Shown: positions 1-64,000 of the stretch, piece after piece | Numbering within the stretch: position 1 is the first letter of the stretch | Layout: each line of letters begins with the position of its first letter | Origin: Patescibacteria group bacterium | GTDB lineage: Bacteria > Patescibacteriota > Patescibacteriia > UBA9934 > GWF2-40-263 | NCBI GenBank assembly: GCA_004297215.1 | Contig: SCUM01000001.1 | Location: 289,181 to 353,180 of the forward strand | Reading direction: 5' to 3' | Length of the DNA: 64,000 bases | Notes under the pieces: model-generated | Databases searched by the model: none | Told to the model about the DNA's origin: nothing | What the model saw: only the letters and a program-made list of their open reading frames with translations | Position numbers and translations under genes: made by a program

Positions 1-129
1 CGTCACCCCGATCACCACGAGATGCCTGGACGGGTGGCCGTACCAATAGGCCGCCAGGTGCGCTAAGCCAAGGTGATACAGAGAAATCACCGGTTCGGGG
101 ACCAGCTTGCGCAGGAGGGATTTGAGCAT
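1..129 (-). CDS. Mur ligase family protein, N-terminal fragment (gene continues past the window start); MLKSLLRKLVPEPVISLYHLGLAHLAAYWYGHPSRHLVVIGVT resembles the region just upstream of the Mur ligase ATP-binding P-loop
   Basis: Translated by hand from the minus strand starting at ATG 129..127. The motif is Mur/FolC-ligase-like and truncated by the window edge. It is not in the ORF track because it is under 60 aa. Confidence 0.4.
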   Translation of the reverse strand, partial: MLKSLLRKLVPEPVISLYHLGLAHLAAYWYGHPSRHLVVIGVT

Positions 130-159
130 GTCGCCGGTTAAGTATAGCATGGCCTCACT

Positions 160-921
160 ATGCCTGCCGCGCCACCGACAAGTTGGGAAAACGTGGCCGA
201 CTGGTACGGCAAGCACCAGGAAGAGACCGGAACGCTGCTCGCGAGCGTCGTCTATCCGGGGGCGTTGAAGCTGCTCGCGCCCAAGTCCGGGGCGTCATAT
301 CTCGACGTGGCCTGCGGCGAGGGGGCGTTTTCCCGATTGGTCGCCGCCAGGACGAAGGGTCACGTGAGCGGGTTCGACGCCGCCCCGAGCCTCATCGCCA
401 TTGCCAAGAAGCAGGCGCTGAAGCACGCGGCCTACGCCATCGCCGACGCACGGGCGTTCTCGAAGCTGTATCCGCTCAACTCCTTCGACGGCGCCACCTG
501 CCTGCTGGCGATACAAAATATCGATGAGCCGGGAAAGGTCTTTCAGGAGGCGTCGAAGGCCCTCAAGCCCGCAGGGACGTTCGTCGTGGTGATGAACCAT
601 CCGGCGTTCCGCGTCCCTGGGGCGAGCAGCTGGGGATACGAGGGGAACGCCAAGATGTTCCGGCGCGTGGACAGGTATCTTTCCGCGCTCGAGATCCCCA
701 TCCAGGCGCATCCAGGAACGGACCCGACGGTCAAGACCGTCTCATACCACCGTCCGATCTCGTCTTACGTGAACGCCCTTGCCGACGCCGGCTTCGCCGT
801 CACGCGCATGGAGGAGTGGACCAGCAACCGCGTAAGCAAGCCCGGCGCGAGGGCCAAGGCCGAAAACCTGTCGCGCAAGGAGATCCCGATGTTCTTAGCA
901 ATCAAGGCAACGAAGGTATGA
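160..921 (+). CDS. Class I SAM-dependent methyltransferase
   Basis: LDVACGEGAFS (motif I, glycine-rich SAM-binding loop) plus downstream acidic-loop and motif-post-I architecture; 253 aa. Confidence 0.75.
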   Translation: MPAAPPTSWENVADWYGKHQEETGTLLASVVYPGALKLLAPKSGASYLDVACGEGAFSRLVAARTKGHVSGFDAAPSLIAIAKKQALKHAAYAIADARAFSKLYPLNSFDGATCLLAIQNIDEPGKVFQEASKALKPAGTFVVVMNHPAFRVPGASSWGYEGNAKMFRRVDRYLSALEIPIQAHPGTDPTVKTVSYHRPISSYVNALADAGFAVTRMEEWTSNRVSKPGARAKAENLSRKEIPMFLAIKATKV

Positions 922-1259
922 GTTGGTGGATCACGCTCGCGAGGACGATGCCGGTGATGGTGCTGCTCCTGTTGAGCGCCGGCTCCGTCATTGCGGGGGA
1001 TTATTTCGGAAAACTCTGGTCGCAGAAGCCGTCCCCGGCGCTCTTCGCGGTCGCGCTCGGCTGGTATCTCCTCTCCGGATTCTTCTATCTCCCCACCCTG
1101 CAGCGCGAAGGGCTCGTCATCACTTCCGTCATCTGGACCGTCATCAGCACGACCGGATTCCTGGTCATCGGACTCCTTCTTTTCAACGAATCCCTCTCGC
1201 CCATCCAGATGGCCGGCGTCGCGCTCGGGGTCGTTTCCCTTATCTTGCTGAGCGTCTGA
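918..1259 (+). CDS. Small 4-TM membrane protein, SMR/EamA-like (DMT superfamily, ArnE/ArnF-like)
   Basis: ATG at 918 overlaps the stop of the upstream gene (ATGA). 113 aa with four hydrophobic segments, matching SMR size and topology. Confidence 0.55.
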   Translation: MSWWITLARTMPVMVLLLLSAGSVIAGDYFGKLWSQKPSPALFAVALGWYLLSGFFYLPTLQREGLVITSVIWTVISTTGFLVIGLLLFNESLSPIQMAGVALGVVSLILLSV

Positions 1260-1320
1260 CCTCCAGAATCAACCAGAGCCGGGTCCTGGAAAGCGTTGGT
1301 CTTACCTCGAAATCCGGCAT

Positions 1321-2787
1321 TCACTTCAAGTTCTTCACCGCCTCCACGAACTGGCCGCCGCGGTCGTAGGCGTTCTTGAACAATCCGAAGCTGGCGGTGC
1401 CGGGAGAGAGCAGTACGATGTCGCCGGCGCTGGCGGCTTTCTTCGCTTCGAGGACGGCGCTTTCCATGTCGCTCACGTTCACGCTCGGGACGGACGTGCC
1501 GACCGCCTGCTCGATCTCGGCCGTCGAGCTTCCCTCGAGGTACACGACGTGCTTGCAATGCTCGCGGATCGCAGCCGCCATCTCGTCGAAGCTGAACCCC
1601 TTGGCCTTGCCGCCCACGATCAGCACGACGCGCTTCTTGTCGTTCGCGAACCGCTTGAGCGCGGCGACCACGGCGTCCGGACTCGTCGCGTTGGTGTCGT
1701 TCACGTAGGTGACGCCGTCGAACTCGCGCACGGTCTGCTGGCGGCCCTGGAGCCCTTCGAAGGTCCGCAGCGACATGCATAAGCCTTCGTCCGGCACGCC
1801 GGCAAGGGCGGCGGCGAGCGTTGCCGCGAGCGCGTTCTGCACGTTGTGCTCGCCCTGCAGGCACGGCCAGTTCTGCGGGTGGCAGATTTCCCTGTCCGTC
1901 CCGCCGAGGCGCAGGTGCAGCGTGCCGTCCTCGGCGATATACGTCCCTTCGACGCTCTCCGGCAACGGCTTCGCGCTGAACCAGAAGGCCCTGGACTTCA
2001 CCCGTTCGCCTACTTTGCGCACGATCTCGTGGTCGTAGTTGAGAACGGCTTTTTGCGACGGCGATTGCGTGTTGAAAATGATCTCCTTGGCCGCGAGATA
2101 TGCGTCGAACGACTCGTAGCGGTCGAGGTGGTCCATGGACACGTTGGTGAGCACGGCCACCTCCGGGCCGACCTTCACGTGATCCAACCCTTCCAGGAGC
2201 CAGCTCGACAACTCGAGCGCCACCGGCACCGGCTTCTCCTCCGTGAGCATCCAATCCAATTCCTCAAGCGGGCTGTGCATGATGTTGCCGGCCACGACGG
2301 TCTTGGGATGCACGCGCTTGAGCATCTCCCCGATGAGCGCCGTCGTGGTGGATTTCCCGCGCGTGCCGGTGACGGCGCAGATAGGATGCGGATAGAAATG
2401 CCAGAACAGCGACACGTCGCTCTCCACGCGCACGCCGTTCTTCTCGGCGAGCTTCACGAACGCGGATTCCTTCGGCACGTCCGGGTTCTTCACCACGAGC
2501 TGCACGTTCTCGAAATCCTCCTCGCGATGTTCGCCCAGCACGAACACGGGCGCATAGATGTCGCGATCCGGGTACTCCTTGCGGTACTCCTCGTACCACT
2601 GGGTCACCAAGTCCACCGACGCCTTGAGGTCGGCCTCGCTCTTCAAGTCGGTCACCACGATCTGCGCGCCGTGGCGCATGAGCCATTTGGCCGCCCCGAT
2701 GCCGCTCCCTTGCTTGAACCTCCCAAGGCCCATCACGGTGACGACGGCGTCCTGGAGGTCTGTAGGTTTGGTGAAATCGATAGGCAT
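1321..2787 (-). CDS. murD: UDP-N-acetylmuramoylalanine--D-glutamate ligase MurD
   Basis: N-terminal Rossmann GLGRFKQGSGIGAAKWL and the Mur ligase P-loop VTGTRGKSTTT; 488 aa. Confidence 0.9.
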   Translation of the reverse strand: MPIDFTKPTDLQDAVVTVMGLGRFKQGSGIGAAKWLMRHGAQIVVTDLKSEADLKASVDLVTQWYEEYRKEYPDRDIYAPVFVLGEHREEDFENVQLVVKNPDVPKESAFVKLAEKNGVRVESDVSLFWHFYPHPICAVTGTRGKSTTTALIGEMLKRVHPKTVVAGNIMHSPLEELDWMLTEEKPVPVALELSSWLLEGLDHVKVGPEVAVLTNVSMDHLDRYESFDAYLAAKEIIFNTQSPSQKAVLNYDHEIVRKVGERVKSRAFWFSAKPLPESVEGTYIAEDGTLHLRLGGTDREICHPQNWPCLQGEHNVQNALAATLAAALAGVPDEGLCMSLRTFEGLQGRQQTVREFDGVTYVNDTNATSPDAVVAALKRFANDKKRVVLIVGGKAKGFSFDEMAAAIREHCKHVVYLEGSSTAEIEQAVGTSVPSVNVSDMESAVLEAKKAASAGDIVLLSPGTASFGLFKNAYDRGGQFVEAVKNLK

Positions 2788-2789
2788 AG

Positions 2790-3446
2790 TCAGAATTCCC
2801 CTTTCAGGGCGGCAATACGGACCAGGATCATTGCTTTAGCCACGACGGTCCACATGCGGACGTATTGTACCAGAGCTTTCCGCCAACCCACCTTTTGGAA
2901 CTTCCGCCGCATGGTGAGGCCCGGGAGCGGCACCGACCCGTACGGCAGGCGGTTGCGACGGCAATAATAGTTGAGCGCCTCTTCCAGCTGGAACCCGCGA
3001 AGCAGATGCGGCGGCACGCGCTCGATGATCTCGCGCGGGAGCGCGCGTTCGCCGGACACGAGCGGGAGCCAGCGCGTGAACGGGGTGAACCACCCGCGGT
3101 CGCGTTGGCTGCAGTTCATCACGCGGCTGCCGTCGAGCACGGGCGCAAGCAGGCGCTCGACATGGTCGGCGGTGAGTCCCACGAGGTCGGCGTCAAGCAG
3201 CAGGACGAGCGGCGCGTCGGTCATGGCGAGGCCGGAGAGCACGGCGGCCCCCTTTCCGCCGTTGGTCGGGCGCTCCACCACCCTGGCGCCGGCCTCGCGG
3301 GCGACGGCGGCCGTCCGGTCGGTGGACGCGTCGGACACGACGATCGTCTCTGACACGAGCGGGCTCGTCCTCACGGCGCGCACCACGTCCGCGACGGTCG
3401 TTTCCTCGTCATACGCGGGGATGATGGCGGCGACGCGCACGCTCAT
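2790..3446 (-). CDS. Family 2 glycosyltransferase (GT2, GpgS/DPM-synthase-like)
   Basis: AAIIPAYDEE...VVSDASTD...DAD motif architecture; 218 aa. The stop abuts the murD start. Confidence 0.75.
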   Translation of the reverse strand: MSVRVAAIIPAYDEETTVADVVRAVRTSPLVSETIVVSDASTDRTAAVAREAGARVVERPTNGGKGAAVLSGLAMTDAPLVLLLDADLVGLTADHVERLLAPVLDGSRVMNCSQRDRGWFTPFTRWLPLVSGERALPREIIERVPPHLLRGFQLEEALNYYCRRNRLPYGSVPLPGLTMRRKFQKVGWRKALVQYVRMWTVVAKAMILVRIAALKGEF

Positions 3447-4141
3447 ATCAGCGGCGTATCCTGCCGGCGCTTCCTTTCTCGCGCGATGCGCGACCGGGCT
3501 TCGGTTACGGCTTCAGCGACCGGCGCGGCAAGCGCGATGAGTCCTTCCTGTTCGGCCGGAAGCCTGCCGGCTGCCCGGAGGGACTCGAGCGAGGCCGTTG
3601 CGCGGGAAAGATATGCCTGCGCGAGCTCGAGTTCCTTGTCCGCCACGTCGAGCGAGTAGGCGTCCTCGTGCGCGAGCTCGTTCAGCGCATACGAGACTTT
3701 CATGGGCACCAAGCACGCGTTGAGGCACACGCGCAGGAGCTGCGGGTGGCGCTCCTTGGCGTAGGCGGCCTTCGCGAAGCGGAACGCCGGGCCGGCCCAT
3801 GCGAGCGCGCGCTCGTACGTGGGCTCGCGCTCGAGGTCGCGACGCAGGAATTCGAGCACCGGCATGTCAGGGCCGTGCGCCGTCGCGTCTGCGGGTTCAT
3901 GCTCATGCCCGTCATGGTGCGGACAGTCCTCGGATTCCTCGAGCCAGCCCGGGCCGATCTTCGCCGTGAGCTCCGCTTCGCTCGCGTCTTCGGTGTCCGC
4001 CTGTTCCCGGACGACCGCCTCCTCCGCCTCAAAGCCTGGGCCGGATTCCCGCTCCTCATGCGCGCGGCACAAATCATCGAAATCCTCTTCAAGGACGGCA
4101 AGCTCGTCCCGGCGGCTTCCCCATGGGTATTCCGGCAACAT
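3443..4141 (-). CDS. Hypothetical acidic protein
   Basis: 232-aa ORF in an operon position, overlapping the GT2 start by 4 nt. GC3-rich codon usage. No recognisable motif. Confidence 0.45.
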   Translation of the reverse strand: MLPEYPWGSRRDELAVLEEDFDDLCRAHEERESGPGFEAEEAVVREQADTEDASEAELTAKIGPGWLEESEDCPHHDGHEHEPADATAHGPDMPVLEFLRRDLEREPTYERALAWAGPAFRFAKAAYAKERHPQLLRVCLNACLVPMKVSYALNELAHEDAYSLDVADKELELAQAYLSRATASLESLRAAGRLPAEQEGLIALAAPVAEAVTEARSRIARERKRRQDTPLI

Positions 4142-4151
4142 ATGGCCGCAT

Positions 4152-6800
4152 TTAACCCTTTCGGGCTCCCTGCGACAAGAACCGGCCTTTCACCGCCTCG
4201 ATCACGACCACGCGCACGGCGCCAAGGGAGAGGACGAGGCCGAGGTCTGCGCCCGTGAGCGGCACATGGCCGAACGCGGCCATGACCGTCGGGACGAACA
4301 GGGTGATGGCGATGAGCAGCATCCCGCACGCCACCCCGGCCACGAGCCACGGATTGGAAAGCGGATGGATGCGCCACAACGGCACGCGCATGTTCTTGAG
4401 CGAGAACGCATGGACCACCGAGATGAACCCGACCGCGGCGAACAGGACGGTCTGCAGGTGGTCGAGCGGATATCCCGCGCGAAGCAGCAGGACGAACGAG
4501 AGGAAGACGGCGATGTCCGTGACGAGGCCGGTGAGGACGATGAGGCGGATCATCCGCCGGTCGAGCACCGGTTCGTCCCGTCGGCGGGGCGGATCCCGCA
4601 TGATTCCCGGTTCGCCCGGCTCCATCGTGAGCGCGGCGCTCGGCAGCCCGTCCGCGACCAGGTTGATCCAGAGGATCTGCAGCGCCGTGAGCGGGAGCGG
4701 AAGGCCGGCAATGATCGATCCGCCGATGAGCAGGATCTCGGTGAAGCAGCTGGACAGCAGGTACACGCTCACGCGGCGGATGTTCTCGAACAGGACGCGC
4801 CCCTGCTCGACCGCGGCCGTCACGGTCCCCAGGTCGTTGTCGAGCAGGATGATGTCGGCGGCTTCCTTCGCCACCTCCGTGCCGGACCCGAGCGCGACCC
4901 CCACGTCCGCGGCCTTGAGCGCCGGGGCGTCGTTCACCCCGTCGCCGACCATGGCGACCGACGCGCCGCGCGCGCGCCAGGCCTCGACCAGTCGGATCTT
5001 GTGGCGCGGCTCCACGCGCGCATACACGTCGATGCCGGTCACCCGTCGCGCGAGCTCGCGGTCGTCCCAACGGTCGAGCTCCTCTCCGGTCACGACGCGA
5101 TGCGTGCGGTCAAGGCCCGCCTCAAGCGCCACCAGCCGCGCGGTGTCGGGGTGATCGCCGGTCACGAGGACCGTGCGCACGCCGGCCGCGCGCGCCCGCG
5201 CGACCTGCTCCTGCGCCTGCGGCCTCAACGGGTCGCGCAGGCCGAGGAACCCGAGGAATGCCATCCCGCGAAGGTCGTCCGCCTCAAGCGTCTTCGCCCG
5301 CGCGCCGGCCTCCCGGGTGGCGCATCCGATCACGCGTACCCCGCCTTTCAGCAGCCGCGCGAGGACGCGGGACACCCGGCGCCGCTCTCCGTCGGTGAAC
5401 GGATGGACGTCGCCGTCCTCTCCCAGGTACGACGCGCATCGCGCAAGCACGAATTCGGGGGCGCCCTTGTACAGGATGCGCGCCTCCTTGCCCGCCCACC
5501 GATGGAGGGTCGCCATGTCCTTGCGACGGGAATCGAACGGGATCTCGGCAAGCCGCGGGTGCCGGAGGCGCAAGGCGGCCGCGTCGATGCCGGCGGAGAG
5601 CCCCGCGCCCATGAGCGCGCGCTCGGTGGGCGACCCGTTCGTCGCCTGCTCGATCCCCTTCACGCGTTCCACCACCGCGTCGTTCACCAGCATCCCCGCT
5701 TCCAGGAGCGCGACGATGCCGCGGGATACCGAGAGGTGGCTCACGTCCGCGGCGGACGGGGCCCCTTCGGCCGGGACGACCTCCGCCACGCGCATCTCCC
5801 CTTCCGTGAGCGTCCCGGTCTTGTCCGTGCAGATCACCGACACGCTCCCGAGCGTCTCGGCCGCCACCAGCCGGCGCACGAGGGATCCCCGTTTGAGGAT
5901 CCGCCGCATGCCGACCGCAAGCACCATGGTGACGGACACCATGAGCCCTTCCGGCACGGCCGACACCGCAAGCGCGATGCCCGTCTTGAGCATCTCGACC
6001 GTGCCGCGGCCGGACGCGATCCCGAGGACGAACAGCGCGAGGACGGTCGCGACCGCGAACAACCCGATCCGGGCGCTCAACTGGCGCAGCTGCGCCTGCA
6101 AGGACGTTTCCGGTTCCTCGGTCCCGACCACGAGCGAGGCGATCTTCCCGAGTTCGGTGAGGGAGCCGGTCGCGACCACCACCGCTTCCGCCCGGCCGGC
6201 CACCACGATCGTGCCGGCAAACGCCATGTTGACGCGCTCGGCGAGGATCGTCCCGATGCGGAGCGCCTCCGGACCTTTTGCGACCGGCATGGATTCCCCG
6301 GTGAGCGGCGCTTCGTTCGTCTCGCACGCCACGGCCTCGATGAGGCGCGCGTCCGCGGCCACCCGGTCTCCCGCGCGCAGCACGAGCCGGTCGCCAAGGA
6401 CCAGCTCGGAAGCGCGGATCTCCCGTTCGCGCCCGTCACGGCGCACCATGGACATCGGCACGACGAGCGACCGGATCGCCTCAAGCGTGCGGGCCGCGCG
6501 GTATTCCTGGAAGAACCCGAGCGCCGCGTTCAGCGCGAACGCGCAGGCGATCACCGCCGCCTCGGCCTTGTCCCCGAGCGCGAGGCTCACGACCGCGGCC
6601 GCGAGCAACAGCAGCATGAGCGGCGCCGAGACCTGCCGGGCGAGCACCCCGGCCCATCCGTCATGACGGACGGTCGGAAGGGCGTTTGGTCCGTGGAGAC
6701 GGAGGCGGCGCGCCGCCTCCGAGCCCGCCAAGCCGCCCGGAGGGGATCCGAGCGCTTTCAAGACGGCCGCAGCGGATTGCGCATGCCAGGGGCGTTCCAT
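4152..6800 (-). CDS. P-type cation-transporting ATPase (P2-type, Ca2+/Mg2+-ATPase-like)
   Basis: ICTDKTGTLT phosphorylation motif, TGDHPDTA and GDGVNDAPALKAADVGVA hinge motifs, N-terminal cation-ATPase domain, 10-TM architecture; 882 aa. Confidence 0.9.
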   Translation of the reverse strand: MERPWHAQSAAAVLKALGSPPGGLAGSEAARRLRLHGPNALPTVRHDGWAGVLARQVSAPLMLLLLAAAVVSLALGDKAEAAVIACAFALNAALGFFQEYRAARTLEAIRSLVVPMSMVRRDGREREIRASELVLGDRLVLRAGDRVAADARLIEAVACETNEAPLTGESMPVAKGPEALRIGTILAERVNMAFAGTIVVAGRAEAVVVATGSLTELGKIASLVVGTEEPETSLQAQLRQLSARIGLFAVATVLALFVLGIASGRGTVEMLKTGIALAVSAVPEGLMVSVTMVLAVGMRRILKRGSLVRRLVAAETLGSVSVICTDKTGTLTEGEMRVAEVVPAEGAPSAADVSHLSVSRGIVALLEAGMLVNDAVVERVKGIEQATNGSPTERALMGAGLSAGIDAAALRLRHPRLAEIPFDSRRKDMATLHRWAGKEARILYKGAPEFVLARCASYLGEDGDVHPFTDGERRRVSRVLARLLKGGVRVIGCATREAGARAKTLEADDLRGMAFLGFLGLRDPLRPQAQEQVARARAAGVRTVLVTGDHPDTARLVALEAGLDRTHRVVTGEELDRWDDRELARRVTGIDVYARVEPRHKIRLVEAWRARGASVAMVGDGVNDAPALKAADVGVALGSGTEVAKEAADIILLDNDLGTVTAAVEQGRVLFENIRRVSVYLLSSCFTEILLIGGSIIAGLPLPLTALQILWINLVADGLPSAALTMEPGEPGIMRDPPRRRDEPVLDRRMIRLIVLTGLVTDIAVFLSFVLLLRAGYPLDHLQTVLFAAVGFISVVHAFSLKNMRVPLWRIHPLSNPWLVAGVACGMLLIAITLFVPTVMAAFGHVPLTGADLGLVLSLGAVRVVVIEAVKGRFLSQGARKG

Positions 6801-6827
6801 GTCCGGACGGTTCCTCCACGGCCCGGT

Positions 6828-7490
6828 TCAACGCCCGAGCGCCAGTCGCGGGACGTACCCGGCCCACGCGAACGAGGTGAGGAACGAGGTCATCTGACGG
6901 GTCAGGATCGGGAGGCTGAGGAGCGTGTCCTTGGGGAGGACTTCCGTGAGCGATACGGCCGCGCCCGGGACGAACAGCGCGAGCTGGGATCCGGTCACCG
7001 GGACGATCAGCTCCTCCCAATGCGTCCCGTATGCCGTCGTCGCGACGCGCTCGCTCGTGAGCAGGCGCGCGACCGGATACAGCGGACGCTCGGGATTCGC
7101 GACCAGCGCGTACACGGCGGCCTGTCCCGGAACCTGCACGAGCGCGCTCCCGGCCTTGGGCAGCATGGGGTCGCCCGCGGGAAGCGATTCGACGGTGGCG
7201 TCGCTTACCAATCGCACGTGGCGGAAGTCCGGCTCGTAGGTGAAGAACTGCACGTCGCTCACGAACGCGCGGGCCTTGAAATCGTCCGCGACATAGACGA
7301 CGCCCGCGTGCCCCGGGCTGCGCAGGTACTCGCCCAGGCAGACGATATCCACGGCTTCCTCGGCGCCCGAGACGGCGCGCACGCGCGTGCCGGGCGCGAC
7401 CGGCGCGTCGCACGACGGCGCGGCAGCGGAGGCAGCAAGCGGGAGGAACAAGGCGGCGACGAACGAGACGAGCGTGAGGCGCATGCGCAT
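6828..7490 (-). CDS. Secreted hypothetical protein (signal peptide)
   Basis: N-terminal MRMRLTLVSFVAALFLPLAASAAAP signal peptide; 220 aa. It is first in the operon with the P-type ATPase. Confidence 0.45.
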   Translation of the reverse strand: MRMRLTLVSFVAALFLPLAASAAAPSCDAPVAPGTRVRAVSGAEEAVDIVCLGEYLRSPGHAGVVYVADDFKARAFVSDVQFFTYEPDFRHVRLVSDATVESLPAGDPMLPKAGSALVQVPGQAAVYALVANPERPLYPVARLLTSERVATTAYGTHWEELIVPVTGSQLALFVPGAAVSLTEVLPKDTLLSLPILTRQMTSFLTSFAWAGYVPRLALGR

Positions 7491-7540
7491 ACGAAAGATT
7501 GTGCGCCTGTGGGGGCGGCGCGATTATGCGAACATCATAC

Positions 7541-7565
7541 CAAAAACCCCGCGAACGTTCGCGGG
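7541..7565 (-). terminator. Rho-independent terminator downstream of typA
   Basis: On the minus strand, hairpin CCCGCGAACGTTCGCGGG followed by a TTTTT run. Confidence 0.6.
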
Positions 7566-7580
7566 ACTCCTGTGCACAGC

Positions 7581-9398
7581 CTAGGCGTTCTGCGCCTCGG
7601 CGCGCTTGCGGGCGTTGTAGTCGAGGAAGGTCTTGCGGATGCGGATGGACTTGGGGGTGACCTCCACCAGCTCGTCGTCCCCGATGTACTCGAGGCTCTG
7701 CTCGAGGGTGAGGATGCGCGGGGGCTCGATCGCCACGCTCGCGCCGTCGCCCTTCGAGCGCATGTTGGAGAGCTTCTTCTCCTTGCACGGGTTCACGTCG
7801 ATGTCCTCGGCTCGGGAGTGCTCTCCGATCACCATGCCCACGTACACCTGCGTCCCGACCGGCACGAACATCACCCCGCGCTCCTGCAAGTTGGTGACGG
7901 CGTAGCCCATCACGGTCCCCTGCTCCATGGAGACGATGGACCCGTGTTCATTGGCGCTCACGTCGCCGGCGAGCGGTCGGTAGCCCAAGAGCAGCGTGTT
8001 GATGATCCCCTGGCCCTTCGTATCCGTCATGAACTCGTTGCGGTAGCCGATGAGCCCGCGCGTGGGGATCTCGAACTCCATGAACGCGGTGCCGTTCTCC
8101 ACCTTCATGTCCTTCATGTCGCCGCGGCGCTTGCCCATCTTCTCGATGATGATCCCCTGGAACGCCTCGGGCGCCTCGATGGACACGGCTTCGAACGGCT
8201 CGGTCTTCTCCCCATGCTCCTCGCGGAAGATCACCTGCGGGCGGCTCACCTGCAGCTCGTACCCCTCGCGGCGCATTTTTTCAATCAGAATCGCCAGGTG
8301 CAGCTCGCCGCGCCCGGAAACGATGAACGCGCCGTCGCCTTCGCCTGGGGCGACGCGCAGCGCCACGTCGTTTTGCAGCTCGCGGTCCAGGCGCTCCTTG
8401 ATGTTGCGGCTGGTGGTGAACTGCCCTTCCTGGCCGGCGAACGGCGAGGTGTTCACGCCGAAGGTCATCTTCACGGTGGGTGCTTCCACGTTGAGCACGG
8501 GGAGCGCGACCGGGTTCGTCGGGTCGGCGAAGGTCTCGCCGATCTGCACGTCCTCGACGCCCGCCACGGCGACGATCTCCCCGGCGGACGCCTCGGGCAG
8601 GTCCACGCGCGCGAGCGCCTGGAACCCCTGGATGGCAACGACCTTGGCCGGCTTCACCTTCCCGTCACGGTCGATGTGCGCGATGCTTTGCCCAACCTTG
8701 ATGCGGCCGTTCACCACGCGCCCCACCGCGATGCGGCCCTTGTAGTTGTCGTACATCACGTTGACGATGGACATCTGGAGCGGCTTCTCGACGTCGGCCT
8801 GCGGGGCCGGGATGTGGTCGACGATCGCCTGGAACAGCGGGGTGATGTCGGTCATCGCCTCGAGGTCCGGGGTAAGGCCGGCCTTGCCGTTCACGGCCGA
8901 GGCGTAGATCACCGGGAAATCGGCCTGCTCTTCGCTCGCCCCCAGGTCCACGAACAGGTCGAAGGTGTGGTTGAGCACCCACTCCGGGCGCGCGTCCTTC
9001 TTGTCGATCTTGTTGATGACCACGATCACCTTGTGCCCGGCCTTGATCGCCTGCTTCAACACGAACTTGGTCTGCGGCATCGGCCCCTCCTTGGCGTCCA
9101 CGAGCAGCAGGCAGCCGTCCACCATGCTCATGATGCGCTCCACCTCGCCGCCGAAATCCGCGTGGCCCGGGGTGTCCACGATGTTGAACTTGATGTCCTT
9201 CCACACGATGGACGCGTTCTTGGCGAGGATGGTGATCCCGCGCTCGCGCTCCAATTCGTTCGAGTCCATGATGGTGGTCCCCATCGCGTCCGCGTTGCGG
9301 AACGTGTTGGACTGCTTCAAAAGCGCGTCCACCAGGGTGGTCTTCCCGTGGTCGACGTGGGCGATGATGGCGAAATTGCGCAGGTCAGGACGGGTCAT
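7581..9398 (-). CDS. typA: Translational GTPase TypA/BipA
   Basis: RNFAIIAHVDHGKTTLVD G1 motif and EF-G-like domain order; start is MTRPDL at 9398. The upstream in-frame extension in the ORF track runs through the tRNA-Lys gene and is rejected. Confidence 0.9.
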   Translation of the reverse strand: MTRPDLRNFAIIAHVDHGKTTLVDALLKQSNTFRNADAMGTTIMDSNELERERGITILAKNASIVWKDIKFNIVDTPGHADFGGEVERIMSMVDGCLLLVDAKEGPMPQTKFVLKQAIKAGHKVIVVINKIDKKDARPEWVLNHTFDLFVDLGASEEQADFPVIYASAVNGKAGLTPDLEAMTDITPLFQAIVDHIPAPQADVEKPLQMSIVNVMYDNYKGRIAVGRVVNGRIKVGQSIAHIDRDGKVKPAKVVAIQGFQALARVDLPEASAGEIVAVAGVEDVQIGETFADPTNPVALPVLNVEAPTVKMTFGVNTSPFAGQEGQFTTSRNIKERLDRELQNDVALRVAPGEGDGAFIVSGRGELHLAILIEKMRREGYELQVSRPQVIFREEHGEKTEPFEAVSIEAPEAFQGIIIEKMGKRRGDMKDMKVENGTAFMEFEIPTRGLIGYRNEFMTDTKGQGIINTLLLGYRPLAGDVSANEHGSIVSMEQGTVMGYAVTNLQERGVMFVPVGTQVYVGMVIGEHSRAEDIDVNPCKEKKLSNMRSKGDGASVAIEPPRILTLEQSLEYIGDDELVEVTPKSIRIRKTFLDYNARKRAEAQNA

Positions 9399-9432
9399 AA
9401 TGGGCGGATGGTAGCCAAAAATCGAATTCAGG

Positions 9433-9460
9433 TCAAGACAAAACCGCCTGAGGCGGTTCT
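9433..9460 (-). terminator. Rho-independent terminator downstream of tRNA-Lys
   Basis: On the minus strand, AACCGCCTCAGGCGGTT hairpin followed by TTTTG. Confidence 0.55.
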
Positions 9461-9466
9461 GACTGG

Positions 9467-9538
9467 TGGGTCGGGTGGGGATCGAACCCACGACCTTGGG
9501 CTTAAAAGGCCCCTGCTCTACCATTGAGCTACCGACCC
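9467..9538 (-). tRNA. tRNA-Lys (anticodon UUU)
   Basis: Manual cloverleaf: acceptor GGGTCGG/CCGACCC, D-arm GCTC-AATGGTA-GAGC, anticodon loop CTTTTAA, T-arm GTGGG-TTCGATC-CCCAC. Confidence 0.8.
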
Positions 9539-9789
9539 GTAGTGAGGAGAAAACGAGCTCGCTCGTATTCGACGAACGAGGGTTGGCAACGGCTTTGCCG
9601 TTACCGACCCATGAATGGCCGGATGGTATCCGAAAATCGACGGGAAATCAAGCCCCTCCGACGCTCCAGCCGGGCTGGAGGTCGGAGCCCCGACCCCCGA
9701 AGGGCGTCGGGGTTGACGTCCTCTTCCCCTCTCGTTCTACTTCGCTACAATATCCAGGTCTTCATTCTTTATCCCCACGCGGAGTCCGT

Positions 9790-9927
9790 ATGAACACGGG
9801 AGTATGCATCACCTGCGGCGCGCAGGACGTCGACCTCGACGATGACACCGAGCAGTGCGCGGACTGCGTAGCCTTGGAAGGCGGAGCGCCCAAGAACGGC
9901 GCCGACGCGCTCGAGGAGACGACCTGA
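9790..9927 (+). CDS. Small acidic Cys-containing protein (CxxC...CxxC, possible zinc ribbon), 45 aa
   Basis: ATG preceded by GGAG; sequence MNTGVCITCG...CADC. Short, so uncertain. Confidence 0.3.
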   Translation: MNTGVCITCGAQDVDLDDDTEQCADCVALEGGAPKNGADALEETT

Positions 9928-9956
9928 CGATGACACCGCCCGACCGGGCGGTGTTT

Positions 9957-11027
9957 TCATTTCGCCATGAGACGCATCAGCCGGTGCGCGATCTTTTCCG
10001 CGACGTCGGTGGGGAGCGCGCGGGCCAGGCGGTCGCCGAGCGCGCGGCGCGCGGGCTCGTCGGCGAGCAGGCCGAGGATCGCCCGTTCGAGGTCGCCGAG
10101 GGTGGCGAGCGGCTGCTGGATCACCTTCGCGGCGCCCGTATCCTCGAGCACGGCGGCGTTGGCCATCTGCAGCGAGCCGTGGATGGGCACCAGCACCGCC
10201 GCCTTGCGCATCGCGGAGAGTTCGCTGATCGTCCCCATCCCGGCGCGGGCGAGCACCACGTCGGCGGCCGCGAGCGCGTCGGCCATGCCTTCGACGAGCA
10301 GCTCGACCGCATGGTAGTGCGCGCCGAACCGCTGGTAGGCGGGCTTCATCTTGCCCGGGCCCGTGATATGGATCACGTTGGCGATCCCCACCAGCTTGGG
10401 CGCCATGTCCATGCACATCTGGTTCAACCACTTGGCGCCTCCTCCCCCGCCGGTCACGAGCAAGGTGGGCAGACGCAGGTCGAGGCCGAAGCGGACGGCC
10501 GCACGGTCCTTGGCGCCGGCACGCACGCAGGCGCGCACGGGGTTGCCCATCAGCTCGGTCTTGCGGCGCGGGAAGGATCCCGCGGTCTGCGGCCAGGCCA
10601 CGGTGACGAGCCGCGCCACGGGGGCGATGAGCCGGTTCGAGAGCAGCGGCCGCACGTCGCTCTGGTGCGTCCACACTGGGATCCCGCGGATGAATGCGGC
10701 ATAGGCCATGGGCACGCCCGTGTATCCGCCGGCGCAGGCCACCAGCGACGGCTTCTCCCGACCGAGCACGAGCCAGGCCGTGACGAACGCTTGGAACGCG
10801 CGGAACGGGAGGGTAAGCCATTCGAGGGATGGATACCGGGTGAAACGCGCCACCGGCAGATGAAGGAATTTCATCCCTTGTTCACGGACGATCGCCCCTT
10901 CCGGGCCTCGTGACGTGCCGACCCACACGAACGAGACGGACGGATCCGTCCGCTTCCATGCCTCGGCCACCGCGATGAGCGGAGTGACCGGACCGAGCGT
11001 GCCGCCGCCGGCGAAAAGGATTTTCAT
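9957..11027 (-). CDS. murG: Undecaprenyldiphospho-muramoylpentapeptide beta-N-acetylglucosaminyltransferase MurG
   Basis: MKILFAGGGTLGPVTPLIAVAEAW N-terminal glycine-rich motif and GT28 architecture. The start is MKIL (11027) or two codons upstream (11033). Confidence 0.85.
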   Translation of the reverse strand: MKILFAGGGTLGPVTPLIAVAEAWKRTDPSVSFVWVGTSRGPEGAIVREQGMKFLHLPVARFTRYPSLEWLTLPFRAFQAFVTAWLVLGREKPSLVACAGGYTGVPMAYAAFIRGIPVWTHQSDVRPLLSNRLIAPVARLVTVAWPQTAGSFPRRKTELMGNPVRACVRAGAKDRAAVRFGLDLRLPTLLVTGGGGGAKWLNQMCMDMAPKLVGIANVIHITGPGKMKPAYQRFGAHYHAVELLVEGMADALAAADVVLARAGMGTISELSAMRKAAVLVPIHGSLQMANAAVLEDTGAAKVIQQPLATLGDLERAILGLLADEPARRALGDRLARALPTDVAEKIAHRLMRLMAK

Positions 11028-11033
11028 AAGCAA

Positions 11034-11111
11034 TATGTAGGATGAAGACTGTAGGAAGTAGGATCGTAAACTCTCGTCTCCGCTTATCCTTCAGTCTACA
11101 TCCTACATCCT
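11034..11111. repeat. Intergenic imperfect palindrome built from ATGTAGGATGAAG / CTTCATCCTACAT motifs (between ftsW and murG)
   Basis: Left arm atgtaggatgaagactgtaggaagtaggat; right arm cttcagtctacatcctacatccttcat. The same motif family occurs at 19002-19076. Confidence 0.6.
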
Positions 11112-12230
11112 TCATCCATTTCCCTTCCTGTACCTCGATATGTTTAACACGACTCCCACCGCGGACAAACTGACGGCCAATGACGTCCCCCCGTAGCTCA
11201 CGAACGGCAACGGGATGCCGGTCATGGGCATGAGCGCGGCCATGGAGCCGATGTTCACCAGGGCCTGGATCGTGAGCCAGGCGCCCACCCCCGAGGCCAC
11301 CAGCTTCCCGAAGCGGTCCGGCGCCTCGTTGGCGATGCGCAAGGTGCGCCACAGCAACGCGATGAATGCCGCGATGAGCAGCGCGCACGCCACGAACCCC
11401 AGCTCCTCGCCGATCACGGCGAAGATGGAATCCCCGGCCACCTCGGGCAGGTATTGGAACTTCTGGCGGCTGTGGCCGTATCCCACGCCGAGGAACCCGC
11501 CGGAGCCGATGGCGAGCAGCGCCTGGTTGATGTGGTACCCGACCCCTTGGGGATCCAGCTCCGGATTGAGGAAGGTCATGAACCGCGCGGCGCGATACGG
11601 GGCGAAGCCGATGAGGGCCGCGAGGCCCAGCACCCCCGTGCTGATGAGCGCGAGCACGTAGGCGATGGGCGCGCCGGCGAGGAAGTACACCACGAGCGAC
11701 ATGGCGACGATGATCACCATGGTGCCGACGTCCGGCTGCAGGATGAGCAGCCCGATCACCGCCCCGAGCACGGCCACGAACGGGAGGAAATCCGCGGACA
11801 TGTCCCTCCCCCCCCGTTCCCCGCGCTTCTCGAGCCAGCCGGCCAGATAGAAAAGGAAGGTCAGCTTCACGAACTCGGACGGCTGCACCGTGAACCAGCC
11901 GCCCACGTTGATCCAGCTGTGCGCGGTGCCGATCCCGGCCGAAAGCCCCGGCAGGAACACGAGCATGAGCAGGGCGATCGAGACGAGCAGCAGGTTCCAG
12001 GCGTTCTTCTTCCACACCGCATACGGGGTCCGCGAAAAGAACAGGAGCCCGGCGATCCCGGGGATGAGCCCGAACACCACCTGGTGCTTGAGGAAATAAT
12101 AGCTGTCGCCGAACCGGTCATACCCGTCGGGCGCCGAGGCGCTCGCAAGCATGAGCAGGCCGAACGTGACCAGCCCGCCGACAAGGGCGAGGTAGGCGTA
12201 GTCCATCGGTTTGGCGTCGCCGGCGCGCAT
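11112..12230 (-). CDS. ftsW: Peptidoglycan glycosyltransferase FtsW/RodA (SEDS family)
   Basis: 10-TM SEDS architecture with the conserved loop motifs. The start is 12230 (MRAGD) or 12206 (MDYAYL). Confidence 0.85.
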   Translation of the reverse strand: MRAGDAKPMDYAYLALVGGLVTFGLLMLASASAPDGYDRFGDSYYFLKHQVVFGLIPGIAGLLFFSRTPYAVWKKNAWNLLLVSIALLMLVFLPGLSAGIGTAHSWINVGGWFTVQPSEFVKLTFLFYLAGWLEKRGERGGRDMSADFLPFVAVLGAVIGLLILQPDVGTMVIIVAMSLVVYFLAGAPIAYVLALISTGVLGLAALIGFAPYRAARFMTFLNPELDPQGVGYHINQALLAIGSGGFLGVGYGHSRQKFQYLPEVAGDSIFAVIGEELGFVACALLIAAFIALLWRTLRIANEAPDRFGKLVASGVGAWLTIQALVNIGSMAALMPMTGIPLPFVSYGGTSLAVSLSAVGVVLNISRYRKGNG

Positions 12231-12233
12231 GCG

Positions 12234-13280
12234 TCAGCGCAGGGCGTCCAGGAGCGCGAGCGACACCCCGAGCGCGGAGGACACCATGGACACCACCCAC
12301 AGGCGCATCACGATCTGCGGTTCGCTCCAGCCGATCGCCTCCAGATGGTGGTGGAACGGCGCGCTCTTCAGCAGCTTGCGCTTGAACAGCATGCGCCAGG
12401 CGAGCTGGAGCAGCACCGAGGCGGATTCGAGCACGAACACGATCCCGATCACCGGAAGCAGCAAGGCGGAGTTGGTGAGCATCGCCACGACCCCGAGGGT
12501 GACGCCGAGCCCCATCGCCCCGGTATCCCCCATGAACATGCGCGCCGGGGTGATGTTGAACCAGAGGAACGCGAGCAGCGCGCCGATGATCGCCCCGCAG
12601 AACGCGGCCAGGTCGTATTTCCCCTGCGCGAACGCGATCACCGCGAACGCGCCGAACGACATGAGCAGCGACCCGCCCGCGAGGCCGTCCAGACCGTCCG
12701 TCTCATTCACCGAGAACGCGGTCGAGACGATCACGAGGATGAAGAACGGCACGTACCACAGCCCCAAGTTGAAATCGCCGACGAACGGCACATGGAGCAG
12801 GTCCCAATCCAGCTTCGTGTAAAACCACCAGGCGCCGACCGCCGCGATGAGGGTATAGACGAGAAGGCGATGGCGCGCGCGCAATCCCCCGCCGTGCGCC
12901 CCGAGGCGTTTGACGTTGAGCCAGTCGTCGGCCAGTCCCACCAAGGCGGAAGCCACGAGCACGCCCAAGGGAAGAAGCGTTTCTGACCGCGAAATGAACG
13001 CCAAGCCGTCCTGAAACGGAAGCTGCGTATCGAAGAGGTTGAGAAGGCCGGCAAGAACCAGCACGGTCCCCCACACGAGCACGCCGCCCATGGTAGGCGT
13101 ACCGGCTTTCTTCGCGTGGAGCTTGGCATACACCGGCGCCTCGTCGCTCGAACGGATCGTCTTCGCCATGCCCGAACGCGTGAGCAGGCGGATGAGGGCG
13201 GGAGCCCACGCGAACGCGGCCGCGAACGAAAGCGCGGCAAGCAGGAGCACCCGGGTGATGGCGAAGGATTCAAGAGGCAT
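12234..13280 (-). CDS. mraY: Phospho-N-acetylmuramoyl-pentapeptide transferase MraY
   Basis: Polyprenyl-phosphate sugar transferase motifs (DDxxN, LGDTGAMGLG-like GDTGAMG). The real start is MPLESFAITRV at 13280. The long GC-rich N-terminal extension in the ORF track is rejected. Confidence 0.85.
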   Translation of the reverse strand: MPLESFAITRVLLLAALSFAAAFAWAPALIRLLTRSGMAKTIRSSDEAPVYAKLHAKKAGTPTMGGVLVWGTVLVLAGLLNLFDTQLPFQDGLAFISRSETLLPLGVLVASALVGLADDWLNVKRLGAHGGGLRARHRLLVYTLIAAVGAWWFYTKLDWDLLHVPFVGDFNLGLWYVPFFILVIVSTAFSVNETDGLDGLAGGSLLMSFGAFAVIAFAQGKYDLAAFCGAIIGALLAFLWFNITPARMFMGDTGAMGLGVTLGVVAMLTNSALLLPVIGIVFVLESASVLLQLAWRMLFKRKLLKSAPFHHHLEAIGWSEPQIVMRLWVVSMVSSALGVSLALLDALR

Positions 13281-13282
13281 GC

Positions 13283-13678
13283 CTACAGGTTCAACAGCAC
13301 CGTGAGCACCATGGCCACGCACAGCATCCCTTCGGCGAAGACGGTCGCGACGGCGAAAAAGGTGGAAAGCATCCGTTCGCGGCGGTAGAAGACGGCTTGG
13401 AACACCGTGTTCACCACGAGGAGCGTGGCTCCGAGCACGCCGGGGATGAACGCGTAATACCACGGCCCGAACCGGTCGATCCCGATGTAGACGTTGTAAT
13501 GCAGCGGGATGAACGGTTCGCTCACGCGCATCGGGACGATCTTCCAGGCCGGCAGCGCGAGGGTCGCCGCCACGAGGAGCACGGAGGCGATCATCGTGCG
13601 ACGGTATACGGATGACGAACGCACGAGGTCGGCGAACGACCCGGCGATGCGCGTGAGGAAGAGCCTGAGGCGAGGCAT
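13283..13678 (-). CDS. Hypothetical 4-TM membrane protein
   Basis: 131 aa, hydrophobic, sitting between the nifU-like gene and mraY. The MPRLRL start lies just downstream of the nifU stop. Confidence 0.45.
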   Translation of the reverse strand: MPRLRLFLTRIAGSFADLVRSSSVYRRTMIASVLLVAATLALPAWKIVPMRVSEPFIPLHYNVYIGIDRFGPWYYAFIPGVLGATLLVVNTVFQAVFYRRERMLSTFFAVATVFAEGMLCVAMVLTVLLNL

Positions 13679-13682
13679 GCGG

Positions 13683-13913
13683 TTATCCGTCAATGGCGAT
13701 CACCTCGCGCACCTCCGGGACGGCGTCCATGAGCGCGGCCTCCACCCCCATCTTGAGGGTGATGGCGGACATGGGGCAGCCCACGCATGCCCCCTGCAAA
13801 CGCACCTTCACGATGCCCGTCGCGAGGTCGCAATCCACGAACGAAATGTCGCCCCCGTGCATGGCAAGGGAGGGACGGATGTCCGCGAGGACGGCTTCGA
13901 CGCGTTCGCGCAT
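13683..13913 (-). CDS. NifU-like Fe-S cluster assembly domain protein (Nfu-type)
   Basis: CVGCPMS...TLK NifU C-terminal-domain motif (CxxC) and MRERVEAVLADIRPSL; 76 aa. Confidence 0.75.
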   Translation of the reverse strand: MRERVEAVLADIRPSLAMHGGDISFVDCDLATGIVKVRLQGACVGCPMSAITLKMGVEAALMDAVPEVREVIAIDG

Positions 13914-13970
13914 AGGTGTTGAAAGCGTATCAAAATATCGTCGTCTTTGCGAGGAGGCACTGCTTTCAAG

Positions 13971-14006
13971 GCCGACGAAGCAACCTCCCGGGAGGTTGCT
14001 TCGTCG
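13971..14006. promoter_or_regulatory. 36-bp perfect palindrome CCGACGAAGCAACCTCCCGGGAGGTTGCTTCGTCGG upstream of the nifU-like gene
   Basis: Read directly from the sequence: 16-bp arms around a CCGG centre. It could be an operator or a strong hairpin. Confidence 0.5.
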
Positions 14007-14027
14007 GCGGAGGCCTCCTCGCAAAGA

Positions 14028-14054
14028 CAAAAGCGGGGGGACTCCCCGCCTTTT
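14028..14054 (-). terminator. Bidirectional rho-independent terminator downstream of rpmA
   Basis: AAAA-GCGGGG-GGACT-CCCCGC-TTTT. Confidence 0.6.
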
Positions 14055-14057
14055 ATA

Positions 14058-14342
14058 TCACTTCGTTTCGGGCAACACGTGGCAGAACGTGCAGACCTTG
14101 AGCTTCCCGGTGAAGTTCGGCATCTGCTTCTTGGTGAACTTCACCTTGCCGGCGGCCTTTGCGTAGAGCGTGTCGTCGCCGCCCTTGGTGACGTTCTTCC
14201 CCGCGCGGATGGGGGTGCCGCGCTGGCGCACGAGGATCTGCCCCGCGCCGGCCTTCTCCCCGTCGCCGATCTTCACGCCAAGGCGCTGGCCATGGGAATC
14301 ACGGCCAAGGGTGGTGGAACCGGCGGCTTTCTTATGGGCCAT
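14058..14342 (-). CDS. rpmA: 50S ribosomal protein L27
   Basis: [24 protein letters not shown]...VRQRGT...GKN, the canonical L27 N-terminus. Confidence 0.9.
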
Positions 14343-14392
14343 ATCGGGGATGAGTCAAGTTGGCGGAAGTATAAGAAAAGACGGGGAAAGCG

Positions 14393-15604
14393 TCAAGCCC
14401 GCTTCACTTCGAAGACGAAACTCTTCAGATAGGCGGATTCCGGGAAATAGACGGACATCGGGTGGTCGGCGCTTTGGCGGACGGAGGCGAGGGTGTGCAG
14501 GTGCACGCCGGCTTGGACAGATGCGCGTCGGAGCGTGAACGCAAGGTCGGCTTCGGGGAAGAAGTGGGAGCAGCTGGACGTGACGAAGGTGCCGCCGTCC
14601 TTCACCAGCTTCATCGCGGCGCGATTGATGAAGTGATACGCCTTGGCTCCGGCTTCGACGTCCTTCTGCCCCTTGATGATGGCCGGCGGGTCGACGATGA
14701 CCATGTCGTATTCGCCCTGGGCGCCCGCAAGCCATTGGAAGATGTCGGTCTGTTCGGTCGTGAACGTTTCGGGTCGTATGCCGTTGAGCTTCGCGTTCTG
14801 CGCGCACAGTTCGAGCGCGCGCGGCGACTCGTCCACGTTATGCACGCGCGCGGCTCCTCCGGCCATGGCGTAGACGCCGGTCGCCCCGGTGTAGGAGAAA
14901 AGGTTGAGCACCGACGCGCCCTTGGCGAAATGACGGACGCGCTCGCGCAGGTCCTTCTGGTCGCAGAAGAACCCGGTCTTCTGCCCGTCGATCGCGTCGG
15001 CCACGAACGTCAGGCCGTTCTCGGTGAACGGGACGGGGGCGGCGACCTTACCAACGCGCACGCCTGCGGAAAGCGCGAGCATCTCATCCTTTCGCCCGCT
15101 CATGTCGCTGCGCTCGACCACGTTCTCGACGCCGAGCGCCGAGACGATGGCCGCCACGATGTCCTCGCGTAGGCCGTCGAGCGCGGCGGTCGCGATCTGG
15201 AACACGGCCGTGTCGCCGTACCGGTCCACCACGAGGCCCGGCAGCCCGTCGGATTCGCCGAAGCAAACGCGGAATCCGGTCGTAGCCGTCCCGGGGCCAT
15301 ATCCCATCCGTACGCGACGTTCATGGGCTTTCCGCAGCCGCGTCTCGATGAACGCCCGGTCGATGGTCGCCTCGCCCGGCGCGAACACGCGCACGGCGAT
15401 GGAGCCCTGGCGCGAGAACGAACCAGTGGCGATCACCTCGCCCTTCCGGTCGGCCACGTGCACGAACGCGCCGTGCGGCACCGACTCAAATGCCCCCTGC
15501 CCTGAGCCTGTCGAAGGGTCGAACGCGCCCGAAAACACCCAAGGGTGCCCGTAGGCGACCGATGCCTCCTTTCCTGCCTTGAGCTTGAGCGTGGGGTAAG
15601 ACAT
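14393..15604 (-). CDS. rlmI: RlmI/RlmK-family 23S rRNA (m5C) methyltransferase (PUA plus class I MTase)
   Basis: GHPWVF hallmark, N-terminal PUA-like domain, and a C-terminal SAM-MTase with the DPPA motif (MVIVDPPA). Confidence 0.75.
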   Translation of the reverse strand: MSYPTLKLKAGKEASVAYGHPWVFSGAFDPSTGSGQGAFESVPHGAFVHVADRKGEVIATGSFSRQGSIAVRVFAPGEATIDRAFIETRLRKAHERRVRMGYGPGTATTGFRVCFGESDGLPGLVVDRYGDTAVFQIATAALDGLREDIVAAIVSALGVENVVERSDMSGRKDEMLALSAGVRVGKVAAPVPFTENGLTFVADAIDGQKTGFFCDQKDLRERVRHFAKGASVLNLFSYTGATGVYAMAGGAARVHNVDESPRALELCAQNAKLNGIRPETFTTEQTDIFQWLAGAQGEYDMVIVDPPAIIKGQKDVEAGAKAYHFINRAAMKLVKDGGTFVTSSCSHFFPEADLAFTLRRASVQAGVHLHTLASVRQSADHPMSVYFPESAYLKSFVFEVKRA

Positions 15605-15709
15605 ATGCGTGTAGCGAAGGGATTACGAGAGGTAAGGGATGAGCGTAACAGAAAATGGGCTTCCGAACCAGGGGCACGGCACTCCTATGATTCATAGGTG
15701 ATTCATGGG

Positions 15710-15738
15710 TTGACCGACGGCCTTTTCCGTCATATATA
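15710..15738 (+). promoter_or_regulatory. Sigma70-type promoter TTGACC-N17-TATATA upstream of the sigma-factor gene
   Basis: -35 at 15710-15715 and -10 at 15733-15738, with a 17-nt spacer. Confidence 0.5.
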
Positions 15739-15772
15739 TGCACGGGCACATTCACAATCGAACGAGGTTGGC

Positions 15773-17350
15773 ATGCCTGAAAGGAAACGGCGACGGGATC
15801 GGATGCGGATCCCAAAAAAACACCTCCTACTCAAGGCGGAAGTGCGGGAGGACTATCACGGCTTTACCGAGTATGTCACGGCCATCCGCCCGTTCGTCCG
15901 CCGGCTCGCGGAACAAGAGCTCGAGGCGGCCATCGAACGTCATCGTCGCCAAGATCCGTCTGGCCGTCCCGCCATCGTGTACGACCAGCTCCCCCACGTG
16001 ATCTGGGTGGCCATGCGCAGAAACGCGCATGAGATGCACCTGATCGATAAGATCCAAGAAGGGATCATCGGCGTCCTGACCGGACTCGAAGGCTATGATC
16101 CGGAGCAGCGGACGAGATTCGGAAACTTCATCCGTGTATGCATCCGGTATGCCATCGACCAGGCAGCCATCACGATGGACGAACGACGCCCGTATCGGAT
16201 TCCTTACTCCGCATACAAGAAAATCTGGCCGGTGCGACGCGCGATCTACGCGCTGACCAAAGATGGAGGCTCCTACCCCACGAATGAGGAAATCTGGCTC
16301 TATCTGTCCAAGGACGAACAACAGCGCCCACACCAAAAAGGAGCCGGGGATCGGGAACTGACCCTGGCGGAGGTGACGCTCGCCCATCGGCTGATTTACG
16401 GGAAAAACATCAGCTGGCATGCGCCCGCCCTTCCTGTGGCAGGAAGCGGCACGACTATCGAGAACCTGATCCCTGCGGACGCAGACACGTCCAGGCTCGC
16501 CGAAAGCATGGATACGGCCGAAGAGTTGGCCGAATTCATGATAAGCGTACGCCAGGTGACGGCACGCATGCCGTGGAAACACCAAGGCGTTGCCAGGCTG
16601 CGGCTGGGCATCGAGACGCCCGAACCGCTGACGCTCGAGGAGATCGCCATGCGCTTCGGTGTCACGAAGCAGGCGAAAAGCCTCATCGTGAAAAACATCG
16701 ACGGACGTCTCGCAGAACGCGGTTGGAGCCTCGACCTCCTCCGAGGACTGGTCGAACGGCTTGAGTCCATAAAAGAATGCCTGGAGGGATGCCCGATCGG
16801 CCTCCCGGATGCGATCGAGTTGTTTCCAGCGCCGCTTGAACGCCCGCTCCTCGATCATCCCATCGTCTCTGACGGCAAGCGGATCGCGGACATCCTTGCT
16901 GAACACGGACGGGAAGACGCACGAGGACTCCTCGTCCCCGCGGCCTTCCGCATCATTGCCGTCCGTTTGCGGCTAACGCCGACGGAAGCAAAGGCGGCAA
17001 TCGCGTCGGCACAGACCGCGGGCATAGTGACGATCATGCCCGAGGGCGCGGTCCTTATGCCGAGCACAAAGAAACCCGTGCCGTTGCGGAGGGAATTGCG
17101 TCCCTTCGATGTGAAAGATTCCGTACGAGCCGATAGGCGCGGCTTGATTCAATGGGACGAGGCTACCTGGGGGACGATACGCGTGCTTGCGCAGCGGGCA
17201 GGAGTCTCTTATCACACGCTCAAGGCGCGGTTCGCCGACGCATTGAATATCAGACGGTTGGAAGCACGTGATGCTGGAGGCAAACCACAGACCTTCTTCA
17301 AGGAATCCGACGCCAAACGCCTCTTGCTGGAGCACTCGTCTCGCGGCTAA
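15773..17350 (+). CDS. Sigma-70 family RNA polymerase sigma factor (regions 2, 3 and 4) with a ~200-aa C-terminal extension
   Basis: Region 2: HLIDKIQEGIIGVLTGLEGYDPEQRTRFGNFIRVCIRYAIDQAA...DERRPYRIP, which aligns with sigma70 LIQEGNIGLMKAVDKF...IR.P. Region 4.2: TLEEIAMRFGVTKQAKSLIVKNIDGRLAER. The start is assumed to be MPERK (15773). The ORF also opens at GTG 15698. Confidence 0.65.
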   Translation: MPERKRRRDRMRIPKKHLLLKAEVREDYHGFTEYVTAIRPFVRRLAEQELEAAIERHRRQDPSGRPAIVYDQLPHVIWVAMRRNAHEMHLIDKIQEGIIGVLTGLEGYDPEQRTRFGNFIRVCIRYAIDQAAITMDERRPYRIPYSAYKKIWPVRRAIYALTKDGGSYPTNEEIWLYLSKDEQQRPHQKGAGDRELTLAEVTLAHRLIYGKNISWHAPALPVAGSGTTIENLIPADADTSRLAESMDTAEELAEFMISVRQVTARMPWKHQGVARLRLGIETPEPLTLEEIAMRFGVTKQAKSLIVKNIDGRLAERGWSLDLLRGLVERLESIKECLEGCPIGLPDAIELFPAPLERPLLDHPIVSDGKRIADILAEHGREDARGLLVPAAFRIIAVRLRLTPTEAKAAIASAQTAGIVTIMPEGAVLMPSTKKPVPLRRELRPFDVKDSVRADRRGLIQWDEATWGTIRVLAQRAGVSYHTLKARFADALNIRRLEARDAGGKPQTFFKESDAKRLLLEHSSRG

Positions 17351-17374
17351 AGGAACGGATCCGACGATCGCGCA

Positions 17375-17403
17375 CTAGCCCTCAAAAGGGCTAGTTTTTC
17401 TTT
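17375..17403 (+). terminator. Rho-independent terminator after the sigma-factor gene (overlaps the pyrG stop)
   Basis: CTAGCCC-TCAAAA-GGGCTAG followed by TTTTTCTTT. Confidence 0.6.
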
Positions 17404-19001
17404 GCCGCGTCCACGAACGCCTGGAACAATGGGTGGGGCTTGAGCGGGGAGCTCTGGAACTCGGGGTGGAACTGGACGCCGACGAAAAACGGGTGGTCCT
17501 TGAGCTCGATGATTTCCACAAGGGCCCCGTCCGGGCTGGTGCCGGCCACCGTGAGCCCGCACGTGGCGAGCTTCTCGCGATACTCGTTGTTGAACTCGTA
17601 GCGGTGGCGGTGGCGTTCCGAGATCGTGTCCGTGCCGTACGCCGCGCGGCTCTTGGTGCCGGGCAGGAGCGCGCAGTCCCACGAGCCCAGGCGCATGGAG
17701 CCGCCGTACTCGCGCTTGAGCATCTTCTTGGCCTGGTCCGGCATCACGTGGATGACGGGCGATTTCGTGTCCGCGGCCACCTCGGTGGTGTGCGCGTCCG
17801 CGATTCCGCACACGTTGCGCGCGAACTCCACGGCGGCAAGCTGCATCCCGTAGCACAATCCGAGGTACGGCACCTTGTTTTCCCGGGCGAAGCGCACGGC
17901 CGCGATCATCCCTTCCACCCCGCGCGTGCCGAACCCGCCCGGCACCACGATGCCGTCGTAGCCCTTGAGCACCGCGTCGGCGCCCAGCTTCTCGATGTCC
18001 CCGGCGTCCACCCAGGTGAGGCGCGGCTGGCGGTGCGTGGCCCAGACCGCGTGCTTCACGGCCTCGATCACGGAAATGTACACGTCCGAAAGCACGAACC
18101 CGCCCGTGGCGAAATATTTCCCGACCATCGCGATATTCAGGGTTTCCGTGTCCGCGCCAATGCGGTCGTTCACCTCCTGCCAACGCGCGAGGTCGACCGG
18201 CTTGTCGGGCAATCCGAGCTGCCCGAGCACCAGGGAGCCGAACCGCTGGTCCTCCAGGATGAGCGGAATCTCGTAGATGCTGCCGACGTCCGGCGCGGCG
18301 ATCACCCGCTCCTTGGGCACGTTGCAGAATAGGGCGATGCGCTCCTTGCGCTTGTCGTCCATCGGGAGGGTGGAGCGGCCCACCACGAACTCGGGCTGGA
18401 TCCCCATCGCGTTCAGCATGCGCACGCTCTGCTGCACGGGCTTGGTCTTCATCTCGCCGAGGTTGCCCGGCACCGGCAGGTACGCCACGTGCACGTGGAT
18501 CACGTCCTCTGGCCTGTGCATCTTCATGATGCGAGCGGCCTCGAAGAAGATCCCGTTCTGGTACTCGCCCACGGTCCCGCCCAGCTCGATCACGCACACG
18601 TCCGAGCCGTTCGCGCCCAGCTCGAACCGGCGGATGATCTCGTCGGTGACGTGCGGGATCGCCTCCACGTCCTCCCCTTCGTACTCGAACGCGCGCTCGC
18701 GGCGCAGCACTTCGGCGTATACCTGGCCGGTGGTGAGATAGTTCACGCGCTTGAGCGGCCGGCCCAGGAACCGCTCGTAGTTGCCCAGGTCCTGGTCGCA
18801 CTCAAGCCCGTCAGAGGTGACGAACACCTCGCCGTGCTCGCTCGGGCGGATCGTCCCCGCGTCCTGGTTCAGGTACATGTCCACCTTCATGGCGGACACG
18901 CGGTAGCCGCGCGCCTCAAGGAGCGCCCCAAGGGAGGCGGTGGTGATCCCTTTTCCGAGCCCGGAAATCACCCCGCCTGATACGAATACGAATTTGGACA
19001 T
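17391..19001 (-). CDS. pyrG: CTP synthase
   Basis: MSKFVFVSGGVISGLGKGITTAS N-terminus and a C-terminal glutamine amidotransferase domain (GLCYGMQ); 536 aa. Confidence 0.95.
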   Translation of the reverse strand: MSKFVFVSGGVISGLGKGITTASLGALLEARGYRVSAMKVDMYLNQDAGTIRPSEHGEVFVTSDGLECDQDLGNYERFLGRPLKRVNYLTTGQVYAEVLRRERAFEYEGEDVEAIPHVTDEIIRRFELGANGSDVCVIELGGTVGEYQNGIFFEAARIMKMHRPEDVIHVHVAYLPVPGNLGEMKTKPVQQSVRMLNAMGIQPEFVVGRSTLPMDDKRKERIALFCNVPKERVIAAPDVGSIYEIPLILEDQRFGSLVLGQLGLPDKPVDLARWQEVNDRIGADTETLNIAMVGKYFATGGFVLSDVYISVIEAVKHAVWATHRQPRLTWVDAGDIEKLGADAVLKGYDGIVVPGGFGTRGVEGMIAAVRFARENKVPYLGLCYGMQLAAVEFARNVCGIADAHTTEVAADTKSPVIHVMPDQAKKMLKREYGGSMRLGSWDCALLPGTKSRAAYGTDTISERHRHRYEFNNEYREKLATCGLTVAGTSPDGALVEIIELKDHPFFVGVQFHPEFQSSPLKPHPLFQAFVDAAKKN

Positions 19002-19076
19002 AAGAAAATGTAGGGTGAAGGATGTAGTATGAAGGATTTACCATCCTACATCCTACATTCTACATCCTACATACAT
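19002..19076. repeat. Intergenic imperfect palindrome of ATGTAGG/GATGAAGG motifs (between rplI and pyrG)
   Basis: Left arm atgtagggtgaaggatgtagtatgaaggat; loop ttacc; right arm atcctacatcctacattctacatcctacat. Same family as 11034-11111. Confidence 0.6.
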
Positions 19077-19517
19077 TTACTTTTTCTCAACCGCCACCGA
19101 CACTTCCGCCTCGAATCCGGCCGGGAGCGACACGGTCGCCCGCCCTTCGCCGACCTCTTTCATGGGCGCCATCCCGATCATGTCTTCTTCGACCTCGAAC
19201 CCGGCCTTGCGCAGCGCCTTCGTGACCGTCTTCGCGGTGACGGCGGCGTAGAGCGTGCCGTCGTCGTTCGCCTTCTCCTTGAGGGTCACGAGGAACCCGT
19301 CCAGCTTCTGGGCGAGCTTCGCCGCCGCGGCCGTCCCTTTCTTCGCCGCCCGCGTCTTGGCCGCCTCCTGCTCCTTGAGCCGCCGCAAGGCGTCGGCCGT
19401 GGCCTGGATGGCGGCATTCTGCGGGAACAGGAAGTTCATGGCGTACCCGTCGGAAACCTCCGCCACCGCCCCGACCTTGCCAAGCGTCTTCACGTCCTTC
19501 AAGAGGATGACCTTCAT
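19077..19517 (-). CDS. rplI: 50S ribosomal protein L9
   Basis: [27 protein letters not shown]...A, the canonical L9 N-domain; 146 aa from MKVIL. Confidence 0.9.
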
Positions 19518-19645
19518 ACTGCGGGCGAGTATAACACGCGACGGGTTGGGGGATGCAAGCGGAGAAACCTTGAGGCGCCCGCGCCATATCTTGACATCGT
19601 ACGAGCGGACACGTATCATCCCGGTTCATCGCTCCAGGAGGATCC

Positions 19646-19861
19646 GTGAAGCAGCCCGTCGCGTTCCATAAGAAAGCCATTTCCGCCGCCAAGACCACCG
19701 CCCAATTGACCCTCGTCGTGGGGGTCGCCGTCCCGGTCATCGCCGCGGCCGGCAGCCTCCTCGCCGCCGACCTTGCCTTCCACCACGCAAGCAAGGCGAT
19801 CAAGCGCCGACTCGCGGAGCGCCACAACGCCAGGCTCGACCGCCGCAGCATCCGCGGCTGA
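19646..19861 (+). CDS. Small hypothetical protein with one predicted TM helix (71 aa)
   Basis: GTG start preceded by AGGAGGA. Hydrophobic core LTLVVGVAVPVIAAAGSLLAA. Confidence 0.35.
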   Translation: MKQPVAFHKKAISAAKTTAQLTLVVGVAVPVIAAAGSLLAADLAFHHASKAIKRRLAERHNARLDRRSIRG

Positions 19862-19979
19862 CCTTCCGCCGCAGCCCCATCAGGAACGAGCCCCTTCGGC
19901 GCGGATGCGCCAGGGCGACCCCGACGAACGGTCGGGGTCATTTTTTACTAAACCCAGCCAAATTATTGCAAACCATCCC

Positions 19980-20008
19980 TTGACAAAACCTCAAAAATAT
20001 GGTATAAA
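19980..20008 (+). promoter_or_regulatory. Strong sigma70-type promoter TTGACA-N17-TATAAA (locus A), near-identical to the promoter at 57801
   Basis: -35 at 19980-19985 and -10 at 20003-20008. The 36-nt block is about 85% identical to 57801-57829. Confidence 0.65.
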
Positions 20009-20039
20009 TATCCACGTGAAGTGATCGTTCCTTCCAAGC

Positions 20040-20239
20040 GGAGTTCGAAGACCGCTACAACCTTAAGGGGGAGAGTCTAAAGAATGCCCGTGGCTGTTGT
20101 TGTCGTGAGTCCCCCTCACACACGACGGCAGCCACGGGCCTTTTTCGTAAAAGGCTCTAACGCGAACCCGCCGACGTCGTCGGCGGTGAAAACAACGTCA
20201 GAAAAACAGGCCGGGTCCCTTGACCCGGCATTGAGGTGA
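20040..20239 (+). promoter_or_regulatory. Conserved 5' leader (locus A): GGAGTTCGAAG motif, SD, ATG micro-ORF (MPVAVVVVSPPH..., 51 codons, 20084-20239), intrinsic terminator (hairpin GCCCGTGGCTG...CAGCCACGGGC plus CTTTTT, 20086-20145)
   Basis: Read directly from the sequence. The architecture parallels the leader at 57860-58102. Confidence 0.5.
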
Positions 20240-20242
20240 TTC

Positions 20243-21547
20243 TTGAAGAACCTGATCCTGATCGCGTCCATGCTTGCCTTCGCTGCCTGCGAGGGACGAA
20301 CGATTGAGACCCCGGCGACGACCGTCAACGCCACCTGCCCGGCCCTGCCGGAGCAGAACGACGACGCGCTCCTCGCCTGTCTCGAGACCATTAGCGAGAT
20401 GACGACCGCTGCGCAGGACGAGGAAAGCCTCGTCGCCTGCCTCGGGGACCTCGAGGCGGCGCTTGACCTCTGCGAAGAGGCTCCCGCGCCCGTCACGGTC
20501 GACGTGATCACGTGCCAGGCCAACAGCGCGGTCGTCGCGAGCGCAACCGATTGCCCTCGCGTCAACCTCGTCTGCGCGCCAGGCACCACGCCGTTTTCGA
20601 GTCCCGACACCGGCGAGTTCCGCTGCGATGAGCAGCATCTCACCATCGACATCGGGAACGGGACGCCGCAAGGCGACCTGGTGCTCCCTGGGACCGGCGT
20701 GGCCGACGTGGCGCACTTCCGCGTGACCAACCTCGGAACGGCGCCGGCTCCGCTCACGGGCGTCAAGCTCGAGAACGTAGCCCAGCAGCCGCTCGAGTCC
20801 GTCTACGTCGTCGACGTCATCCGTAACGGCGTCGGGACCTACGGGGTCTGCACCGGACGGATCGACCTGAATGACGGGAACGGCTGCCTGCGACCGCTCA
20901 CCGCGGTGACGGTCGGCACCAATGAGTCGGTCGACGTGGTGGTGCGGGTGGAGACGCCTGCAGCCGGCACGTGGCCCAACAACGACCGGTACGTGCAGAT
21001 GCGTCTCGTATCCGGCGAGCGTTCGGCCTACGGCAACTGGTTCCTGCTTGCAAACAGCAGGCTCACCGTGAGCAAGGCCAGCGGTTCCCCCTCGGGCGGC
21101 GCCGTTCCCGGGCTCATCGAAGTCGCGCAGATGAACTGGGCAGCGAACGCCCGCGGTGATATCTTCGGCCAACGCATGACGTTCGAGGTGGAAGCGACGG
21201 ACAACGCCGGCAGCGGCTGGATCGACGGCCTGATGAACCCTGCCAAGTGGCAGGTGTTCGACCGCGACGACTCTTCGGAGATGCTCGATACAAACGCCGG
21301 CTGGTCCTTCCAGAGCACGGTCGACGGGCTGGTCATCGCGTCGCTGGACTTCTACCAGAACGGCTCATTGGTCGTCGAACAAGGCAATACGAGGATGTTC
21401 GTCGTAAAAACGGATACGACGGGCGCCGGCGCGAACGACACGTTCAGGCTGACGCTCGTGGACGTCCAGTGGACCGACGGACATGTTTGGTCCGACGGCT
21501 TCTACGTGAACAACCTGCCGGTCGAGTTCGGACGGATCGACTTCTGA
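20243..21547 (+). CDS. Secreted lipoprotein, paralog 1 of a Cys-rich lipoprotein family (434 aa)
   Basis: TTG start with a GAGGTGA SD. Lipobox LAFAAC followed by EGR. Shares the N-terminal pattern and a C-terminal W-x-DG motif with the ORFs at 22232 and 60250. Confidence 0.65.
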   Translation: MKNLILIASMLAFAACEGRTIETPATTVNATCPALPEQNDDALLACLETISEMTTAAQDEESLVACLGDLEAALDLCEEAPAPVTVDVITCQANSAVVASATDCPRVNLVCAPGTTPFSSPDTGEFRCDEQHLTIDIGNGTPQGDLVLPGTGVADVAHFRVTNLGTAPAPLTGVKLENVAQQPLESVYVVDVIRNGVGTYGVCTGRIDLNDGNGCLRPLTAVTVGTNESVDVVVRVETPAAGTWPNNDRYVQMRLVSGERSAYGNWFLLANSRLTVSKASGSPSGGAVPGLIEVAQMNWAANARGDIFGQRMTFEVEATDNAGSGWIDGLMNPAKWQVFDRDDSSEMLDTNAGWSFQSTVDGLVIASLDFYQNGSLVVEQGNTRMFVVKTDTTGAGANDTFRLTLVDVQWTDGHVWSDGFYVNNLPVEFGRIDF

Positions 21548-21713
21548 CAACCCTGCGTCCGGGGCGGTGGAATCGAGAGGGTCTCCTCTCTTCCCCGCCT
21601 CGGCGCGAACACGTTCTGAAGATTCTGCGATTGCGGTCATGCGACCTCAGCCGCGGACCTTTCAGGATAGATAACCAGTGCCGGACTTCGAGCCGGCCAG
21701 TATGGAGGACGCC

Positions 21714-22067
21714 ATGACGTGGAAGAAGTTCGAAGGGAACGTGGTCGGGACCAGGGTCGAAGGCGATCCGTCGGTGCCGCCCACCAGGTGGTACAACCAC
21801 CTGTGGCTGCTGATGTTCGGATGGAAGAAGGTCGCCGTGTTCATGGCGATGAACGCTTCCGCCCCCGCCCGCGTGGGCTTCCGTCCCTTCAGGGGCGACG
21901 CGATGCTCCGCGAGGAACCGCTCGATCGTGGGACCTTCCGGGTCCGGATCGGCCACGAGGCGTGCACCTTCTTCGTCGTCGGCGACGATGGCAAGGAGAT
22001 CCCGCTGGAGCTCCTGAAGGTAACGACCCGGGACGATCCGGGCTACGACAAAGTCCCGCTCCTCTGA
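21714..22067 (+). CDS. Hypothetical protein (117 aa)
   Basis: GGAGGA-N4-ATG start and strong GC3 bias. The ORF also opens at GTG 21678. Confidence 0.4.
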   Translation: MTWKKFEGNVVGTRVEGDPSVPPTRWYNHLWLLMFGWKKVAVFMAMNASAPARVGFRPFRGDAMLREEPLDRGTFRVRIGHEACTFFVVGDDGKEIPLELLKVTTRDDPGYDKVPLL

Positions 22068-22231
22068 GGGGCGAGACGCTACGACGAGGGCGGAGGCAGG
22101 GTTCACTCCTTGCTTCCGCCTCTCCCCCAAGCGGATGAGCGCCACGCGCGTTCGTCCGCCTAGGCCGAGAAACAACCAGAATCCCCTCTGGCAATCCCGC
22201 CGGAGGTGACAATTGAACATAGGAGATACGA

Positions 22232-23251
22232 GTGAAGAACATCATCGCCCTGTTCGCGATCATCCTGGTCGGTTCGGCATGCGAAGGTCGCGTCGAAGTC
22301 GAGAAGATCGTTACGGAAGAGGTCGTCGTCTGGATCTGCACATGCAGCGACGGCACCGACACCGACTGCGATGCCCCGACCTGCGAAGGCGAGGTGATTC
22401 GCGAGACGGTCTGCGAAGCCGACGGTGAGTTGGTCGACGACCAGAGCGAGTGCCCGGAGCCACCGACTCTCGAGTGCGCGCAGGACTCCGATTGCGGAGG
22501 CGTCGGGACCGGATGCAGCGAAACCAACTTCGTGACCACGAACGCCTTGTGCACGGCAGAAGGATTCTGCGACCGGTTCGTGACCGACGTCGATCCCGAG
22601 AGCGAAGCCTGCGGGTTCGTCGGCGAAGGTGAAGGAGAGGGGGAAGGCGAAGGCGAAATGGTCGCGGCACCGATTCTGGTGAGTGATGACTGGTCGACAA
22701 GATCAGGAGACGACACTGCCCTATTCAGGTTTCGTCTGACACCGCCGTCAGACCATGCGATTAGCCTGTACCGAATCGCGTTCCGTATCGATAATCCGTT
22801 TCCAACGGAGACGTTCTGGAACGGGTGCGACCAACTCGCAAACCGATCCCGCTGGAGCACGCATATCGGGCCTGTCCCAGTGGATGGGACCGGTTGGGTA
22901 GTAGGCCAAGATCCCGTTGGGTACTGGGAGTTCTACTATTCGGGCGGCGGCGACCTTGGGATCTGCACGGGGAATGCGCCGCTCCGGTACGCCGTACTGA
23001 CCCTTCCGCACGACTTCGGCATCCCTGGGCGCGACATCCCTCCTGGGATGGACTACGAGGAAACGGTCTACGTGGACCTGACGGGAATCGTCGGCGGCGA
23101 ATGGGTTCAGTTGGGTCTCCCGTCCGACAGTGAGCTTGCTTCGCTTGGGATTGCCACCATCGAGTGGTATGACCGAGAGACGGGAGCGTTGCACCGATCT
23201 GACGAAGAGGCCGAGGGTCTTCCGCTCATCGGGACAGTCACGACCTTCTGA
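22232..23251 (+). CDS. Secreted lipoprotein, paralog 2 (339 aa) with a Cys-rich region and a GEGEGEGEGEGE linker
   Basis: GTG start with a GGAGA SD. Lipobox LVGSAC followed by EGR. Eleven Cys residues lie in the first 130 aa. Confidence 0.65.
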   Translation: MKNIIALFAIILVGSACEGRVEVEKIVTEEVVVWICTCSDGTDTDCDAPTCEGEVIRETVCEADGELVDDQSECPEPPTLECAQDSDCGGVGTGCSETNFVTTNALCTAEGFCDRFVTDVDPESEACGFVGEGEGEGEGEGEMVAAPILVSDDWSTRSGDDTALFRFRLTPPSDHAISLYRIAFRIDNPFPTETFWNGCDQLANRSRWSTHIGPVPVDGTGWVVGQDPVGYWEFYYSGGGDLGICTGNAPLRYAVLTLPHDFGIPGRDIPPGMDYEETVYVDLTGIVGGEWVQLGLPSDSELASLGIATIEWYDRETGALHRSDEEAEGLPLIGTVTTF

Positions 23252-23273
23252 CTCGCACGCGATCACGCCTACG

Positions 23274-23310
23274 ACGCGCCCCATCCCACGGGGCGCGTTT
23301 TCTTTTTTTG
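23274..23310 (+). terminator. Rho-independent terminator
   Basis: ACGCGCCCC-ATCCCAC-GGGGCGCGT followed by TTTCTTTTTTT. Confidence 0.65.
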
Positions 23311-23382
23311 CGGATGGCGTAAGATGGATGTGGATAAGCCGTAATCCCCCACGCTATGGCTACGCGCCGCAAGTAAGCGCTG

Positions 23383-23415
23383 GACGCCCTCGCTACGCCG
23401 AGGGCGTCTTTTTTT
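23383..23415 (+). terminator. Second rho-independent terminator in tandem
   Basis: GACGCCCTCG-CTACGC-CGAGGGCGTC followed by TTTTTTT. Confidence 0.65.
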
Positions 23416-23429
23416 GGTATGATGGCGGC

Positions 23430-25622
23430 ATGAAGCTGTGGAGGATCCGCAAGGAGGAACGTCGGCCGGCCCTGCGGCTGTGGGCCGGGTTGTTCTTGTC
23501 GGCCTGCGCCAACCTGCTCGCCTGGAGCGTGCTCACCGCGGTCTTCCTCAAGACCTACGGGATCGGCTCGTTTCCGCTCGTGTTCCTGTTGAGCTCGGCC
23601 GCGTCCATGGTCGGCTCCGCGCTCTACGCCCGGCTTGCCGCGCGCGCAAGCGCGGGAGCGTCGGCGCGGATCTTCTCGCTTGCCGCGGCCGTGCTGCTCG
23701 CGCTTGCGGCCGCGCGCGCGGGCGAAGGCGGCTTAGCGTTCTTCGCGCTCCTCTTGTTGGGCAACTCGGCGTTCGTGTCGTTCGTGGGGTCGCAGCTCAT
23801 GGTGGTGGCCAACGACCGGTTCACCCCCTCCCAGGGCAAGCGCCTGTTCCCGCTCGTGAACACGGCGCACGTGGTGAGCGGGGTGACGGCCGGATTGTTC
23901 CTTGACCGGTTCGTCGGGACGCTTGGCATCGGCGGGATGCTCATGGCCGCCGCCGCGCTCGCGCTGCTCGCGCTCCCCTGCGCCGCGCGCACGCGCGCGG
24001 ACAAGCGCGAGGCGTCGCAACAGGGAGAGGTCGGGCTTTTCGCATACGTGCGCGGCAACCGCTACGTGCTAGTGCTCGCCGGGATCGTGGCGATCTCCTG
24101 GGTACTCACCCGCGCGTTCGACGTGGCGTTCGCGAGCGTGGCCGATGCGCGCTTCCCCACGGCCGAGGCGTACGTGCGCTTCAGCGGCCTCTACCTGGTG
24201 GTGACGAGCCTCTCCGCGGTGCTGTTCGACGCCCTGCTGCTCAACCGTTTGCTCGAGCGCATCGGGCTCACCCGCGGGATGGCGTTCGTGAGCAACGCGG
24301 TCACCGCGGGCGTGGCAGCGATGCTGATCGTCCCGACCTTCTGGCCCGTGATCGCGGCCAACGCCGTGAGGAGCGTGCTCATCGACCTGCAGGCCACGTC
24401 AATGCAGGTGATGCAGGGGGTGCTTCCCTCCGCGAGGCGCGCCGGGGTGAACGCCTTCCTCGAAGGGTATCTTGCCACGGCCGCGGGGGCGCTGGGCGCG
24501 CTCGCCATGCTCGCCTTCGACGCCCTCGTGCCAAGCGCGTTCGCGCCGTCGGACTCGATGCGCATCCTCGCCGCGCTCATGCTCCTCCTGCTCGCCGTGC
24601 GCGCCTGGTTGAACGCCCGGCTGCGCGCGCGGTTCTTTGAGACGCTGCACGCGCAGGTGAGGCAGGGCGACGACGACGCCCGGCTGCGGGCGCTCGAGAC
24701 CCTCGTCGAGCACAAGTTCTACCGCCAGGAAGGGATCGGACTGGTAATCGACGTGGCCAAGGACCCGCGCGCGAGCGTCGCGCTGAAAGAGACCGCGCTT
24801 TCGACCTTGGGCGCGGTCGCGGACCCATCGACCCTGCGCGTCCTCTACAACCTCCTCTCCGGCCGGGAGCGCGCGGTGCGCCTGGGAGCGGCCCGGGCGA
24901 TCGCCGCGTTCCCCGCGATACGGGATTCCTTCTTCGACGACGCCTTCTCCCGCCACCACGCGGTAGAGAAGCTCCGCGCGCTGTTCGCAGGCGAGCCGGA
25001 CCCGGAGGTGCGCGCCGTCGCGCTTGACGCGCTCGTAAAGCTCGAGGATCCCGACATCGTCCCCTTCCTCGCGAAGCTCCTGCGTGATGGCGATGCGCAG
25101 GCCAAGGCCGACTGCCTGTATTCCCTGCTGCGGTTCAACGACCCGGGCGTGATCGACGACGTGCGGCCGCTCTTGCGCGAGGGCGACCCGGCGCTGCGGG
25201 CGCTCGCCGTGCGCGTCATCTGGCCGTTTCCCTGGGAACGCAAGGCGCTCAAGGACGCGATCGCGGGCCTGTTCCCCGTCCTCAAGGAGGAAACGTTCCG
25301 ACGGCTCCCGGCGGCGCGCAAGGAGGCGTTCCGCCTCGGGACGAAATTGGCGGGCGACATCCGGCTCCAGGCGGAAACGAAACGGCTTCGCGCCCTCCTT
25401 GGCTGGACCGACCGCGCCATCCGGCTTGAAGCCGCCCTTTCCCTCTCGAAACTCGGGGAAAAGGACGGTCCGGAGGCGGTCCGGACCCTCCTTTCCGACA
25501 AGAAACGTCCGGAGCTCGACCGCGTGGATCACTCGCTGAAATGGGGCCGATATGAACCGGATGTGCGGCTGCGCCTCGTAGATACCCTCGAAGAAATGGC
25601 GGAAACCCCTCGGAAGGGTTGA
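23430..25622 (+). CDS. Polytopic MFS/TLC-like transporter fused to C-terminal HEAT/PBS-lyase repeats (730 aa)
   Basis: About 12 hydrophobic segments in the first ~430 aa. The C-terminus has repeated DPEVRAVALDALVKL / DPALRALAVRV HEAT-like units. Confidence 0.55.
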   Translation: MKLWRIRKEERRPALRLWAGLFLSACANLLAWSVLTAVFLKTYGIGSFPLVFLLSSAASMVGSALYARLAARASAGASARIFSLAAAVLLALAAARAGEGGLAFFALLLLGNSAFVSFVGSQLMVVANDRFTPSQGKRLFPLVNTAHVVSGVTAGLFLDRFVGTLGIGGMLMAAAALALLALPCAARTRADKREASQQGEVGLFAYVRGNRYVLVLAGIVAISWVLTRAFDVAFASVADARFPTAEAYVRFSGLYLVVTSLSAVLFDALLLNRLLERIGLTRGMAFVSNAVTAGVAAMLIVPTFWPVIAANAVRSVLIDLQATSMQVMQGVLPSARRAGVNAFLEGYLATAAGALGALAMLAFDALVPSAFAPSDSMRILAALMLLLLAVRAWLNARLRARFFETLHAQVRQGDDDARLRALETLVEHKFYRQEGIGLVIDVAKDPRASVALKETALSTLGAVADPSTLRVLYNLLSGRERAVRLGAARAIAAFPAIRDSFFDDAFSRHHAVEKLRALFAGEPDPEVRAVALDALVKLEDPDIVPFLAKLLRDGDAQAKADCLYSLLRFNDPGVIDDVRPLLREGDPALRALAVRVIWPFPWERKALKDAIAGLFPVLKEETFRRLPAARKEAFRLGTKLAGDIRLQAETKRLRALLGWTDRAIRLEAALSLSKLGEKDGPEAVRTLLSDKKRPELDRVDHSLKWGRYEPDVRLRLVDTLEEMAETPRKG

Positions 25623-25723
25623 CGCGGGCGAGATTTTCGGGTATGTTGGGTGGTCATAGTCCTTTTGACATTTTCATAGCGAATTTTGGCTTTTTCCTGG
25701 CCCCAACAACGAAGGAGCGCGCC

Positions 25724-26608
25724 ATGACGCAGATGCACGAGAACAAGGACGCGTCCCAGGCGGACGCCCCTTCCGAGGCTACCGGTCAAAACGGGAACGA
25801 CAGCCTTGATGAGGTGGACGTTGAGGAAGCCGAAGCCGGGACACCGGCACCGACAGGTACGCAAGCGCCGGCGGACGCGGAGACGCCGGAAGCGAAAACG
25901 GTCACAGCGTCCCCGGCATCGCCGGGGGAGGATGTGTTCATGAGCCAGGACGAGCAGAAGGCGCCGCAGACGCAGGCGTCAGACGGCAATACCCCGTCGG
26001 GCGGAACGTCCGCGCTGGCGGATCTTCCGCGCGGCCAATCGGGCGTATTCCCCGCCCCGAACTTTCCGTCGCCGAACTCGCAGGCACCGGTTGGCGGCGA
26101 GAGCGCGATGGTGAGGCCCGCCACAGGCGCGGACGCGAAATCTCCGCCGTCCAATCGTGATGCGATCATCGCCTTCGCGGACCATCTGGTAAGGGTCGGC
26201 ATCGAAAAGACGGCGGGGGGGAATGTAACCACCTCGATCCAGTGCATCAAACTGATGCAACAGATCGAGGCGACCTACGCGGAGAAAAGGCGGCAACTGG
26301 CACAGGGGATTCTTCCGTCGATGAAGGCTGAGGCGGCAAAGCTCGCTCAAGAGATCGAACCAGAAAGGCGCGAACTCCTGCAGAGGAAAAAGGATCTCGA
26401 CAAGCTCCAGGGGGAGTACGACGCGCTCAGTCAGCTCTGGGCGAGCAAGAGGAAAAAGCTCGAGGAGCTCGAGGGGACGGTCAGGAGTTTCACGCATATG
26501 GCGCGGCAGAACCCCCAGGCGCCGTCCCCCGCTCCGGCGACGGCGCAAAAGGCGCTTCCTCCGGCAGCGACCGCCGCGACGCCGGACCCCGACAAGCCCA
26601 ACGGCTGA
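25724..26608 (+). CDS. Hypothetical protein, disordered acidic N-terminus plus coiled-coil C-terminus
   Basis: AAGGAG SD before ATG 25724. Heptad-rich segment in EIEATYAEKRRQLAQ...KKLEELEG. Confidence 0.45.
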   Translation: MTQMHENKDASQADAPSEATGQNGNDSLDEVDVEEAEAGTPAPTGTQAPADAETPEAKTVTASPASPGEDVFMSQDEQKAPQTQASDGNTPSGGTSALADLPRGQSGVFPAPNFPSPNSQAPVGGESAMVRPATGADAKSPPSNRDAIIAFADHLVRVGIEKTAGGNVTTSIQCIKLMQQIEATYAEKRRQLAQGILPSMKAEAAKLAQEIEPERRELLQRKKDLDKLQGEYDALSQLWASKRKKLEELEGTVRSFTHMARQNPQAPSPAPATAQKALPPAATAATPDPDKPNG

Positions 26609-26674
26609 TCGGCACGCCGCGCCGCGACCGACGAAAGACAGGCCCCCGACACGACATCGGGGGCTTTTTCATTC

Positions 26675-27913
26675 TCAACCCTCGTGGGACGCGTCGCGGA
26701 TGGGCGCGTCGGAACGCCGGAGCAGCATCCCCCACCCGAAGAGCGTCACCACGGCCGCGGCAATGAGCGGGGCGCGCGGGTCGAACCCGCTCAACACGCC
26801 CGCCACGGCCGGGGGAAGCGCCATGGCGAGCGCCTGCACCGACTGGCTGATCCCCATGATCTCCCCTTGCGACCGTGCCCCGACGAGCGCGGAAACCATC
26901 GCGGTGAGATTGGGAACGATGAGCCCCTCCGATACGGAAATGACCGGCAAGATGAGGAACAGCCAACCGAACGTAGGCGGGATGATCAGGCCCGCGAGCG
27001 CCACGGCAAGCAGGGGGCTGCAGGCGCGCAGCACCGCGGACGGGCTCGCGCGCGCGGAGACGAGCCGGGCGAGCGCTCCTTGGGTGAAGGCGATCCACAG
27101 CCCGACGTAGGCGAACACCTGGCCGATCTGCAGCGGAGTCGCCTGGAACCGGTCGATGAGGAACACCTGGAAGAAATTCGTGAAGCAGGTGAACCCGAAG
27201 GTGAGCAGGAACACCACCACGAACATCGACCGCAGTGATGGCTGGGTAAACGCCTTTCGCACGTTGCGCACGCCCGTGAGGAGGCTCGCCGGGTTGTGCA
27301 CGCGCTCGCGCAGCGTCTCTCGGAAAAACGCCAGCACGGCCATCAGGTTCACGAGGCCCAGGAGCCCGGCAAACCAGAACGGCGTGGCAATGGTAAACCA
27401 GGAAACGAGCGACGGATCCGCGAGCGAGCCGCCGAAAAACGGCCCGAGCACGAACCCGACGGCGAACGCCATCCCCACCAGGCCGAAGTTGTGCACCTTG
27501 GTGCGCGCGTCGCTCACGTCCGCAATCGCGGAGTACGCGATGGCGATGTTGCCGCCCGCGAGCCCGGCCACCACGCGGCTTACGGCCAGCAGCCAGAACT
27601 GCCCGCTCCCGACCCCGAAGGCGAACATCGCGTATCCCAACGTGTTCACGGCGATGGAAATGAGGAGCGGCCATTTTCGCCCGAACCGGTCGGACAGCGC
27701 CCCGAGGATGGGAGCCCCGAAGAACTGCGCGAGCGGATACAGCCCCATCACGACGCCCAAAAGCAGCGTGCGCGTGGCGTACGGCACCTCGGGGGAAAAC
27801 AGCGGCGAGGCAGGGTCCACGAACAGCGGCCCGAGCACGGGAATGACGATGCCGAACCCGAGCATGTCGAGGAACACGGTAAGGACGACGGGGAACAGTG
27901 ACGGATGCTTCAT
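26675..27913 (-). CDS. MFS transporter
   Basis: 12-TM organisation with the MFS signature G.LSDRFGRK-like motif (GALSDRFGRKWPL); 412 aa. Confidence 0.85.
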   Translation of the reverse strand: MKHPSLFPVVLTVFLDMLGFGIVIPVLGPLFVDPASPLFSPEVPYATRTLLLGVVMGLYPLAQFFGAPILGALSDRFGRKWPLLISIAVNTLGYAMFAFGVGSGQFWLLAVSRVVAGLAGGNIAIAYSAIADVSDARTKVHNFGLVGMAFAVGFVLGPFFGGSLADPSLVSWFTIATPFWFAGLLGLVNLMAVLAFFRETLRERVHNPASLLTGVRNVRKAFTQPSLRSMFVVVFLLTFGFTCFTNFFQVFLIDRFQATPLQIGQVFAYVGLWIAFTQGALARLVSARASPSAVLRACSPLLAVALAGLIIPPTFGWLFLILPVISVSEGLIVPNLTAMVSALVGARSQGEIMGISQSVQALAMALPPAVAGVLSGFDPRAPLIAAAVVTLFGWGMLLRRSDAPIRDASHEG

Positions 27914-27941
27914 AGGCGTGTACGGTGAAGTATATCATTTC

Positions 27942-29339
27942 ATGCCTATGAAACGACTCGCCGCCGCCGCCTTCGTCCTGTCCGCGTTCCTCCCCGCCCT
28001 GCCGGCCGCAGCCGGCGAGTGCTGGTCCGAGCCCTATCACGAGGCGTCCGGCTCGGCCACGATCCGCTCGGCCGTGTTCATGCACGACGGCCCATGCCAG
28101 GAAAACACCTCGGTGCTCGCCACGGCCCCCACGGGCGCCAGCGTGAACGTGCTCGCGGAGGACCACGAGTGGTACCTCATCCGGCTGGACAACGGGGCAA
28201 CCGGCTGGGTGTGGCACACCTTCCTCAACCTCGGGGCGATTTCCCTGTCCGACTCCGACCGCGCCACCGTGGAATCCAAGTTCCCGCCCACCGGCGCCAC
28301 CGTCTCGGCCCCCGCCCCAACCACCTCAACAACCTCAACCACCTCAACCACCTCGTCCTCCTCCCTGCTCTCCCGCGTCACCGGCCACATCCTCCTGCAG
28401 GTGGAACAGCACGGCGAGGCCTGGTACGTGGACCCGCTCACGAGCGCCCGCTACTACATGAAGGACGGCCCCACGGCATATGAGATGATGCGCACCTTCG
28501 GGCTGGGAGTCACCGAAGGCGACTACGCGAAGATCGCCACCGGAAATGCCGATCTCAAGTCGCGTCTCAAGGGACGCATCGTGCTGCGCGTGCAACTCCA
28601 CGGCGAGGCGTATTACCTCCATCCCGATGGGTCGGTCTATTACCTGAAGGACGGCCCGGCCGCCTACGAGGTGATGCGCGCGCACTCGCTCGGGATCACC
28701 GACGCGGATCTCGCAAAGATCGCGTCGAAGACGCTCATCCTGAAACCCGTTTCCGCCTCAACCTCGACTTCAACCCCCTCAAGCTCCTCTAGCTCCTCAA
28801 GCTCCTTCTCCACGATCCGCATCTCCGACTCCCAGGAAGGGACGATCCCGTCGAACATCGACGTCATCGATCTCAACCGATACTGGATTTCGAAGATCAA
28901 CGCGCTGCGCGCGGAACGCGGGTTGAGACAGCTCGCGCTCGACCAGCGGTTCGTGGACACCGCAAGCGAATGGGCCGGCTACATGGGCGTGAACGACGAT
29001 CTCACGCACGAGCGCCCGGACGGCAAGACCATGCACCAGTGGATCGACGCCAAGGGCCTCGACTTCACGGAGCGTTATTCGCTCCCCGACGGGTGGACCA
29101 GCAACTACTTCACCGAGAACATCTCCTGGGATTTCACGGACGACTCGATGGACGGGGCGCGACAGGCGCTCGACAACACCCTCGCCTTCTATCTCGGAGA
29201 AGCGGCGAGCAACGGCCCGCACTACCGCACCGTCTACCACCCCGATTGGAACGCGGTGGGCGTCGGATTCCATTTCGCGCCCACGGACGACGGGTACAAG
29301 ATGGTGATGGCGTTCCACTACGGGAGCCTGGAACGCTAG
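27942..29339 (+). CDS. Secreted protein with an SH3b-like domain, two ~50-aa repeats and a C-terminal CAP/SCP/PR1-like domain
   Basis: Signal peptide MPMKRLAAAAFVLSAFLPALPAAAG. GWVWHTFL is SH3b-like. Duplicated motif G(H/R)I(L/V)LQV(E/Q)(Q/L)HGEAWY...YY(M/L)KDGPxAYE(M/V)MR. CAP-like C-terminus (GHYTQVVW-type region around HYRTVYHPDWNAVGVG). Confidence 0.6.
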   Translation: MPMKRLAAAAFVLSAFLPALPAAAGECWSEPYHEASGSATIRSAVFMHDGPCQENTSVLATAPTGASVNVLAEDHEWYLIRLDNGATGWVWHTFLNLGAISLSDSDRATVESKFPPTGATVSAPAPTTSTTSTTSTTSSSSLLSRVTGHILLQVEQHGEAWYVDPLTSARYYMKDGPTAYEMMRTFGLGVTEGDYAKIATGNADLKSRLKGRIVLRVQLHGEAYYLHPDGSVYYLKDGPAAYEVMRAHSLGITDADLAKIASKTLILKPVSASTSTSTPSSSSSSSSSFSTIRISDSQEGTIPSNIDVIDLNRYWISKINALRAERGLRQLALDQRFVDTASEWAGYMGVNDDLTHERPDGKTMHQWIDAKGLDFTERYSLPDGWTSNYFTENISWDFTDDSMDGARQALDNTLAFYLGEAASNGPHYRTVYHPDWNAVGVGFHFAPTDDGYKMVMAFHYGSLER

Positions 29340-29341
29340 GC

Positions 29342-29370
29342 TTGACATGCGGCGGAAATCCGCCTACAGT
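29342..29370 (+). promoter_or_regulatory. Sigma70-type promoter TTGACA-N17-TACAGT
   Basis: The spacer contains the small hairpin GCGGCGGAAATCCGCC. Confidence 0.5.
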
Positions 29371-29429
29371 GCGAGGCCCTTGTCGATCGTGACAGGGGCG
29401 AACGCCAGGACAAGAGACAGGAGCACCAA

Positions 29430-30203
29430 GTGAACAGTACGATCCTCGGCTTCCAGGACCAGCGCAGGACGCGATACCGTTGTACGGACCAACCGCCGCC
29501 TGACTTGAAACAGGTGTGCAAGGCGATCGCCAAGGCCGTGCGCCCCAAGCGGGGCGAACTCCTCTCGATTTCCAAGAGCGAGATCAAGAGCCGGGCGAAA
29601 AGCGCCTCGGGGACGTACGACGAACCCGGACCGCAGGACGACCTGTTCCGATTCCTCGACAACAACCACGTGATCGTCGAGGCGAACGGGAGCAGGACGG
29701 AGTTCTACTACGACGCCGACCAGGCGGAAGCCGTCCTGCGATGCTGCCGGGACGGCCGCCTGCCCCCGACTCCCGCCGGCACCGTCGAGGAACGCATCGC
29801 GCTCTTGCGCGAGCGGGCCATGGACCGGCACGCGAACGCCGATGACTCATGCGAGTCTTCCGCGCTCGAGCCCGAGTACGCCCAGCCTTCCGTGCCGCTC
29901 CCCGCGGCGCCCGCGCCCCCTCCCGCCCCGCGCGAGGTGACGGCCGCCCTCTTCACCGACGCGCAGCTGGACGCCATGGACCCCGAGACGCTCGTGCGCG
30001 CGCTCACCGACGTCGACCGGGCCATGAAGCCGCTCCAAACGCTGTCCGCCGCGATCAAGGCGCGCATCGACGCCGCGCGCCGCGCCTTCGAGGACGAGGC
30101 CCGCCGCGAGGAGGCGCAGGCGAAGGCCAAGGAGGAAGAAGCCGCCCTGCACGCCCGCAAGGCCGCGGCCGCGCGGGAGTGGCTCAAGAAGCACTTGGGA
30201 TGA
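29430..30203 (+). CDS. Hypothetical protein (257 aa)
   Basis: GTG start with an AGGAG SD. Its stop overlaps the next gene's ATG (ATGA). Confidence 0.5.
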   Translation: MNSTILGFQDQRRTRYRCTDQPPPDLKQVCKAIAKAVRPKRGELLSISKSEIKSRAKSASGTYDEPGPQDDLFRFLDNNHVIVEANGSRTEFYYDADQAEAVLRCCRDGRLPPTPAGTVEERIALLRERAMDRHANADDSCESSALEPEYAQPSVPLPAAPAPPPAPREVTAALFTDAQLDAMDPETLVRALTDVDRAMKPLQTLSAAIKARIDAARRAFEDEARREEAQAKAKEEEAALHARKAAAAREWLKKHLG

Positions 30204-30643
30204 ACGCACACGAGGAGGATCACAACGTGCCAGACAACCTGATAAGCCCGTCGAACATCGTGGAGCACATCGAGGCGCACGCCAACGGACAGTCCGATTC
30301 CTGCGAAGGCGCCCCGGTGCCGGAACGCCGGAAATACGAATTCGAGGTGTTCCCTCCCAGGGACATGATGGAGATGCCCGAGGAGGAGTTCGCCGCCTAC
30401 TTCGTGCGCATGGCGTCCATGGCGGAGATCATCGACGAGATCATCGTCTCGGGCAAAGTGCTGCGCACCAGCCGCCAAAACGAGCTGCAGCGCAAGATTG
30501 CGGAAGCCGAGGAGAAGACGATGAAGGACGCGGAAGAGGCCGAACGCCTGCAGAAGGAGTTCCAGGCAAAGCGCGAGGCCGCCACCCTCAACGCCAAGGG
30601 CGTCGAGGCCTTGCGAGAGAAGCTCGCGAAGCTCAACGGCTGA
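30200..30643 (+). CDS. Hypothetical acidic coiled-coil protein (147 aa)
   Basis: Translationally coupled to the upstream gene. C-terminal heptads in AEAEEKTMKDAEEAERLQKEFQAKREAA. Confidence 0.5.
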   Translation: MNAHEEDHNVPDNLISPSNIVEHIEAHANGQSDSCEGAPVPERRKYEFEVFPPRDMMEMPEEEFAAYFVRMASMAEIIDEIIVSGKVLRTSRQNELQRKIAEAEEKTMKDAEEAERLQKEFQAKREAATLNAKGVEALREKLAKLNG

Positions 30644-30672
30644 AGGCGGAACGCCAAACGGACGTCCACGCC

Positions 30673-30702
30673 ACGCCCCGGTCCTCGGGGCGTTTTCTTT
30701 TT
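30673..30702 (+). terminator. Rho-independent terminator
   Basis: ACGCCCCG-GTCCT-CGGGGCGT followed by TTTCTTTTT. Confidence 0.65.
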
Positions 30703-30777
30703 CCACAGCCCGACAACCTTGACGCTTCGCGCTCGCGCAGGCATACTTGCGGCTCCCTGCTCTTTTCGGAGGAAACC

Positions 30778-31218
30778 ATGACACGGAAAACGGACCGCTT
30801 CTCCTTGTACCTGGCGCTGTTCGCTACAGACGGCATCGCCACGGGGCTCGCCCTCTCCTATTTGCCCGCGGGCGCGGCGCTCACGCTCGCGATCTTCGCG
30901 GTCCAGGTCGTTCTGCTCGTTCTGCTCGTGCGTGACGTGAAGCAGTCCGACCCCGGAACCTATCCGTCCATGGTCCGGGTCGCGATCGCGGAGGAACCCG
31001 AGCGTACGGATCCGGGCATCCAGGCCCCGGTTTCCGATCTCCCGACCGACCCGGATGCCATGCCGGTGCCGACCCGGGAGCCGGCCGGTCCGGAGCGCGT
31101 CGATGCGCTTACCGCCTTCCTGATGGCGATGGACAAGCCCAAGCCGTCGGCGGAGGAGCTCGACGCCTTCCCGCTCGACCGCGAGTTCCCGACCGATCGG
31201 AACGCCCTCAACGCCTGA
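30778..31218 (+). CDS. Hypothetical membrane protein (146 aa)
   Basis: GGAGGAAACC-ATG. Two hydrophobic helices, then a Pro/Asp-rich tail. Confidence 0.45.
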   Translation: MTRKTDRFSLYLALFATDGIATGLALSYLPAGAALTLAIFAVQVVLLVLLVRDVKQSDPGTYPSMVRVAIAEEPERTDPGIQAPVSDLPTDPDAMPVPTREPAGPERVDALTAFLMAMDKPKPSAEELDAFPLDREFPTDRNALNA

Positions 31219-31250
31219 CCGCGACGGACCTCGTCACGGCCCTCACCAAA

Positions 31251-31277
31251 GCCTGACGCTCGCGTCAGGCTTTTTTC
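31251..31277 (+). terminator. Rho-independent terminator
   Basis: GCCTGACG-CTCG-CGTCAGGC followed by TTTTTT. Confidence 0.65.
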
Positions 31278-31281
31278 TGAC

Positions 31282-31310
31282 AAAAAAACAGGTGCCTAGG
31301 CGGCACCTGT
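31282..31310 (-). terminator. Rho-independent terminator (for plsC; overlaps its stop)
   Basis: On the minus strand, ACAGGTGCC-GCCTA-GGCACCTGT followed by TTTTTTT. Confidence 0.6.
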
Positions 31311-32075
31311 GAGATCCTTTCGCATGCGTTCCCATTCCTCGTCGAGCCAGGCCCTGGCCTGTGCTTCGGCGACCGGCTCGTGGACCCGGACCGTCACCGT
31401 GACCGTGCGGCCAAACAGCGATGCTCCGTCGAGCATGGTGCGCCCCCCTTCCGGCGGCCGGTCCCAGGCGAACGTGACGGACACGACCGGACAGTGCGGC
31501 ATGTTGCGCACGGCGGCCATGAACCCGCCGGCCTTGGGCGGGAGCACCTGCCCAAGCGGCGCGCGCGTCCCTTCCGGGAACAGGGCGAAGGACGCCCCTT
31601 CGCCCGCGGCCGCGGCCGCGGCGGCTTCCACGGCGCGGATGTCGCTCGCATGCCCGCCGCGTCGCACCCAGGCAAAGCCCGACGCGCGGAACATCGGTCC
31701 CCAGCCCCAGGCGCGCTTCATCGCATCCTTCGCGATCCAACGCACGTTGTCGATCCCGAGGCGCTCGAGCAGCCCCGGGAGCACGAGCGGCTCGATGAGA
31801 GAGTGCTGGTGGTTGGAAACCACGATGCACGGCCCGGAGCGCAACGGGACGACCTGCGCGGCGGTCGGGAACCGGTAGGTGACCTTGAGACGCATGAAGG
31901 AACGCAAGACGAGCATGAGCGCGGAACCCCAGAGGGACCGCCAGCGCGACAGGCGCAGGCGCAGGGCCGGACCCGGACGTTCGTCGAAGAGGATGAACGA
32001 CCCATGGGCCACGCTTGCGGCCCACACGAGCGTGCCGACGCACAGGCAAACGAAGAACAGGGCGCGGATCCGCAT
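31296..32075 (-). CDS. plsC: 1-acyl-sn-glycerol-3-phosphate acyltransferase (LPLAT family)
   Basis: NHQHSLIEP (HX4D-type motif I) and FPEGTR (motif III), with an N-terminal TM segment; 259 aa. Confidence 0.75.
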   Translation of the reverse strand: MRIRALFFVCLCVGTLVWAASVAHGSFILFDERPGPALRLRLSRWRSLWGSALMLVLRSFMRLKVTYRFPTAAQVVPLRSGPCIVVSNHQHSLIEPLVLPGLLERLGIDNVRWIAKDAMKRAWGWGPMFRASGFAWVRRGGHASDIRAVEAAAAAAAGEGASFALFPEGTRAPLGQVLPPKAGGFMAAVRNMPHCPVVSVTFAWDRPPEGGRTMLDGASLFGRTVTVTVRVHEPVAEAQARAWLDEEWERMRKDLTGAA

Positions 32076-32121
32076 GGGATCTCCTTCCTGCCGTGAGGCA
32101 TCGGCACGGTAGCACCGACGG

Positions 32122-32150
32122 TTGACAAAATCAACGGATTCCCGTATCTT
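32122..32150 (+). promoter_or_regulatory. Sigma70-type promoter TTGACA-N17-TATCTT for the helicase gene
   Basis: -35 at 32122-32127 and -10 at 32145-32150. Confidence 0.45.
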
Positions 32151-32207
32151 ACCGGCAACGTTACCCGTCTTAAGGCGGGAAGGACTCGACCCTCGGAGTG
32201 CGGAAAG

Positions 32208-32247
32208 CGCGACTCGATGGATGCCGAGTCGCGTTTATCTTTTTTTT
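32208..32247 (+). terminator. Intrinsic-terminator-like hairpin plus U-tract inside the helicase 5' leader (possible attenuator)
   Basis: GCGCGACTCG-ATGGATGC-CGAGTCGCG followed by TTTATCTTTTTTTT, ending 8 nt before the helicase ATG. Confidence 0.5.
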
Positions 32248-32254
32248 GAGGACT

Positions 32255-33736
<1,482 letters not shown>

Positions 33737-33740
33737 TGGG

Positions 33741-33884
33741 GAAAACTTGAAGAACCAAAACTTGAAGGACCAGAGGAGACGTGAAAGGTTGAAGAACGAA
33801 AGGACGAAGTTCAAACTTCGTCCTTTCTTCTTTCTTCCTTTCGGGCGACCTTTGGTCCTTCAAGTTTTGGTTCTTCAAGTTTTT
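33741..33884. repeat. Nested palindrome between convergent genes: 31-bp inverted repeat of an AAAACTTGAAG-containing arm, flanking an inner terminator hairpin
   Basis: Left arm AAACTTGAAGAACCAAAACTTGAAGGACCAG (33743-33773). Right arm TGGTCCTTCAAGTTTTGGTTCTTCAAGTTTT (33853-33883). Inner hairpin AGGACGAAGTT-CAAA-CTTCGTCCT followed by a T-rich run. Confidence 0.6.
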
Positions 33885-33889
33885 TCGCT

Positions 33890-36800
33890 TCATGGTTGCC
33901 GCTTGCGTCGGACCGGACCCTTCGCGGTCGGGAGCTCGAACCAGAACAGGCTGCCCTTCCCCTCCGTCGACAAGAACCCGATGCTCCCCCCGTGCTGCTC
34001 CACGAAATACTTGGCGATGGAAAGCCCGAGCCCCGAGGCGTTTGGCAGCATGGAGGAGGCGTTGCTCGCGCGGTAGAACCGGGTGAAGATGCGCGACTGT
34101 TCCGCCTCCGGGATGCCGATGCCCTCGTCCTCGACTTCGAACCGGACGCGGTTCCCGACCGCGGAAAGGCGCACGGCGACGCGTCCGCCTTTCTTGGAGT
34201 ACGCGATCGCGTTCTCCATGAGCTTCCCCGCGGCCTCCCGGATCTTCTCCGGATCCGCCTCCACGGCCTCGGCGGCCTCCTTGGCGGCCTCGTACGAGCA
34301 ATCGATGCCCTTCGCCCGGCAGCGCGGCTTCCATTCGGTAAGCACGCTGGACACGACGCTCGTGAGCGACAGGCGCTCGCGCGCGAAGGTCACGCGCCCC
34401 TCCTCGATGTCGGTGGCCACGAGCAGGTCGCCGATGCGGCGGATCACCTCGACCTCCGCGCCGTGCGTGATCTCCAGGAGCTGCCGCTGCCGCGCATGCA
34501 GCTTCCCCGCGCGTCCCTCCATGAGCGCCTCGAGGTTCCATCGCACCGCGTTGAGCGGCGTGCGCAGCTGGTGGGCGACGATGCGGATGAAGCTGTTCTT
34601 GAGCTCGTTCAACTCGCGGAGCTTCTCCTCGGAACGGAACCGCTCCGTGACGTCGCGGAAGATCCCCAGGTTGCGGTTGCCGCCCAGGTTGATGATGCGC
34701 ACGTCGGCGATCAGCTCGGTGCCGTCCTTGCGCATGACCGAGGCGTCCATGCCGTTGCGCCCCTCGCGGATGAGGGTGAGCAGGAAGGCGAGCTTCTCCT
34801 CCTCGGTAAGCCGGTGGTCCATGAGGTCGCGCAGCGACATCCCGCGCAATTCCTCCTCGTCGTAGCCGAGCATCGAGCGGGCGGCGGGGTTGGCGTCCAC
34901 GATGCGCCCGTTGTCCGCCATCACGAACACCCCGTCGATGGACTGCTCGATGTAGGAGCGGTACCGCTTCTCGCTCTCCGTGAGCCGTTCCTGCGTCTGC
35001 CGCTCTTCCGTGACATCGAACGCCATGCCCCCCACAAGCCGCACGCCCGCGTCGTTTATGATGGGGAACTTCATCACCTGGAAGGTACGGGGCTTGCCGG
35101 CGATCGTCACCTGCTCGACCGCGTTGAACGGCGCTCCGCTCTCCAGCACCTTCCGGTCGCCTTGCAGCGATGTCTCCGCGACCTTCTTCCCCAGGAGCTT
35201 CGCGACCGTGCGTCCCTGGATTTCCTTCCATGGGCGTCCAAGCGTGCGCCGCAGCGCGGCGTTGCCGTACACGTAGCGCCCGGCGGCGTCCGTCATCCAT
35301 GCGGGGGACGGGTGCATGTCCATGAACAGCTGGAACCGTTGCCGCGCGCGGTCGAGCGCGGTCTCGGCGTGCGCGCGCGCCGCCTTGTTGAGGGAGAAGG
35401 CGTACCCGACCGCGATGTCGTCGGCAAGCTCCTCGAACAGCTTCAGGTCCTCCGCGTGGAACGCGGCGGCGGCCTCCGAGGCGAGGATGAACGCCCCGAA
35501 CGGCTTGCCGTCCATCTTGAGCGGGAAGGCGGCGAGCGACGCGGCTCCGGCGAGGACGAGCTCCGGCGGGAATCCGGAGGCCCGGCCTCCCTCATGCGCG
35601 AGCACGCTTACGCCCTCGCGAAGCGCGCGCGCGACCGGATGCGCCGCGGCGGCCTTCCCCGGCGGGAGCAAGACGGAAGAAGCGACGTCGATGCCGGCGG
35701 CGGCGGCCACGCGCGGCGCGCGGCGCGGCGGCGCGACCACGATCCACGCGCCCAGGAACCCGGCGACGTCCACGCCCACGCGGCACGCCTCCTCGAAGAG
35801 GTCCTGCACGTCCTGCATGCGGAACAGCGCGCGGTTCACGCGCGCCGCCATCTCGCGCCGGCGCGCGAGCTGTTGGATGAGCCGGTCGCGCTCCGTCAGC
35901 CCGTTGACATGGCCTTCCATCGCCTTGGCGGTCGCGTTGAACGCCTCGGCGAGCGCGCGCATCTCGTTGTGCGCCTTCGGCACGTCCAGGCGCGCGCGAT
36001 ACTCCCCGCCTCGCAGGCGGGAAAACCCGTCCGCGAGGGCGCGGATGGGGTCGATGAGCAGGCGGCGGAACGCGTAGAGGGAGAGCGCGAGCGCGGCGAG
36101 GCCGAGCGCGGCGAGCAAGAGGAACGCGAAGGAGAACCTCCGATCGATGTCCGCGAGCACCCTCTCTTCGTCTATGCCGACCGAGGCGTACAGCCGCGCG
36201 TCGTGGGTCTCGCCGACCGGGGCGAACTGGAACGTCCTGCGCTTCCCGTCGAGTCCGGTCGCGCGCACCGACCCCCGCTCCCCGCCCAGCATGGCCTGCG
36301 CGAGCGCCGTCGCGGACGCGTCCATGCCCATGTAGCGCTCCGGCTCCGGGTACCGCGTCACGACCGTGCCGCCGCGGTCCACCTCGAGGAACGCCATCCC
36401 GTCGGGCAGCCCGATGTCGGCGGCCAGCTCGTTGAGCCAATCGAGGTCGAGCGCGATGAACACGACCTGCCGCACGTCCCCCGACGCGTCAAGCACCGGG
36501 TAGGCGGCGTTCAGGGCCCGGCGTCCCGTGATGCGACCGACTTGATAGGAGCCGACGGCGAACCGCTTCGTGGCCACGGCCTGCTTGAACCAATCCCGGT
36601 CCGCGGAACTCGTTTTCTCGACAAGCGGGAGCGCGCTGCAGGTGATGATGCCGTCCGCGCCGACCACCCCGATGTTGGCGAAATTCGGGGTCTCGGTCCT
36701 GATACGGGCCAACGCCAGGCCGCAGGCGGCCGGGTCGTCGCCTGTGACCGTGGAATCCTGGGCGAGCGTGAACAGGTTCTGCCGCGTGGAATCCAACAGG

Positions 36801-37003
36801 GCGTCCTGCTGCGCGACGAACGCCGTCAACAGCCGGCGGGACTGCCCGTGCACGGCCTCGATGCGGTGGGAGCGCTCCGATAACCCGATGCCGACCATGA
36901 TGGCCGCGGCCGGGAGGAATACGATAAGCAGCGCCAACACCGCCCGGGCGCGCAGGGATGCGAATCGCAAAAAACGCGAATGGCGGTGCTCCTCCTTTGG
37001 CAT
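33890..37003 (-). CDS. Large sensor histidine kinase: periplasmic sensor domain, HAMP, GAF, two PAS, HisKA and HATPase_c
   Basis: Start MPKEEH at 37003 (AGGAGGA SD). HisKA H-box RIVAHQLRTPLNAV. G2 box GLGLSIAKYFVEQHGGSI. No receiver domain. Confidence 0.8.
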   Translation of the reverse strand: MPKEEHRHSRFLRFASLRARAVLALLIVFLPAAAIMVGIGLSERSHRIEAVHGQSRRLLTAFVAQQDALLDSTRQNLFTLAQDSTVTGDDPAACGLALARIRTETPNFANIGVVGADGIITCSALPLVEKTSSADRDWFKQAVATKRFAVGSYQVGRITGRRALNAAYPVLDASGDVRQVVFIALDLDWLNELAADIGLPDGMAFLEVDRGGTVVTRYPEPERYMGMDASATALAQAMLGGERGSVRATGLDGKRRTFQFAPVGETHDARLYASVGIDEERVLADIDRRFSFAFLLLAALGLAALALSLYAFRRLLIDPIRALADGFSRLRGGEYRARLDVPKAHNEMRALAEAFNATAKAMEGHVNGLTERDRLIQQLARRREMAARVNRALFRMQDVQDLFEEACRVGVDVAGFLGAWIVVAPPRRAPRVAAAAGIDVASSVLLPPGKAAAAHPVARALREGVSVLAHEGGRASGFPPELVLAGAASLAAFPLKMDGKPFGAFILASEAAAAFHAEDLKLFEELADDIAVGYAFSLNKAARAHAETALDRARQRFQLFMDMHPSPAWMTDAAGRYVYGNAALRRTLGRPWKEIQGRTVAKLLGKKVAETSLQGDRKVLESGAPFNAVEQVTIAGKPRTFQVMKFPIINDAGVRLVGGMAFDVTEERQTQERLTESEKRYRSYIEQSIDGVFVMADNGRIVDANPAARSMLGYDEEELRGMSLRDLMDHRLTEEEKLAFLLTLIREGRNGMDASVMRKDGTELIADVRIINLGGNRNLGIFRDVTERFRSEEKLRELNELKNSFIRIVAHQLRTPLNAVRWNLEALMEGRAGKLHARQRQLLEITHGAEVEVIRRIGDLLVATDIEEGRVTFARERLSLTSVVSSVLTEWKPRCRAKGIDCSYEAAKEAAEAVEADPEKIREAAGKLMENAIAYSKKGGRVAVRLSAVGNRVRFEVEDEGIGIPEAEQSRIFTRFYRASNASSMLPNASGLGLSIAKYFVEQHGGSIGFLSTEGKGSLFWFELPTAKGPVRRKRQP

Positions 37004-37175
37004 GGCTTCAAGTATACCGCATCCCGCGTCCGGGTTCATATCGCGGTGCACACCGCCCGTCGGAAGGAGCGGGCCTACTGCAACCTCCTCCCCTCGGGTA
37101 TACTTGTGGATAACCGACCTGCCTAAGCAGGTCGTCCCAAGGCCGAAGGCCGAAGGATCCTAACCATCGCTTCGT

Positions 37176-37361
37176 ATGTGCGGAGGCTCGTGCGCGTGCG
37201 CCCATCACAAGGTGGGCCCCTTGCTCATCGCCCTGATCGGGCTCCTGTTCCTGCTCAAGACGCTGGGCGTCGTGGGCGCGGCCACCGTGGACCTGGCCTG
37301 GCCGGTGGCGCTCATCGTGATCGGGCTCATGAAGAGCGGGATGTGCAAGTGCTGTAAATGA
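37176..37361 (+). CDS. Small Cys-rich membrane protein (61 aa; N-terminal CGGSCAC, C-terminal CKCCK)
   Basis: ORF flanked by short direct repeats (GGCCGAA...GAAGGATCC on both sides) and followed by a terminator. No clear SD. Confidence 0.3.
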   Translation: MCGGSCACAHHKVGPLLIALIGLLFLLKTLGVVGAATVDLAWPVALIVIGLMKSGMCKCCK

Positions 37362-37434
37362 TTTCGGCCCTAGGCCGAAATCATCCTGAAGCCCATCAGG
37401 GCTGAAGGATCCCGTGAATCGTTTGAATCGAAAG

Positions 37435-37464
37435 ACCGGCCACGCGGCCGGTCTTCGTTTTCTC
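37435..37464 (+). terminator. Rho-independent terminator
   Basis: AGACCGGCC-ACGC-GGCCGGTCT followed by TCGTTTTCT. Confidence 0.6.
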
Positions 37465-37473
37465 GCCGTAAAT

Positions 37474-37869
37474 TCACGCCTTGATCCGAAACCACTCCGA
37501 AACGGTCTTGGGCCAGCCGTATGCCTGCAACAGCGCGAGCGGGGCTCCCCAGTTGGCAAAACGCTCGACGAAGTCCCACACGGGCTCGCCCACGAGCGGG
37601 CGCACGAGCGCGGTCCAGAACCCCCAGATCGCCGCCCACAGGAGCACCGCGCGCGGGACGCCCCGCCACAAAAGCACGGCGGCGGCGACCGCGATGTCCG
37701 ACCATCCGACGAGGGTGAGCAGCGTCGTCGCCGTCGGGGCATTGACCGAAAGGATCTCCTGGATCCAGCCGATCCACTGCGCCTTCCCCTGGACAGCGAA
37801 GACGCCGTGTCCAAGGAATTCGCCGGCGACGGCGATGCGCAGCACCCACTCGAATGTCTTGTTGTTCAT
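37474..37869 (-). CDS. Hypothetical 4-TM membrane protein (DoxX-like size and topology)
   Basis: Start MNNKTFEW at 37869; 131 aa. Last gene of the signalling operon. Confidence 0.45.
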   Translation of the reverse strand: MNNKTFEWVLRIAVAGEFLGHGVFAVQGKAQWIGWIQEILSVNAPTATTLLTLVGWSDIAVAAAVLLWRGVPRAVLLWAAIWGFWTALVRPLVGEPVWDFVERFANWGAPLALLQAYGWPKTVSEWFRIKA

Positions 37870-37910
37870 ACCTTCGTATTGATGATGAGTGAAGTCAGGA
37901 CGGCGTGATT

Positions 37911-38390
37911 TCATCCGTCGGGCGGCTTTGACGGGTTTTCCGGCTCGGCGCGGTCAGGAAACGACGGATCTCCGGGAATCATGAGCGAGAGGCAGGCGGC
38001 GTATCCCTTGTCCATCACGAGGATGTGGGTGGAAAGCCACGACCCTGCGTACTCCGCGATTTCCCTGGCGAACCGGCGGCGGTCATGGACCGTCCCGCGG
38101 ATCTGCGCGATGCGGCGCATCACCTCCTCGCGGAACGAGTTGTGGACGGCCACATGCTTCGCGCCATTCCCGCATTCGGGCAGGAGCAGGTGACGCTCCT
38201 CGGTGGCCAGGTGGAAGTAGGCGTAGTTGGCGAGCGCCATCACGTGCTCCTCCAGGATCTCCGGCGTGGCGTCATCCAGGCCGGCCGTGTCGATGAGCCG
38301 GTTGGCGAGGTCGAAGAACCGCCGATGCTGGCCGTCGATCAGGTCGTTTCCCAGAGCGTACTCGTCCTTCCAGGCGAAATGCTGTCCCAT
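37911..38390 (-). CDS. Bacteriohemerythrin (hemerythrin HHE cation-binding domain)
   Basis: W.DEY..G...ID.QH..F....N N-terminal signature plus downstream His/Glu ligand positions (H..E...H, H....D); 159 aa. Confidence 0.7.
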   Translation of the reverse strand: MGQHFAWKDEYALGNDLIDGQHRRFFDLANRLIDTAGLDDATPEILEEHVMALANYAYFHLATEERHLLLPECGNGAKHVAVHNSFREEVMRRIAQIRGTVHDRRRFAREIAEYAGSWLSTHILVMDKGYAACLSLMIPGDPSFPDRAEPENPSKPPDG

Positions 38391-38399
38391 ACCGCGTGC

Positions 38400-39779
38400 T
38401 TAGGCCGTCGTAACCGGCAGCTCGATCCAAAACGTGCTTCCCTTCCCCTCCTCGCTTTCGAATCCGATCCTGCCCCCGTGTTGTTCCACGAAATACTTGG
38501 AGATGTACAGCCCGAGGCCCGAGGAATCGGGTTTCATGGTGGAGGCGTTCGATGCGCGGAATAAGCGGTTGAACACGCGCGGCTGCTCCACCGCCGGGAT
38601 CCCGATGCCGGTGTCCTTCATGCTGAAGCGGATCGCGCCGTCGCGGTACTCGAGATTCGCGTCCACGCGGCCTTTTTCGGGAGTGTAGGTGACCGCGTTG
38701 TCCATGATCTTGGCGAAGACGTCGCGCAGCTTCTCGCCGTCGCCCTGGAGCGCGGGGAGCGGCGCGCTCGGCGGCGCGTACTCGCAGACGAGGTCCTTGA
38801 GCGTGCAGCGTTTCTTCCACTCGGCCAGCACCCCGTTCCAGATGGTTTCCACGGACACGGTCTCCTTGGAAACGAGGGCGCGCCCCTCCTCGATGTCCAT
38901 GGCCGTGAGCAGGTCGCGGATGCGGGAAATCACGTCGGTGTTGGCGTCGTAGGTGACGCGCAAGAACTCCTTCTGCTCGGCCTTGAGCGGCCCGAGCTGC
39001 TCGTTGAGCAGCGCCTCGATGTTCCAGCGGATGGCGTTGAGCGGGGTGCGGAACTGGTGCGTGACGATGCGGATGAACTTGTCCTTGAGCTGGTCGAGCT
39101 CCCTGATCCTCATCTGGGCCTTCTTCTCCTCGGTGACGTCCTGCACGGTGCCGTCCATTTCCAACGGCGTGCCGTCCTTCCCGTACGACACCTCGGCGCG
39201 CTCGTGCACGACGACGACGCTCCCGTCCGGGCGTACGACGCGATGCTCGATGTCGTACGGCGCATGCCCGCGGATCGACGCGTCGACGGCGCGCTTCACG
39301 AGATCGCGATCCTCGGGATGCACGCGCGCGAGGAACGCGTCGTAGGTGGGCTTGAACTCGCCCGGAGATGTTCCGAACATGCGATAGATCTCATCGGTCC
39401 ACGCGAGCGTCCCCGTAGGCACGTCCCATCGCCACGCCCCGATGTGCGCGAGGCGCTCGGCGTTTTGTAGCATCAGGTTGGTAGTCGTCGAATCCTTCTG
39501 GGACGCGAGCGCGTCGTCGAGCGCGTTGAGCATCGCAGTCCGCGCGTCCTGGAGTTCCTTCGTCTTGAGACGGAGCTTTTCGGCCTCCTCGGAAAGCCGT
39601 TTTTCGCGCTCGCGCCCTTCACGCGAGGAAATCTCGAGCGAACGATCCATGAGCGCGCGGTCCTCGTCAGCGCCCTCGTACGAACGGCTGACGGCCTCAA
39701 GCAACGGCCGGCATTCTTCCGGCACGGTCTCCAAGGTCCCGAAGGCCTTGCGCAGCTGTCGCTCGAGCAGCGGATGCAT
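38400..39779 (-). CDS. Cytoplasmic PAS-domain sensor histidine kinase
   Basis: Coiled-coil N-terminus, a PAS domain, HisKA H-box THQFRTPLNAIRWNIEAL, and HATPase_c G2 box GLGLYISKYFVEQHGGRI. Confidence 0.85.
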   Translation of the reverse strand: MHPLLERQLRKAFGTLETVPEECRPLLEAVSRSYEGADEDRALMDRSLEISSREGREREKRLSEEAEKLRLKTKELQDARTAMLNALDDALASQKDSTTTNLMLQNAERLAHIGAWRWDVPTGTLAWTDEIYRMFGTSPGEFKPTYDAFLARVHPEDRDLVKRAVDASIRGHAPYDIEHRVVRPDGSVVVVHERAEVSYGKDGTPLEMDGTVQDVTEEKKAQMRIRELDQLKDKFIRIVTHQFRTPLNAIRWNIEALLNEQLGPLKAEQKEFLRVTYDANTDVISRIRDLLTAMDIEEGRALVSKETVSVETIWNGVLAEWKKRCTLKDLVCEYAPPSAPLPALQGDGEKLRDVFAKIMDNAVTYTPEKGRVDANLEYRDGAIRFSMKDTGIGIPAVEQPRVFNRLFRASNASTMKPDSSGLGLYISKYFVEQHGGRIGFESEEGKGSTFWIELPVTTA

Positions 39780-39786
39780 ACGGCCT

Positions 39787-40932
39787 TCAGGCCTCGCGCA
39801 GCGTGGTGACGGTCATGGTCTGATTGTGCAGCCGGCACTGCTTCTCGGTCGCCGCCGAGGGCGAAATCTCGCCGTAAGAGTAGAACCCGCAGCTGGCGGC
39901 CTGCTCCCCGACCGCCGCGCGCACGGCCTCTATCTCCTCCTCCACGCGCTCCTTGAGCACGAGCTTGCGGCCCACGCAGCTCACGAGCACCGCAAGCTCG
40001 GCCTGCCCGTTGTCCAATCCTTCGATCCCCATCTTTCCCGCTCCGGATGCGCCGTCCACCAACCGGTCGAAATTCGCCTTCATGAGCCGCGCCAGCGCCC
40101 CTTGTGGCATGTCCCCGGCAAAGGTAAGGCTCTGCGCCTTCTCGTCGACGGCCAACAGCGTGCGCGTCACTTCTTCTTCTTCTTCTTCTTCTTTGAGCCG
40201 CACCTGCAGCGGGAAGAGCAATCCGCTCCCGGGCAGGTCCTTGGCCTTGTCCCCGAGATATTCCTTGTACAAGGCGAGCGCGGGCTTGCCGTCGATCTCG
40301 TAGAGCACGTTCCCTTCCGAACGCGTGATCACGCGCTCGGGCCCGAACGGGTCCCAGCCGCCCAGCGACCCGTGGCCCACGCGCAGCTGCGCGCCGTACA
40401 ACCCCACGAGCACGATCTGTCCCTCCGTTGCCGGGGCATCGAGCCCCACCAGCGTCTTCTTGAAATCCGCCCCGTCGCCCGAAAGCCCGCCTGTGACGGC
40501 CACGCCCTTGGGAAGCGCGCCGGCGAGCCCGCGCACGAGCCGCGTGCCGTTCACGCGCAATCCGTCGGAAAACACCATGGCGTGGACCAACCCCTCGTGC
40601 GGGAGGCACTGGCCGAGCTTGCGCCCCACTTCCTCGCTTTGCGCCGCATCCGAGATGGATTCCGCGCACGCGCGCACGGAGGAAGAGCGGAACCGCACGG
40701 CCGTGACCGAGAGCGACCCGTCGAGCACCTGCGCGCCGTGGATCTCCCCGGCCGTGGAGCAGCTCACGACATGCGCGTCCGGGTACATCGCCTTGAGTTC
40801 GGGATAGGTCGCGCTGTCCTCGAGCTTGGCGCGCGCGCCGAAGGCGAGCACGAGGTGCGCGCTTCCGGAAAGCTTCCCGGTGGCCGGTTTCCATCCGGTT
40901 TCCGCGGTCCACTGTTTCTGTTCTATCTCCAT
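39787..40932 (-). CDS. FIST-domain sensory protein (FIST_N plus FIST_C)
   Basis: 381 aa. The C-terminal GFYSYGEISP motif is typical of FIST_C. Also has an internal EEEEEEE tract. Confidence 0.55.
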   Translation of the reverse strand: MEIEQKQWTAETGWKPATGKLSGSAHLVLAFGARAKLEDSATYPELKAMYPDAHVVSCSTAGEIHGAQVLDGSLSVTAVRFRSSSVRACAESISDAAQSEEVGRKLGQCLPHEGLVHAMVFSDGLRVNGTRLVRGLAGALPKGVAVTGGLSGDGADFKKTLVGLDAPATEGQIVLVGLYGAQLRVGHGSLGGWDPFGPERVITRSEGNVLYEIDGKPALALYKEYLGDKAKDLPGSGLLFPLQVRLKEEEEEEEVTRTLLAVDEKAQSLTFAGDMPQGALARLMKANFDRLVDGASGAGKMGIEGLDNGQAELAVLVSCVGRKLVLKERVEEEIEAVRAAVGEQAASCGFYSYGEISPSAATEKQCRLHNQTMTVTTLREA

Positions 40933-40946
40933 ACGTCCCGTGGGAA

Positions 40947-42662
40947 TCAGGCGCCGGGCTTATCGCCGGTCGTCGCGTGTGGCGTCGCCGTGCCTGGCGA
41001 GGCATCCGCGCCCTCGGCCTGCGCCAGCCGCTTCTTGAGCTCGGCCATGCGCAGCTCGCGGCCCACCAAGTGCGCGTTCACGCGCTCGAGCTCGCGTTTT
41101 TCCGCTTCCAGCTCGCGGACGCGGTCGGCGACTTCCTTTTCCAGGCGTTGTGCGTACGAGCGCTGTTCCTCGGCGAGCCGCTTTTGCTGCGTCACGTCCT
41201 CGAGGATGAGCAGCGCCTCAAGCGCCTTGCGCCCGGCAAGCGGCGTGCCCGTGAGACGGAACGCCCGCCCGTCCGCTCCGGGAATCTCCCGCTCGAAGGG
41301 CGCTCCGGCGAGCGCGCCGCGCAGCTCCCCTTCGAGCGCGCGTTCCCGGCACCAGGCCGAGGCAAGCAGGCCGTCGCCTTCCATGACCCCGGTCCATTCC
41401 TTCGCGCGGGCGTTCGCGGACGCGACCGTCCCGTCGGCGGCGACCGTGATGATCCCCACCGGCGCCTGGGTGAACACGGCCTCGTAGAGCTGGTTGAGGC
41501 TGCCGAAATACTCGTCCAGGCGCTCGGCCATGGCGTTGACCCCCTGCGCGGCCTGGCCGATCTCGTCACGCTTGATGTCGGCGGCCGGCACGCGCGCGCC
41601 GAACTTCCCTTGCGCGAGCTCCTTGATGACCGCCGTGCACGCGCCCACGCGCCGGCCCATCACCACGCTCAACCCCACGCCCAACGAGGCCGAGAACGCC
41701 AAGGTGACGAACAGCACGAGCGCGTTCTGCGCGCGCGCCGCGCGCGCGGCCGCGTCCACTTCGGTCGTGTCGATTTCCGAGACGAGCGTCCACCATCTGC
41801 CCGCCTGGCAGCGCGAGGCGCCGATCACGGGCACACCGCGGTAGTCGATCCACTCTCCGGACGCGGATTCGCCGGCCTCGCGACATCGTCGCACCGGCTC
41901 GGTGTCGACCTTGACCTTGAGCACCACATCCGGGACGAAACGCGACGGAGTGACGAAATGGCCGTCCGCGTTCACCAGATAGGTCTCGAAGGTCGACTCG
42001 GGACGATCGGAAAGGATCTCTCCCAACAGCGCGGTGAGGTCGCGCGCCGAGACATGCAGCACGAGCACGCCGCCCGGCGTGCCTGCCTCCTTGGCGAGCG
42101 GGGCGGAAAAATGCAGGGTCGGCTCGGAGGGGTGTCCTTGCTCGTCACCCTCGAGGACGACGAAGCCGTTTGTCACGGTCTCCACGAACGAGGCGGCCAT
42201 GGCCCGGCGCCAGGCGTATTCGTATTCCAATTCCTCGGCGCTCTCGCTGTGTCCCACCCGCAGCGGCTCGGACGAGGCCACCACGCGCCCGTCGGCGTCG
42301 AACACTTCGGCAATCAGGATGGAACGATCGAGCGGCATCTTGAAGTCGCGCAAATACGCGCCGAGCTCGCGCGAGGCCTCCTGCGCCTCCGGGCTCTCCC
42401 TCGGCAGCGCGGCGATACGCGCGATCAGGGCGTTGATATGCCCGTCCGACGACCAATCGGACGCGCGCTTGGCGAGCCCGTCGAGGTACAGCGTGACGGA
42501 ACGCTCGGCAAGCTCCGCCGTGACGGCCACGTGCTCCGCGAACTTGTCCTCCACGCCCTGCCGGATGGTCCCCAGGCTCACGCCGAACACCACGAGGAGC
42601 GGGACGACCCCCGAAAGCACGAAGGCGAGGACGAGCTTGGAGCGGATGCGCATGGGACGCAA
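40947..42662 (-). CDS. Membrane sensor protein: periplasmic domain, TM, HAMP, PAS and a C-terminal coiled coil, with no catalytic output domain
   Basis: N-terminal TM LVLAFVLSGVVPLLVVFGV. HAMP-like IKELAQGKFGARVPAA...AQGVNAMAERL. PAS segment. Terminal heptads ELEAEKRELERVNAHL. Confidence 0.55.
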   Translation of the reverse strand: MRPMRIRSKLVLAFVLSGVVPLLVVFGVSLGTIRQGVEDKFAEHVAVTAELAERSVTLYLDGLAKRASDWSSDGHINALIARIAALPRESPEAQEASRELGAYLRDFKMPLDRSILIAEVFDADGRVVASSEPLRVGHSESAEELEYEYAWRRAMAASFVETVTNGFVVLEGDEQGHPSEPTLHFSAPLAKEAGTPGGVLVLHVSARDLTALLGEILSDRPESTFETYLVNADGHFVTPSRFVPDVVLKVKVDTEPVRRCREAGESASGEWIDYRGVPVIGASRCQAGRWWTLVSEIDTTEVDAAARAARAQNALVLFVTLAFSASLGVGLSVVMGRRVGACTAVIKELAQGKFGARVPAADIKRDEIGQAAQGVNAMAERLDEYFGSLNQLYEAVFTQAPVGIITVAADGTVASANARAKEWTGVMEGDGLLASAWCRERALEGELRGALAGAPFEREIPGADGRAFRLTGTPLAGRKALEALLILEDVTQQKRLAEEQRSYAQRLEKEVADRVRELEAEKRELERVNAHLVGRELRMAELKKRLAQAEGADASPGTATPHATTGDKPGA

Positions 42663-42705
42663 TCACGGCGCTAATCGCGCCCATCATAGCACGTTTCGCG
42701 CGCCG

Positions 42706-43542
42706 TCAAGAAACGTACACCCTCCGCGACGGCGGGATCGAGGCAATCGCCCGCTCGATGAGCGGCGCGACGGAAACTTGGGAAACCCACGCGGCGGGCG
42801 GACGCGTCGCGACCGTGTCCGTCACGATGATCTCGCGCACGCCCAGGCCGTGCAGCCTCTTCCAGGCCTCTCCGGCGAACAGCCCGTGCGTGACGCAAAT
42901 CAGGAGTTCCTTGGCGCCGGCGCGGCGCAGGCGTTCGCAGGCCGCGACCAGCGTGGAGCCCGTGTCGAGCTGGTCGTCCACGAGCACGCACCGGTTCCCC
43001 ACCGCGCCGACGGGCGCGCCGACCCGGACGCCGCGCGCGGTCCGCGCCTTCTCGAACCGCGTGACGGGACGCTTGTCCTTGAGCGCCCTGGCAACCGCCT
43101 CGCACCGCGCGACGGCGCCGTTGTCCGGAGCGACCAGCGTGGCGTCCTCCCATCCTCGGTCCAGGATCTCCTTCGCGAAAACCGGCGCGGGCGAGAGGGA
43201 AACGATCGGCACGGGGACCAGTTCCCTGTCCCGCAGGCTGTGCAGGTCCACGGTCACGATCCGACCGATGCCGGAGGCGCGGATGAGCTCCCCCAGCCAG
43301 GCGGTCGTGAGGCCAAGCCCCGGCTTCGCCTTGTCCTGGCGCATGTATGCCATGAACGGGATGACGGCCACCACCCGACCAGCCCCTTCCTTCTTGAGCG
43401 TATGCGCGGCAAGGAGCGTCTTAAGCAGGTTCTCGTCCGGAGGAGAAAAAGATCCGAACAGGGCGACCGTTCCGGAGAGCGTCGGGCATCCGGGAAGGTA
43501 CAGCTCCCCGTTCTCATAGCGGCGGAAGGCAAGCGTCGTCAT
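42706..43542 (-). CDS. prs: Ribose-phosphate pyrophosphokinase-like protein (divergent Prs)
   Basis: PFMAYMRQDK (compare Prs PYFGYARQDR) and the PRPP-binding loop VLVDDQLDTGSTL; 278 aa. Confidence 0.65.
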   Translation of the reverse strand: MTTLAFRRYENGELYLPGCPTLSGTVALFGSFSPPDENLLKTLLAAHTLKKEGAGRVVAVIPFMAYMRQDKAKPGLGLTTAWLGELIRASGIGRIVTVDLHSLRDRELVPVPIVSLSPAPVFAKEILDRGWEDATLVAPDNGAVARCEAVARALKDKRPVTRFEKARTARGVRVGAPVGAVGNRCVLVDDQLDTGSTLVAACERLRRAGAKELLICVTHGLFAGEAWKRLHGLGVREIIVTDTVATRPPAAWVSQVSVAPLIERAIASIPPSRRVYVS

Positions 43543-44168
43543 ACTTGTTTCATCATGGCGACCACCTCTTCGTCGCTCACCTGGTCGAACGCCTCGTAAT
43601 AATTGCCGATGGACCCGAGGAACATCGCCGGCTCGTGCAAGACGACGACCTCGTCAACCTCCTTCCCAAGCTCGCGCAGCGTATCGCGCGCCGCCACCGG
43701 GACCGCGATCACGACGGAAGACGGTTCGCGCGTCCGAAGCTCCGACAACGCCGCCTTCATGGTGAGCCCGGTCGCGATCCCGTCGTCGACCACGATGGCG
43801 GCCTTGCCCTTCACGGGGACGGCCGGTCTCCCGGAGAGGTATCGCTCGCGCCGTCGGCGGGCTTCCTCGCGTTGCCGTCGGACTTCCTCGTCGAACCATT
43901 TCGGATCCGCGGACCGGACTTCGTCCTCCTGACGCACGACGGCGCCCGTTTCCGTCACGGAGGCGATGGCGTATTCGGGGTTGTCCGGATGGCCGATCTT
44001 GCGTGGGATGAGCAGGTCGAGCGGGGCCTTGAGGGCCTTTGCGACCGCGACGCCCAGCACCACGCCCCCGCGCGGCAGGGCGTACACGACGACGGGCTTG
44101 CCGGCATAGGGCCGGAGCGCGTCGACGAGCTGCCGTGCCGCGTCCGCGCGATCCTTGAATCGGGGCAT
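43539..44168 (-). CDS. Phosphoribosyltransferase-family protein (PRTase type I fold, about 209 aa)
   Basis: Start MPRFKDRADAARQL at 44168. PRPP-binding motif AAIVVDDGIATGLTM. Overlaps the prs start by 4 nt. Confidence 0.65.
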   Translation of the reverse strand: MPRFKDRADAARQLVDALRPYAGKPVVVYALPRGGVVLGVAVAKALKAPLDLLIPRKIGHPDNPEYAIASVTETGAVVRQEDEVRSADPKWFDEEVRRQREEARRRRERYLSGRPAVPVKGKAAIVVDDGIATGLTMKAALSELRTREPSSVVIAVPVAARDTLRELGKEVDEVVVLHEPAMFLGSIGNYYEAFDQVSDEEVVAMMKQV

Positions 44169-44179
44169 AGGTCGATACC

Positions 44180-47100
44180 CTATTGGCCCGAAGCGGCAGG
44201 GGCAGATCGGACGAACGCGTTCAGGGCCGCCCTCGTAAGCGGTCCGACCAGGCCGATGGGCGGGATGTTCTTCAATGCCTGAAACGCGGCGACGGCGCGC
44301 TGGGTGATCGGTCCATAGGTGCCGGAGGCGGACACGTCTTCTGGGAAATGCTTGAGGCACCGAAGGATCTCCTGCAGTCGTACGACCGCGTCACCGACGT
44401 TCCCAGGGCCGAGGTTCGAGGTGAACGGCGAGGACAGGACGCAGGCGGAGGCCACCGGCTCGGGGGCCCTAGCCTCGACGCACATGGCCGGATCGTCCTT
44501 CGCGTTGATCGTGCGGATGCTCCCCGCGGCCTCGTGGGTGTCGTTCCAGACCACCCGATCGAGCTTCGGCTCCCCGCGCAAGGACACCTGGAGCGCCAGG
44601 CGGTGGTGCCAGGCGGCGTCCAGTTCGAGCAGTTCGAACGTGACGGCGGAACAGTCGCGTGTATCGACTAGGACGCGGACGTCGTTGTAGTCGAAATCCC
44701 GTCCGGAATCCTCGAACCCGACGATGGTCCTGCCGTCGGCGGCGGGCGTCACGCGGACGTACGGCGTCCCCATATGCCGTTCGGTCCCGTCCGGGTTCAC
44801 GATGTACAGGTCGTACCCGACCTCGTCGCACGCGACCTCGCACGGCGCTGGCAGAGCGTCCGCAGCGGGGACGGACGGAGGAGGCTCGACGTCGGTCGTG
44901 GGCGGAAGCGGCGGGAGGACGCCGGCAGGATCGACGTAGGGTTCTTCCACGTCCTCGACGATCGGAAGGATCGCCCCGACGACGTACGCGCCGTCCTCGT
45001 TGGCGTCGATGAGCGCGTACTGGCCGATGCCAAGATGCGAATCCGGCCAGATGAGCAGGTCACTCACGAGCGCTCCCGCGTTGGACAAGGCGATGCGCAC
45101 GTTGTGGAGCCACCCGGCGTCCACCGCGAGCACGGTCACCACGATCCTGGTCCAGTCCGAGTAGTCCACCCGGATCACGACGTCGTCGAAGTCGAAGTCC
45201 GATCCCTTGTCCTCGAACCGGATGATGTCCACGGTGTCGCTCACGCGCTCGACGCGCGCGTACCGCGGGTCGGTCATGTGGCGCTCGGTCCCGTCGGGAT
45301 TCACGATGTAGATGTCGTAGGACGCGGCGGAGAAGTCGACGTCCGGCGGGGCGGGTTGCGACGGCACGGGTTCGGTCACGGGGCTCGGCGGCGGAAGTTC
45401 GCTCGTCGTCTCCGGCGCGGACGGTTCCGGGGAGGTCGTCGTCCCGGTGTCGGATCCGGGATTGCTCGGAGGGTTCACGACGATGCTCCCTCCCCCGCTG
45501 CGCCGGGTGATTGAGAAGGAGATGTCCGTGGCGTCCGCAGCGGCATACGTCCCGTCGGCGTCGATGTCCGCATCGATGGTGCAGGTGCCAGCCGCGACGA
45601 ACGTGACGATGCCGGTGGTCGAGCCGATGGTGCACACTCCGGTCGTGGTGCTCGTGTACGTCTTGGTACCGGCTCCAGCGGAAGCGGTGGACGTGATGGT
45701 CGGCTCCGCTTCGGTGATCAGGTAACTCGACTCGTACGAGCCCGCGTCGATGGTGAGCGTGCGGGCGGCGAGGGTCACGCTGAAGGAGATGTCCGTGGCG
45801 TCGGCCGTGTCATAGGTGCCGTCGGCGTCGATGTCCGCATCGATGGTGCAGGTGCCGGCGGACACGAACGTGACGATCCCCGTGGTGGAACCGATGGTGC
45901 ACACGCCGGTCGTGGTGCTCGTGTACGTCTTGGTACCGGCTCCAGCGGAAGCGGTGGACGTGATGGTCGGAGGCGTGTCCGTGAGCTCGTAGCTGGCGAC
46001 GTACGAGCCCGCGTCGATGGTGAGCGTGCGGGCGGCGAGGGTCACGCTGAAGGAGATGTCCGTGGCGTCGGCCGCGTCGTAGGTGCCGTCGGCGTCGATG
46101 TCGGCGTCGATGGTGCAGGTGCCGGCCGCGACGAAGGTGACGATACCTGTGGTGGAACCGATGGTGCAGACGCCGGTCGTGGTGCTCGTGTAGCTCTTCG
46201 TCCCCGTTCCGGCGGAGGCGGTCGACGTGATGGTGGGCGGGGTGTCCGTGAGCGAATAGCTGGAGACGTACGAGCCTGCGTCGATCGTGAGCGTGCGGGC
46301 GGCCAAGGTGACCGAGAACGAAATGTCCGTCGCGTCGGCCGTGTCATAGGTGCCGTCGGCGTCGATGTCGGCGTCGATGGTGCAGGTGCCGGCCGCGACG
46401 AAGGTGACGATGCCGGTCGTTGATCCGATTGTACAGACGCCTGTGGTCGTGCTCGTGTACGTCTTCGTTCCCGTCCCGGCGGAGGCGGTCGACGTGATGG
46501 TCGGGGGCGTGTCCGTCATGGAGTAACTGGCCACGTACGAGCCCGCGTCGATGGTGAGAGTGCGGGCGGCCAGCGTCACCGAGAACGAGATGTCCGTCGC
46601 GTCGGCCGTGTCATAGGTGCCGTCGCTCGCGATGTCGGCATCGATCGTGCAGGTGCCGGCCGCGACGAAGGTGACGATGCCGGTGGTCGAGCCGATGGTG
46701 CACACGCCAGTCGTGGTACTCGTGTACGTCTTGGTGCCGGCTCCAGCGGAAGCGGTGGACGTAATCGTCGGCGGCGTGTCCGTGAGCGTGTAGCTCGCGA
46801 CGTACGAGCCGGCGTCGATGGTGAGGGTACGGGACGCCAGGCTCGTGGTGAAGTTCAGGATGGATCCTTCGAACGCGGTCGTGCAAGAGACGTTCGGATA
46901 CGTGCCGGTGAGCGCGCTCGTGCACGCGCGGATCTTGAAATAATAGGTGATCCCGGAGGTGAGGCCGGTCACGGCATAGCTGAACGGCTGGGTGGACGAC
47001 CCGCCGGCCGTGAGCGCGGCCGTGCCGGTGCCGTCGTCGACGGTGACGGTCGTCGTCCCGGAAGAAAGATCCGAGACGGTGCCGTACACGAACTGGATGC

Positions 47101-48970
47101 CGGTGATCGGGGTCAGGTTCGGGTTGATAGTGCCGTTCACCGTCGCCGTAGTCGCGGCCACGCTCGTCGCGGCGGTCGTGGTGGGGGTCGGGTCCGCGAG
47201 CACCGCAAGCGTGGTGAACGACAGGATGGTCCCCTGGGCCGATCCCGCCTTCACGCGATAATAGTAGGTCGTGCCGGACGAGAGGCCAGTGAGGCCGAGG
47301 CTGACCGCCGTCGGGTCCGTGAGCCCGTCGAGCGTGCCGGAGGCCGGCGTGGTCGCGGTCGTGGTCGTCGCCCCGACCAAGGTCGGGCTGGTGCCATACT
47401 CGAACTGGCCGGTGAGCACCGCCGTGCCGTTGGGGTCCACCGTGCCGTTGAGCGTCGCGGCGGAGGCGGTGATACTCGTGGCCGGATCCGTGACTGCCGA
47501 GATGCTGAAATCCGCCGTATCGGCGACGACCCCGACCGTGCTGGTGCCTGTGGAGGTGACCGTAATCCTCGACATCGCTGACGCCGTCGCTCCCACGAGG
47601 AAATCGCCGATCTTGGCGTATGCGGTGTTCGCGAAGCTGCCCACCGGCACCCACATCTCGTAGTCGATGCTCGCGGTCGTGCCGGAATTGAGCGTGAACG
47701 GGCCGGTGAAATGCAGCGGCTTGGGGGCCGCGTCCGCGGTGACGGTCACAGGGTCGCCGATCGCGACCCCGGTGCGGCCGATGTCGGTGACGGTCGCGCT
47801 TCCCGGAATGAAGATGGGGCCGGTTGGCGCTTGGTCCACGAACTCGTCCACCGTGAGCGTGGTGGCCGTCGTCGAAGAGGCGGTGAGGCGGTACGGGACC
47901 TCCACGTACGTCTCGCCGCTGCCGCTTTCCCCGGGAACCGCGCACGCGCCCGTGCAGTCCACGACCGTGAGCCCGGTGGTGGTCGTGACGCTCTTGGTAA
48001 GCGCCGCGTTGATGGTGAGCGAGGCGAACGAGATGTCGAGGGTGCCGCCCGCGGCGCCGGTGTCGGAGTGCTTCACCTGGGTGCCGCTCGCGATCTGGGC
48101 GATCGGCACGGCCGTGACCGTGCTCGTTGGGCGCCCCACCACGCGGAAGCCGTAGGAGATGCGGTATTCGGAGTTGTCGACGTTGGTGAGGCCGTTCGCC
48201 CCCGTGATGAGCAGCTGGTTCGCGTAGGTCACCTGGTCGGCGGTGTTGGCCCAGTTGGCGTTGCCGTCGAAGGTGATGGACACGCTTTCAAGGCGCAGCG
48301 CCCGCGTGGGCCAGGTGGACACGGCCGCGGGCGCGAGCCAGATGATGTCGAAATCCGGGGTGGAACCCGCGCCGATCTGCCCGGTCTGGCCCTCGACCGT
48401 GATCGTGACCAGCTGCCCGAGCTCCGGCGAGGTGTCCGAGACCTCGATCGCCGCGGCGCTCGTGAGCCCGTTGTCCGCGAGCTTGTTGGAGGCCGCCTTG
48501 ATGGTCTCCTGCACCTTGGAGAACGAGAAGTCGCATTCGTACAGCACCGTGGCGCCCGCAAGGTCGGGGCGGTCGTCGTACACCTTGAGCGTGTGCCCCT
48601 GCGCCGACATGGTGGCGCCGGTCGCCTTCAGCATGAAGTAGGAGGTGCCGGTCGAGCCATCGGCGAGCGTCGGGAGTTGCATGGCGCTGTCCAGCGCGTT
48701 CGCGAGCGACACGTTGGACCCCGTGAAGGAACTCACCTGCGCCCACAGGCTCGATTGCGAGGATCCCGTCCCGTTGGTCACCCGGTAACCGATGTAGCCC
48801 GCGTCGAGCACCGGCGTGACGCCCGTGTCGATGTAAAACACGTTCCCATGGCTCGGGACCACCGTGATGCCGTTTTGCGCCGCCGCGCCCGAGGAGCAGG
48901 TGACGGCGGAGACGTCGTGGACGTTCGCGAACAGGGACGCGAACGCGGCAAAGACGATGATGCCGCACAT
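44180..48970 (-). CDS. Giant cell-surface protein (~1596 aa): signal peptide, FN3/Ig-like modules, five tandem ~88-aa repeats, two DUF4114-like modules, and a C-terminal peptidoglycan-binding domain
   Basis: Signal peptide MCGIIVFAAFASLFANVHDVSA. FN3-like ...SGTTYYYRVKAGS. Five copies of LAARTLTIDAGSYVASY..TDTPPTITSTASAG.GTKTYTSTTTGVCTIGSTTGIVTFVAAGTCTIDADI..DGTYD.ADATDISFSVT. Two copies of YD(I/L)YIVNPDGTERHM...FED(K/S)G(S/R)DFD(F/Y)(D/N)DV. PG-binding GNVGDAVVRLQEILRCLKHFP...GTYGPITQRAVAAFQ. Confidence 0.8.
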   Translation of the reverse strand: MCGIIVFAAFASLFANVHDVSAVTCSSGAAAQNGITVVPSHGNVFYIDTGVTPVLDAGYIGYRVTNGTGSSQSSLWAQVSSFTGSNVSLANALDSAMQLPTLADGSTGTSYFMLKATGATMSAQGHTLKVYDDRPDLAGATVLYECDFSFSKVQETIKAASNKLADNGLTSAAAIEVSDTSPELGQLVTITVEGQTGQIGAGSTPDFDIIWLAPAAVSTWPTRALRLESVSITFDGNANWANTADQVTYANQLLITGANGLTNVDNSEYRISYGFRVVGRPTSTVTAVPIAQIASGTQVKHSDTGAAGGTLDISFASLTINAALTKSVTTTTGLTVVDCTGACAVPGESGSGETYVEVPYRLTASSTTATTLTVDEFVDQAPTGPIFIPGSATVTDIGRTGVAIGDPVTVTADAAPKPLHFTGPFTLNSGTTASIDYEMWVPVGSFANTAYAKIGDFLVGATASAMSRITVTSTGTSTVGVVADTADFSISAVTDPATSITASAATLNGTVDPNGTAVLTGQFEYGTSPTLVGATTTTATTPASGTLDGLTDPTAVSLGLTGLSSGTTYYYRVKAGSAQGTILSFTTLAVLADPTPTTTAATSVAATTATVNGTINPNLTPITGIQFVYGTVSDLSSGTTTVTVDDGTGTAALTAGGSSTQPFSYAVTGLTSGITYYFKIRACTSALTGTYPNVSCTTAFEGSILNFTTSLASRTLTIDAGSYVASYTLTDTPPTITSTASAGAGTKTYTSTTTGVCTIGSTTGIVTFVAAGTCTIDADIASDGTYDTADATDISFSVTLAARTLTIDAGSYVASYSMTDTPPTITSTASAGTGTKTYTSTTTGVCTIGSTTGIVTFVAAGTCTIDADIDADGTYDTADATDISFSVTLAARTLTIDAGSYVSSYSLTDTPPTITSTASAGTGTKSYTSTTTGVCTIGSTTGIVTFVAAGTCTIDADIDADGTYDAADATDISFSVTLAARTLTIDAGSYVASYELTDTPPTITSTASAGAGTKTYTSTTTGVCTIGSTTGIVTFVSAGTCTIDADIDADGTYDTADATDISFSVTLAARTLTIDAGSYESSYLITEAEPTITSTASAGAGTKTYTSTTTGVCTIGSTTGIVTFVAAGTCTIDADIDADGTYAAADATDISFSITRRSGGGSIVVNPPSNPGSDTGTTTSPEPSAPETTSELPPPSPVTEPVPSQPAPPDVDFSAASYDIYIVNPDGTERHMTDPRYARVERVSDTVDIIRFEDKGSDFDFDDVVIRVDYSDWTRIVVTVLAVDAGWLHNVRIALSNAGALVSDLLIWPDSHLGIGQYALIDANEDGAYVVGAILPIVEDVEEPYVDPAGVLPPLPPTTDVEPPPSVPAADALPAPCEVACDEVGYDLYIVNPDGTERHMGTPYVRVTPAADGRTIVGFEDSGRDFDYNDVRVLVDTRDCSAVTFELLELDAAWHHRLALQVSLRGEPKLDRVVWNDTHEAAGSIRTINAKDDPAMCVEARAPEPVASACVLSSPFTSNLGPGNVGDAVVRLQEILRCLKHFPEDVSASGTYGPITQRAVAAFQALKNIPPIGLVGPLTRAALNAFVRSAPAASGQ
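45495..46850. repeat. Five tandem ~265-bp DNA repeats encoding the 88-aa protein repeats of the giant surface protein
   Basis: Near-identical blocks beginning (minus-strand sense) around 46850, 46590, 46323, 46055, 45790 and 45522. Confidence 0.75.
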
Positions 48971-49068
48971 CCCGATCGCCTTGCCCGCCGAAAACGAGCC
49001 GATTTGACATCGCATATATTGACCCTATCCTACCATGTTCCAATGGAACAGGAGGCGTCCCGTCTCGC

Positions 49069-49218
49069 CTATGCCTCCTCCTGCGGGATTTCGACCGTCA
49101 CCCACCAGTCGTCGTTTTCGCAGCGGTAAAAGACCCTGTCGTACTTTTTTCGGCGGTCGCCGTAGCTCACGTCCTGCCGGAGCTGGCGCATGTTCCGATT
49201 GCAGTTCGGGCATTTCAT
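49069..49218 (-). CDS. Small hypothetical protein (49 aa, CPNC...C, partial zinc-ribbon-like)
   Basis: MKCPNCNRNM...YRCENDDWW. GC3-biased codons and no clear SD. It sits where secE would usually follow tRNA-Trp. Confidence 0.35.
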   Translation of the reverse strand: MKCPNCNRNMRQLRQDVSYGDRRKKYDRVFYRCENDDWWVTVEIPQEEA

Positions 49219-49283
49219 ACGTGAAAATCGTATCACGGCGCGGCGGGAAGCGAAAAATCCCGCTTGAACGAGCGGGATTTTGG

Positions 49284-49354
49284 CAGGGACGGTGGGAATC
49301 GAACCCACGTCAGAGGTTTTGGAGACCTCCGTCCTACCATTGAACGACGTCCCT
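49284..49354 (-). tRNA. tRNA-Trp (anticodon CCA)
   Basis: Manual fold: acceptor AGGGACG/CGTCCCT, anticodon stem GAGGT/ACCTC with loop CTCCAAA, T-arm GTGGG-TTCGATT-CCCAC. Confidence 0.75.
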
Positions 49355-49371
49355 ACGCCGCGGCAGTATGT

Positions 49372-49400
49372 CAAAAACCCGCCCTCTTGTGAAGGGCGGG
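49372..49400 (-). terminator. Rho-independent terminator after rpmG
   Basis: On the minus strand, CCCGCCC-TTCACAAGA-GGGCGGG followed by TTTTT. Confidence 0.6.
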
Positions 49401-49410
49401 GTCTTGATGC

Positions 49411-49566
49411 TTACTTGGTCTCCTTGTGCGGCTGGTGGGCGCGGCAGCCTTTGCAGAACTTCGAAAGCTCCAGGCGCTCCTTGAGCGTCTTCTTGTTCTT
49501 GTGGCTCTGGTAATTGACCGTCTTGCACTGCGTGCACTCCAGCTTGATGAGGAAATCTTGGGACAT
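49411..49566 (-). CDS. rpmG: 50S ribosomal protein L33
   Basis: Hand translation gives MSQDFLIKLECTQCKTVNYQSHKNKKTLKERLELSKFCKGCRAHQPHKETK, which carries the L33 CxxC...CxxC zinc-ribbon and KNKK...ERLEL.K signature. It is under 60 aa, so absent from the ORF track. Confidence 0.8.
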   Translation of the reverse strand: MSQDFLIKLECTQCKTVNYQSHKNKKTLKERLELSKFCKGCRAHQPHKETK

Positions 49567-49623
49567 AATTGGCAATCTGATTGGTCGGAACCTTACGGAA
49601 AAACGCGATTCGTGTCAAGGGAG

Positions 49624-49699
49624 TGGAGCCGTTGACCGGGATTGAACCGGTGACCTCATCCTTACCATGGATGTGCTCTACCAACTGAGCTACAACGGC
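49624..49699 (-). tRNA. tRNA-Thr (anticodon GGU), CCA encoded
   Basis: GCCGTTG-TA-GCTCAGTTGGTAGAGC-A-CATCC-ATGGTAA-GGATG-AGGTC-ACCGG-TTCAATC-CCGGT-CAACGGC-T-CCA. Confidence 0.85.
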
Positions 49700-49790
49700 A
49701 TATTTCTTCTACCAAGTCCGACGCCCTGATGGGGTCGGACCCCCGACCTGCGCCGCAGCGCAGCGTCGGGGCTGAGCTACAACGGCGTGT
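49700..49790 (-). pseudogene. tRNA-Thr 5' fragment (acceptor plus D-arm, 25 nt, identical to tRNA-Thr GGU) interrupted in the D-loop by a structured 57-nt insert; non-functional tRNA-like element
   Basis: Minus strand reads GCCGTTGTAGCTCAG[CCCCGACGCTGCGCTGCGGCGCAGGTCGGGGGTCCGACCCCATCAGGGCGTCGGAC]TTGGTAGAagaaatat and is immediately followed by the intact tRNA-Thr(GGU). Confidence 0.5.
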
Positions 49791-49837
49791 TTTTATCGCG
49801 ATGGCCCCGCCAGCCGAAGCCCCTCAAGGGCGAAGGC

Positions 49838-49912
49838 TGGAGCCGCCTGTCGGATTTGAACCGACGACCTGCTGTTTACAAAACAGCTGCTCTACCCCTG
49901 AGCTAAGGCGGC
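49838..49912 (-). tRNA. tRNA-Thr (anticodon UGU), CCA encoded
   Basis: GCCGCCT-TA-GCTCAGGGGTAGAGC-A-GCTGT-TTTGTAA-ACAGC-AGGTC-GTCGG-TTCAAAT-CCGAC-AGGCGGC-T-CCA. Confidence 0.8.
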
Positions 49913-49913
49913 G

Positions 49914-50150
49914 TTATTCAAGCTTCCAAGTCCCATCCATAAGCTTTTCCTTCTTTATCCTCGACCAGCCCTTAATCTGACGTTCTCTTCTTCTTGCACA
50001 CAGGAGGATCTTGTGGATCTCGTAGTATACGAGACGGACGGGAAGCCGTTTTGCCGTCCATAAAGCGGCCCTGCCCGCACGATGATCTTCCATCCTTCGC
50101 AGAAGATTTTCAGAACAACCTACATAATAACTGCCATCGCCACATTCCAA
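49914..50150 (-). CDS. GIY-YIG nuclease-domain protein (YhbQ/UPF0213-like)
   Basis: VYMLECGDGSYYVGCSENLLRRMEDHRAG...LVYYE follows the GIY-YIG pattern. The start (GTG or ATG near 50150) is uncertain; the ORF track extends to 50246. Confidence 0.55.
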   Translation of the reverse strand: MECGDGSYYVGCSENLLRRMEDHRAGRAALWTAKRLPVRLVYYEIHKILLCARRRERQIKGWSRIKKEKLMDGTWKLE

Positions 50151-50167
50151 CATGTACACGACGACGC

Positions 50168-50301
50168 GCCCTTCGACAAGCTCAAGGCATTCGACTCCTT
50201 TCCTGTTCCCTACGGAAGCGTTTTGCGTCGTATGGTCGCAGACCATGAGCGATCGTCTACCACGGACTCACTGCCCTTCGACAAGCTCAGGGCATTCGAC
50301 T
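50168..50301. repeat. Two 29-nt direct repeats GCCCTTCGACAAGCTCA(A/G)GGCATTCGACT, 105 nt apart, between the GIY-YIG gene and tRNA-Tyr
   Basis: Copies at 50168-50196 and 50273-50301, identical except for one position. Confidence 0.7.
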
Positions 50302-50330
50302 ACCACATAAACGGCACGAAGGTAGTCGAA

Positions 50331-50416
50331 TGGTGGGTGGAGAAGGGTTCGAACCTTCGAAGGCGTGAGCCAGGAGATTTACAGTCTCCCCCGTTTGACC
50401 ACTTCGGTATCCACCC
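50331..50416 (-). tRNA. tRNA-Tyr (anticodon GUA), long variable arm, CCA encoded
   Basis: GGGTGGA-TA-CCG-AAGTGGTCAAA-CGG-G-GGAGA-CTGTAAA-TCTCC-TGGCTCACGCCTTC-GAAGG-TTCGAAC-CCTTC-TCCACCC-A-CCA. Confidence 0.8.
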
Positions 50417-50450
50417 GTTGGTTGGAAAGGTGCCGAAAGGATAGCAAAAC

Positions 50451-51263
50451 CTATCCTTCTTGTGAAGGCTCGGCCTCTGGCAGCGCTGACAGGCTTTCCT
50501 CGAAGACGGGGATCTTCTGGTTGTCAGGATTGCTCGCCTTGAGGCTCGCAATCCCCTTCTCGGCGTCCTTGCGTTCCTTGGCGAGGAGCGCGGTCTCGAT
50601 GTAGCGGTCGAGGTACTTGGGATTGTGGGGCCGCTTCTCCACGGACTCGCGCAGGTGCGCGAGCGCGGCCTGCGTCTTCCCTTCGGCCAGGTCAAGGTCC
50701 GCGAGGCTCATGTGAACCGAAGCGTCCCCCGGAGAAAGGCGCAGCGCGAACGCGAGCGCCTCGCGCGCCTGGTCGTACTGCTTCACCTCGAAATACAGGT
50801 TCCCGAGCCCCTCGTACGCCTCGGCGCACTTCGGGGAATGGCTGATCGCCTCGATGTACTTCTTCTCGGCCTGGATGGGCTCGCCCTCGCGCGCGAACGC
50901 TTCCGCGGCCTCGAGCATCCCGCGGACGGCCTCGGGACCGACCGCCGCGCCGGCGTGCGATGGCGCGCGCTTGAGCTTCTGGTAGTACTGCTCCATCCTG
51001 TACAGCCGCTGCACGGCGAGGCGTCCGAGGCGCATGGCCCCCTTCCCCCCGGCGATGACGGCGCGACCGAGGCGCCCGAGCTTCTCGCTTTGCAGCCGCG
51101 CCACGCGATCGAGGATGATCGCCTCCTTCACGCGCCTGGTCCGCTCATCCGAGTCCGTGGACGTCTCCATCACCCGCAACTGCGGGATCTTGCGGACCAC
51201 GATCACGCCAAGCACCGCGACGGAGGCGAGGAGCAGGAGGAGGGGGATGAGCCAGAGCACCAT
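50451..51263 (-). CDS. Membrane-anchored TPR-repeat protein
   Basis: Start MVLWLIPLLLLLASVAVLG (TM). TPR-like repeats AEAYEGLGNLYFEVKQYDQAREALAFALRLSP. Confidence 0.6.
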   Translation of the reverse strand: MVLWLIPLLLLLASVAVLGVIVVRKIPQLRVMETSTDSDERTRRVKEAIILDRVARLQSEKLGRLGRAVIAGGKGAMRLGRLAVQRLYRMEQYYQKLKRAPSHAGAAVGPEAVRGMLEAAEAFAREGEPIQAEKKYIEAISHSPKCAEAYEGLGNLYFEVKQYDQAREALAFALRLSPGDASVHMSLADLDLAEGKTQAALAHLRESVEKRPHNPKYLDRYIETALLAKERKDAEKGIASLKASNPDNQKIPVFEESLSALPEAEPSQEG

Positions 51264-51264
51264 A

Positions 51265-51390
51265 TCCCGTACTACAACAAGGACGTTCTCGTCAGGCAAG
51301 CGTCCTGAACGACCGTCTGGGAACAACCGGACTCTCGACCTGGATGGAATACCTCGAAGGGAGCCGACAAAAATGTCCTTGTTGTAGTAC
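51265..51390. repeat. Approximately 19-bp inverted repeat (CCGTACTACAACAAGGACG / CGTCCTTGTTGTAGTACGG) flanking an 85-nt loop, between tpiA and the TPR gene
   Basis: Read directly from the sequence. Confidence 0.55.
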
Positions 51391-51401
51391 GGGGCATACG
51401 G

Positions 51402-52172
51402 TCAGCCTTGGGCTTCGATCACGTCGCAGGCGGCAGAGAGGATCTCGGCGAACTCGGTATGCTTCACGGAGGCGCCGCCCACGAGCACGCCGTCGACCTC
51501 CTTCTCGCGCAGGAAGGAATGGGCGTTCTTCCCGTCCACGGATCCGCCGTACAGCACGCTCAAACGGGATGAGAGGGCTGGAGCGAGCTTCGCCACGAGG
51601 CTGCGGACATGCGCGTGCATCGCCGCGGCATCGGCCGGGGAAGCGGAACGGCCGGTGCCGATCGCCCACACGGGCTCGTAGGCGACGAGCAGGCGCGCCT
51701 GGCCTTTCGGCCGCGCGCCCGTGAGTGCCGCGCGCAGCTGGCGCTCGACGACCGCCTCCTGCGCGCCGGCGTCGCGCTCGGCCGCGGTCTCGCCCACGCA
51801 TAAGATCGCGTTCAATCCGGCCTCAAGCGCGGCGCGCGTCTTTTTCCCCACCATCTCGTCGGTCTCGCCCAGGTGCTGCCGGCGCTCGGAGTGACCGATG
51901 ATCGCATGCGTGACCCCGTGCTCGAGCAGCATCCGCGGCGACACCTCGCCCGTGAACGCGCCAGCATCCTCCCAGAACAGGTCTTGCGCGCCGAGCGAGG
52001 CATGGCTTCGCGCGAGCACCTTGCGCACTTCGGAGAGCGCCGGGAACGGCGGGCACAGCACCGTCTCCGGGAAACAGCTGCGGCCGCGCAGCGCCAAAAG
52101 CACCCCGCGCGCGAGCGCCACGCTCTCGCGGGTGCCGACGTTCATCTTCCAGTTGGCGATGACGGTTTTCAT
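51402..52172 (-). CDS. tpiA: Triosephosphate isomerase
   Basis: IANWKMN near the N-terminus, the catalytic AIIGHSERR segment and VAYEPVWAIGTG; 256 aa. Confidence 0.9.
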   Translation of the reverse strand: MKTVIANWKMNVGTRESVALARGVLLALRGRSCFPETVLCPPFPALSEVRKVLARSHASLGAQDLFWEDAGAFTGEVSPRMLLEHGVTHAIIGHSERRQHLGETDEMVGKKTRAALEAGLNAILCVGETAAERDAGAQEAVVERQLRAALTGARPKGQARLLVAYEPVWAIGTGRSASPADAAAMHAHVRSLVAKLAPALSSRLSVLYGGSVDGKNAHSFLREKEVDGVLVGGASVKHTEFAEILSAACDVIEAQG

Positions 52173-52252
52173 AGAGTCGTAGGCGTTGAAGGCCTTAGGC
52201 GTGAAGGCATAAGGGATTTTCCTGAGGCCTTATCCGCCTGAGGCCTTCACGC

Positions 52253-53536
52253 CTATATTTTCAATCCTGCTTTGGCAGCGAATTCCTTTTCCCTCTTGAA
52301 CGGGCCGATGGCTGCCACGGTGAGACGGGACAGGTCGAGCAGCTCCTTGGCCGCGGCTTTCACTTGGGCCGGCGTCACCTTGTCGAGAAGCGCCAGGTAT
52401 TCGTCGGGGGACTTCACCTTCGGATGGAACAGTTCCTGCGTGGCATACCAGTCCGCGCGGTCGGAGGAATCCTCGAGCGCGAGGCGCAGGCGGCCGCGGA
52501 CGTTCTCCTTGGCCTCCTTCAGCTCACGTGAGGTGACACCGATCGTACGCGCCTTCTTGAGTTCCGAAAGGATGGTGGCGACGGCGACCTTGAGCCGCGC
52601 GGCCTCGAGCCCGGAATGCACCTGGAACACCCCGGTATCCTCCATGGGCTGGTGGCTGGCGCGGATGAAATAGCACAATCCCTTGCGCTCACGCACCGAA
52701 ATGAACAGCCTCGAACTCATGGTGCCCCCAAGGATGACGGCAAGCAAGTGCGCGGCCGGGACCCGCTTGTCGCCGATCGGGTAACCTGGAAAGCCGAACG
52801 CTACCTGGATCTGTTTCGTATCCTTGTTTTCCACGATGAGGCGCGGAGCCTTGCCTGGGGCCGGGATGGCCGCCGGGAGGAACGGCGCCGGTCCTTCCTT
52901 GGCGCGCCGCGACGTGCCGAACGTCTTTTTGAGCAGCGGGAGCGCCTTCTTGTCCACCTTGCCGGCGATCACCACCACGGCGCGCTCGCTCGTGTAATAC
53001 GCGTCGCGAAACGCCAGCACCGCCTCGCGCGTCATGCTTCGTACGGTCCGCTCGCTGCCGCCGATGTCCCATCCGAGAGGGCTCCCGTCGAACATCTTCC
53101 CCTCAAGCAGCTCCTCCACGCGCATCATCGGGTTGTCGCGGTACATGTTGATCTCCTCCACGATCACGCCGCGCTCGCGGTCCATTTCCGCCTTGTCGAA
53201 CTTCGAGTGGAACAGCATGTCGTTCAGCAGGTCGACGGCGAGGTCGAGGTGCGCGGCATCCACCTTGATGTGATAGCCGGTCCAGCTCTTGGAGGTGAAC
53301 GCGTTGTAATCGGCGCCCACCGCGTCGAGCGCGCGGGAGATGTCGATCGTCTTCGGCCGGCGCTTGGTCCCCTTGAACATCAGGTGCTCGATGTAGTGCG
53401 CCGCGCCGTTGATGCTTCGCGCCTCATAGCGGCTCCCCACCTTGAACAGCACGAACACGGTGGCCGCATCGGTCCCTTCGAACGGGACCAGGTGCACGCG
53501 CATGCCGTTTGAGAGGACGTGACGGGAAGATTTCAT
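52253..53536 (-). CDS. M16-family zinc peptidase (insulinase-like)
   Basis: Inverted zinc motif GAAHYIEHLMFKGT (HxxEH...E); 427 aa. Confidence 0.85.
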   Translation of the reverse strand: MKSSRHVLSNGMRVHLVPFEGTDAATVFVLFKVGSRYEARSINGAAHYIEHLMFKGTKRRPKTIDISRALDAVGADYNAFTSKSWTGYHIKVDAAHLDLAVDLLNDMLFHSKFDKAEMDRERGVIVEEINMYRDNPMMRVEELLEGKMFDGSPLGWDIGGSERTVRSMTREAVLAFRDAYYTSERAVVVIAGKVDKKALPLLKKTFGTSRRAKEGPAPFLPAAIPAPGKAPRLIVENKDTKQIQVAFGFPGYPIGDKRVPAAHLLAVILGGTMSSRLFISVRERKGLCYFIRASHQPMEDTGVFQVHSGLEAARLKVAVATILSELKKARTIGVTSRELKEAKENVRGRLRLALEDSSDRADWYATQELFHPKVKSPDEYLALLDKVTPAQVKAAAKELLDLSRLTVAAIGPFKREKEFAAKAGLKI

Positions 53537-53595
53537 AGGATGGAAGGCCTTAGGCGGACAAGGCTTCAGCGCTAAGGCCTTAACGCCTGCGGCCT

Positions 53596-54921
53596 TTACG
53601 CCTTCAACTGATTATTCAAATACCCTTCCAACTCCTCGAGCTTCACCCGTTCCTGCTTCATGCTGTCGCGGTCGCGCACGGTCACGGCCTGGTCGGAGAG
53701 CGTGTCGAAGTCGTAGGTGATGCAGTACGGGGTGCCGATCTCGTCCGCTCGGCGGTAGCGCTTGCCGATGGACTGCGTCTCGTCGTATTCCGTGCGCCAG
53801 CTCTTCGCGAGGCGAAGCGCCAGCTCGCGCGCCGGCGCGGTGAGCTCTTCCTTCTTGGACAGCGGGAGTACGGCAACCTTGATGGGCGCGAGCGCCTTCG
53901 GGAATCGTAAGACGACCCGCTTGTCCGTTTCCCCTTCTCCGGTCGGCGCTTCTTCCTCGTGATAGGCCGAAAGCATCACGGCAAGCACCGTGCGATCGAG
54001 GCCGAACGAAGGCTCGATCACGTGCGGGACGTATTTCTCGTTCGTGACCGGGTCGGTGTAGGTGATGTCCTTCCCGGACGCCTTCGCGTGGTTCGTGAGG
54101 TCGAAGTCCGTGCGGTACGCGAGGCCGTACAGCTCTTCCTGCCCGAACGGGTAGTCGAACTCGATGTCCACGGTGCGCTTCGAATAATGGGCCAGGTCCG
54201 CGGCCGCGATCTCGTGGTCGTGCACCTTCCCCGCGGGGATGCCGCAGGCGGCGATGAAGGCGTGCATCTGAAGGAGCCACGCCTCGAAATGCTGTTCCCA
54301 TTCGCTGGGATGCACGAAATACTCGATCTCCATCTGGTCGAACTCCCGCGTGCGGAAGATGAAGTTCCCGGGCGTGATCTCGTTTCGGAACGCCCGGCCG
54401 ATCTGCGCGATGCCGAACGGGACGCGCTTGCGGCTCGTCATGAGCACCTGCGGGAAGTCGGCGAAGATCGCTTGCGCCGTCTCGGGCCGGAAATACGCGA
54501 CGTTCGCCGCGTCTTCCTTGGGACCGATCCAGGTCTTCATCATCAGGTTGAACGACGCCGGCTCGGTGAACGTCCCCTTGTTGCCGCATTTCGCGCACGC
54601 CTTCGAGAGGTCGATCTTATCGGCGCGATAGCGTTCGTGGCACTGCTTGCACTCGACCAGCGGGTCGGTGAACGTCGCGAGATGCCCGGACGCCTCCCAC
54701 ACCTTGGGGTTCATGATGAGGGCGGCGTCGATGCCGACCATGTCGAGGCGCTGTTGGACGAACGTCTTCCACCAGAGCGCTTTCACGTTGTTCTTGAGCT
54801 CGACCCCGAGCGGTCCGTAGTCCCAGGAGTTGGCCATGCCGCCGTAGATCTCGGAACCGGGAAAGATGAAGCCGCGGCTCTTGCACAGCGCGGTGAGGGT
54901 GTCCATGGTGACGTCAGGCAT
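53596..54921 (-). CDS. glyQS: Glycine--tRNA ligase (alpha2 dimeric, archaeal/eukaryal-type GlyRS)
   Basis: Class II motif 2 AQIGRAFRNEITPGNFIFRTREFDQMEIEYFV, nearly identical to the Thermus GlyRS signature. An anticodon-binding C-terminal domain is present. Confidence 0.9.
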   Translation of the reverse strand: MPDVTMDTLTALCKSRGFIFPGSEIYGGMANSWDYGPLGVELKNNVKALWWKTFVQQRLDMVGIDAALIMNPKVWEASGHLATFTDPLVECKQCHERYRADKIDLSKACAKCGNKGTFTEPASFNLMMKTWIGPKEDAANVAYFRPETAQAIFADFPQVLMTSRKRVPFGIAQIGRAFRNEITPGNFIFRTREFDQMEIEYFVHPSEWEQHFEAWLLQMHAFIAACGIPAGKVHDHEIAAADLAHYSKRTVDIEFDYPFGQEELYGLAYRTDFDLTNHAKASGKDITYTDPVTNEKYVPHVIEPSFGLDRTVLAVMLSAYHEEEAPTGEGETDKRVVLRFPKALAPIKVAVLPLSKKEELTAPARELALRLAKSWRTEYDETQSIGKRYRRADEIGTPYCITYDFDTLSDQAVTVRDRDSMKQERVKLEELEGYLNNQLKA

Positions 54922-55048
54922 ATGGGTTTATCTAGGCTGTTGGAGGCTTCGCCGTTGGTACTTCGTGTTGGTGTCGCTTCGCTCCGTTGGGATCTAACCG
55001 CATCAGCGACCAACGCCGCAGGCTCGAACGGCCCGCAGGCCACCAACG

Positions 55049-55603
55049 TCACACCGTCATGATTTCCTCTTCCTTCTTCGCGCCGATCGCATCGGCCTCG
55101 GCCACGAAATCCTTGGTGGCCTTGTCGAGCTCGTCGAGGATCTTGAACTTCTCGTCTTCCGACACGCTCTCCTCCTTGCTGCTCTTCATCACCTCCTCGC
55201 GCGCGGCCTCGCGCACCTGGCGCAGCGACACGCGGGCGTTCTCGAGGCGCTCCTTCATGTTCTTCACGAGGCTCCGGCGGTTTTCCTCGGTCATGGGCGG
55301 AAGGTTCAGTCGCACGCGCTGCCCGTCCACGGCCGGATTGACCCCGATGTCGGCGTCACGGACCCCCTTCTCGATCGCCATGAGCAATGACTTGTCCCAC
55401 GGCTCGATGAGGAGCGTCTTGGCGTCGGACACGGTGATGGAGGCGACGCTCTTCAAATCCATCGCGCTGTCGTACGCCATCACCACCACGTTCTCCACCA
55501 TGGCCGGGTTGGCCCGTCCGGTGCGAAGCGAAGACAGCTCCTTTTGGAGGTGCTCGATGACCGCCCGGAAGGCGGCGTTCTTTTGGCCTACGAATGGATG
55601 CAT
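55049..55603 (-). CDS. frr: Ribosome recycling factor
   Basis: RTGRANPAMVENVVVMAYDS...LNLPPMTEENR, the canonical RRF sequence; 184 aa. Confidence 0.9.
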   Translation of the reverse strand: MHPFVGQKNAAFRAVIEHLQKELSSLRTGRANPAMVENVVVMAYDSAMDLKSVASITVSDAKTLLIEPWDKSLLMAIEKGVRDADIGVNPAVDGQRVRLNLPPMTEENRRSLVKNMKERLENARVSLRQVREAAREEVMKSSKEESVSEDEKFKILDELDKATKDFVAEADAIGAKKEEEIMTV

Positions 55604-55655
55604 AGGGAACGAAAACTTGAAAACTTGAAATCTTGAAGGTCCAAGGGGGGTGTCC

Positions 55656-56738
55656 TTATTTTTTCACTTCGGCGGCGCCGGCGAGATAGAGGACCGAGGC
55701 GTTTTTCGGGTCGAGCGTGAGGAGCTGCGGGATGCGGGCGGTGGGAAGCGGGTCGGTGGCCCAGGTCACCCCGTCGTCGGTGCTCGCATAGAAGGTGCCG
55801 GCGGCCGCATACCAGAGGCGGGACGAGGCCGCGGGATCCATGGCAAGCGCCCTGATGCTCGTCTGGCCCGGAGAGGTGAGGAGCTTGATCCCCTCCCAGG
55901 TGGCGCCGAAATCGCGCGATCGGATGAGGCCGTAGCCCGTGGCGGCCACCACCGTGCCGGAATCCTTGTCCTGCACGAGAGCGGCAACCTTAGTCGCATT
56001 CCGGAAATCCTTCAACTCCTTGGTGACCTGGGTCCAGGCCTTGCCGGCGTCGAGCGTGCGGAAGAATCCGGCCCCGTCGGTCCCGATGAGCATCTGGCGG
56101 CTGTCGGCGCGGCTGAGCATGATCTGCGTGACGGCGGACTTCGTGGAAACCGACGTGCGCCAGCTCTTCCCCTTGTCCGTGCTCTGCAGCACGTCGCCGT
56201 TGCTCAGCCCGATCCACACCACGTTCGGGTTATACCAATCGACGACCAAGGCGGTCACCGACACCTTGGCGCGCGGTTCCACGTACGCCTGGTCATCTAC
56301 GCTCCGCAGGCAGTCCACGGACTTGAGCACGCGGTTCCCGCGCGCCACGTACACCGTGCACGCGTCCTTGGGATCCACGGCCACGTCCACGATCGCGCCG
56401 GCGCGCAGGCTTTCGGCATGCGCCTGGCGCCATGAAGCCGTGCCGTCCTCGCTCAAGAACAGCCCGTTCTCGCGGGTTCCCGCATACGCGACGGACGGGT
56501 CCTGCGGGTCGAAGGTGAGAACGGTGACGTTCGTGCCGGCCATGGTGCCGACCCCTTTGGGACCCGGGACGGCCACGGCCTGGGCCCAGGTCTTTCCCGT
56601 ATTCTCGGAACGCCACAGGCCGCCGTCCGGACCTTTGGCCGGGGTTTTGGGGCCGCCAAGGCCCGGGATGCTGCAGCCGGCGCCTATGAGCGCAAGGGAG
56701 ACGAGCGGGAGAAGCAGGCGCGTACGCATACTGGGCAT
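55656..56738 (-). CDS. Lipoprotein with BNR/Ycf48-like beta-propeller repeats
   Basis: Lipobox LIGAGC. Repeated S.D.G.TW / GxxW motifs. Confidence 0.55.
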   Translation of the reverse strand: MPSMRTRLLLPLVSLALIGAGCSIPGLGGPKTPAKGPDGGLWRSENTGKTWAQAVAVPGPKGVGTMAGTNVTVLTFDPQDPSVAYAGTRENGLFLSEDGTASWRQAHAESLRAGAIVDVAVDPKDACTVYVARGNRVLKSVDCLRSVDDQAYVEPRAKVSVTALVVDWYNPNVVWIGLSNGDVLQSTDKGKSWRTSVSTKSAVTQIMLSRADSRQMLIGTDGAGFFRTLDAGKAWTQVTKELKDFRNATKVAALVQDKDSGTVVAATGYGLIRSRDFGATWEGIKLLTSPGQTSIRALAMDPAASSRLWYAAAGTFYASTDDGVTWATDPLPTARIPQLLTLDPKNASVLYLAGAAEVKK

Positions 56739-56805
56739 ATTCAGGTTTGTCAGGTTTTTTCAGGTTGGTCAGTTGGTGAGGATCTCCTTACCGACCTTAC
56801 AGACC

Positions 56806-57714
56806 TCACAGACTTATCAAGAGATGTTCGAGGGCGAGTTGGGGACTGGCGTTATGCAGGATCCCGCTGCGCGCCTCAGCGAGCCGCCGGAGGGAGCGCG
56901 TAAGGCGCAAGGCGGCGGGCGCGTCGCGCACGCTTCCGAGCATGCGCTCGCGCAACGCGCGTTCCCACGCGTCGAGCGTGCAGAGCGCGACGAGCGCCTT
57001 GTTGGCTTCGTCCTTTGGCATGAGCTCCGCGGCCGCTCGCAGGCGCCGGGCGATCGGAGCAGCCATGAGGTCGCGCACGGCGGCGCTCGCGACGTCTTCC
57101 TGCGCGCGATATTCGCCGTCGGTGAGCAGGCGGATCGCGACGCCCGGCGCGCCATGCGAACGGGCGGCGAGATGCGCCGCTTCCTCATGATCGAGCCCGC
57201 GACGGACGAGCGCCTCGGCGATCGCGGGTTCGGGGACGGCATGGAACCGGACGACCTGGCAACGCGACGCGATCGTCGCCGGCACGTCGTCCGCGCTCGG
57301 GGCGCGCAGCATGATGAGCGCGTTCCCTTTCGGTTCCTCAAGCGTCTTCAGGAGCGCGTTCGCGGCCGCGGCGTTCATCCGGTCGGCCTCCTCGATGAAC
57401 ATCGCCTTGCGCCCGGAAAGGCTCGTGAGGGAAAACCGCTCGCACGCTTCGCGCACCTGTTCCACGGAGATAGCCGATTTCTCCTTGCCCGTCTTCTCAT
57501 CCGTTTCCCGTCGGACGAAGACGGCGTCCGGATGCGTCTCCACGGATCCTTCGCCCATGACCGCATTCAGAAGGGTGAGCGCGACGGTCGTCTTCCCCAC
57601 GCGTGCCGGACCGACGAACAGGAAGGCGTGTGCCATCCGACCGCTGCCATGCATGCGGAAAAGCGCCTCACAGACGAGCGTATGGCCGATAATTCGGGAA
57701 AACGGCAAAGCCAT
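56806..57714 (-). CDS. holB: DNA polymerase III delta-prime subunit (AAA+ clamp-loader)
   Basis: HAFLFVGPARVGKTT Walker-A-like motif and SRC-motif region with the ...EEAD.. box. Confidence 0.75.
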   Translation of the reverse strand: MALPFSRIIGHTLVCEALFRMHGSGRMAHAFLFVGPARVGKTTVALTLLNAVMGEGSVETHPDAVFVRRETDEKTGKEKSAISVEQVREACERFSLTSLSGRKAMFIEEADRMNAAAANALLKTLEEPKGNALIMLRAPSADDVPATIASRCQVVRFHAVPEPAIAEALVRRGLDHEEAAHLAARSHGAPGVAIRLLTDGEYRAQEDVASAAVRDLMAAPIARRLRAAAELMPKDEANKALVALCTLDAWERALRERMLGSVRDAPAALRLTRSLRRLAEARSGILHNASPQLALEHLLISL

Positions 57715-57800
57715 AATGGCGCAAGTATATCATAGGCAAGGTTCCTTGACTCGGTTTCTTTAAACGCAGCTTAGATTAGCCAATATTTTGACGTTTCCCC

Positions 57801-57829
57801 TTGACAAAACCCCTAAAATATGATATAAA
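57801..57829 (+). promoter_or_regulatory. Strong sigma70-type promoter TTGACA-N17-TATAAA (locus B), near-identical to the promoter at 19980
   Basis: -35 at 57801-57806 and -10 at 57824-57829. Confidence 0.65.
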
Positions 57830-57859
57830 TCTTCTCGTACTCTGATCCTTGGATAACTG

Positions 57860-58102
57860 GCGGAAACGCCATTGGGGAGTTCGAAGGCCCTAAATATCCA
57901 TGAATTCAGAGGAGTGAGTATCTCAATGACAGGCGAACAGCCGGTTGTTGGCGTACTTCACGTACTCCCGCAACCGGTTGTTTGTTTTCTTGCCCACCGA
58001 AGCTCATCAGAGCGAAGGAGGGTTGTACCCGGAAATCTGGAGGAGAGAGTCCCCCGCCGAAGCCCGCAAGGGCGACAGTGGGTCGGATGCCTAATGCCAT
58101 GA
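57860..58102 (+). promoter_or_regulatory. Conserved 5' leader (locus B): GGAGTTCGAAG motif, SD AGAGGAG, ATG micro-ORF (MTGEQPVVGVLHVLPQPVV..., 57926-58102), intrinsic terminator (GCCGGTTG...CAACCGGTTG plus TTTGTTTTCTT, about 57940-57991)
   Basis: Read directly from the sequence. Homologous to the locus A leader at 20040-20239. Confidence 0.5.
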
Positions 58103-58230
58103 CTCGGTCTTGTACTGACTCATGTCATACCCCTGGCATCCATGGGCCACACCAGTCGCAAGGCAGGTCACTGGCCCCCGACCCTCCAGATTCCCGGGTG
58201 CAACTTCAACCAGCACCCGTAGGAGGCAGC

Positions 58231-58428
58231 ATGACGCGAATCAATTATGGAGACGACGACGTCCGGATCTTCGTCGACAGCGCGGAGGGCAACGCCGTCC
58301 TCATCGACCTGACCCCGCAGGAGAGGGAGGACGCGATCAGGTTCAACAACCTCCCGCCCGACCTCACCGACGTGGACCTGTCCGCGTTCGTGGACGAGCT
58401 GTTCGACGGCGTCGGCAGCACGAAGTAG
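58231..58428 (+). CDS. Hypothetical small acidic protein (65 aa)
   Basis: AGGAGG-N5-ATG start and GC3-biased codons. Confidence 0.5.
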   Translation: MTRINYGDDDVRIFVDSAEGNAVLIDLTPQEREDAIRFNNLPPDLTDVDLSAFVDELFDGVGSTK

Positions 58429-58580
58429 GCAACGCCCTACAAACGCTCGCCTCTGTCGTGAGACAGGGGCCCAGCAAGGAACCGATGAGACGGATCTCGT
58501 CGTTTGCTTGGTGAATAAGCGACGGAAGTCGCTAAAAGCCATAGCGGGAATGAACCCCCGCACCCAACAACGAGAATCAC

Positions 58581-59039
58581 GTGAACGCACCTCTCCCGAA
58601 TCAGTCCCTCCACAACCTCGACGCCGCGATCGACGCCATCCCCGACACCGACAAGAAGGTGCGCCGCATCAACATCGACCAGCATGGCGTCCAACCGCTC
58701 GAGGTCGTCGCGCTGCTGAAGCGCCTCGTGGCGATCTCGGAGCACATGACGCCCGAGCACGACGCGGAGTTCCGCGCGCTCATGGCGCCGATGGTGATGG
58801 CGAAGTACGCGCGCTTCAACGAGGCGATCCGCGACATCGGCTACGTCGCCACGTGCACGCTCAAACAGCCGGCCATCGGCATCAACGAGGACTACAGCCT
58901 CGAGGACGGCCGGACCGTGGCGCTGCGCCTGCTCGTCGCGGCGCAGTCCAAGGGCGACGTGAAGATCCTCGACGAGGTCTTCAAGACCCTGCTGAAGCAC
59001 GACCTCGTCAGCGTGAGCGACCTCAAGAAGAAGCGCTAG
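58581..59039 (+). CDS. Hypothetical protein (152 aa)
   Basis: GTG start, weak SD, and a consistent GC3 bias. Confidence 0.4.
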   Translation: MNAPLPNQSLHNLDAAIDAIPDTDKKVRRINIDQHGVQPLEVVALLKRLVAISEHMTPEHDAEFRALMAPMVMAKYARFNEAIRDIGYVATCTLKQPAIGINEDYSLEDGRTVALRLLVAAQSKGDVKILDEVFKTLLKHDLVSVSDLKKKR

Positions 59040-59227
59040 TCACGACGACACGGTGGGTCCCCCGCATGCATCCGATACGACATCGGAATCGCGTGCGGGG
59101 ACCCACGACAGAAACGAGATGATGACCCGGCCTTCGCCCGATGCTTCGGCGGACAGGCCCCCGGTTCGTCAGCTGGTTCCTGGAGGATCCCGAACCTTTC
59201 ATGCGGACCAGGACGCAGGAGAACACA

Positions 59228-60024
59228 TGACGAACGTTGCCGTGCAGACCGTTTCCTCGAACTCCGTTTCGGCTCGGGCGAAGAGCTTGGCGCTGAAGGA
59301 GGTGTTCCGGTACGAGGGCCGCCTCAAGCGCGCCCGCAAGGTGAAGCCCGCCGTCATCGACCCCGTCGTGACGGCGGCCAAGGAGGAGGTGGAGCGGCTC
59401 GAAGAGGAGCTCCGTACCACCTCGAGCGCGGCGGCGTGCTACCAGGTCGAGCTCGAGCTCGACCGCGCCCGCCGGGCGCTGCACGTGGCGCACCTGCCGC
59501 CGCTGCCGCCCAAGCCGGTGAAGCGGCCCGTCGTCGCCCTGCCGGCCCCCAAGGCCGTCGAGACGCCGAAGCCGCCGGTGGTCGTCGTGCCCGAGCCCAA
59601 GCTCGAGCCGAAGCCGCCGGTGATCGACGCCACGGAGATCGAGCGGCGGGCCGAGCAGGCGGCGCAGAAGCCGGCGGAGGCCAAGCCGAAGCCCGAGCTC
59701 AAGCTCGTGCCCAGGCCGAAGACGGTCGAGCCGTCGATCCAGGAGATCGACGAGCAGATCGCCGCCATCGAGGCCCGCATGGCCGGTCCCAAGCCGACCG
59801 TCCACAAGCGCAGCCACGAGGGTCAGCGCCTGCGCGCGCAGCTCATCCAGCTGCGTCAGCAGAAGAAGGCCATGGCGCCAGCGCCGGCCAAGGTGCTGGG
59901 CACCATCAAGGTCGAGCCCCGCGGCCCGACCAAGCACAAGCCCATGGTCGCCACGAAGGCCGACAAGGTCATCGTGAACGACCCGCCGAAGAAGCAGAAG
60001 GGCGGCCGGCGCAACAACGCCTAG
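59228..60024 (+). CDS. Hypothetical Pro/Lys-rich protein with coiled-coil segments (265 aa)
   Basis: AGGAGA SD. PPLPPKPVKRPVVALPAPKAVETPKPPVVVVPEPKLEPKPPV low-complexity region. Confidence 0.5.
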
Positions 60025-60249
60025 CCGCCAAAGACACGCATCGTGGCCCCTGCACCCTTCCGACGCCTGTCGGATCGGTGCGGGGCCACGAAAGAAAACT
60101 CCGCCATTCATCCTTGCCTTGGTACGCGCCTTCTGGCACGGACTAAGGTGAGGACGACGGGCGGAGTTTTCGTTTGTCCGACCGTTGACAGACGGCGGAT
60201 TTTTTGATACGCTCGGCACCACTCTTTCACAACTGAAACGAGGAGAAAG

Positions 60250-61980
60250 ATGAGCAAAAGCATCCTGTTCCTATTCGCGTTCCTGACACTCACCGGCTGC
60301 GACGGAAGGACGGTGGTCGAGAATACTCAGAAGGTCCGCGAGTGCTACTGCGGCGAGAACGAGATCGTGTGCGACGTCGACCCATGTGACCGAGAGATCG
60401 TCGAGGTCATCCGCACCGCCTGCCTTGATGGCAGCGTCGTCGACGACCCGCGCGATTGTCCTGCGGCCGGTGAAGGCGAAGGAGAGGGAGAAGGCGACAC
60501 TGGACTTTTCGTCACGCTCTCAAGTTCGACGCCCGCAAGTCAGACGGTCCCGCCCGGCGCCGCCTCGGTGGAGTTCATCAAGGTGCGGCTCGCGGAAACG
60601 GATGCGCTGCTCCCCATCAACGATCTCACCTTCCGCGTCGGCGGCGTGGGTGCCGTCTCCAATATCGATTCGGCCACCTTGTACTTGGCAGATTCCTTCG
60701 ATGATCCGGTTATCGACTTGCGCGTCTCCGATCCGCAGCCGATCGATCCGGTGACGCGCGAGGTGTCGTTTCGAGGAGGTTTCGGTCTCGATCCCGGCGA
60801 GACACGGACGTATGCCGTGCGCTTGGATATCGCCGCCGCCGTGAACAGCGGAGACACGGCGCGACTTGAGCTGGTGTCCATCGCATCCGACGGCCAGGAC
60901 GTGTTTGGCGCGTTCCCGATCAGCGGGAACGCGATGACATTCACGGACCATCCGGTCGGGACGGTCCGGTTCGGACGATTCCCGTCCTTCAGCCCGGTCG
61001 TGGGCGAAACGGACGCCGTCGTGGCGCAATTCACCATCCAGGCCATGTCGGAGGGCGCGAACTTGAAAGCGCTGACGCTCAACTGGCCACAAGCGCTCGA
61101 CAACGGTAACAGTTCGATTTGGAACGATGACGTGAGATTGGGTGATTGCTTCGCCTTCTCCAGGTCGCTGGTCTTTTGCGACCTGGATGACCAGCTCCAC
61201 CTCGATCAGGATGAGATGCGGAGCTTCCAGCTCCGAACCGATCTGTTCGTCGAGGCCGGAGAGGTGATGCAGGTTGCCGTCGAAGACCCGACGGACGTGT
61301 TCGCCTTCGGAGACGAATTCGGCTTCCAGATGGCCGTGGACATCTCGGGATACGACGACGCGGATTCGGCGTGCACGGGACCGGGCCGAGACTGTTCCTA
61401 TTCGGTCGTGAGTCCCGGATGCGCATTCCAAGTCCATGACGAGGGAGGGACGTTGTTCCAGACGCAGGCCCTGCCCTCCTTCTTTCCGACCTCCGGCGGC
61501 GAGGCGACCCGTGAGGTCGTCCCTGGACCGAACTCCGCGCTGACGTTTGAGGCATTTGCCCAGAACGCGTGCGATGGAAACGTGACCCTGTTCTGGATCA
61601 GCGATTTCTCCATCCGGGCTACGGATGAGGACGGAACCGGCTGGGTGGAGGATCTGCACGATAACGCGCCTGACATGATCCGGCTCGTAAACCTGACAAC
61701 CGGCACGCAGACGCCAGGCACCACAGTGACATTCGGCCCGACGGTACATCAAGGAACGACGACGCAGTTCGGCTTCGGCTTCGAGTTCGATCCGGCGGAG
61801 TTCATCGAGAGCGGTGTGTTCTATGCGTATGAGCTCATCGTCGACACGACGGGAGCCTCGGTTGGTTCCAACGACAGCATTGAGGTGTCGACCATGTTCC
61901 TGGCGTATTGGAGCGACGGCAACGTGTCGCTTATGACCTCGAACCTTGGGCCGCAAATCGGGACCGTCCTGATTCACTGA
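60250..61980 (+). CDS. Secreted lipoprotein, paralog 3 (576 aa) with a Cys-rich N-terminal region and a GEGEGEGEGD linker
   Basis: GAGGAGAAAG-ATG start. Lipobox LTLTGC followed by DGR. Cys pattern CYCGENEIVCDVDPCD resembles paralog 2. C-terminal YWSDGNV motif. Confidence 0.65.
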   Translation: MSKSILFLFAFLTLTGCDGRTVVENTQKVRECYCGENEIVCDVDPCDREIVEVIRTACLDGSVVDDPRDCPAAGEGEGEGEGDTGLFVTLSSSTPASQTVPPGAASVEFIKVRLAETDALLPINDLTFRVGGVGAVSNIDSATLYLADSFDDPVIDLRVSDPQPIDPVTREVSFRGGFGLDPGETRTYAVRLDIAAAVNSGDTARLELVSIASDGQDVFGAFPISGNAMTFTDHPVGTVRFGRFPSFSPVVGETDAVVAQFTIQAMSEGANLKALTLNWPQALDNGNSSIWNDDVRLGDCFAFSRSLVFCDLDDQLHLDQDEMRSFQLRTDLFVEAGEVMQVAVEDPTDVFAFGDEFGFQMAVDISGYDDADSACTGPGRDCSYSVVSPGCAFQVHDEGGTLFQTQALPSFFPTSGGEATREVVPGPNSALTFEAFAQNACDGNVTLFWISDFSIRATDEDGTGWVEDLHDNAPDMIRLVNLTTGTQTPGTTVTFGPTVHQGTTTQFGFGFEFDPAEFIESGVFYAYELIVDTTGASVGSNDSIEVSTMFLAYWSDGNVSLMTSNLGPQIGTVLIH

Positions 61981-62008
61981 ACGGACCTCCGCGGCAAAAG
62001 ACGCACCT

Positions 62009-62036
62009 AGCCCTGCGGAAACGTGGGGCTTTTTCT
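62009..62036 (+). terminator. Rho-independent terminator
   Basis: AGCCC-TGCGGAAACGT-GGGGCT followed by TTTTT. Confidence 0.5.
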
Positions 62037-62047
62037 ATTCCAAATTT

Positions 62048-62085
62048 CAAAAGGCCCAGGCAGCGATGCCATGGGCCCTTTCTTC
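62048..62085. terminator. Second, bidirectional terminator hairpin
   Basis: AAAA-GGCCCA-GGCAGCGATGCCA-TGGGCC-CTTTCTTC. Confidence 0.5.
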
Positions 62086-62640
62086 ATCAGGCTACAGCCT
62101 GATGGACTCTCTCCTCTTCCTCCAAACCCGCCATTGCCCTTCGAGAGCGCCGGTGGGTCTTTTTACTCTCTCCCCTTCGTTTCGGGGATATGCCCCTAAC
62201 GGTTCCCTGGAGTTCCAGAGGAACCCAGAAGGCTATCCCTTTCTCCCAAATCTGTCAATCCCTCCATCCCCTTCGGCCCCTTCTCCCCCTTAAATCCCTT
62301 ATAACCCTTCCGTTTCCCTGTCATTCCCCCTTGACACCCCTTAGGAAACCTGATAGCTTGGTCGGTCGTCGAAGCAGGCGTGCAGGCGACCGCCAACCTG
62401 TCGAAAGATGGCGTCTACGCAGGACAAAAAGATGGATCGAGTCAAATCGCAACGGGCGCAAAGCGCGCACAGGCCTGTCCCGTACCCACGGGAACCCCCA
62501 TTGCCGACGGGCCGCAGGTGCCCCACGCCCATCTCCTGTCCGGGAGAAGGCGGCTGCTGAAGACTCCGTTCATCGACGACGACTGCGACGACGCACGACA
62601 CGCCCTCCACAGCTCATCAGAGCGACGGAGGGTCTTTTAT

Positions 62641-63414
62641 TTACACCTTCAGGACGGGGTATTCCGATGCCCCGGCCCAGGCCAGGTCGAACATGATGCG
62701 GATGGCGTCGGCGATCTCCTTGCTCACGATGACGATGGAAAGCGGCGCGGACTTGAAATTCACCAGGAACACGTGGCTGCCGCGTACGGTGATCTCGGCG
62801 TGAAGCGGGAATTTCTCCGGCGGGAGGTAGCGCACTTCCCCGTTCTTCACGCGCGGCAGGCGTTCCGCCGCGCCGGGAGACGTCACCAGCAGGGCGCGAT
62901 GGAACGCTCCCTGGGCCTCCACTTCCGCGACATGTTCCGGTCGCGTCTTCATGATCGTCGGGTTGGCTTCCACGTCGTCGAGCGGGACGATCTGCACGTA
63001 CTCGCCCTTGAGCGACAGGAACACCTCGCGCATGGTCGCCTTCCCTTCCACTCCTTCGAGATAGCGGATCTGCGGCTTGGCCCCCTCCACGTTGAACAGG
63101 CCGAGCAGCGTAGGCAGCACCTTCTCGAACTCGAGCTCCTTCTCCTCGATCTCCCGGCGCTCCATGCGCAGGATGCTGCGCAGGCGATCCGGCGATTCGG
63201 GGACGAAAAAGCGCTTCTTGCCGCGCACGAAGGTGCTCATGAGGCCTCGCCCCGCGAGCGATTCGATCATCACGTACGTGGTGGCGCGGTTCACCTTGGA
63301 CTTGTGCGCGATGTCCTGCACCGGCGCGGGCCCGAGCTCGAGGGACGCGGCATAGACCGCGGCCTCCTTCTCCGACAGGCCAAGGTGCATCAGTTCGCGG
63401 AGGACTTCGTCCAT
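62641..63414 (-). CDS. TrmB-family transcriptional regulator
   Basis: N-terminal wHTH LRELMHLGLSEKEAAVYAASLELGPAPVQDIAHKSKVNRATTYVMIESL (TrmB N-domain signature), followed by a coiled coil and a C-terminal domain; 257 aa. Confidence 0.75.
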   Translation of the reverse strand: MDEVLRELMHLGLSEKEAAVYAASLELGPAPVQDIAHKSKVNRATTYVMIESLAGRGLMSTFVRGKKRFFVPESPDRLRSILRMERREIEEKELEFEKVLPTLLGLFNVEGAKPQIRYLEGVEGKATMREVFLSLKGEYVQIVPLDDVEANPTIMKTRPEHVAEVEAQGAFHRALLVTSPGAAERLPRVKNGEVRYLPPEKFPLHAEITVRGSHVFLVNFKSAPLSIVIVSKEIADAIRIMFDLAWAGASEYPVLKV

Positions 63415-63422
63415 ATGTCAGA

Positions 63423-64000
63423 CTAGTATAACACGCGCCGGAGCGACTCCCAGGTGAGCCGTGCGGTCTCGTCCCAGGAAAAGGCCGCCGCGCGGACGGG
63501 ACCTGTGGCGGCCAGGCGTTCCCGCAGGGAGGCGTCCTCTGCGACGCGACGCATGGCGGCTGCCGCCGCTTGCGCGTCACCGACCGGAACGAAAAGCGGG
63601 GCGTCTCCCCCGACCTCACGGAAGGGCGGGATGTCGGAGGCGATCACCGGCGTGCCGGCGCGCATGGCTTCGAGCGGCGCGATGCCGAACCCTTCGGCAC
63701 GGCTCAAGGCAAGGAGCGCCGTGGCGCTCGCGAGCGCGGAAGCGGCGACCGCTTCAGAGGCGTAACCTTCGAAACGGATCTTCTCGGCATACGGGCTCCT
63801 CGCCGCAAGCGTGCGCGCATCGGATGCCTGGTACCCGTCGCCGCCGAGGAAGCGCAGCTCGAACGGGTCGTCCGCGGGACGGGTCCGCTTGAACGCCTCG
63901 AAGGCGCGGACGGCCACGTCCGCGCCCTTCTTTTTCTCGACGCGACCCAGGACCAGGAAGAACGGGGCTGGCCTCGCGACCTCACCCATGCCCTCTCCTT
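63423..64000 (-). CDS. Family 1 glycosyltransferase, C-terminal part (the 5' end lies beyond the window)
   Basis: GT1 C-domain motifs RAEGFGIAPLEAMRAGTPVIASDI...FREV, with the E-x7-E region. Confidence 0.7.
   Translation of the reverse strand, partial: GEGMGEVARPAPFFLVLGRVEKKKGADVAVRAFEAFKRTRPADDPFELRFLGGDGYQASDARTLAARSPYAEKIRFEGYASEAVAASALASATALLALSRAEGFGIAPLEAMRAGTPVIASDIPPFREVGGDAPLFVPVGDAQAAAAAMRRVAEDASLRERLAATGPVRAAAFSWDETARLTWESLRRVLY

Follow-up and report, generated by a model that had tools for sequence, protein, structure and literature searches.

Five open reading frames (ORFs), all on the minus strand, were confirmed at positions 37474-42662 of the window, the 64-kb stretch of a Patescibacteria (CPR) MAG analyzed here. 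An earlier note had placed five co-directional minus-strand genes there, and the ORFs lie where it put them; NCBI gene calls TAK03854-TAK03856 agree with three of the five. The genes are spaced by 14, 7, 9, and − 4 nt in order from the sensor gene to the DoxX-like gene, and not by the 8-40 nt given before. The domain assignments of the earlier note (HAMP, PAS, FIST, kinase, and hemerythrin) were borne out by the Pfam/HMM check. A terminator scan and the sequence revealed a palindromic, GC-rich hairpin of 10 bp (7 G-C) at 37432-37455, 18 nt past the last stop codon of the operon; it is a probable bidirectional terminator closing the operon. A membrane kinase gene (33890-37051, minus strand; dCache-HAMP-GAF-PAS-PAS-HisKA-HATPase by Pfam) lies about 420 nt away with this hairpin between, and is therefore probably its own transcription unit. 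Its transmitter core is 52% identical to that of the kinase in the operon, with DHp helix 1 nearly the same and, judged by this similarity, is a paralogue of it.

The first gene of the operon (40947-42662, minus strand) encodes a transmembrane sensor. Its translation contains TM1 (approximately residues 9-31), an extracytoplasmic Cache-like domain of approximately 280 residues, and TM2 (approximately residues 313-335), followed by HAMP, PAS, and a coiled coil; the true start is likely the ATG at residue 4. HAMP (27.2 bits, cutoff 25) and PAS_4 (25.2 bits, cutoff 23.1) passed the Pfam cutoffs, and dCache_1 (PF02743) reached 23.8 bits versus a cutoff of 45 in a region flanked by the two hydrophobic segments. 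dCache_1 is on the precomputed Pfam record for the proteins encoded upstream of FIST in three related loci (L004 and L092/L093). Pfam detected no kinase, cyclase, or other output domain in the sensor, in agreement with its previous description as a HAMP-PAS sensor without output.

The second gene (39787-40932, minus strand) encodes a stand-alone FIST_N + FIST_C protein of 381 aa resembling NosP-type accessory sensors. Pfam matched FIST (PF08495, 158.7 bits) and FIST_C (PF10442, 118.9 bits) and no further domain. FIST domains had been called little characterized, which is out of date, since NosP is a FIST protein. The NCBIfam NosP model NF041558 aligned to residues 26-356, an alignment described as full length, with 51.8 bits (E = 6.6e-14) versus an equivalog cutoff of 450. 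The protein thus belongs to a FIST subfamily other than NosP, and heme/NO binding is not confidently transferable to it; even for NosP, a review describes the binding mechanism as poorly known (PMC8846402). Relatives that are 51-61% identical occur across many phyla, including CPR, Proteobacteria, Bacteroidota, and Archaea. Conservation in at least 98% of 86 sequences was seen for C319, H369, D153, E212, D214, R200, R257, R322, and E355, among other residues; H117 and C366 are conserved in 90-98%. The Cys and His residues among them (C319, H369, H117, and C366) are compatible with a cofactor or metal site. The best PDB match of the AF2 model (pLDDT 92.6) is the FIST domain of FBXO22, followed by the Toblerone-fold enzymes cyanuric acid hydrolase and barbiturase.

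The third gene (38400-39779, minus strand) encodes a cytoplasmic histidine kinase, the partner of the FIST protein, with an N-terminal module, a long helix, PAS_3, HisKA, and HATPase_c in this order. Its H, N, G1, and G2 boxes are intact (H241, N361, D389xG391, and G421, conserved in the alignment), and the AF2 model (pLDDT 91.1) shows a short helix (3-13) and a continuous helix (21-111) running into the PAS domain. The N-terminal module of approximately 65 residues (39585-39779, minus strand; MHPLLERQLRKAFG...YEGADEDRALMDRSLEISS), designated as Nmod, is helical and has the consensus MHxLLxRQLKR…DxDRxLLERSLELSS; no Pfam or NCBIfam model matches it. Of 85 related loci, drawn from many phyla, 82 have Nmod at the start of the ORF directly after FIST, and the outputs behind it vary (kinase, hybrid kinase, GGDEF/EAL, SpoIIE, or none). 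A search of 1.84 billion representatives gave 1266 matches; in all of the best 150, Nmod begins at residues 1-23, and 79 of these 150 are at least about 250 aa long, 66 of which contain HATPase_c. Nmod is absent from the partners of more distant FIST subfamilies. In nearly all of 62 loci, the distance from the FIST stop codon to the start of the next ORF is between − 14 and + 16 nt. In lineages as far apart as CPR, Proteobacteria, and Archaea, FIST and kinase therefore form a near-universal, translationally coupled gene pair. The conserved core consists of FIST and the next gene only, and the rest of the operon lies outside it. We propose from this synteny that Nmod is the docking site of the FIST protein.

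Residues 505-555 of the sensor (40998-41150, minus strand; ELERVNAHLVGRELRMAELKKRL) form a basic coiled-coil motif at its C-terminal end, with the consensus GRELRMxELKK and no match in Pfam. In the closest relatives (L004, L005, L092/L093, and L094), the gene immediately upstream of FIST encodes a protein ending in this motif. The motif is invariant across the sensors of the window, L004, and L005, whose whole sequences are just 28% identical; the invariance of the C-terminal 30 residues is thus a sign of selection on this end of the sensor. It also ends output-less Nmod-(PAS) proteins encoded directly downstream of FIST in four further loci (L002, L008, L012, and L017), and such a protein in L037 matched more weakly (E about 0.004). 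A profile search with the motif found 182 proteins, which are mostly short and belong to several phyla. We propose, on the strength of this conservation, that the sensor's real output is this motif, acting as a docking helix. A candidate partner is an acidic helix in the stalk of the kinase (residues 70-96; 39492-39572, minus strand; KELQDARTAMLNALDDA; consensus ALLNxLED). All seven loci that encode a protein with the basic motif have this acidic motif, and none of the 75 loci that lack such a protein does (Fisher p = 5e-7; the seven represent only approximately two independent lineages).

The fourth gene (37911-38390, minus strand) encodes a single-domain bacteriohemerythrin of 159 aa that scored 47.1 bits with Pfam Hemerythrin and 80.8 bits with TIGR02481 (cutoff 51.75), and 71.7 bits with the subfamily model NF033749, below its cutoff of 84. 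All seven di-iron ligands are readable in the sequence (H22, H60, E64, H79, H83, H122, and D127). The last gene (37474-37914, minus strand), which overlaps the hemerythrin stop codon by 4 nt, encodes a small membrane protein with approximately four hydrophobic segments. It is labeled DoxX-like only, because DoxX (PF07681) reached 19.3 bits, missing the gathering score of 23.6, and NCBIfam gave no match; phmmer found no homologue in the related loci. The hemerythrin had been considered a coupling partner of the FIST and kinase modules. This is not supported by the related loci: a hemerythrin gene right after the kinase occurs in the window only, and the sole other link is a hemerythrin-kinase fusion in L056. 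In L004, the closest relative, a NirK nitrite reductase gene (316 bits, cutoff 296) directly after the kinase takes the place of the hemerythrin gene, a hint therefore that NO/O2 is the signal, and a cupredoxin gene flanks the FIST cassette in L092/L093. NirK and cupredoxin are known from Kaiserbacteria (PMC5581439). The NO theme as a whole rests on one NirK, two cupredoxins, and two hemerythrin associations among about 90 loci.

Taken together, the operon probably encodes an accessory-sensor/kinase system of the NosP/NosK type in a CPR bacterium, with a third, membrane-bound input. Signaling by protein contact between FIST and kinase was already suggested in the earlier note, and this part stands, given the published NosP/NosK(NahK) mechanism (PMC12570481, PMC8846402) and the conserved synteny with Nmod; the part assigned to hemerythrin is not supported. 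The FIST protein would bind a small ligand, dock on Nmod at the tip of the long helical stalk of the kinase, and alter autophosphorylation of His241. By analogy with NosP, the ligand would most plausibly be heme-NO/O2 or another redox-active species, to which the hemerythrin of the window and the NirK/cupredoxin genes of its nearest relatives lend a little weight. The sensor would pass on an extracytoplasmic signal via its basic C-terminal helix, which may pair with the acidic ALLNxLED segment of the stalk, so that three inputs (from outside, from FIST, and from the kinase's own PAS domain) would converge on a single kinase. The acceptor of the phosphoryl group would be a response regulator of the ordinary sort whose gene lies in another part of the 842-kb genome; like its counterparts in other CPR loci, it would probably be a single-domain receiver, and it would probably serve both this kinase and the paralogous neighboring one. 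The hemerythrin and the DoxX-like protein may be co-transcribed accessory or stress proteins outside the conserved signaling device. A farther-reaching version is speculative, and we consider it rather doubtful: the FIST subfamily would be a universal plug-in sensor for the docking module of whichever signaling protein is encoded next, the basic GRELRMxELKK helix would let output-less sensors of CPR bacteria act in trans on the ALLNxLED segment of kinase stalks, and the products of this locus would form a three-protein, one-kinase sensory complex, linked to the handling of NO/O2 through the hemerythrin of the window and, in the sister lineage, NirK.

The presumed regulator would lie outside the window, in which a receiver HMM applied to all six frames with filters off detected no receiver domain (best E = 2.3). 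This absence is real, because the same HMM gave 109 receiver-domain matches in 53 of 85 related loci, and the count of zero receivers reported previously is confirmed. From that count a non-canonical phosphorelay or protein-protein signaling had been suggested; read as a relay without a regulator, it would have hemerythrin, FIST, and kinases act by protein contacts or on a non-receiver target. The examined stretches of the closest relatives (L004, L005, L092, and L094) likewise contain no receiver, and in L004 a run of at least five kinases has no regulator within 14.7 kb, as would suit such a relay. We nevertheless regard it as very improbable: the H, N, G1, and G2 boxes of both kinases are canonical, the hemerythrin is not conserved with the cassette, and in relatives the receiver gene adjoins the kinase or is fused to it. 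Among 46 Nmod-kinases, 32 either are hybrid or are encoded within 4 kb of a receiver gene, and other CPR genomes encode receivers immediately beside the kinase of the FIST cassette. Comparable non-hybrid kinases without a receiver within 4 kb are not rare (14 of 35), orphan kinases are commonplace, and the window covers 8% of the genome (842-kb contig). A regulator missing from the operon is ordinary, and nothing found here favors a non-canonical phosphorelay.

The identity of the ligand leaves more room. The FIST protein could be the accessory sensor of the kinase and yet have an ordinary metabolite as its ligand, for instance an amino acid or some other small organic compound, with hemerythrin and NirK being incidental; amino-acid-like ligands were reportedly proposed when FIST was originally described. 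The low score with the NosP equivalog model, the lack of conservation of the redox neighbors, and the likeness of the FIST model, after FBXO22, to the small-molecule-binding cyanuric acid hydrolase and barbiturase agree with a metabolite, as does the description of the FBXO22 fold as three YjgF-like repeats (10.1101/2024.06.03.594717). We still think this somewhat unlikely, as the conserved Cys and His residues fit a cofactor or metal site, the nosRPK layout is common to the FIST subfamily, and the NirK, cupredoxin, and hemerythrin neighbors cluster in the nearest relatives. There is little probability that the sensor is what a decayed kinase gene has left behind or an independent actor with no functional tie to the FIST-kinase pair. 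It does look like the front half of a typical membrane kinase (Cache-HAMP-PAS) minus the transmitter, and the gene upstream of FIST is heterogeneous across the whole FIST family. However, its ORF is intact and 14 nt from FIST, the gene order is maintained in five related loci, its C-terminal 30 residues are invariant while the remainder is 28% identical, and the same motif terminates FIST-partner proteins in other CPR lineages. We prefer the FIST-kinase system with a membrane-bound third input.

The genomes of CPR bacteria are tiny, and a host-attached life is assumed for these organisms. A conserved sensory cassette with several inputs shows which sensing functions they continue to invest in. 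Should NO/O2 be the signal, the cassette would be a candidate for the control of the NirK/cupredoxin genes that are a puzzle in Kaiserbacteria-like organisms. Nmod offers a concrete candidate docking site for FIST/NosP on partner proteins, the N-terminus of the published NosK being unassigned; a domain model built from it could serve to spot kinases, cyclases, and phosphatases under FIST control across many phyla. The FIST-kinase pair is of a known kind; Nmod and the basic C-terminal helix are two previously undescribed helical motifs around the pair and candidate docking elements.

We compared the operon with known systems. The hemerythrin resembles bacteriohemerythrins (TIGR02481/NF033749) in having all seven di-iron ligands and passing the domain-level model, but differs in its score below the NF033749 cutoff and in a Pro-rich C-terminal tail. 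The FIST domain of human FBXO22 (PDB 8ua6, 8s7e), the best structural match (Foldseek E 1e-10, TM about 0.5), shares the three-repeat fold at 12% sequence identity; there it is the protein-recognition surface of a eukaryotic ubiquitin-ligase substrate receptor, with no ligand pocket reported (10.1101/2024.06.03.594717). H-NOX/HnoK pairs follow the same logic, in which a separate gas sensor beside the kinase controls autophosphorylation (PMC8846402, PMC8738867), although the sensor fold is unrelated to FIST. In the NosP-NahK system of Pseudomonas aeruginosa and the NosP systems of Vibrio and Legionella (NF041558; PMC8846402, PMC8738867, PMC11237717), a FIST_N + FIST_C sensor is co-cistronic with a kinase, as in the window, and signals by protein-protein contact, as we propose here. 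NahK-type kinases are hybrid and feed Hpt proteins, whereas the window kinase is non-hybrid, and the window FIST protein falls outside the NosP subfamily.

In published systems, the neighboring kinase is bound by NosP, which determines how far it autophosphorylates (PMC12570481; reviewed in PMC8846402). The adjoining histidine kinase of NosP operons is found here after a 7-nt gap, and its regulation by the FIST protein is predicted; their response regulator, often with c-di-GMP output, is missing from the window and present in many relatives. A close parallel in gene layout and domains is NosP-NosK-NosR of Burkholderia pseudomallei (BPSS1647/1646/1648; PMC12570481), where a stand-alone FIST gene likewise stands beside a soluble kinase gene and NosP binds NosK and sets its autophosphorylation. 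Compared with nosRPK, the window operon has no regulator gene, its kinase has an extra PAS domain, and an upstream transmembrane sensor and the downstream hemerythrin and DoxX-like genes are added, in a CPR host. NosK has approximately 130 unassigned N-terminal residues, and Proteobacterial loci of the window's FIST subfamily encode REC-HD-GYP, FIST, and an Nmod-kinase free of sensor domains, which is the nosR-nosP-nosK layout.

The stretch had a G+C content of 61-70%, a level rarely seen in CPR genomes, and third-position G+C singled out five co-directional minus-strand genes at 37474-42662. The five-gene operon described in the earlier note was confirmed, and its domain calls were upheld by Pfam and NCBIfam. 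Three of the five gene products were identical to GenBank proteins TAK03854-TAK03856, which belong to a Patescibacteria group bacterium MAG with a contig of 842,311 bp. The first gene (40947-42662) encodes a sensor with two transmembrane segments, HAMP and PAS domains, a sub-threshold dCache_1 match and no catalytic output. It is followed by a FIST protein with strong FIST_N and FIST_C matches (39787-40932), a PAS_3-HisKA-HATPase kinase (38400-39779), a hemerythrin whose seven iron ligands are all present (37911-38390), and a small membrane protein whose Pfam DoxX match was sub-threshold only (37474-37914). The intergenic spacings were 14, 7, 9, and -4 nt.

A large kinase with the architecture dCache-HAMP-GAF-PAS-PAS (33890-37051, minus strand) lies approximately 420 nt beyond the operon, probably as a transcription unit of its own. 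A GC-rich hairpin of 10 bp (37432-37455) is located 3' of the last operon stop. Convergent on the operon is a 61-aa ORF (37176-37361, plus strand), and the hairpin is a possible terminator common to both. The product of this ORF is small, with two transmembrane segments and Cys-rich ends (MCGGSCACAHHK…MKSGMCKCCK), possibly a membrane peptide connected with metals or redox. A sigma-70 promoter scan returned zero sites in the window, a type of scan that is uninformative for a CPR genome. On the upstream side, two overlapping phosphoribosyltransferase-type genes (42706-44360, minus strand), one of them PRPP-synthetase-like, stop 43 nt before the sensor gene and may be co-transcribed with it; this pair was missing from the related loci. 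A 1611-aa ORF (44180-49015, minus strand) with Big-like, DUF4114 and peptidoglycan-binding domains and atypical codon-position G+C probably encodes a giant surface protein. Several high-GC3 ORFs antisense to it (46980-48641, plus strand) had zero Pfam matches.

We compared the operon with related loci from other genomes (85 in the main analysis; the close relatives L092-L094 were added afterwards). The gene upstream of FIST was heterogeneous across the family. In all but a few of the 62 loci for which the distance was measured, the gene after FIST began -14 to +16 nt from the FIST stop. The 62 proteins encoded there differed in their further domains, which were HATPase_c (41), HisKA (34), receiver (10), GGDEF (7), EAL (5) and SpoIIE (4). 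A custom HMM detected an N-terminal module of about 65 residues, designated Nmod (MHxLLxRQLKRxxG…F(L)xAVxxAYxxxDxDRxLLERSLELSSxEL), directly behind FIST in 82 of the 85 loci and also in the window kinase. No model of Nmod was found in Pfam or NCBIfam. A word-index search for homologues of the 70-residue Nmod gave a single match and was replaced by phmmer, run exhaustively against 1.84 billion representatives, which yielded 1266 matches. Among the best 150 of these, the module started at residue 1-23 in every case, and HATPase_c was present in 66 of the 79 proteins of at least about 250 aa. Nmod was present in the partner of an Azospirillum FIST homologue (45% identity) and absent from the partners of more distant FIST subfamilies (25-29% identity). 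In its AF2 model (pLDDT 91.1), the window kinase has a short helix (residues 3-13) and a continuous helix (residues 21-111) running into the PAS domain, which places Nmod at the tip of a long stalk.

Thousands of relatives of the FIST protein at 60-70% identity occur in Kaiserbacteria- and Paceibacteria-like CPR genomes. Relatives at 51-61% identity were found in Planctomycetota, Bacteroidota, Proteobacteria, Acidobacteriota, Verrucomicrobiota, and even Thermoplasmatota and Halobacteriales, a spread suggestive of strong constraint or of frequent transfer. AF2 modelled the FIST protein with confidence (pLDDT 92.6); the best structural match of the model was the FIST domain of FBXO22, followed by Toblerone-fold cyclic amide hydrolases, and no bacterial FIST structure was detectable by sequence similarity. 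A 647-aa partial protein of Myxococcota (P0008) was considered as a FIST-partner fusion, which was rejected because only two FIST units are present, in tandem, of the same subfamily as that of the window and separated by a Pro-rich linker. A 43% identical FIST gene (L086) stands alone on Legionella conjugative plasmids of about 150 kb (e.g. NZ_CP011106.1, 72821-73987), with no Nmod partner behind it and a convergent MFS efflux gene next.

As in the window, a PAS protein lacking an output domain was encoded directly upstream of FIST in the closest relatives (L004, L005, L092/93 and L094), whose FIST proteins are 66-70% identical to that of the window. Some of these sensors also have a dCache domain. 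The sensors of the window, L004 and L005 were 28% identical overall, with the last 30 or so residues invariant (…ELERxNxxL(I/V)GRELRM(A/V)ELKKxL…). The same C-terminal motif ended output-less Nmod-(PAS) proteins encoded directly downstream of FIST in L002, L008, L012 and L017, and more weakly in L037; one such protein consisted of Nmod and the motif only, in 111 aa. This shared, conserved end suggests that the motif itself acts as an output. A profile search with the motif retrieved 182 proteins, mostly short, from several phyla. An acidic helix, ELxxxxxA(L/M)LN(A/V/I)L(E/D)D, was present in the kinases of loci with an upstream motif-bearing sensor (approximately residues 70-96 of the Nmod-kinases) and in the large kinase of L012, near residue 790, which comes after two motif proteins. 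It occurred in 7/7 such loci vs 0/75 loci that lacked a motif protein (Fisher p = 5e-7), although these represent only about two independent lineages. We therefore hold as a hypothesis that the basic motif helix may pair with the acidic kinase helix. BLASTP found no meaningful similarity between the output-less sensor and the neighbouring large kinase, and its origin as a paralogue or truncation of that kinase was rejected.

A receiver HMM run with filters off over all six frames gave zero matches in the window, in agreement with the earlier claim that no receiver domain is present; the same HMM gave 109 receiver-domain matches in the related loci. Nothing in the window or the related loci requires the non-canonical relay proposed on that basis as one possibility. 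Of 46 Nmod-kinases, 11 were hybrid and 21 had a receiver gene within 4 kb (32/46 together), and the 14 without one included the window and its closest relatives. In CPR loci including L001, L006, L009, L011 and L014, the kinase gene is followed immediately by one or two genes for single-domain receivers; no receiver gene was found in the 14.7 kb of L004. It is ordinary for such a kinase to lack a regulator nearby. Between the two kinases of the window, the transmitter cores share 52% identity and DHp helix 1 is almost unchanged, which by the usual specificity-residue logic suggests that both share one regulator. At the phospho-acceptor site both have H-Q-x-R-T (38400-39110 and 33890-34600, minus strand) and not the H-E/D-x-x-T/N phosphatase motif (PMC12570481), hinting that their phosphatase activity may be weak.

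The neighbouring genes bear on the signal. NirK, a copper nitrite reductase (TIGR02376, 316.4 bits vs cutoff 296.3), is encoded directly after the FIST-linked kinase in L004, and the window has hemerythrin, an O2/NO-binding di-iron protein, in that position. A cupredoxin gene lies just upstream of the cassette in L092/93, and one is also near that of L001. The combination of NirK and cupredoxin has been described in Kaiserbacteria and Parcubacteria as an unexplained trait (PMC5581439). Neither nirK nor cupredoxin was found across the window. Together with the analogy to NosP and the conserved FIST residues C319, H369, H117 and C366, these neighbours give a weak indication that the cue is NO, O2 or redox; a serious rival reading is that FIST binds a metabolite. 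Among the related loci, hemerythrin behind the kinase was found only in the window, and the DoxX-like gene had no counterpart. The only other hemerythrin association found was in a gammaproteobacterial locus (L056, 12363-13904), where the FIST/Nmod-kinase pair is immediately followed by a gene that fuses hemerythrin to a histidine kinase. In L004, the closest long relative (GCA_964648865.1, 1-14673), the sensor-FIST-kinase trio and NirK are followed by an uninterrupted series of at least four further PAS kinases.

The pairing of a free-standing FIST protein with a kinase encoded next to it has been published as the NosP/NahK (NosK) arrangement, in which kinase autophosphorylation is set by bound NosP in an NO-dependent manner (PMC12570481; PMC8846402; PMC8738867; PMC11237717). 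The NCBIfam NosP model aligned with the window FIST over its full length at 51.8 bits vs a cutoff of 450, indicating a homologue from another FIST subfamily and not a NosP equivalog. In the proteobacterial loci L044, L056 and L038, which carry the FIST subfamily of the window, the order REC-HD-GYP, FIST, Nmod-kinase (about 365 aa, without a sensor domain) is that of nosR-nosP-nosK in B. pseudomallei, whose NosK has about 130 N-terminal residues described as unassigned (PMC12570481); this comparison was made on gene layout and published description. A CPR cassette of FIST, an Nmod-PAS-CC protein, a membrane kinase and two single receivers (L002, 10001-21149) leads directly into a set of type IV pilus genes (PilB/MshE-like ATPase, PilC, pilin and PilM), which recalls the link of the NosP-domain protein CdpA to the MshE pilus in V. 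cholerae (PMC13654575). New here are the CPR setting; the unannotated Nmod, a proposed docking module that accompanies this FIST subfamily across phyla; and a CPR-specific third component, with a conserved C-terminal helix and a matching acidic helix in the kinase. At its core the operon is of a known type, an accessory sensor of the FIST/NosP kind with its kinase.

Follow-up and report, generated by a model that had tools for sequence, protein, structure and literature searches.

The 4.8-kb gene described here, located in a 64,000-nucleotide stretch of Patescibacteria DNA (hereafter the window), encodes a 1611-residue protein that joins an already described class, the fibrillar adhesin-like surface proteins. 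In the best reading, to which a probability of about 0.6 is given, it belongs to a monoderm-type Patescibacteria cell, is exported by the Sec route, is held non-covalently on peptidoglycan and carries a conserved tip as its likely binding end, the repeats being fixed spacers. The first-pass annotation had proposed a probable adhesin or cell-cell contact protein, and this is still the class that fits best, given an N-terminal module with the fold of Gram-positive adhesin domains and a CLIPPER-type triad.

According to this reading, a Sec signal peptide would be cleaved after residue 37, and the C-terminal PG_binding_1 domain would attach the mature protein, without a covalent bond, to the peptidoglycan of the producing cell. 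The two DUF4114-like modules may add contacts with glycans or wall polymers, and two Pro-rich linkers would span the wall. The stalk consists of five Big-like repeats, two FN3-like domains and a CLIPPER-type domain; it would form a rigid rod, so that the conserved ~300-residue tip and its invariant D/N/S/Q/K/H cluster would stand out from the wall by tens of nanometres. The tip, whose conservation is directly observed, would probably be the end that binds a host cell, a partner cell or a surface, and the five repeats would act as fixed spacers under purifying selection and not as a variable switch.

The gene and its secreted product

The open reading frame is 100% identical to the 1611-residue GenBank model (Table 1) and occupies 4.8 kb of a contig of ~0.84 Mb. 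The surface protein of about 1600 residues announced by the first-pass annotation is thus indeed large, secreted and repeat-bearing, but the upper boundary given there, 48970, corresponds to an internal methionine (Met16): the frame continues to 49015, and a signal peptide with a charged n-region is obtained solely from this longer start. The product is very acidic (pI 4.1) and abundant in Thr, Ala and Ser.

The signal peptide is the only hydrophobic segment of the whole protein. Its cleavage site, read from the sequence itself and not from a prediction tool, is a likely one, and the resulting mature N-terminus aligns with the mature N-termini of the homologues. Neither an LPXTG-type motif nor a C-terminal hydrophobic segment with a charged tail was found in the 1611-aa sequence, which sets the protein apart from the sortase-anchored class, and the Pfam HMM search of the protein gave no match to an SLH domain; both absences had been anticipated in the first pass. 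The domain search suggested at that stage placed PG_binding_1, DUF4114 (partially matched) and a Big-like family above their cutoffs, and the FN3 families below.

The neighbouring genes encode a phosphoribosyltransferase, PRPP synthase, tRNAs, triosephosphate isomerase, an M16 peptidase, a tRNA synthetase and sensor kinases. No operon partner was found among them, and these housekeeping genes give no functional hint. Moreover, a 1902-aa frame on the forward strand (3819-9527), considered as a candidate for a second giant protein, was discarded as an antisense artefact (Arg-rich, GC1 of 0.88, no Pfam match).

Table 1. Features of the gene and of the encoded protein (window positions; residues numbered from the start at 49015)
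Feature	Residues	Positions	Strand	Remarks
Whole gene	1611 aa + stop	44180..49015	-	TAK03860.1, 'hypothetical protein EPO34_01720', Patescibacteria group bacterium
Signal peptide	1-37	48905..49015	-	n-region with R2 and K12; hydrophobic core GIIVFAAFASLFA; likely cleavage between VSA and VT
Tip module, subdomains 1-2	38-334	48014..48904	-	all-beta, without Pfam family
N-terminal module, subdomain 3	335-500	47516..48013	-	divergent DUF11/CLIPPER-type (CnaA-like) Ig domain, from relatives and triad
Two FN3-like domains	501-728	46832..47515	-	Pur_ac_phosph_N, aa 508-602; fn3, aa 674-704
Five tandem 89-aa Big-like repeats	729-1173	45497..46831	-	PF22359; in-register copies
Pro/Ser/Thr-rich linker 1	1174-1229	45329..45496	-	sequence
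DUF4114-like beta-sandwich module 1	1230-1349	44969..45328	-	acidic motif FEDKGSDFDFDDV
Pro-rich linker 2	1350-1397	44825..44968	-	predicted disordered, pLDDT <50
DUF4114-like beta-sandwich module 2	1398-1528	44432..44824	-	acidic motif FEDSGRDFDYNDV
PG_binding_1 three-helix domain	1529-1611	44183..44431	-	Pfam, PDB sequence match, predicted fold

The conserved N-terminal module

The most conserved part of the protein is its 463-aa, all-beta N-terminal module (aa 38-500), which had been overlooked in the first pass and is matched by 623 clusters at 50% identity. Within its first two subdomains, the polar residues D63, N177, S310, G311, T312, Q313, K315 and H316 are kept in 46-47 of 47 sequences, and the four-residue motif D63/N177/K315/H316 is intact in 209 of 213. 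No Pfam family matches aa 38-334, nor does any recur at this place among the 47 relatives; no PDB relative of the tip was found by sequence, and the 47-sequence profile gave no credible match either. The AF2 model of the module (pLDDT 91.4, pTM 0.85) was compared with the PDB by Foldseek, the best matches being the C123 region of S. gordonii antigen I/II, the Ig-like domains of PrgB, Cna, SspB (with isopeptide bonds) and the EbpB pilin. Since the global TM-scores against these adhesin structures are low (~0.2) and the tip has no characterised relative, it is the fold class alone that is shared with them.

A thioester (Cys-Gln) domain has been ruled out, as C161 is kept in close relatives alone (16 of 47 sequences across phyla); this residue is most likely paired with C40 in a disulfide. 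The published signature of Thr-Gln ester bonds is HxDxxDxxQ, and it is absent from this protein. A rather doubtful, more ambitious proposal is that aa 38-334 constitute an undescribed, widespread tip domain, common to Patescibacteria and ultra-small planktonic Actinobacteria, in which D63/N177/S310-G-T-Q313/K315-H316 would form a new intramolecular cross-link or a ligand pocket. The order of the cluster residues is D..N..K, unlike the canonical CnaA order K..D..N.

The third subdomain has no direct match to DUF11 (PF01345), no Pfam family being found at E <= 1 for aa 38-500. DUF11 does match at the equivalent position in 23 of the 47 aligned relatives, always over the last ~110 residues of the module and in several cases above the cutoff (best score 43.1 bits against 24.6). 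A candidate isopeptide triad, K341/D394/N463, lies entirely in predicted strands of the AF2 model, and the triad reads K-D-N in 33 of the 47 sequences and K-D-D in two, all three residues having been lost together in eight. In compact relatives, D and N follow the lysine by 35 and 96 residues, and in 9IFR by 33 and 91 (PMC12617251). Sequence searches of the PDB gave no match for subdomain 3 alone, nor for one DUF11-matching relative. The homology traced through relatives and the retention or loss of the triad as a set point to a divergent DUF11/CLIPPER domain, in agreement with the CLIPPER isopeptide domain proven crystallographically (PMC12617251); in the present protein, K341 and N463 are probably joined by an isopeptide bond that locks the domain.

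The overall plan is that of the CLIPPER (DUF11) fibrillar adhesins: a signal peptide, a distal non-repeat module, a tandem Ig-like stalk and a C-terminal wall-attachment module (PMC12617251). It departs from them in having a single such domain, recognised through relatives, in its main repeats being Big-like (PF22359), and in PG_binding_1 taking the place of a sorting signal. The N-terminal module, a string of three Ig-like domains, has its best Foldseek matches in the C-terminal C123 domains of the streptococcal antigen I/II family (SspB, SpaP, AspA, BspA), in the Ig-like domains of PrgB and in Cna; antigen I/II C-domains also contain Lys-Asn isopeptide bonds, as the title of PDB 2wza states. 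The present module, unlike those of antigen I/II, PrgB and Cna, is at the N-terminal tip and not beside an LPXTG anchor, and shares no sequence similarity with them even by profile.

Among free-living ultra-small planktonic Actinobacteria (Planktophila, Rhodoluna, Microbacteriaceae), homologues are frequent, which weighs against the adhesin reading, since host attachment has no obvious need there. The same distribution would suit a structural coat or fibril protein, forming an S-layer-like or 'hairy' layer that protects or spaces the cells without a specific ligand, as would the acidic composition given above and the conservation of the stalk domains as spacers by purifying selection. Such a role is nevertheless unlikely: the distal tip is the most conserved part and bears an invariant polar cluster, which is not expected of a passive coat protein, and nothing points to a self-assembling or lattice-forming domain, the missing SLH match included.

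The FN3-like pair and the repeat array

The adhesin-like stalk continues with a pair of domains for which the first pass had suggested FN3-like modules. Both scores lie under the Pfam cutoffs (Pur_ac_phosph_N, PF16656, 26.7 bits against 30; fn3, PF00041, 21.8 against 25), so that the regions are present as FN3-like but fall short of a Pfam assignment; the label is reasonable because most homologues have these families on record, and the pair is kept in all close homologues.

The repeats that follow are five in number, as previously described, but the unit measures 89 aa and 267 bp instead of 88 aa and 265 bp (Tandem Repeats Finder: period 267 bp, 5.0 copies, score 1849, 45514-46841). The Big-like family PF22359 matches them at 30.9 bits (cutoff 27) in five stretches, one per repeat. 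Each repeat contains two cysteines 17 residues apart, and the Thr/Ser-rich character attributed to the array is confirmed by its composition (25.6% Thr, 10.8% Ser).

The copies are 83-96% identical in pairs as protein and 80-89% as DNA, not more than 90% as had been stated for the latter. Within each 267-bp unit, 29-53 nucleotides distinguish one copy from another, most of the changes being synonymous; among copies 1-4, 180 of 227 differences (~80%) fall at codon position 3, and the corresponding dS, dN and dN/dS values are 0.31-0.75, 0.04-0.12 and 0.05-0.39. This mostly third-position divergence indicates copies that are old, under purifying selection and individually distinguishable, and so speaks against a recent expansion of the array, against phase variation and against a collapse during assembly. 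The recent expansion and contraction, with a capacity for phase or length variation, that the first-pass annotation had deduced is therefore not upheld, and the collapse to a single copy that it had named as a possible artefact is improbable, each copy being unique by its divergence.

A length- or phase-variable adhesin, with frequent recombination between repeats and a copy number differing within the population, is accordingly very unlikely. Some data would favour it: repeat number ranges from 0 to 13 across the family, in the protein of a sister lineage two units have recently been duplicated (94-95% DNA identity), and the longest in-register identical runs between copies here are 21-65 bp. 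Against it stand the DNA divergence and dS values just given, and also the synonymous differences, whose pattern is particular to each copy and thus gives no hint that gene conversion has acted recently. Furthermore, a scan of 43000-50000 found no simple-sequence tract and no other repeat in the gene or adjoining it, the sole other repeat of that interval being a 21-bp, 2.2-copy one ~300 bp away in a neighbouring gene. The family range and the sister duplication thus speak for length change over evolutionary time, which is not visible in this gene. Repeat-variable Gram-positive adhesins include SasG/Aap, the alpha C protein and Bap, and in them near-identical DNA arrays drive recombination. 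The present protein is like them in its tandem Ig-like stalk repeats of 80-110 aa and in a copy number that differs between lineages, but lacks the near-identity of their arrays. Polymorphism of Bap has been reported in Acinetobacter (PMC4647330).

No closely related strain for a comparison of repeat numbers was found in the metagenome and genome scans: the former yielded relatives at 39-46% identity only, and the best match of the latter, from Candidatus Lloydbacteria, is 64% identical. The closest protein, P0020, is 85% identical in the tip; its contig has a coverage of 2.2x and its sequence is nonsense after ~aa 515, and it was set aside for strain-level repeat counts as a chimera or frameshift.

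The C-terminal region and attachment in Patescibacteria

Both DUF4114-like modules contain the motif FED.G.DFD[FY][DN]DV, and among 19 relatives F210 and D221 of this acidic motif are invariant, E211 and D212 nearly so. DUF4114 (PF13448) is matched at 36.1 bits (cutoff 27) in two stretches, which supports the two modules previously proposed, as a partial match, because only profile positions 37-83 of 85, the C-terminal half, are covered. A beta-sandwich is predicted for them with pLDDT >90, and all PDB fold matches have a probability below 0.25. In other proteins, DUF4114 is a Ca2+-linked sugar-binding domain (PMC9109919, PMC11934332), which in AcMBP-1 forms a sugar-binding beta-sandwich (PMC11934332). 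As in PilY1.1 of M. xanthus (PMC9109919) and the Acanthamoeba mannose-binding protein (PMC11934332), the score is above the cutoff and the acidic motif, a probable Ca2+-binding one, is present; unlike those lectin-like proteins, the modules here match half the profile, are ~120 aa long, stand beside a wall anchor and lack a confident PDB fold match.

The last domain has been identified in three ways, which confirm the PG_binding_1-like end recognised in the first pass. PG_binding_1 (PF01471) scores 36.1 bits (cutoff 23) over aa 1541-1598, equivalent to profile positions 2-57 of 57; the peptidoglycan-binding region of PDB 4lpq matches with E = 4.2e-6; and the AF2 model, three helices with pLDDT >90, superimposes on the N-terminal domain of SleB (6tci) with a TM-score of 0.89 and an rmsd of 1.2 A over 72 residues. 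Further Foldseek matches are 1lbu (a Streptomyces DD-peptidase), phiKZ gp144 and LdtA. Close homologues have the tip and the FN3 pair in common and many also end in PG_binding_1, and the actinobacterial ones carry another peptidoglycan-binding domain, the OmpA-like PF00691. A shared N-terminus with exchanged C-terminal domains indicates that the anchor is at the C-terminal end.

The topology could in principle be reversed, PG_binding_1 and the lectin-like DUF4114 modules gripping the wall of a host bacterium and the remainder staying with the producer. Many Patescibacteria live as epibionts, and in Paceibacteria a role in host attachment has been suggested for proteins that contain peptidoglycan-binding domains (PMC10936435). 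The DUF4114 domains of other proteins bind sugars, as noted above, and the C-terminal cassette is also found on P0244, a far smaller protein of 541 aa. This arrangement seems, however, quite improbable, given a conventional signal peptide cleavage site and no other membrane anchor, the peptidoglycan-binding (OmpA-like) domain also carried by the free-living actinobacterial homologues, and a family C-terminus that varies as the N-terminus is conserved, in keeping with an anchor that has adapted to the wall of the producing cell. Finally, a cell-wall- or glycan-active enzyme, in which PG_binding_1 would deliver a catalytic site made of the tip's invariant Ser, His, Asp and Lys, is highly unlikely: although PG_binding_1 is a typical module of peptidoglycan hydrolases and L,D-transpeptidases, and catalysis by S310, H316, D63 and K315 is conceivable in principle, the predicted tip is made entirely of Ig-like beta-sandwiches with adhesin stalk and binding domains as PDB matches, neither Pfam nor NCBIfam shows a catalytic domain, and ~1000 residues of stalk separate the tip from PG_binding_1.

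The fibrillar adhesin-like reading has precedents among Patescibacteria. In the CPR predator Vampirococcus (V. lugosii), giant DUF11/FN3 surface proteins have been proposed for host attachment (PMC8080830), and in parasitic Paceibacteria there are highly expressed proteins that join a peptidoglycan-binding domain to Ig-like folds (PMC10936435). These, like the present one, come from small-genome Patescibacteria, exceed 1300 aa and combine Ig/FN3/DUF11-type with peptidoglycan-binding domains, the likeness being one of domain content, and their functions are likewise proposals.

Patescibacteria have tiny genomes and are thought mostly to live on other cells, and very few of their attachment proteins have been defined. 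The gene described here is a testable attachment candidate whose product can be divided into three parts: the peptidoglycan-binding anchor, a stalk domain of the isopeptide type and the conserved tip. Its array also corrects a tempting but wrong inference: repeats that seem identical at the protein level may be ancient and stable at the DNA level. Moreover, the strongly conserved tip recurs in hundreds of proteins from Patescibacteria and Actinobacteria; if the tip domain is what has been tentatively proposed above, its distribution could have arisen by the passage of genes between epibionts and the lineages of their hosts, and could point to a shared mechanism of cell-cell recognition.

The gene and its surroundings

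The product of the large gene is a previously unnamed protein of the fibrillar adhesin type, of ~161 kDa in its mature form, with a pI of 4.1 and 16% Thr. The gene is real: its GC3 of 0.90 is typical for genuine genes in the window (an Arg-rich antisense ORF shows a GC1 of 0.89), and its product is 100% identical over the full length to GenBank TAK03860.1, encoded on the 842,311-bp contig. The first-pass annotation had recognised it, but its end coordinate of 48970 corresponds to the internal Met16; the ATG at 49015, also used in GenBank, adds a charged n-region (R2, K12), which a signal peptide requires. The only hydrophobic segment of the protein lies at residues 5-38, and it lacks an LPXTG-like motif combined with a membrane segment at the C-terminus.

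A phosphoribosyltransferase gene begins 14 bp past the stop codon and is followed by a PRPP-synthase-like gene; since no terminator-like site was found in this gap, both are probably co-transcribed with the adhesin-type gene. Upstream, a small Cys-containing ORF and a tRNA cluster are located, and no sortase, pilus, secretion or glycosylation functions are encoded nearby. Elsewhere, dense sensory genes, including a 1053-aa dCache-HAMP-GAF-PAS histidine kinase, appear unusual for a Patescibacteria genome (here a ~0.84-Mb contig, the window having 65% GC), and the SH3_3/CAP protein might, at a guess, also be secreted or wall-associated. A 1902-aa ORF (3819-9527, + strand), Arg-rich, with a GC1 of 0.88 and without Pfam match, was rejected as an antisense high-GC artefact; the ORFs opposite to it show gene-like codon statistics.

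Features of the adhesin-type gene and of its surroundings (window coordinates)
Feature	Window position	Strand	Residues	Remarks
Adhesin-type gene	44180-49015	-	1-1611	TAK03860.1
Polar cluster domain (subdomains 1-2)	48014-48904		38-334	no Pfam family
Subdomain 3			335-500	CLIPPER-type
FN3-like pair			501-728	
Repeat copies 1-5	45497-46831		729-817, 818-906, 907-995, 996-1084, 1085-1173	one array reported by Tandem Repeats Finder: period 267 bp, 5.0 copies, score 1849
DUF4114-like modules			1230-1349, 1398-1528	
PG_binding_1			1529-1611	
ORF MKCPNCNRNM...YRCENDDWW...	49069-49217	-	49 aa	between tRNA-Trp and adhesin-type gene; CxxC and one further Cys
tRNA-Trp, Thr-GGT, Thr-TGT, Tyr	49281-50416	-		
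ORF between tRNA-Thr and tRNA-Tyr	49914-50246		110 aa	GIY-YIG nuclease-like by eye only
Sensory gene region	33890-42662			
Hemerythrin	37911-38390			
Second PAS histidine kinase	38400-39779			
FIST protein	39787-40932			
dCache-HAMP-PAS protein	40947-42662			
SH3_3 + CAP (cysteine-rich secretory protein family) protein	27156-29339	+	727 aa	
ORFs opposite the 1902-aa ORF	4152-6800, 7581-9524	-		

The C-terminal cassette

Both domain types of this cassette were recovered by profile searches. PG_binding_1 scores 36.1 bits (cutoff 23) with the full profile aligned, and this region matches the N-terminal peptidoglycan-binding region of the L,D-transpeptidase structure 4lpq by sequence (E = 4e-6). 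Moreover, in an AF2 model of the cassette, built from an alignment of 19 sequences, the three-helix domain superimposes on the SleB N-terminal domain 6tci (TM 0.89, rmsd 1.2 A), with further matches to 1lbu, LdtA and the peptidoglycan-binding domains of phage endolysins, so that Pfam, PDB sequence match and predicted fold together make a solid case for its identity.

Upstream, two beta-sandwich modules of ~120 aa each (pLDDT >90), separated by Pro-rich segments predicted to be disordered, begin with YD(I/L)YIVNPDGTERHM and carry FED.G.DFD(F/Y)(D/N)DV. DUF4114 is above cutoff in both (36.1 vs 27), covering only profile positions 37-83 of 85, and a PDB fold search with the model gave no confident match for them. 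In the mannose-binding protein of Acanthamoeba, experiments have identified the DUF4114 region as the domain that binds mannose (PMC11934332), and exopolysaccharide-dependent twitching in M. xanthus needs the DUF4114 of PilY1.1, via a putative Ca2+ site (PMC9109919); because of this published work, a Ca2+-linked glycan-binding role may be attributed to the modules by analogy. The cassette is rare: a word-indexed search covering 5.8 billion proteins gave only 20 matches. One of them, a 541-aa protein (P0244), aligns over 97% of the cassette with 52% identity and is far too short to hold tip and stalk, suggesting that the anchor is a portable module.

The five-repeat array

The five tandem repeats were confirmed, each copy matching the Big-like family PF22359 and containing a Cys pair 17 positions apart. 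Copies 1-4 are 92-96% identical as protein, and 83-85% identical to copy 5, while DNA identity over all pairs is 80-89% and not the >90% first reported. Among copies 1-4, 180 of 227 differences fall at codon position 3; between copies, dS (Nei-Gojobori) is 0.31-0.75, dN 0.04-0.12 and dN/dS 0.05-0.39, and the longest in-register identical runs extend over 21-65 bp. As a scale, the tip domain shows a dS of 1.22 and a dN of 0.15 against the closest full-length orthologue (P0003), and the repeats of both proteins differ by a pN of 0.19-0.23. These values indicate that the copies are younger than the split from P0003, yet arose long ago, their protein likeness having been maintained since by purifying selection. 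Assembler collapse or expansion of the array is unlikely, because each copy carries its own set of 29-53 substitutions.

Of the first-pass annotation, the gene, its five-repeat array and the domain assignments stand, as does the view of an adhesin-like surface protein anchored to peptidoglycan, but recent expansion or phase variation is contradicted by the DNA identity and dS values, and an adhesin varying by recombination is less well supported. Repeat gain does nevertheless happen in the family: P0003 (L061:8001-13913) has seven repeats, of which units 2-3 and 4-5 stem from a recent duplication of a two-unit block (protein identity 97-99%, DNA identity 94-95%). Homologues contain 0-13 copies, with a mean within-protein identity of 32-80% compared with 90% here. 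No strain-level relative for direct comparison of copy number was found in genome and metagenome scans or among the nearest proteins. The homologue with the most similar tip (P0020, 85% identity), on an ENA contig of 2.2x coverage (L060), turns into Arg-rich nonsense beyond ~aa 515; considered as a short natural variant, it was rejected as a probably chimeric or frameshifted low-coverage contig.

The N-terminal module

Close homologues have in common residues 38-500 and the two FN3-like domains, while repeats and C-termini vary: DUF4114 and PG_binding_1 in the nearest Patescibacteria, DUF11-type repeats in further homologues (one labelled Saccharimonadales) and OmpA-like peptidoglycan-binding domains in actinobacterial ones. 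On this comparison, the N-terminal module, which the first-pass annotation did not discuss, is the family signature. A search of 1.84 billion cluster representatives (50% identity) gave 623 matching proteins at E <= 1e-3, of which 249 reach E <= 1e-30; the module almost always follows directly on a signal peptide. GTDB species genomes containing it include Candidatus Lloydbacteria (64% identity), many Actinomycetota (among them Planktophila, Microbacteriaceae, Kineosporia and Actinosynnema), Acidimicrobiia and scattered Proteobacteria, Acidobacteria and cyanobacteria. Ultra-small planktonic freshwater Actinobacteria (Planktophila, Nanopelagicaceae, Rhodoluna, Microbacteriaceae) commonly encode homologues with tip and FN3 pair (L002-L017, P0032-P0105), many of which also have an OmpA-like peptidoglycan-binding domain; transfer between these bacteria and Patescibacteria is possible.

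Neither a Pfam scan of the 463-aa module nor PDB searches by sequence and by profile revealed a relative. Its AF2 model (70-sequence alignment) is all-beta and confident (pLDDT 91.4, pTM 0.85), and the top Foldseek PDB matches consist of Ig-like adhesin domains in series: antigen I/II C123 of S. gordonii (7l0o), PrgB Ig-like domains (8beg), integrin alpha leg domains, Cna (2f6a), the C-terminal domain of SspB, which has two isopeptide bonds (2wza), and EbpB pilin. With probabilities of ~1.0 and global TM-scores of only ~0.2, the model points to a common fold class, but not to a specific family.

When 47 aligned relatives were scanned singly, 23 matched DUF11, 15 DUF7927 and 9 DUF7507; in those relatives that were inspected one by one, the matches fall within the module's final ~110 residues. 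Several score above cutoff (e.g. Geobacter sp. AOG1, 43.1 bits vs 24.6); the DUF11 profile gave no direct match in the protein studied here. These CnaA-like families (DUF11 being "CLIPPER") form an Asp-catalysed isopeptide bond between a first-strand Lys and a late-strand Asn, proven for DUF11 by crystal structure 9IFR (Lys715/Asp748/Asn806; PMC12617251). The aligned residues, K341, D394 and N463, all lie in predicted strands; spacing in compact relatives is K+35 to D and K+96 to N, compared with +33 and +91 in 9IFR, and an extra loop of ~20 residues, which includes C354 and C358, is present in the protein studied here. In the cross-phylum set, K-D-N occurs in 33/47 sequences and K-D-D in 2/47, and all three residues are replaced together by hydrophobics in 8/47, an all-or-none pattern predicted for a functional triad, although these eight sequences may stem from few loss events. 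From these alignments, we infer an isopeptide bond in subdomain 3.

The protein would be exported by Sec, cleaved after VSA37 and held non-covalently to the cell's own peptidoglycan by the three-helix domain; the reversed topology, with binding to a host wall, is less well supported. The two lectin-like modules and their Pro-rich linkers would lie inside or just above the wall, carrying a stalk of eight Ig-like/FN3-like domains (five Big-like, two FN3-like and one CLIPPER-like, the latter probably covalently locked), and the conserved two-lobed tip would carry the binding function. A passive coat or fibril protein is less well supported than this adhesin-type reading, as is an enzyme. Giant DUF11/FN3-type surface proteins (PMC8080830) and proteins with peptidoglycan-binding domains and Ig-like folds (PMC10936435) have been proposed as attachment factors of Patescibacteria; the protein is of a recognised kind.

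Finally, the module's first ~300 residues are conserved even more strongly than the triad. In the cross-phylum alignment, N177, S310, G311, K315 and H316 are invariant (47/47), T312 and Q313 are kept in 46/47 and D63 in 45/47; among closer relatives, of which a larger number was compared, D63/N177/K315/H316 is intact in 209/213. The order D..N..K, with N177 in a predicted inter-subdomain coil, is at odds with the canonical CnaA arrangement, and the residue order fits neither known isopeptide nor ester-bond signatures; candidate roles for the cluster are an interdomain cross-link, a hydrogen-bond network and a site for a metal or a ligand. This uncharacterised, widely distributed tip with its invariant polar cluster is the part of the protein that may merit follow-up.

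Follow-up and report, generated by a model that had tools for sequence, protein, structure and literature searches.

A 5' tRNA-Thr Fragment Split by a Double Hairpin in a Patescibacteria-Group Genome Is Probably the Scar of a Small tRNA-Targeting Element

Directly upstream of an intact tRNA-Thr(GGU) gene lies a second copy of its 5' part, which is interrupted in the D-loop by a structured insert. The question raised by this locus is what such a fragment represents: the scar of an insertion, a functional RNA, or the remains of an interrupted tRNA gene. We analyzed the feature within a stretch of 64,000 nucleotides (hereafter the window, to which all positions refer), together with related loci and contigs (numbered with the prefix L) from genomes and metagenomes. 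The initial annotation had described a truncated 5' copy of tRNA-Thr beside tRNA-Thr(GGU). This copy is real, and every base of its two parts is identical to the intact gene (table 1), but its strand had been misread: the feature and all tRNA genes in its part of the window are located on the minus strand. Likewise, the insert is indeed structured and situated in the D-loop, where it forms two hairpins, but its length is 56 nt (49771-49716) rather than 57.

In the direction of transcription, the genes are arranged in the order tRNA-Tyr, a GIY-YIG nuclease ORF, tRNA-Thr(UGU), the feature, tRNA-Thr(GGU), rpmG, and tRNA-Trp. A gap of 8 nt separates the duplicated 5' part from the intact tRNA-Thr(GGU) downstream, and the two copies are 87 nt apart from start to start. 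Fragment A, the first part of the copy, ends at D-loop position 15/16, which is the site of the hairpin element. Past fragment B the similarity to the tRNA ends, and thus only tRNA nt 1-23 are present and the 3' two-thirds of the gene are missing. A proposed check with ARAGORN called no tRNA over 49700-49790, nor did the Rfam tRNA model (RF00005, even at E <= 10); it was sequence identity that confirmed the fragment itself. The leader of the fragment resembles that of the intact gene, suggesting that the duplication may reach slightly beyond the tRNA, by a few bases on its 5' side. Over 466 nt that include the whole feature, an independent assembly (contig L251, Logan SRR8426588) contains the same sequence with 100% identity, which makes an assembly artifact unlikely.

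Table 1. Features of the tRNA cluster and of the hairpin elements in the window
Feature	Position	Strand	Remarks
tRNA-Tyr	50416-50331	-	First in cluster order
GIY-YIG nuclease ORF before tRNA-Thr(UGU)	49914-50246	-	Pfam PF01541, E = 2.9e-9
tRNA-Thr(UGU)	49912-49838	-	Just before the feature in cluster order
Leader of fragment, AAACAC	49787-49792	-	Resembles intact-gene leader AAATAT; repeat search D1: 21 nt, 90% identity
Fragment A, GCCGTTGTAGCTCAG	49786-49772	-	Copy of tRNA-Thr(GGU) nt 1-15; 15/15 identical to 49699-49685
Hairpin 1, C-CCCGAC-G(bulge)-CTGCGC-TGCG-GCGCAG-GTCGGGG	49771-49741	-	Sequence, fold, family pattern match
Hairpin 2, GTCCGAC-CCC-ATCA-GGG-C(bulge)-GTCGGAC	49740-49716	-	Sequence, fold, family pattern match
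Fragment B, TTGGTAGA	49715-49708	-	Copy of tRNA-Thr(GGU) nt 16-23; 8/8 identical to 49684-49677
Spacer S, AGAAATAT	49707-49700	-	8 nt, A+T-rich within a 65% G+C genome
Intact tRNA-Thr(GGU)	49699-49624	-	Source of the duplicated 5' part; ARAGORN and Rfam, 69 bits
rpmG	49575-49411	-	After tRNA-Thr(GGU)
tRNA-Trp	49354-49281	-	After rpmG
Second copy of the hairpin element, different hairpin tops	9656-9712	-	About 117 nt upstream of tRNA-Lys

As RNA, the segment 49800-49700 has a predicted folding energy of -48.5 kcal/mol, compared with -34.0 +/- 3.5 kcal/mol in shuffled sequences (z = -4.1). Promoter-like and terminator-like sites flank the cluster, before tRNA-Tyr and after rpmG, and none were found within it. 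This arrangement suggests that the fragment is probably cotranscribed in a Tyr-GIY-Thr-Thr-rpmG precursor and trimmed off during tRNA processing.

Comparison with the orthologous cluster in related genomes had also been proposed, and it indicated that the fragment and its hairpins are an insertion. An RRF-aaRS-M16-TIM-TPR gene block is syntenic in L001-L004 and L150. In L001, it is accompanied by tRNA-Tyr, 8 nt, tRNA-Thr(UGU), 15 nt, tRNA-Thr(GGU), and rpmG, without a nuclease gene, a fragment, or a tRNA-Gly. In L003/L004, the order is Thr(GGU)-Tyr-Thr(UGU), again without a fragment, and the tRNA-Thr(GGU) is identical to that of the window (76/76 for L003, where nothing of the fragment precedes it). 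Overall, the insert at tRNA-Thr(GGU) is absent in L001, L002, and L003/L004 and present in the window, L150, L165, and L175. These compact, element-free clusters indicate that both the GIY-YIG ORF and the fragment with its hairpins were inserted into an ancestrally compact cluster. A tRNA-Gly had been expected at the position of the fragment; the cluster contains none in the four syntenic relatives or in L165, and the relatives instead have Tyr, Thr(UGU), and Thr(GGU) in varied order. Among closer relatives, an exact search with L33 retrieved nothing but an identical contig, and the contigs with the nearest TPR homologs end before the tRNA genes.

The insert belongs to a family of double-hairpin elements, here called element E, with the pattern (C)CCCGACG-top-GTCGGGRN-TCCGAC-top-CGTCGGA(N). 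To search for it, we used the shared stem feet only (CCCGACG-N6-30-GTCGGG-NN-TCCGAC-N6-30-CGTCGGA). Self-complementarity of the hairpin tops, which this pattern leaves unconstrained, was strong (248 segments, p = 9e-39). E consists of two inverted copies of a single hairpin unit, YCCGAC-top-C-GTCGGR, hairpin 1 being hairpin 2 in the opposite orientation. This is illustrated by the short tops CTTTCG and CTTGCG, whose reverse complements are CGAAAG and CGCAAG. In the window, the pattern occurs twice, compared with 0.00 occurrences expected (100 shuffles); the second copy is the one near tRNA-Lys, and a blastn-short search of the window with the insert detected no further copies. Elsewhere, the number of single CCGAC...GTCGG hairpins in the window is close to that expected by chance (hand estimate).

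Outside the window, the E pattern matched at least 120 genome stretches in GTDB, in which each species is represented by one genome. The 80 loci listed include about 59 from Patescibacteria/CPR, 9 from Omnitrophota, 5 from Planctomycetes, 1 from Saprospiraceae, and 1 from a gammaproteobacterium. The window's host is itself a Patescibacteria-group bacterium close to Uhrbacteria. Some E copies are nested in the loops of others. No match to E was found in 2.9 million viral contigs; a separate 16-mer query gave four matches in viral contigs.

We then examined the insertion sites of E. Among the 124 elements in the matches listed, approximately one third reside in long open frames, a criterion that is weak given that 54% of random positions also qualify, compared with 31% of elements. 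The length of E (core + 2) is divisible by three in 29 of 38 elements in long open frames versus 46 of 86 elsewhere, and in ribosomal protein L7/L12 five copies occupy the flexible hinge. The window's own copy lies outside ORFs. In the flanks of 120 copies, direct repeats were not clearly more frequent than in shuffled pairs, and no target-site duplication is visible. The left flank of E prefers TCAR(Y) (14%, compared with 0.37% in the background) and the right flank prefers G-YWG. The possibility that this signal is a palindromic extension of E was rejected: flank positions 2-3 do not covary, implying a target preference rather than a part of the element. This preference is matched by CTCAG^TTGG, the D-loop box in most tRNA genes, which is the exact site of E in the window. 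Among the same 124 elements in the matches listed, 21 are within 200 nt of a tRNA and about 100 are near neither a tRNA nor a GIY-YIG gene, indicating that E can spread without either.

The arrangement observed in the window, i.e., a tRNA 5' part, E, a few more tRNA bases, a spacer, and an intact tRNA, is recurrent: we found it at about 13 loci in genomes and 46 in metagenomes. The latter come from a metagenome scan for TAGCTCAG joined to the first bases of E, in which 46 of 123 matches have an intact cognate tRNA downstream, mostly with 15/15 identity. These 46 loci involve tRNA-Thr (GGU, UGU, and CGU), Val, Ile, Lys, Phe, Met, Asn, and Arg. The layout of the window was seen in L008, L010, L017, L023, L041, L051, L055, L090, L097, L110, L117, and L124, where the intact tRNA is usually the cognate one. 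Insertions of E in the T-loop have the mirror layout, in which the intact tRNA is followed by a 3' fragment (L052 and L080). In L086 and L094, longer and multiply interrupted tRNA copies adjoin intact ones. The arrangement in L150 and L165 involves the same tRNA-Thr(GGU) as in the window, and fragment B of L150 has the same 8-nt end point. The leader is duplicated at 10/10 positions in L165, L139, and L224. The window, L150, and L165 have unrelated hairpin tops and spacers. Across the tRNAs of all fetched loci, no true 5'-fragment duplication was found that lacks a hairpin element at the break. These loci were fetched with patterns containing E, so that association figures derived from them are biased, except for those of the six-locus test described below. 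When E was cut out in silico (padding of 0 or 1 nt) and the joined sequence was given to ARAGORN, a tRNA was restored for just one of the 124 elements in the matches listed, indicating that E copies do not behave as introns of sole genes.

The length of the spacer divides the 46 metagenome loci into two groups, 38 with 0-161 nt and 8 with 201-288 nt. All eight long spacers (L175, L169, L143, L237, L239, L212, L179, and L184) encode a GIY-YIG protein of about 86 amino acids (Pfam PF01541; tblastn E <= 1e-22). This ORF extends from a point a few to about 30 nt past the tRNA fragment up to the intact tRNA, and in L175 the full cassette is present at tRNA-Thr(GGU). The 98-nt spacer of L177 contains the N- and C-terminal ends of the ORF fused to each other with the internal part deleted; L177 is a deletion intermediate. 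An ORF remnant was kept in only one of approximately 16 spacers of medium length, so that many solo copies of E may have lacked the ORF from the start.

In the genome set, 9 of 17 GIY-YIG ORFs were within 175 nt of an E, compared with about 10% expected by a rough estimate. A less biased test was based on six homologs of the L175 protein that were picked solely on the length of their contigs. In all six loci, the ORF is placed immediately upstream of a tRNA, abutting it or close to it, and in five of them a tRNA 5' fragment with a hairpin element is located just upstream of the ORF. In three loci, the stop codon of the ORF is the TAG of the TAGCTCAG (or TAGCGCAG) box of the tRNA. The sixth locus has an intact tRNA-Ala upstream of the ORF and a second, disrupted tRNA-Ala downstream, whose D-loop contains E.

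The corresponding spacer of the window occupies the position of the GIY-YIG ORF in the full-length relatives; its 8 nt contain neither a nuclease ORF nor an ORF remnant. The window does have a GIY-YIG ORF of its own, whose conserved domain starts near 50155 and whose stop codon lies 1 nt before tRNA-Thr(UGU). It is located 125 nt upstream, belongs to a subfamily other than that of the cassette nuclease, and has no E or fragment in front.

Based on these observations, we consider it probable that the feature is a non-functional scar, left at tRNA-Thr(GGU) by a small selfish hairpin element that targets tRNA genes, with or without a GIY-YIG nuclease. E inserts preferentially after TCAR, and the D-loop box provides a matching target. 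Interrupting the only copy of a tRNA gene would kill the cell, so that surviving copies would be those sitting in a short tandem 5' duplicate beside an intact gene. The duplicate, placed directly upstream of the intact copy, consists of the leader, nt 1-15, E, and nt 16-23; the way in which such a short 5' duplication originates is something that we can only infer. The full-length version of the element has the ORF of about 86 codons between the E-bearing fragment and the intact tRNA, with a stop codon that abuts or overlaps the tRNA. The nuclease might break tRNA genes, and repair might then copy the cassette in full. Homology could be provided on the right by the tRNA body and on the left by the duplicated 5' part, which would act as a portable arm; this would allow entry into any genome that has that tRNA. 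The 8-nt spacer of the window may be what remained after loss of the ORF, or else the window may represent a solo insertion of E.

A broader and clearly more tentative proposal is that E and the GIY-YIG protein of about 86 amino acids form a two-part mobile system similar to RAYT-REPIN. Such a system might be driven by the GIY-YIG protein and have the universally conserved D-loop box of tRNA genes as its target, which the 5' duplication would regenerate. It might spread across phyla by means of the tRNA homology arm, and hairpins without the ORF might account for short insertions in RNA and protein genes of CPR. We regard this as possible, with the balance somewhat against it.

The alternative that survives best, which we nevertheless consider unlikely, is that a REP- or MITE-like hairpin was inserted independently into an unrelated, pre-existing 5' tRNA duplication. 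No nuclease cassette would ever have been present here, and the link to GIY-YIG genes elsewhere would reflect a shared pile-up beside tRNA genes. This would agree with the abundance of E, which far outnumbers GIY-YIG ORFs and is also found in ORFs and intergenic DNA without tRNA fragments, with the short spacers of 38 of the 46 tRNA-associated copies, among which there is one ORF remnant only, and with a target preference of E that by itself fits the D-loop. However, the lack of hairpin-free 5' fragments in the loci examined makes the duplication and E look coupled, the order fragment-E-ORF-tRNA is fixed in the six-locus test, with E 17-30 nt before the start codon, and L177 represents a deletion intermediate.

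It is considerably less probable that the fragment and hairpins form a functional RNA of the polycistronic tRNA transcript, for instance a signal for processing or stability, a 5' half acting as a decoy, or a small RNA that is derived from the tRNA and stable; a structured small RNA or a processing signal had been among the options of the initial annotation. The feature does lie inside a probable single transcription unit and folds much better than shuffled sequences, and such a leader occurs at the same tRNA in several lineages. In addition, the pairing of the hairpins is kept by compensatory changes: within the closest subfamily (the window, L017, L033, and L094), hairpin 2 is 100% paired and its 3-bp top differs by two compensatory pair changes. 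On the other hand, the tops and spacers are not conserved among the window, L150, and L165, the syntenic relatives have spacers of 8-15 nt without E, and E is two-fold symmetric as DNA and also resides in frame in protein genes such as L7/L12. Over both E copies, no Rfam 15 family matched at its gathering score, and permissive thresholds gave matches at chance level only (F6, 18.5 bits with gathering at 46; b55, 17 bits with gathering at 70). An RNA-type tetraloop signal was also considered and rejected. Short tops do read C-GNRA-G, but the partner hairpin carries the reverse complement, pointing to DNA symmetry rather than to a signal of single-stranded RNA. A fold-based count of loops in E was confounded by an alternative fold with one long hairpin.

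Finally, a decayed intron-containing or split tRNA gene whose former D-loop intervening sequence is now seen as hairpins is hardly credible: taking out the 56 nt rejoins the D-loop exactly, group I introns are present in the anticodon loop of tRNA-Thr(GGU) of relatives (L137 and L149), and a few tRNA copies of nearly full length contain E (L086, L094, L249, and L195, the last of which looks like a Thr(GGU)/Thr(CGU) chimera), but here the tRNA sequence ends at nt 23, an intact cognate gene accompanies every interrupted copy seen, including the only one of the listed matches that excision restores, and E is neither a group I nor a group II intron by Rfam.

If the feature is such a scar, the locus itself is an ordinary piece of selfish DNA, harmless alone. 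It exposes a recurrent and apparently unreported route by which selfish DNA enters the essential tRNA genes of streamlined CPR genomes. A prior account of E or of the fragment-hairpin-GIY-YIG-tRNA cassette was found neither in Rfam nor in the searchable literature, whose coverage is incomplete, and the tRNA-targeting E family is apparently undescribed. Should the link to the nuclease prove true, the cassette would represent a new class of tRNA-directed homing element and a source of sequence- or structure-specific GIY-YIG nucleases, and it might explain short insertions in RNA and protein genes of CPR. It would also call for caution in annotating tRNAs and in pipelines that interpret duplicated tRNA fragments as integrase att sites.

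Several known systems share features with this locus. Integrase att sites in tRNA genes likewise have a partial tRNA copy beside an intact tRNA and preserve the function of the gene. An integrase island was rejected here: it is the 5' and not the 3' part that is duplicated, and only hairpins, without integrase or cargo, are located between the copies. An integration scar at a tRNA gene, the first option of the initial annotation, is supported by the recurrence of E at the same D-loop position beside intact cognate tRNAs and by the GIY-YIG ORF of full-length versions, though not in the form of a classical integrase-borne island. A MITE with a target-site duplication of fixed length was likewise rejected, as the flanks of the 120 E copies gave no clear sign of one. 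Elements of the IS200/IS605 type have hairpin ends, insert 3' of a short specific sequence, and produce no target-site duplication, and their small non-autonomous derivatives are little more than two hairpins. E may resemble them in these respects; in contrast, its hairpins are inverted and not direct, and no TnpA or TnpB was seen adjoining it.

Among the nearest described systems are the REP dimers or REPINs and the CGTC-tagged REPs, which include the Rickettsia palindromic elements (Di Nocera et al. 2013, PMC3733652). Like REPs and REPINs, E consists of short G+C-rich hairpin units that form dispersed inverted dimers with variable stem tops, and it is a repeated palindrome of this kind, with 2 copies in 64 kb and hundreds across genomes. 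Occasional residence in frame in protein genes and the lack of a target-site duplication are further REP-like features, reminiscent of the Rickettsia palindromic elements. The outer ends of E read CGTCGG, in which GTC is paired, and there is no GTAG tag. The four described CGTC families have stems of 8-9 bp that start with A/T, and the stems and loops of E are different (PMC3733652). E also differs from REPs in its physical link to a GIY-YIG ORF and to tRNA genes, and in its hosts, which are CPR, Omnitrophota, and Planctomycetes.

With regard to CPR, insertions without ORFs and shorter than 200 bp have been reported in rRNA genes at the tops or bases of stem-loops, and GIY-YIG ORFs are found there in non-intron insertions (PMC11270868); this report mentions neither tRNA genes nor palindromes. 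A precedent for the nuclease is SegB of phages T4 and T6, a GIY-YIG homing endonuclease that is free-standing and encoded within clusters of tRNA genes. SegB recognizes a conserved tRNA-gene motif, is associated with many isotypes, and drives tandem segmental amplification (PMC2330249, PMC13096335). The cassette is similar to SegB in that its GIY-YIG gene is located between or next to tRNA genes of many isotypes. Its predicted protein differs in having about 86 amino acids and no visible separate DNA-binding domain; its gene is cellular, judging by the lack of double-hairpin matches in viral contigs, and abuts the 5' end of the tRNA, and it is preceded by a duplicated tRNA 5' fragment that is split by a hairpin element.

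Tandem arrangement of the scars was found in three of the loci fetched from other genomes and metagenomes (L008, L139, and L224), in which a unit composed of a tRNA 5' fragment, the double-hairpin element of the CCGAC family, a few tRNA nucleotides and a spacer is present twice and is followed by the intact tRNA. Thus, scars are able to expand into arrays. The element was also detected in a protein-coding context: in five loci (L056, L070, L085, L109, and L123) it lies in frame within ribosomal protein L7/L12, in the hinge rich in Ala and Pro, following ...KFGVSAAA, where it accounts for approximately 15 extra residues (e.g., PTLAVGTPT..VGA).

Other tRNA copies are interrupted or mixed. In L137 (~7500-7900) and L149 (~470-800), the intact tRNA-Thr(GGU) located 3' of the fragment and hairpin scar is itself split in the anticodon loop, by an insert of ~250 nt that looks like a group I intron. 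In L195 (minus strand, ~480-560), a tRNA-Thr(CGU)-like copy, full-length apart from its interruption by the element, has the tRNA-Thr(GGU) sequence GCCGTTG as its 5' acceptor strand and sits just 3' of an intact tRNA-Thr(CGU). This mixed copy looks like the product of recombination between cassettes of different tRNAs.

Features of the window are listed in the table below. Near the second copy of the element, GGGTCGGTA (9610-9602) is identical to nt 1-9 of tRNA-Lys and lies nearer to this tRNA than the element does; downstream of these 9 nt are small hairpins and a T-run, and then the intact tRNA-Lys. The region may be another decayed scar of the fragment type.

Features of the window with their coordinates
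Feature	Position	Strand	Remarks
Second double-hairpin element and tRNA-Lys upstream region	9539-9720	minus	element upstream of tRNA-Lys
1611-aa ORF	44180-49015	minus	five near-identical ~70-aa tandem repeats (TLTIDAGSY...DISFSVTLAAR)
31-nt direct repeat	49365-49395 and 50438-50468		74% identity between copies
Hairpin CCAGCC...GGCTGG	49810-49840	minus	begins inside CCA end of tRNA-Thr(UGU)
GIY-YIG ORF region, YhbQ-like subfamily	49914-50330	minus	ORF end 1 nt upstream of tRNA-Thr(UGU)
Two 29-nt direct repeats	50168-50196 and 50273-50301	minus	GCCCTTCGACAAGCTCARGGCATTCGACT; ahead of GIY-YIG ORF
Perfect 12-bp hairpin	50293-50332	minus	immediately 3' of tRNA-Tyr, ahead of GIY-YIG ORF

Within the tRNA cluster, the CCAGCC...GGCTGG hairpin occupies part of the 51-nt gap between tRNA-Thr(UGU) and the fragment. 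The syntenic relative L001 has no YhbQ-like GIY-YIG ORF before tRNA-Thr(UGU). Both copies of the 31-nt repeat overlie promoter-like sites (TTCACA-17-TATCCT/CATACT), one ahead of tRNA-Tyr and the other ahead of tRNA-Trp, and the latter copy overlaps the rpmG terminator. The C-terminal modules of the 1611-aa ORF are duplicated, and its product looks like a large surface protein.

Additional hairpins occur near tRNAs. In the syntenic relatives L003 and L004 (4910-5220), the inter-tRNA spacers are full of several small G+C-rich hairpins with GCTNAGC-type loops, whose sequence is unrelated to the CCGAC family. A second repeat family, which forms a single hairpin (CCC[AG][GT]ACC.GAGC-loop-GCTC.GGT[AG]C[GT]GGG), was observed in L055 (~1560-1600), L086 (~2750-2800), and L177 (~60-120), where its copies likewise occupy the D-loop of tRNA 5' fragments that have intact tRNAs downstream.
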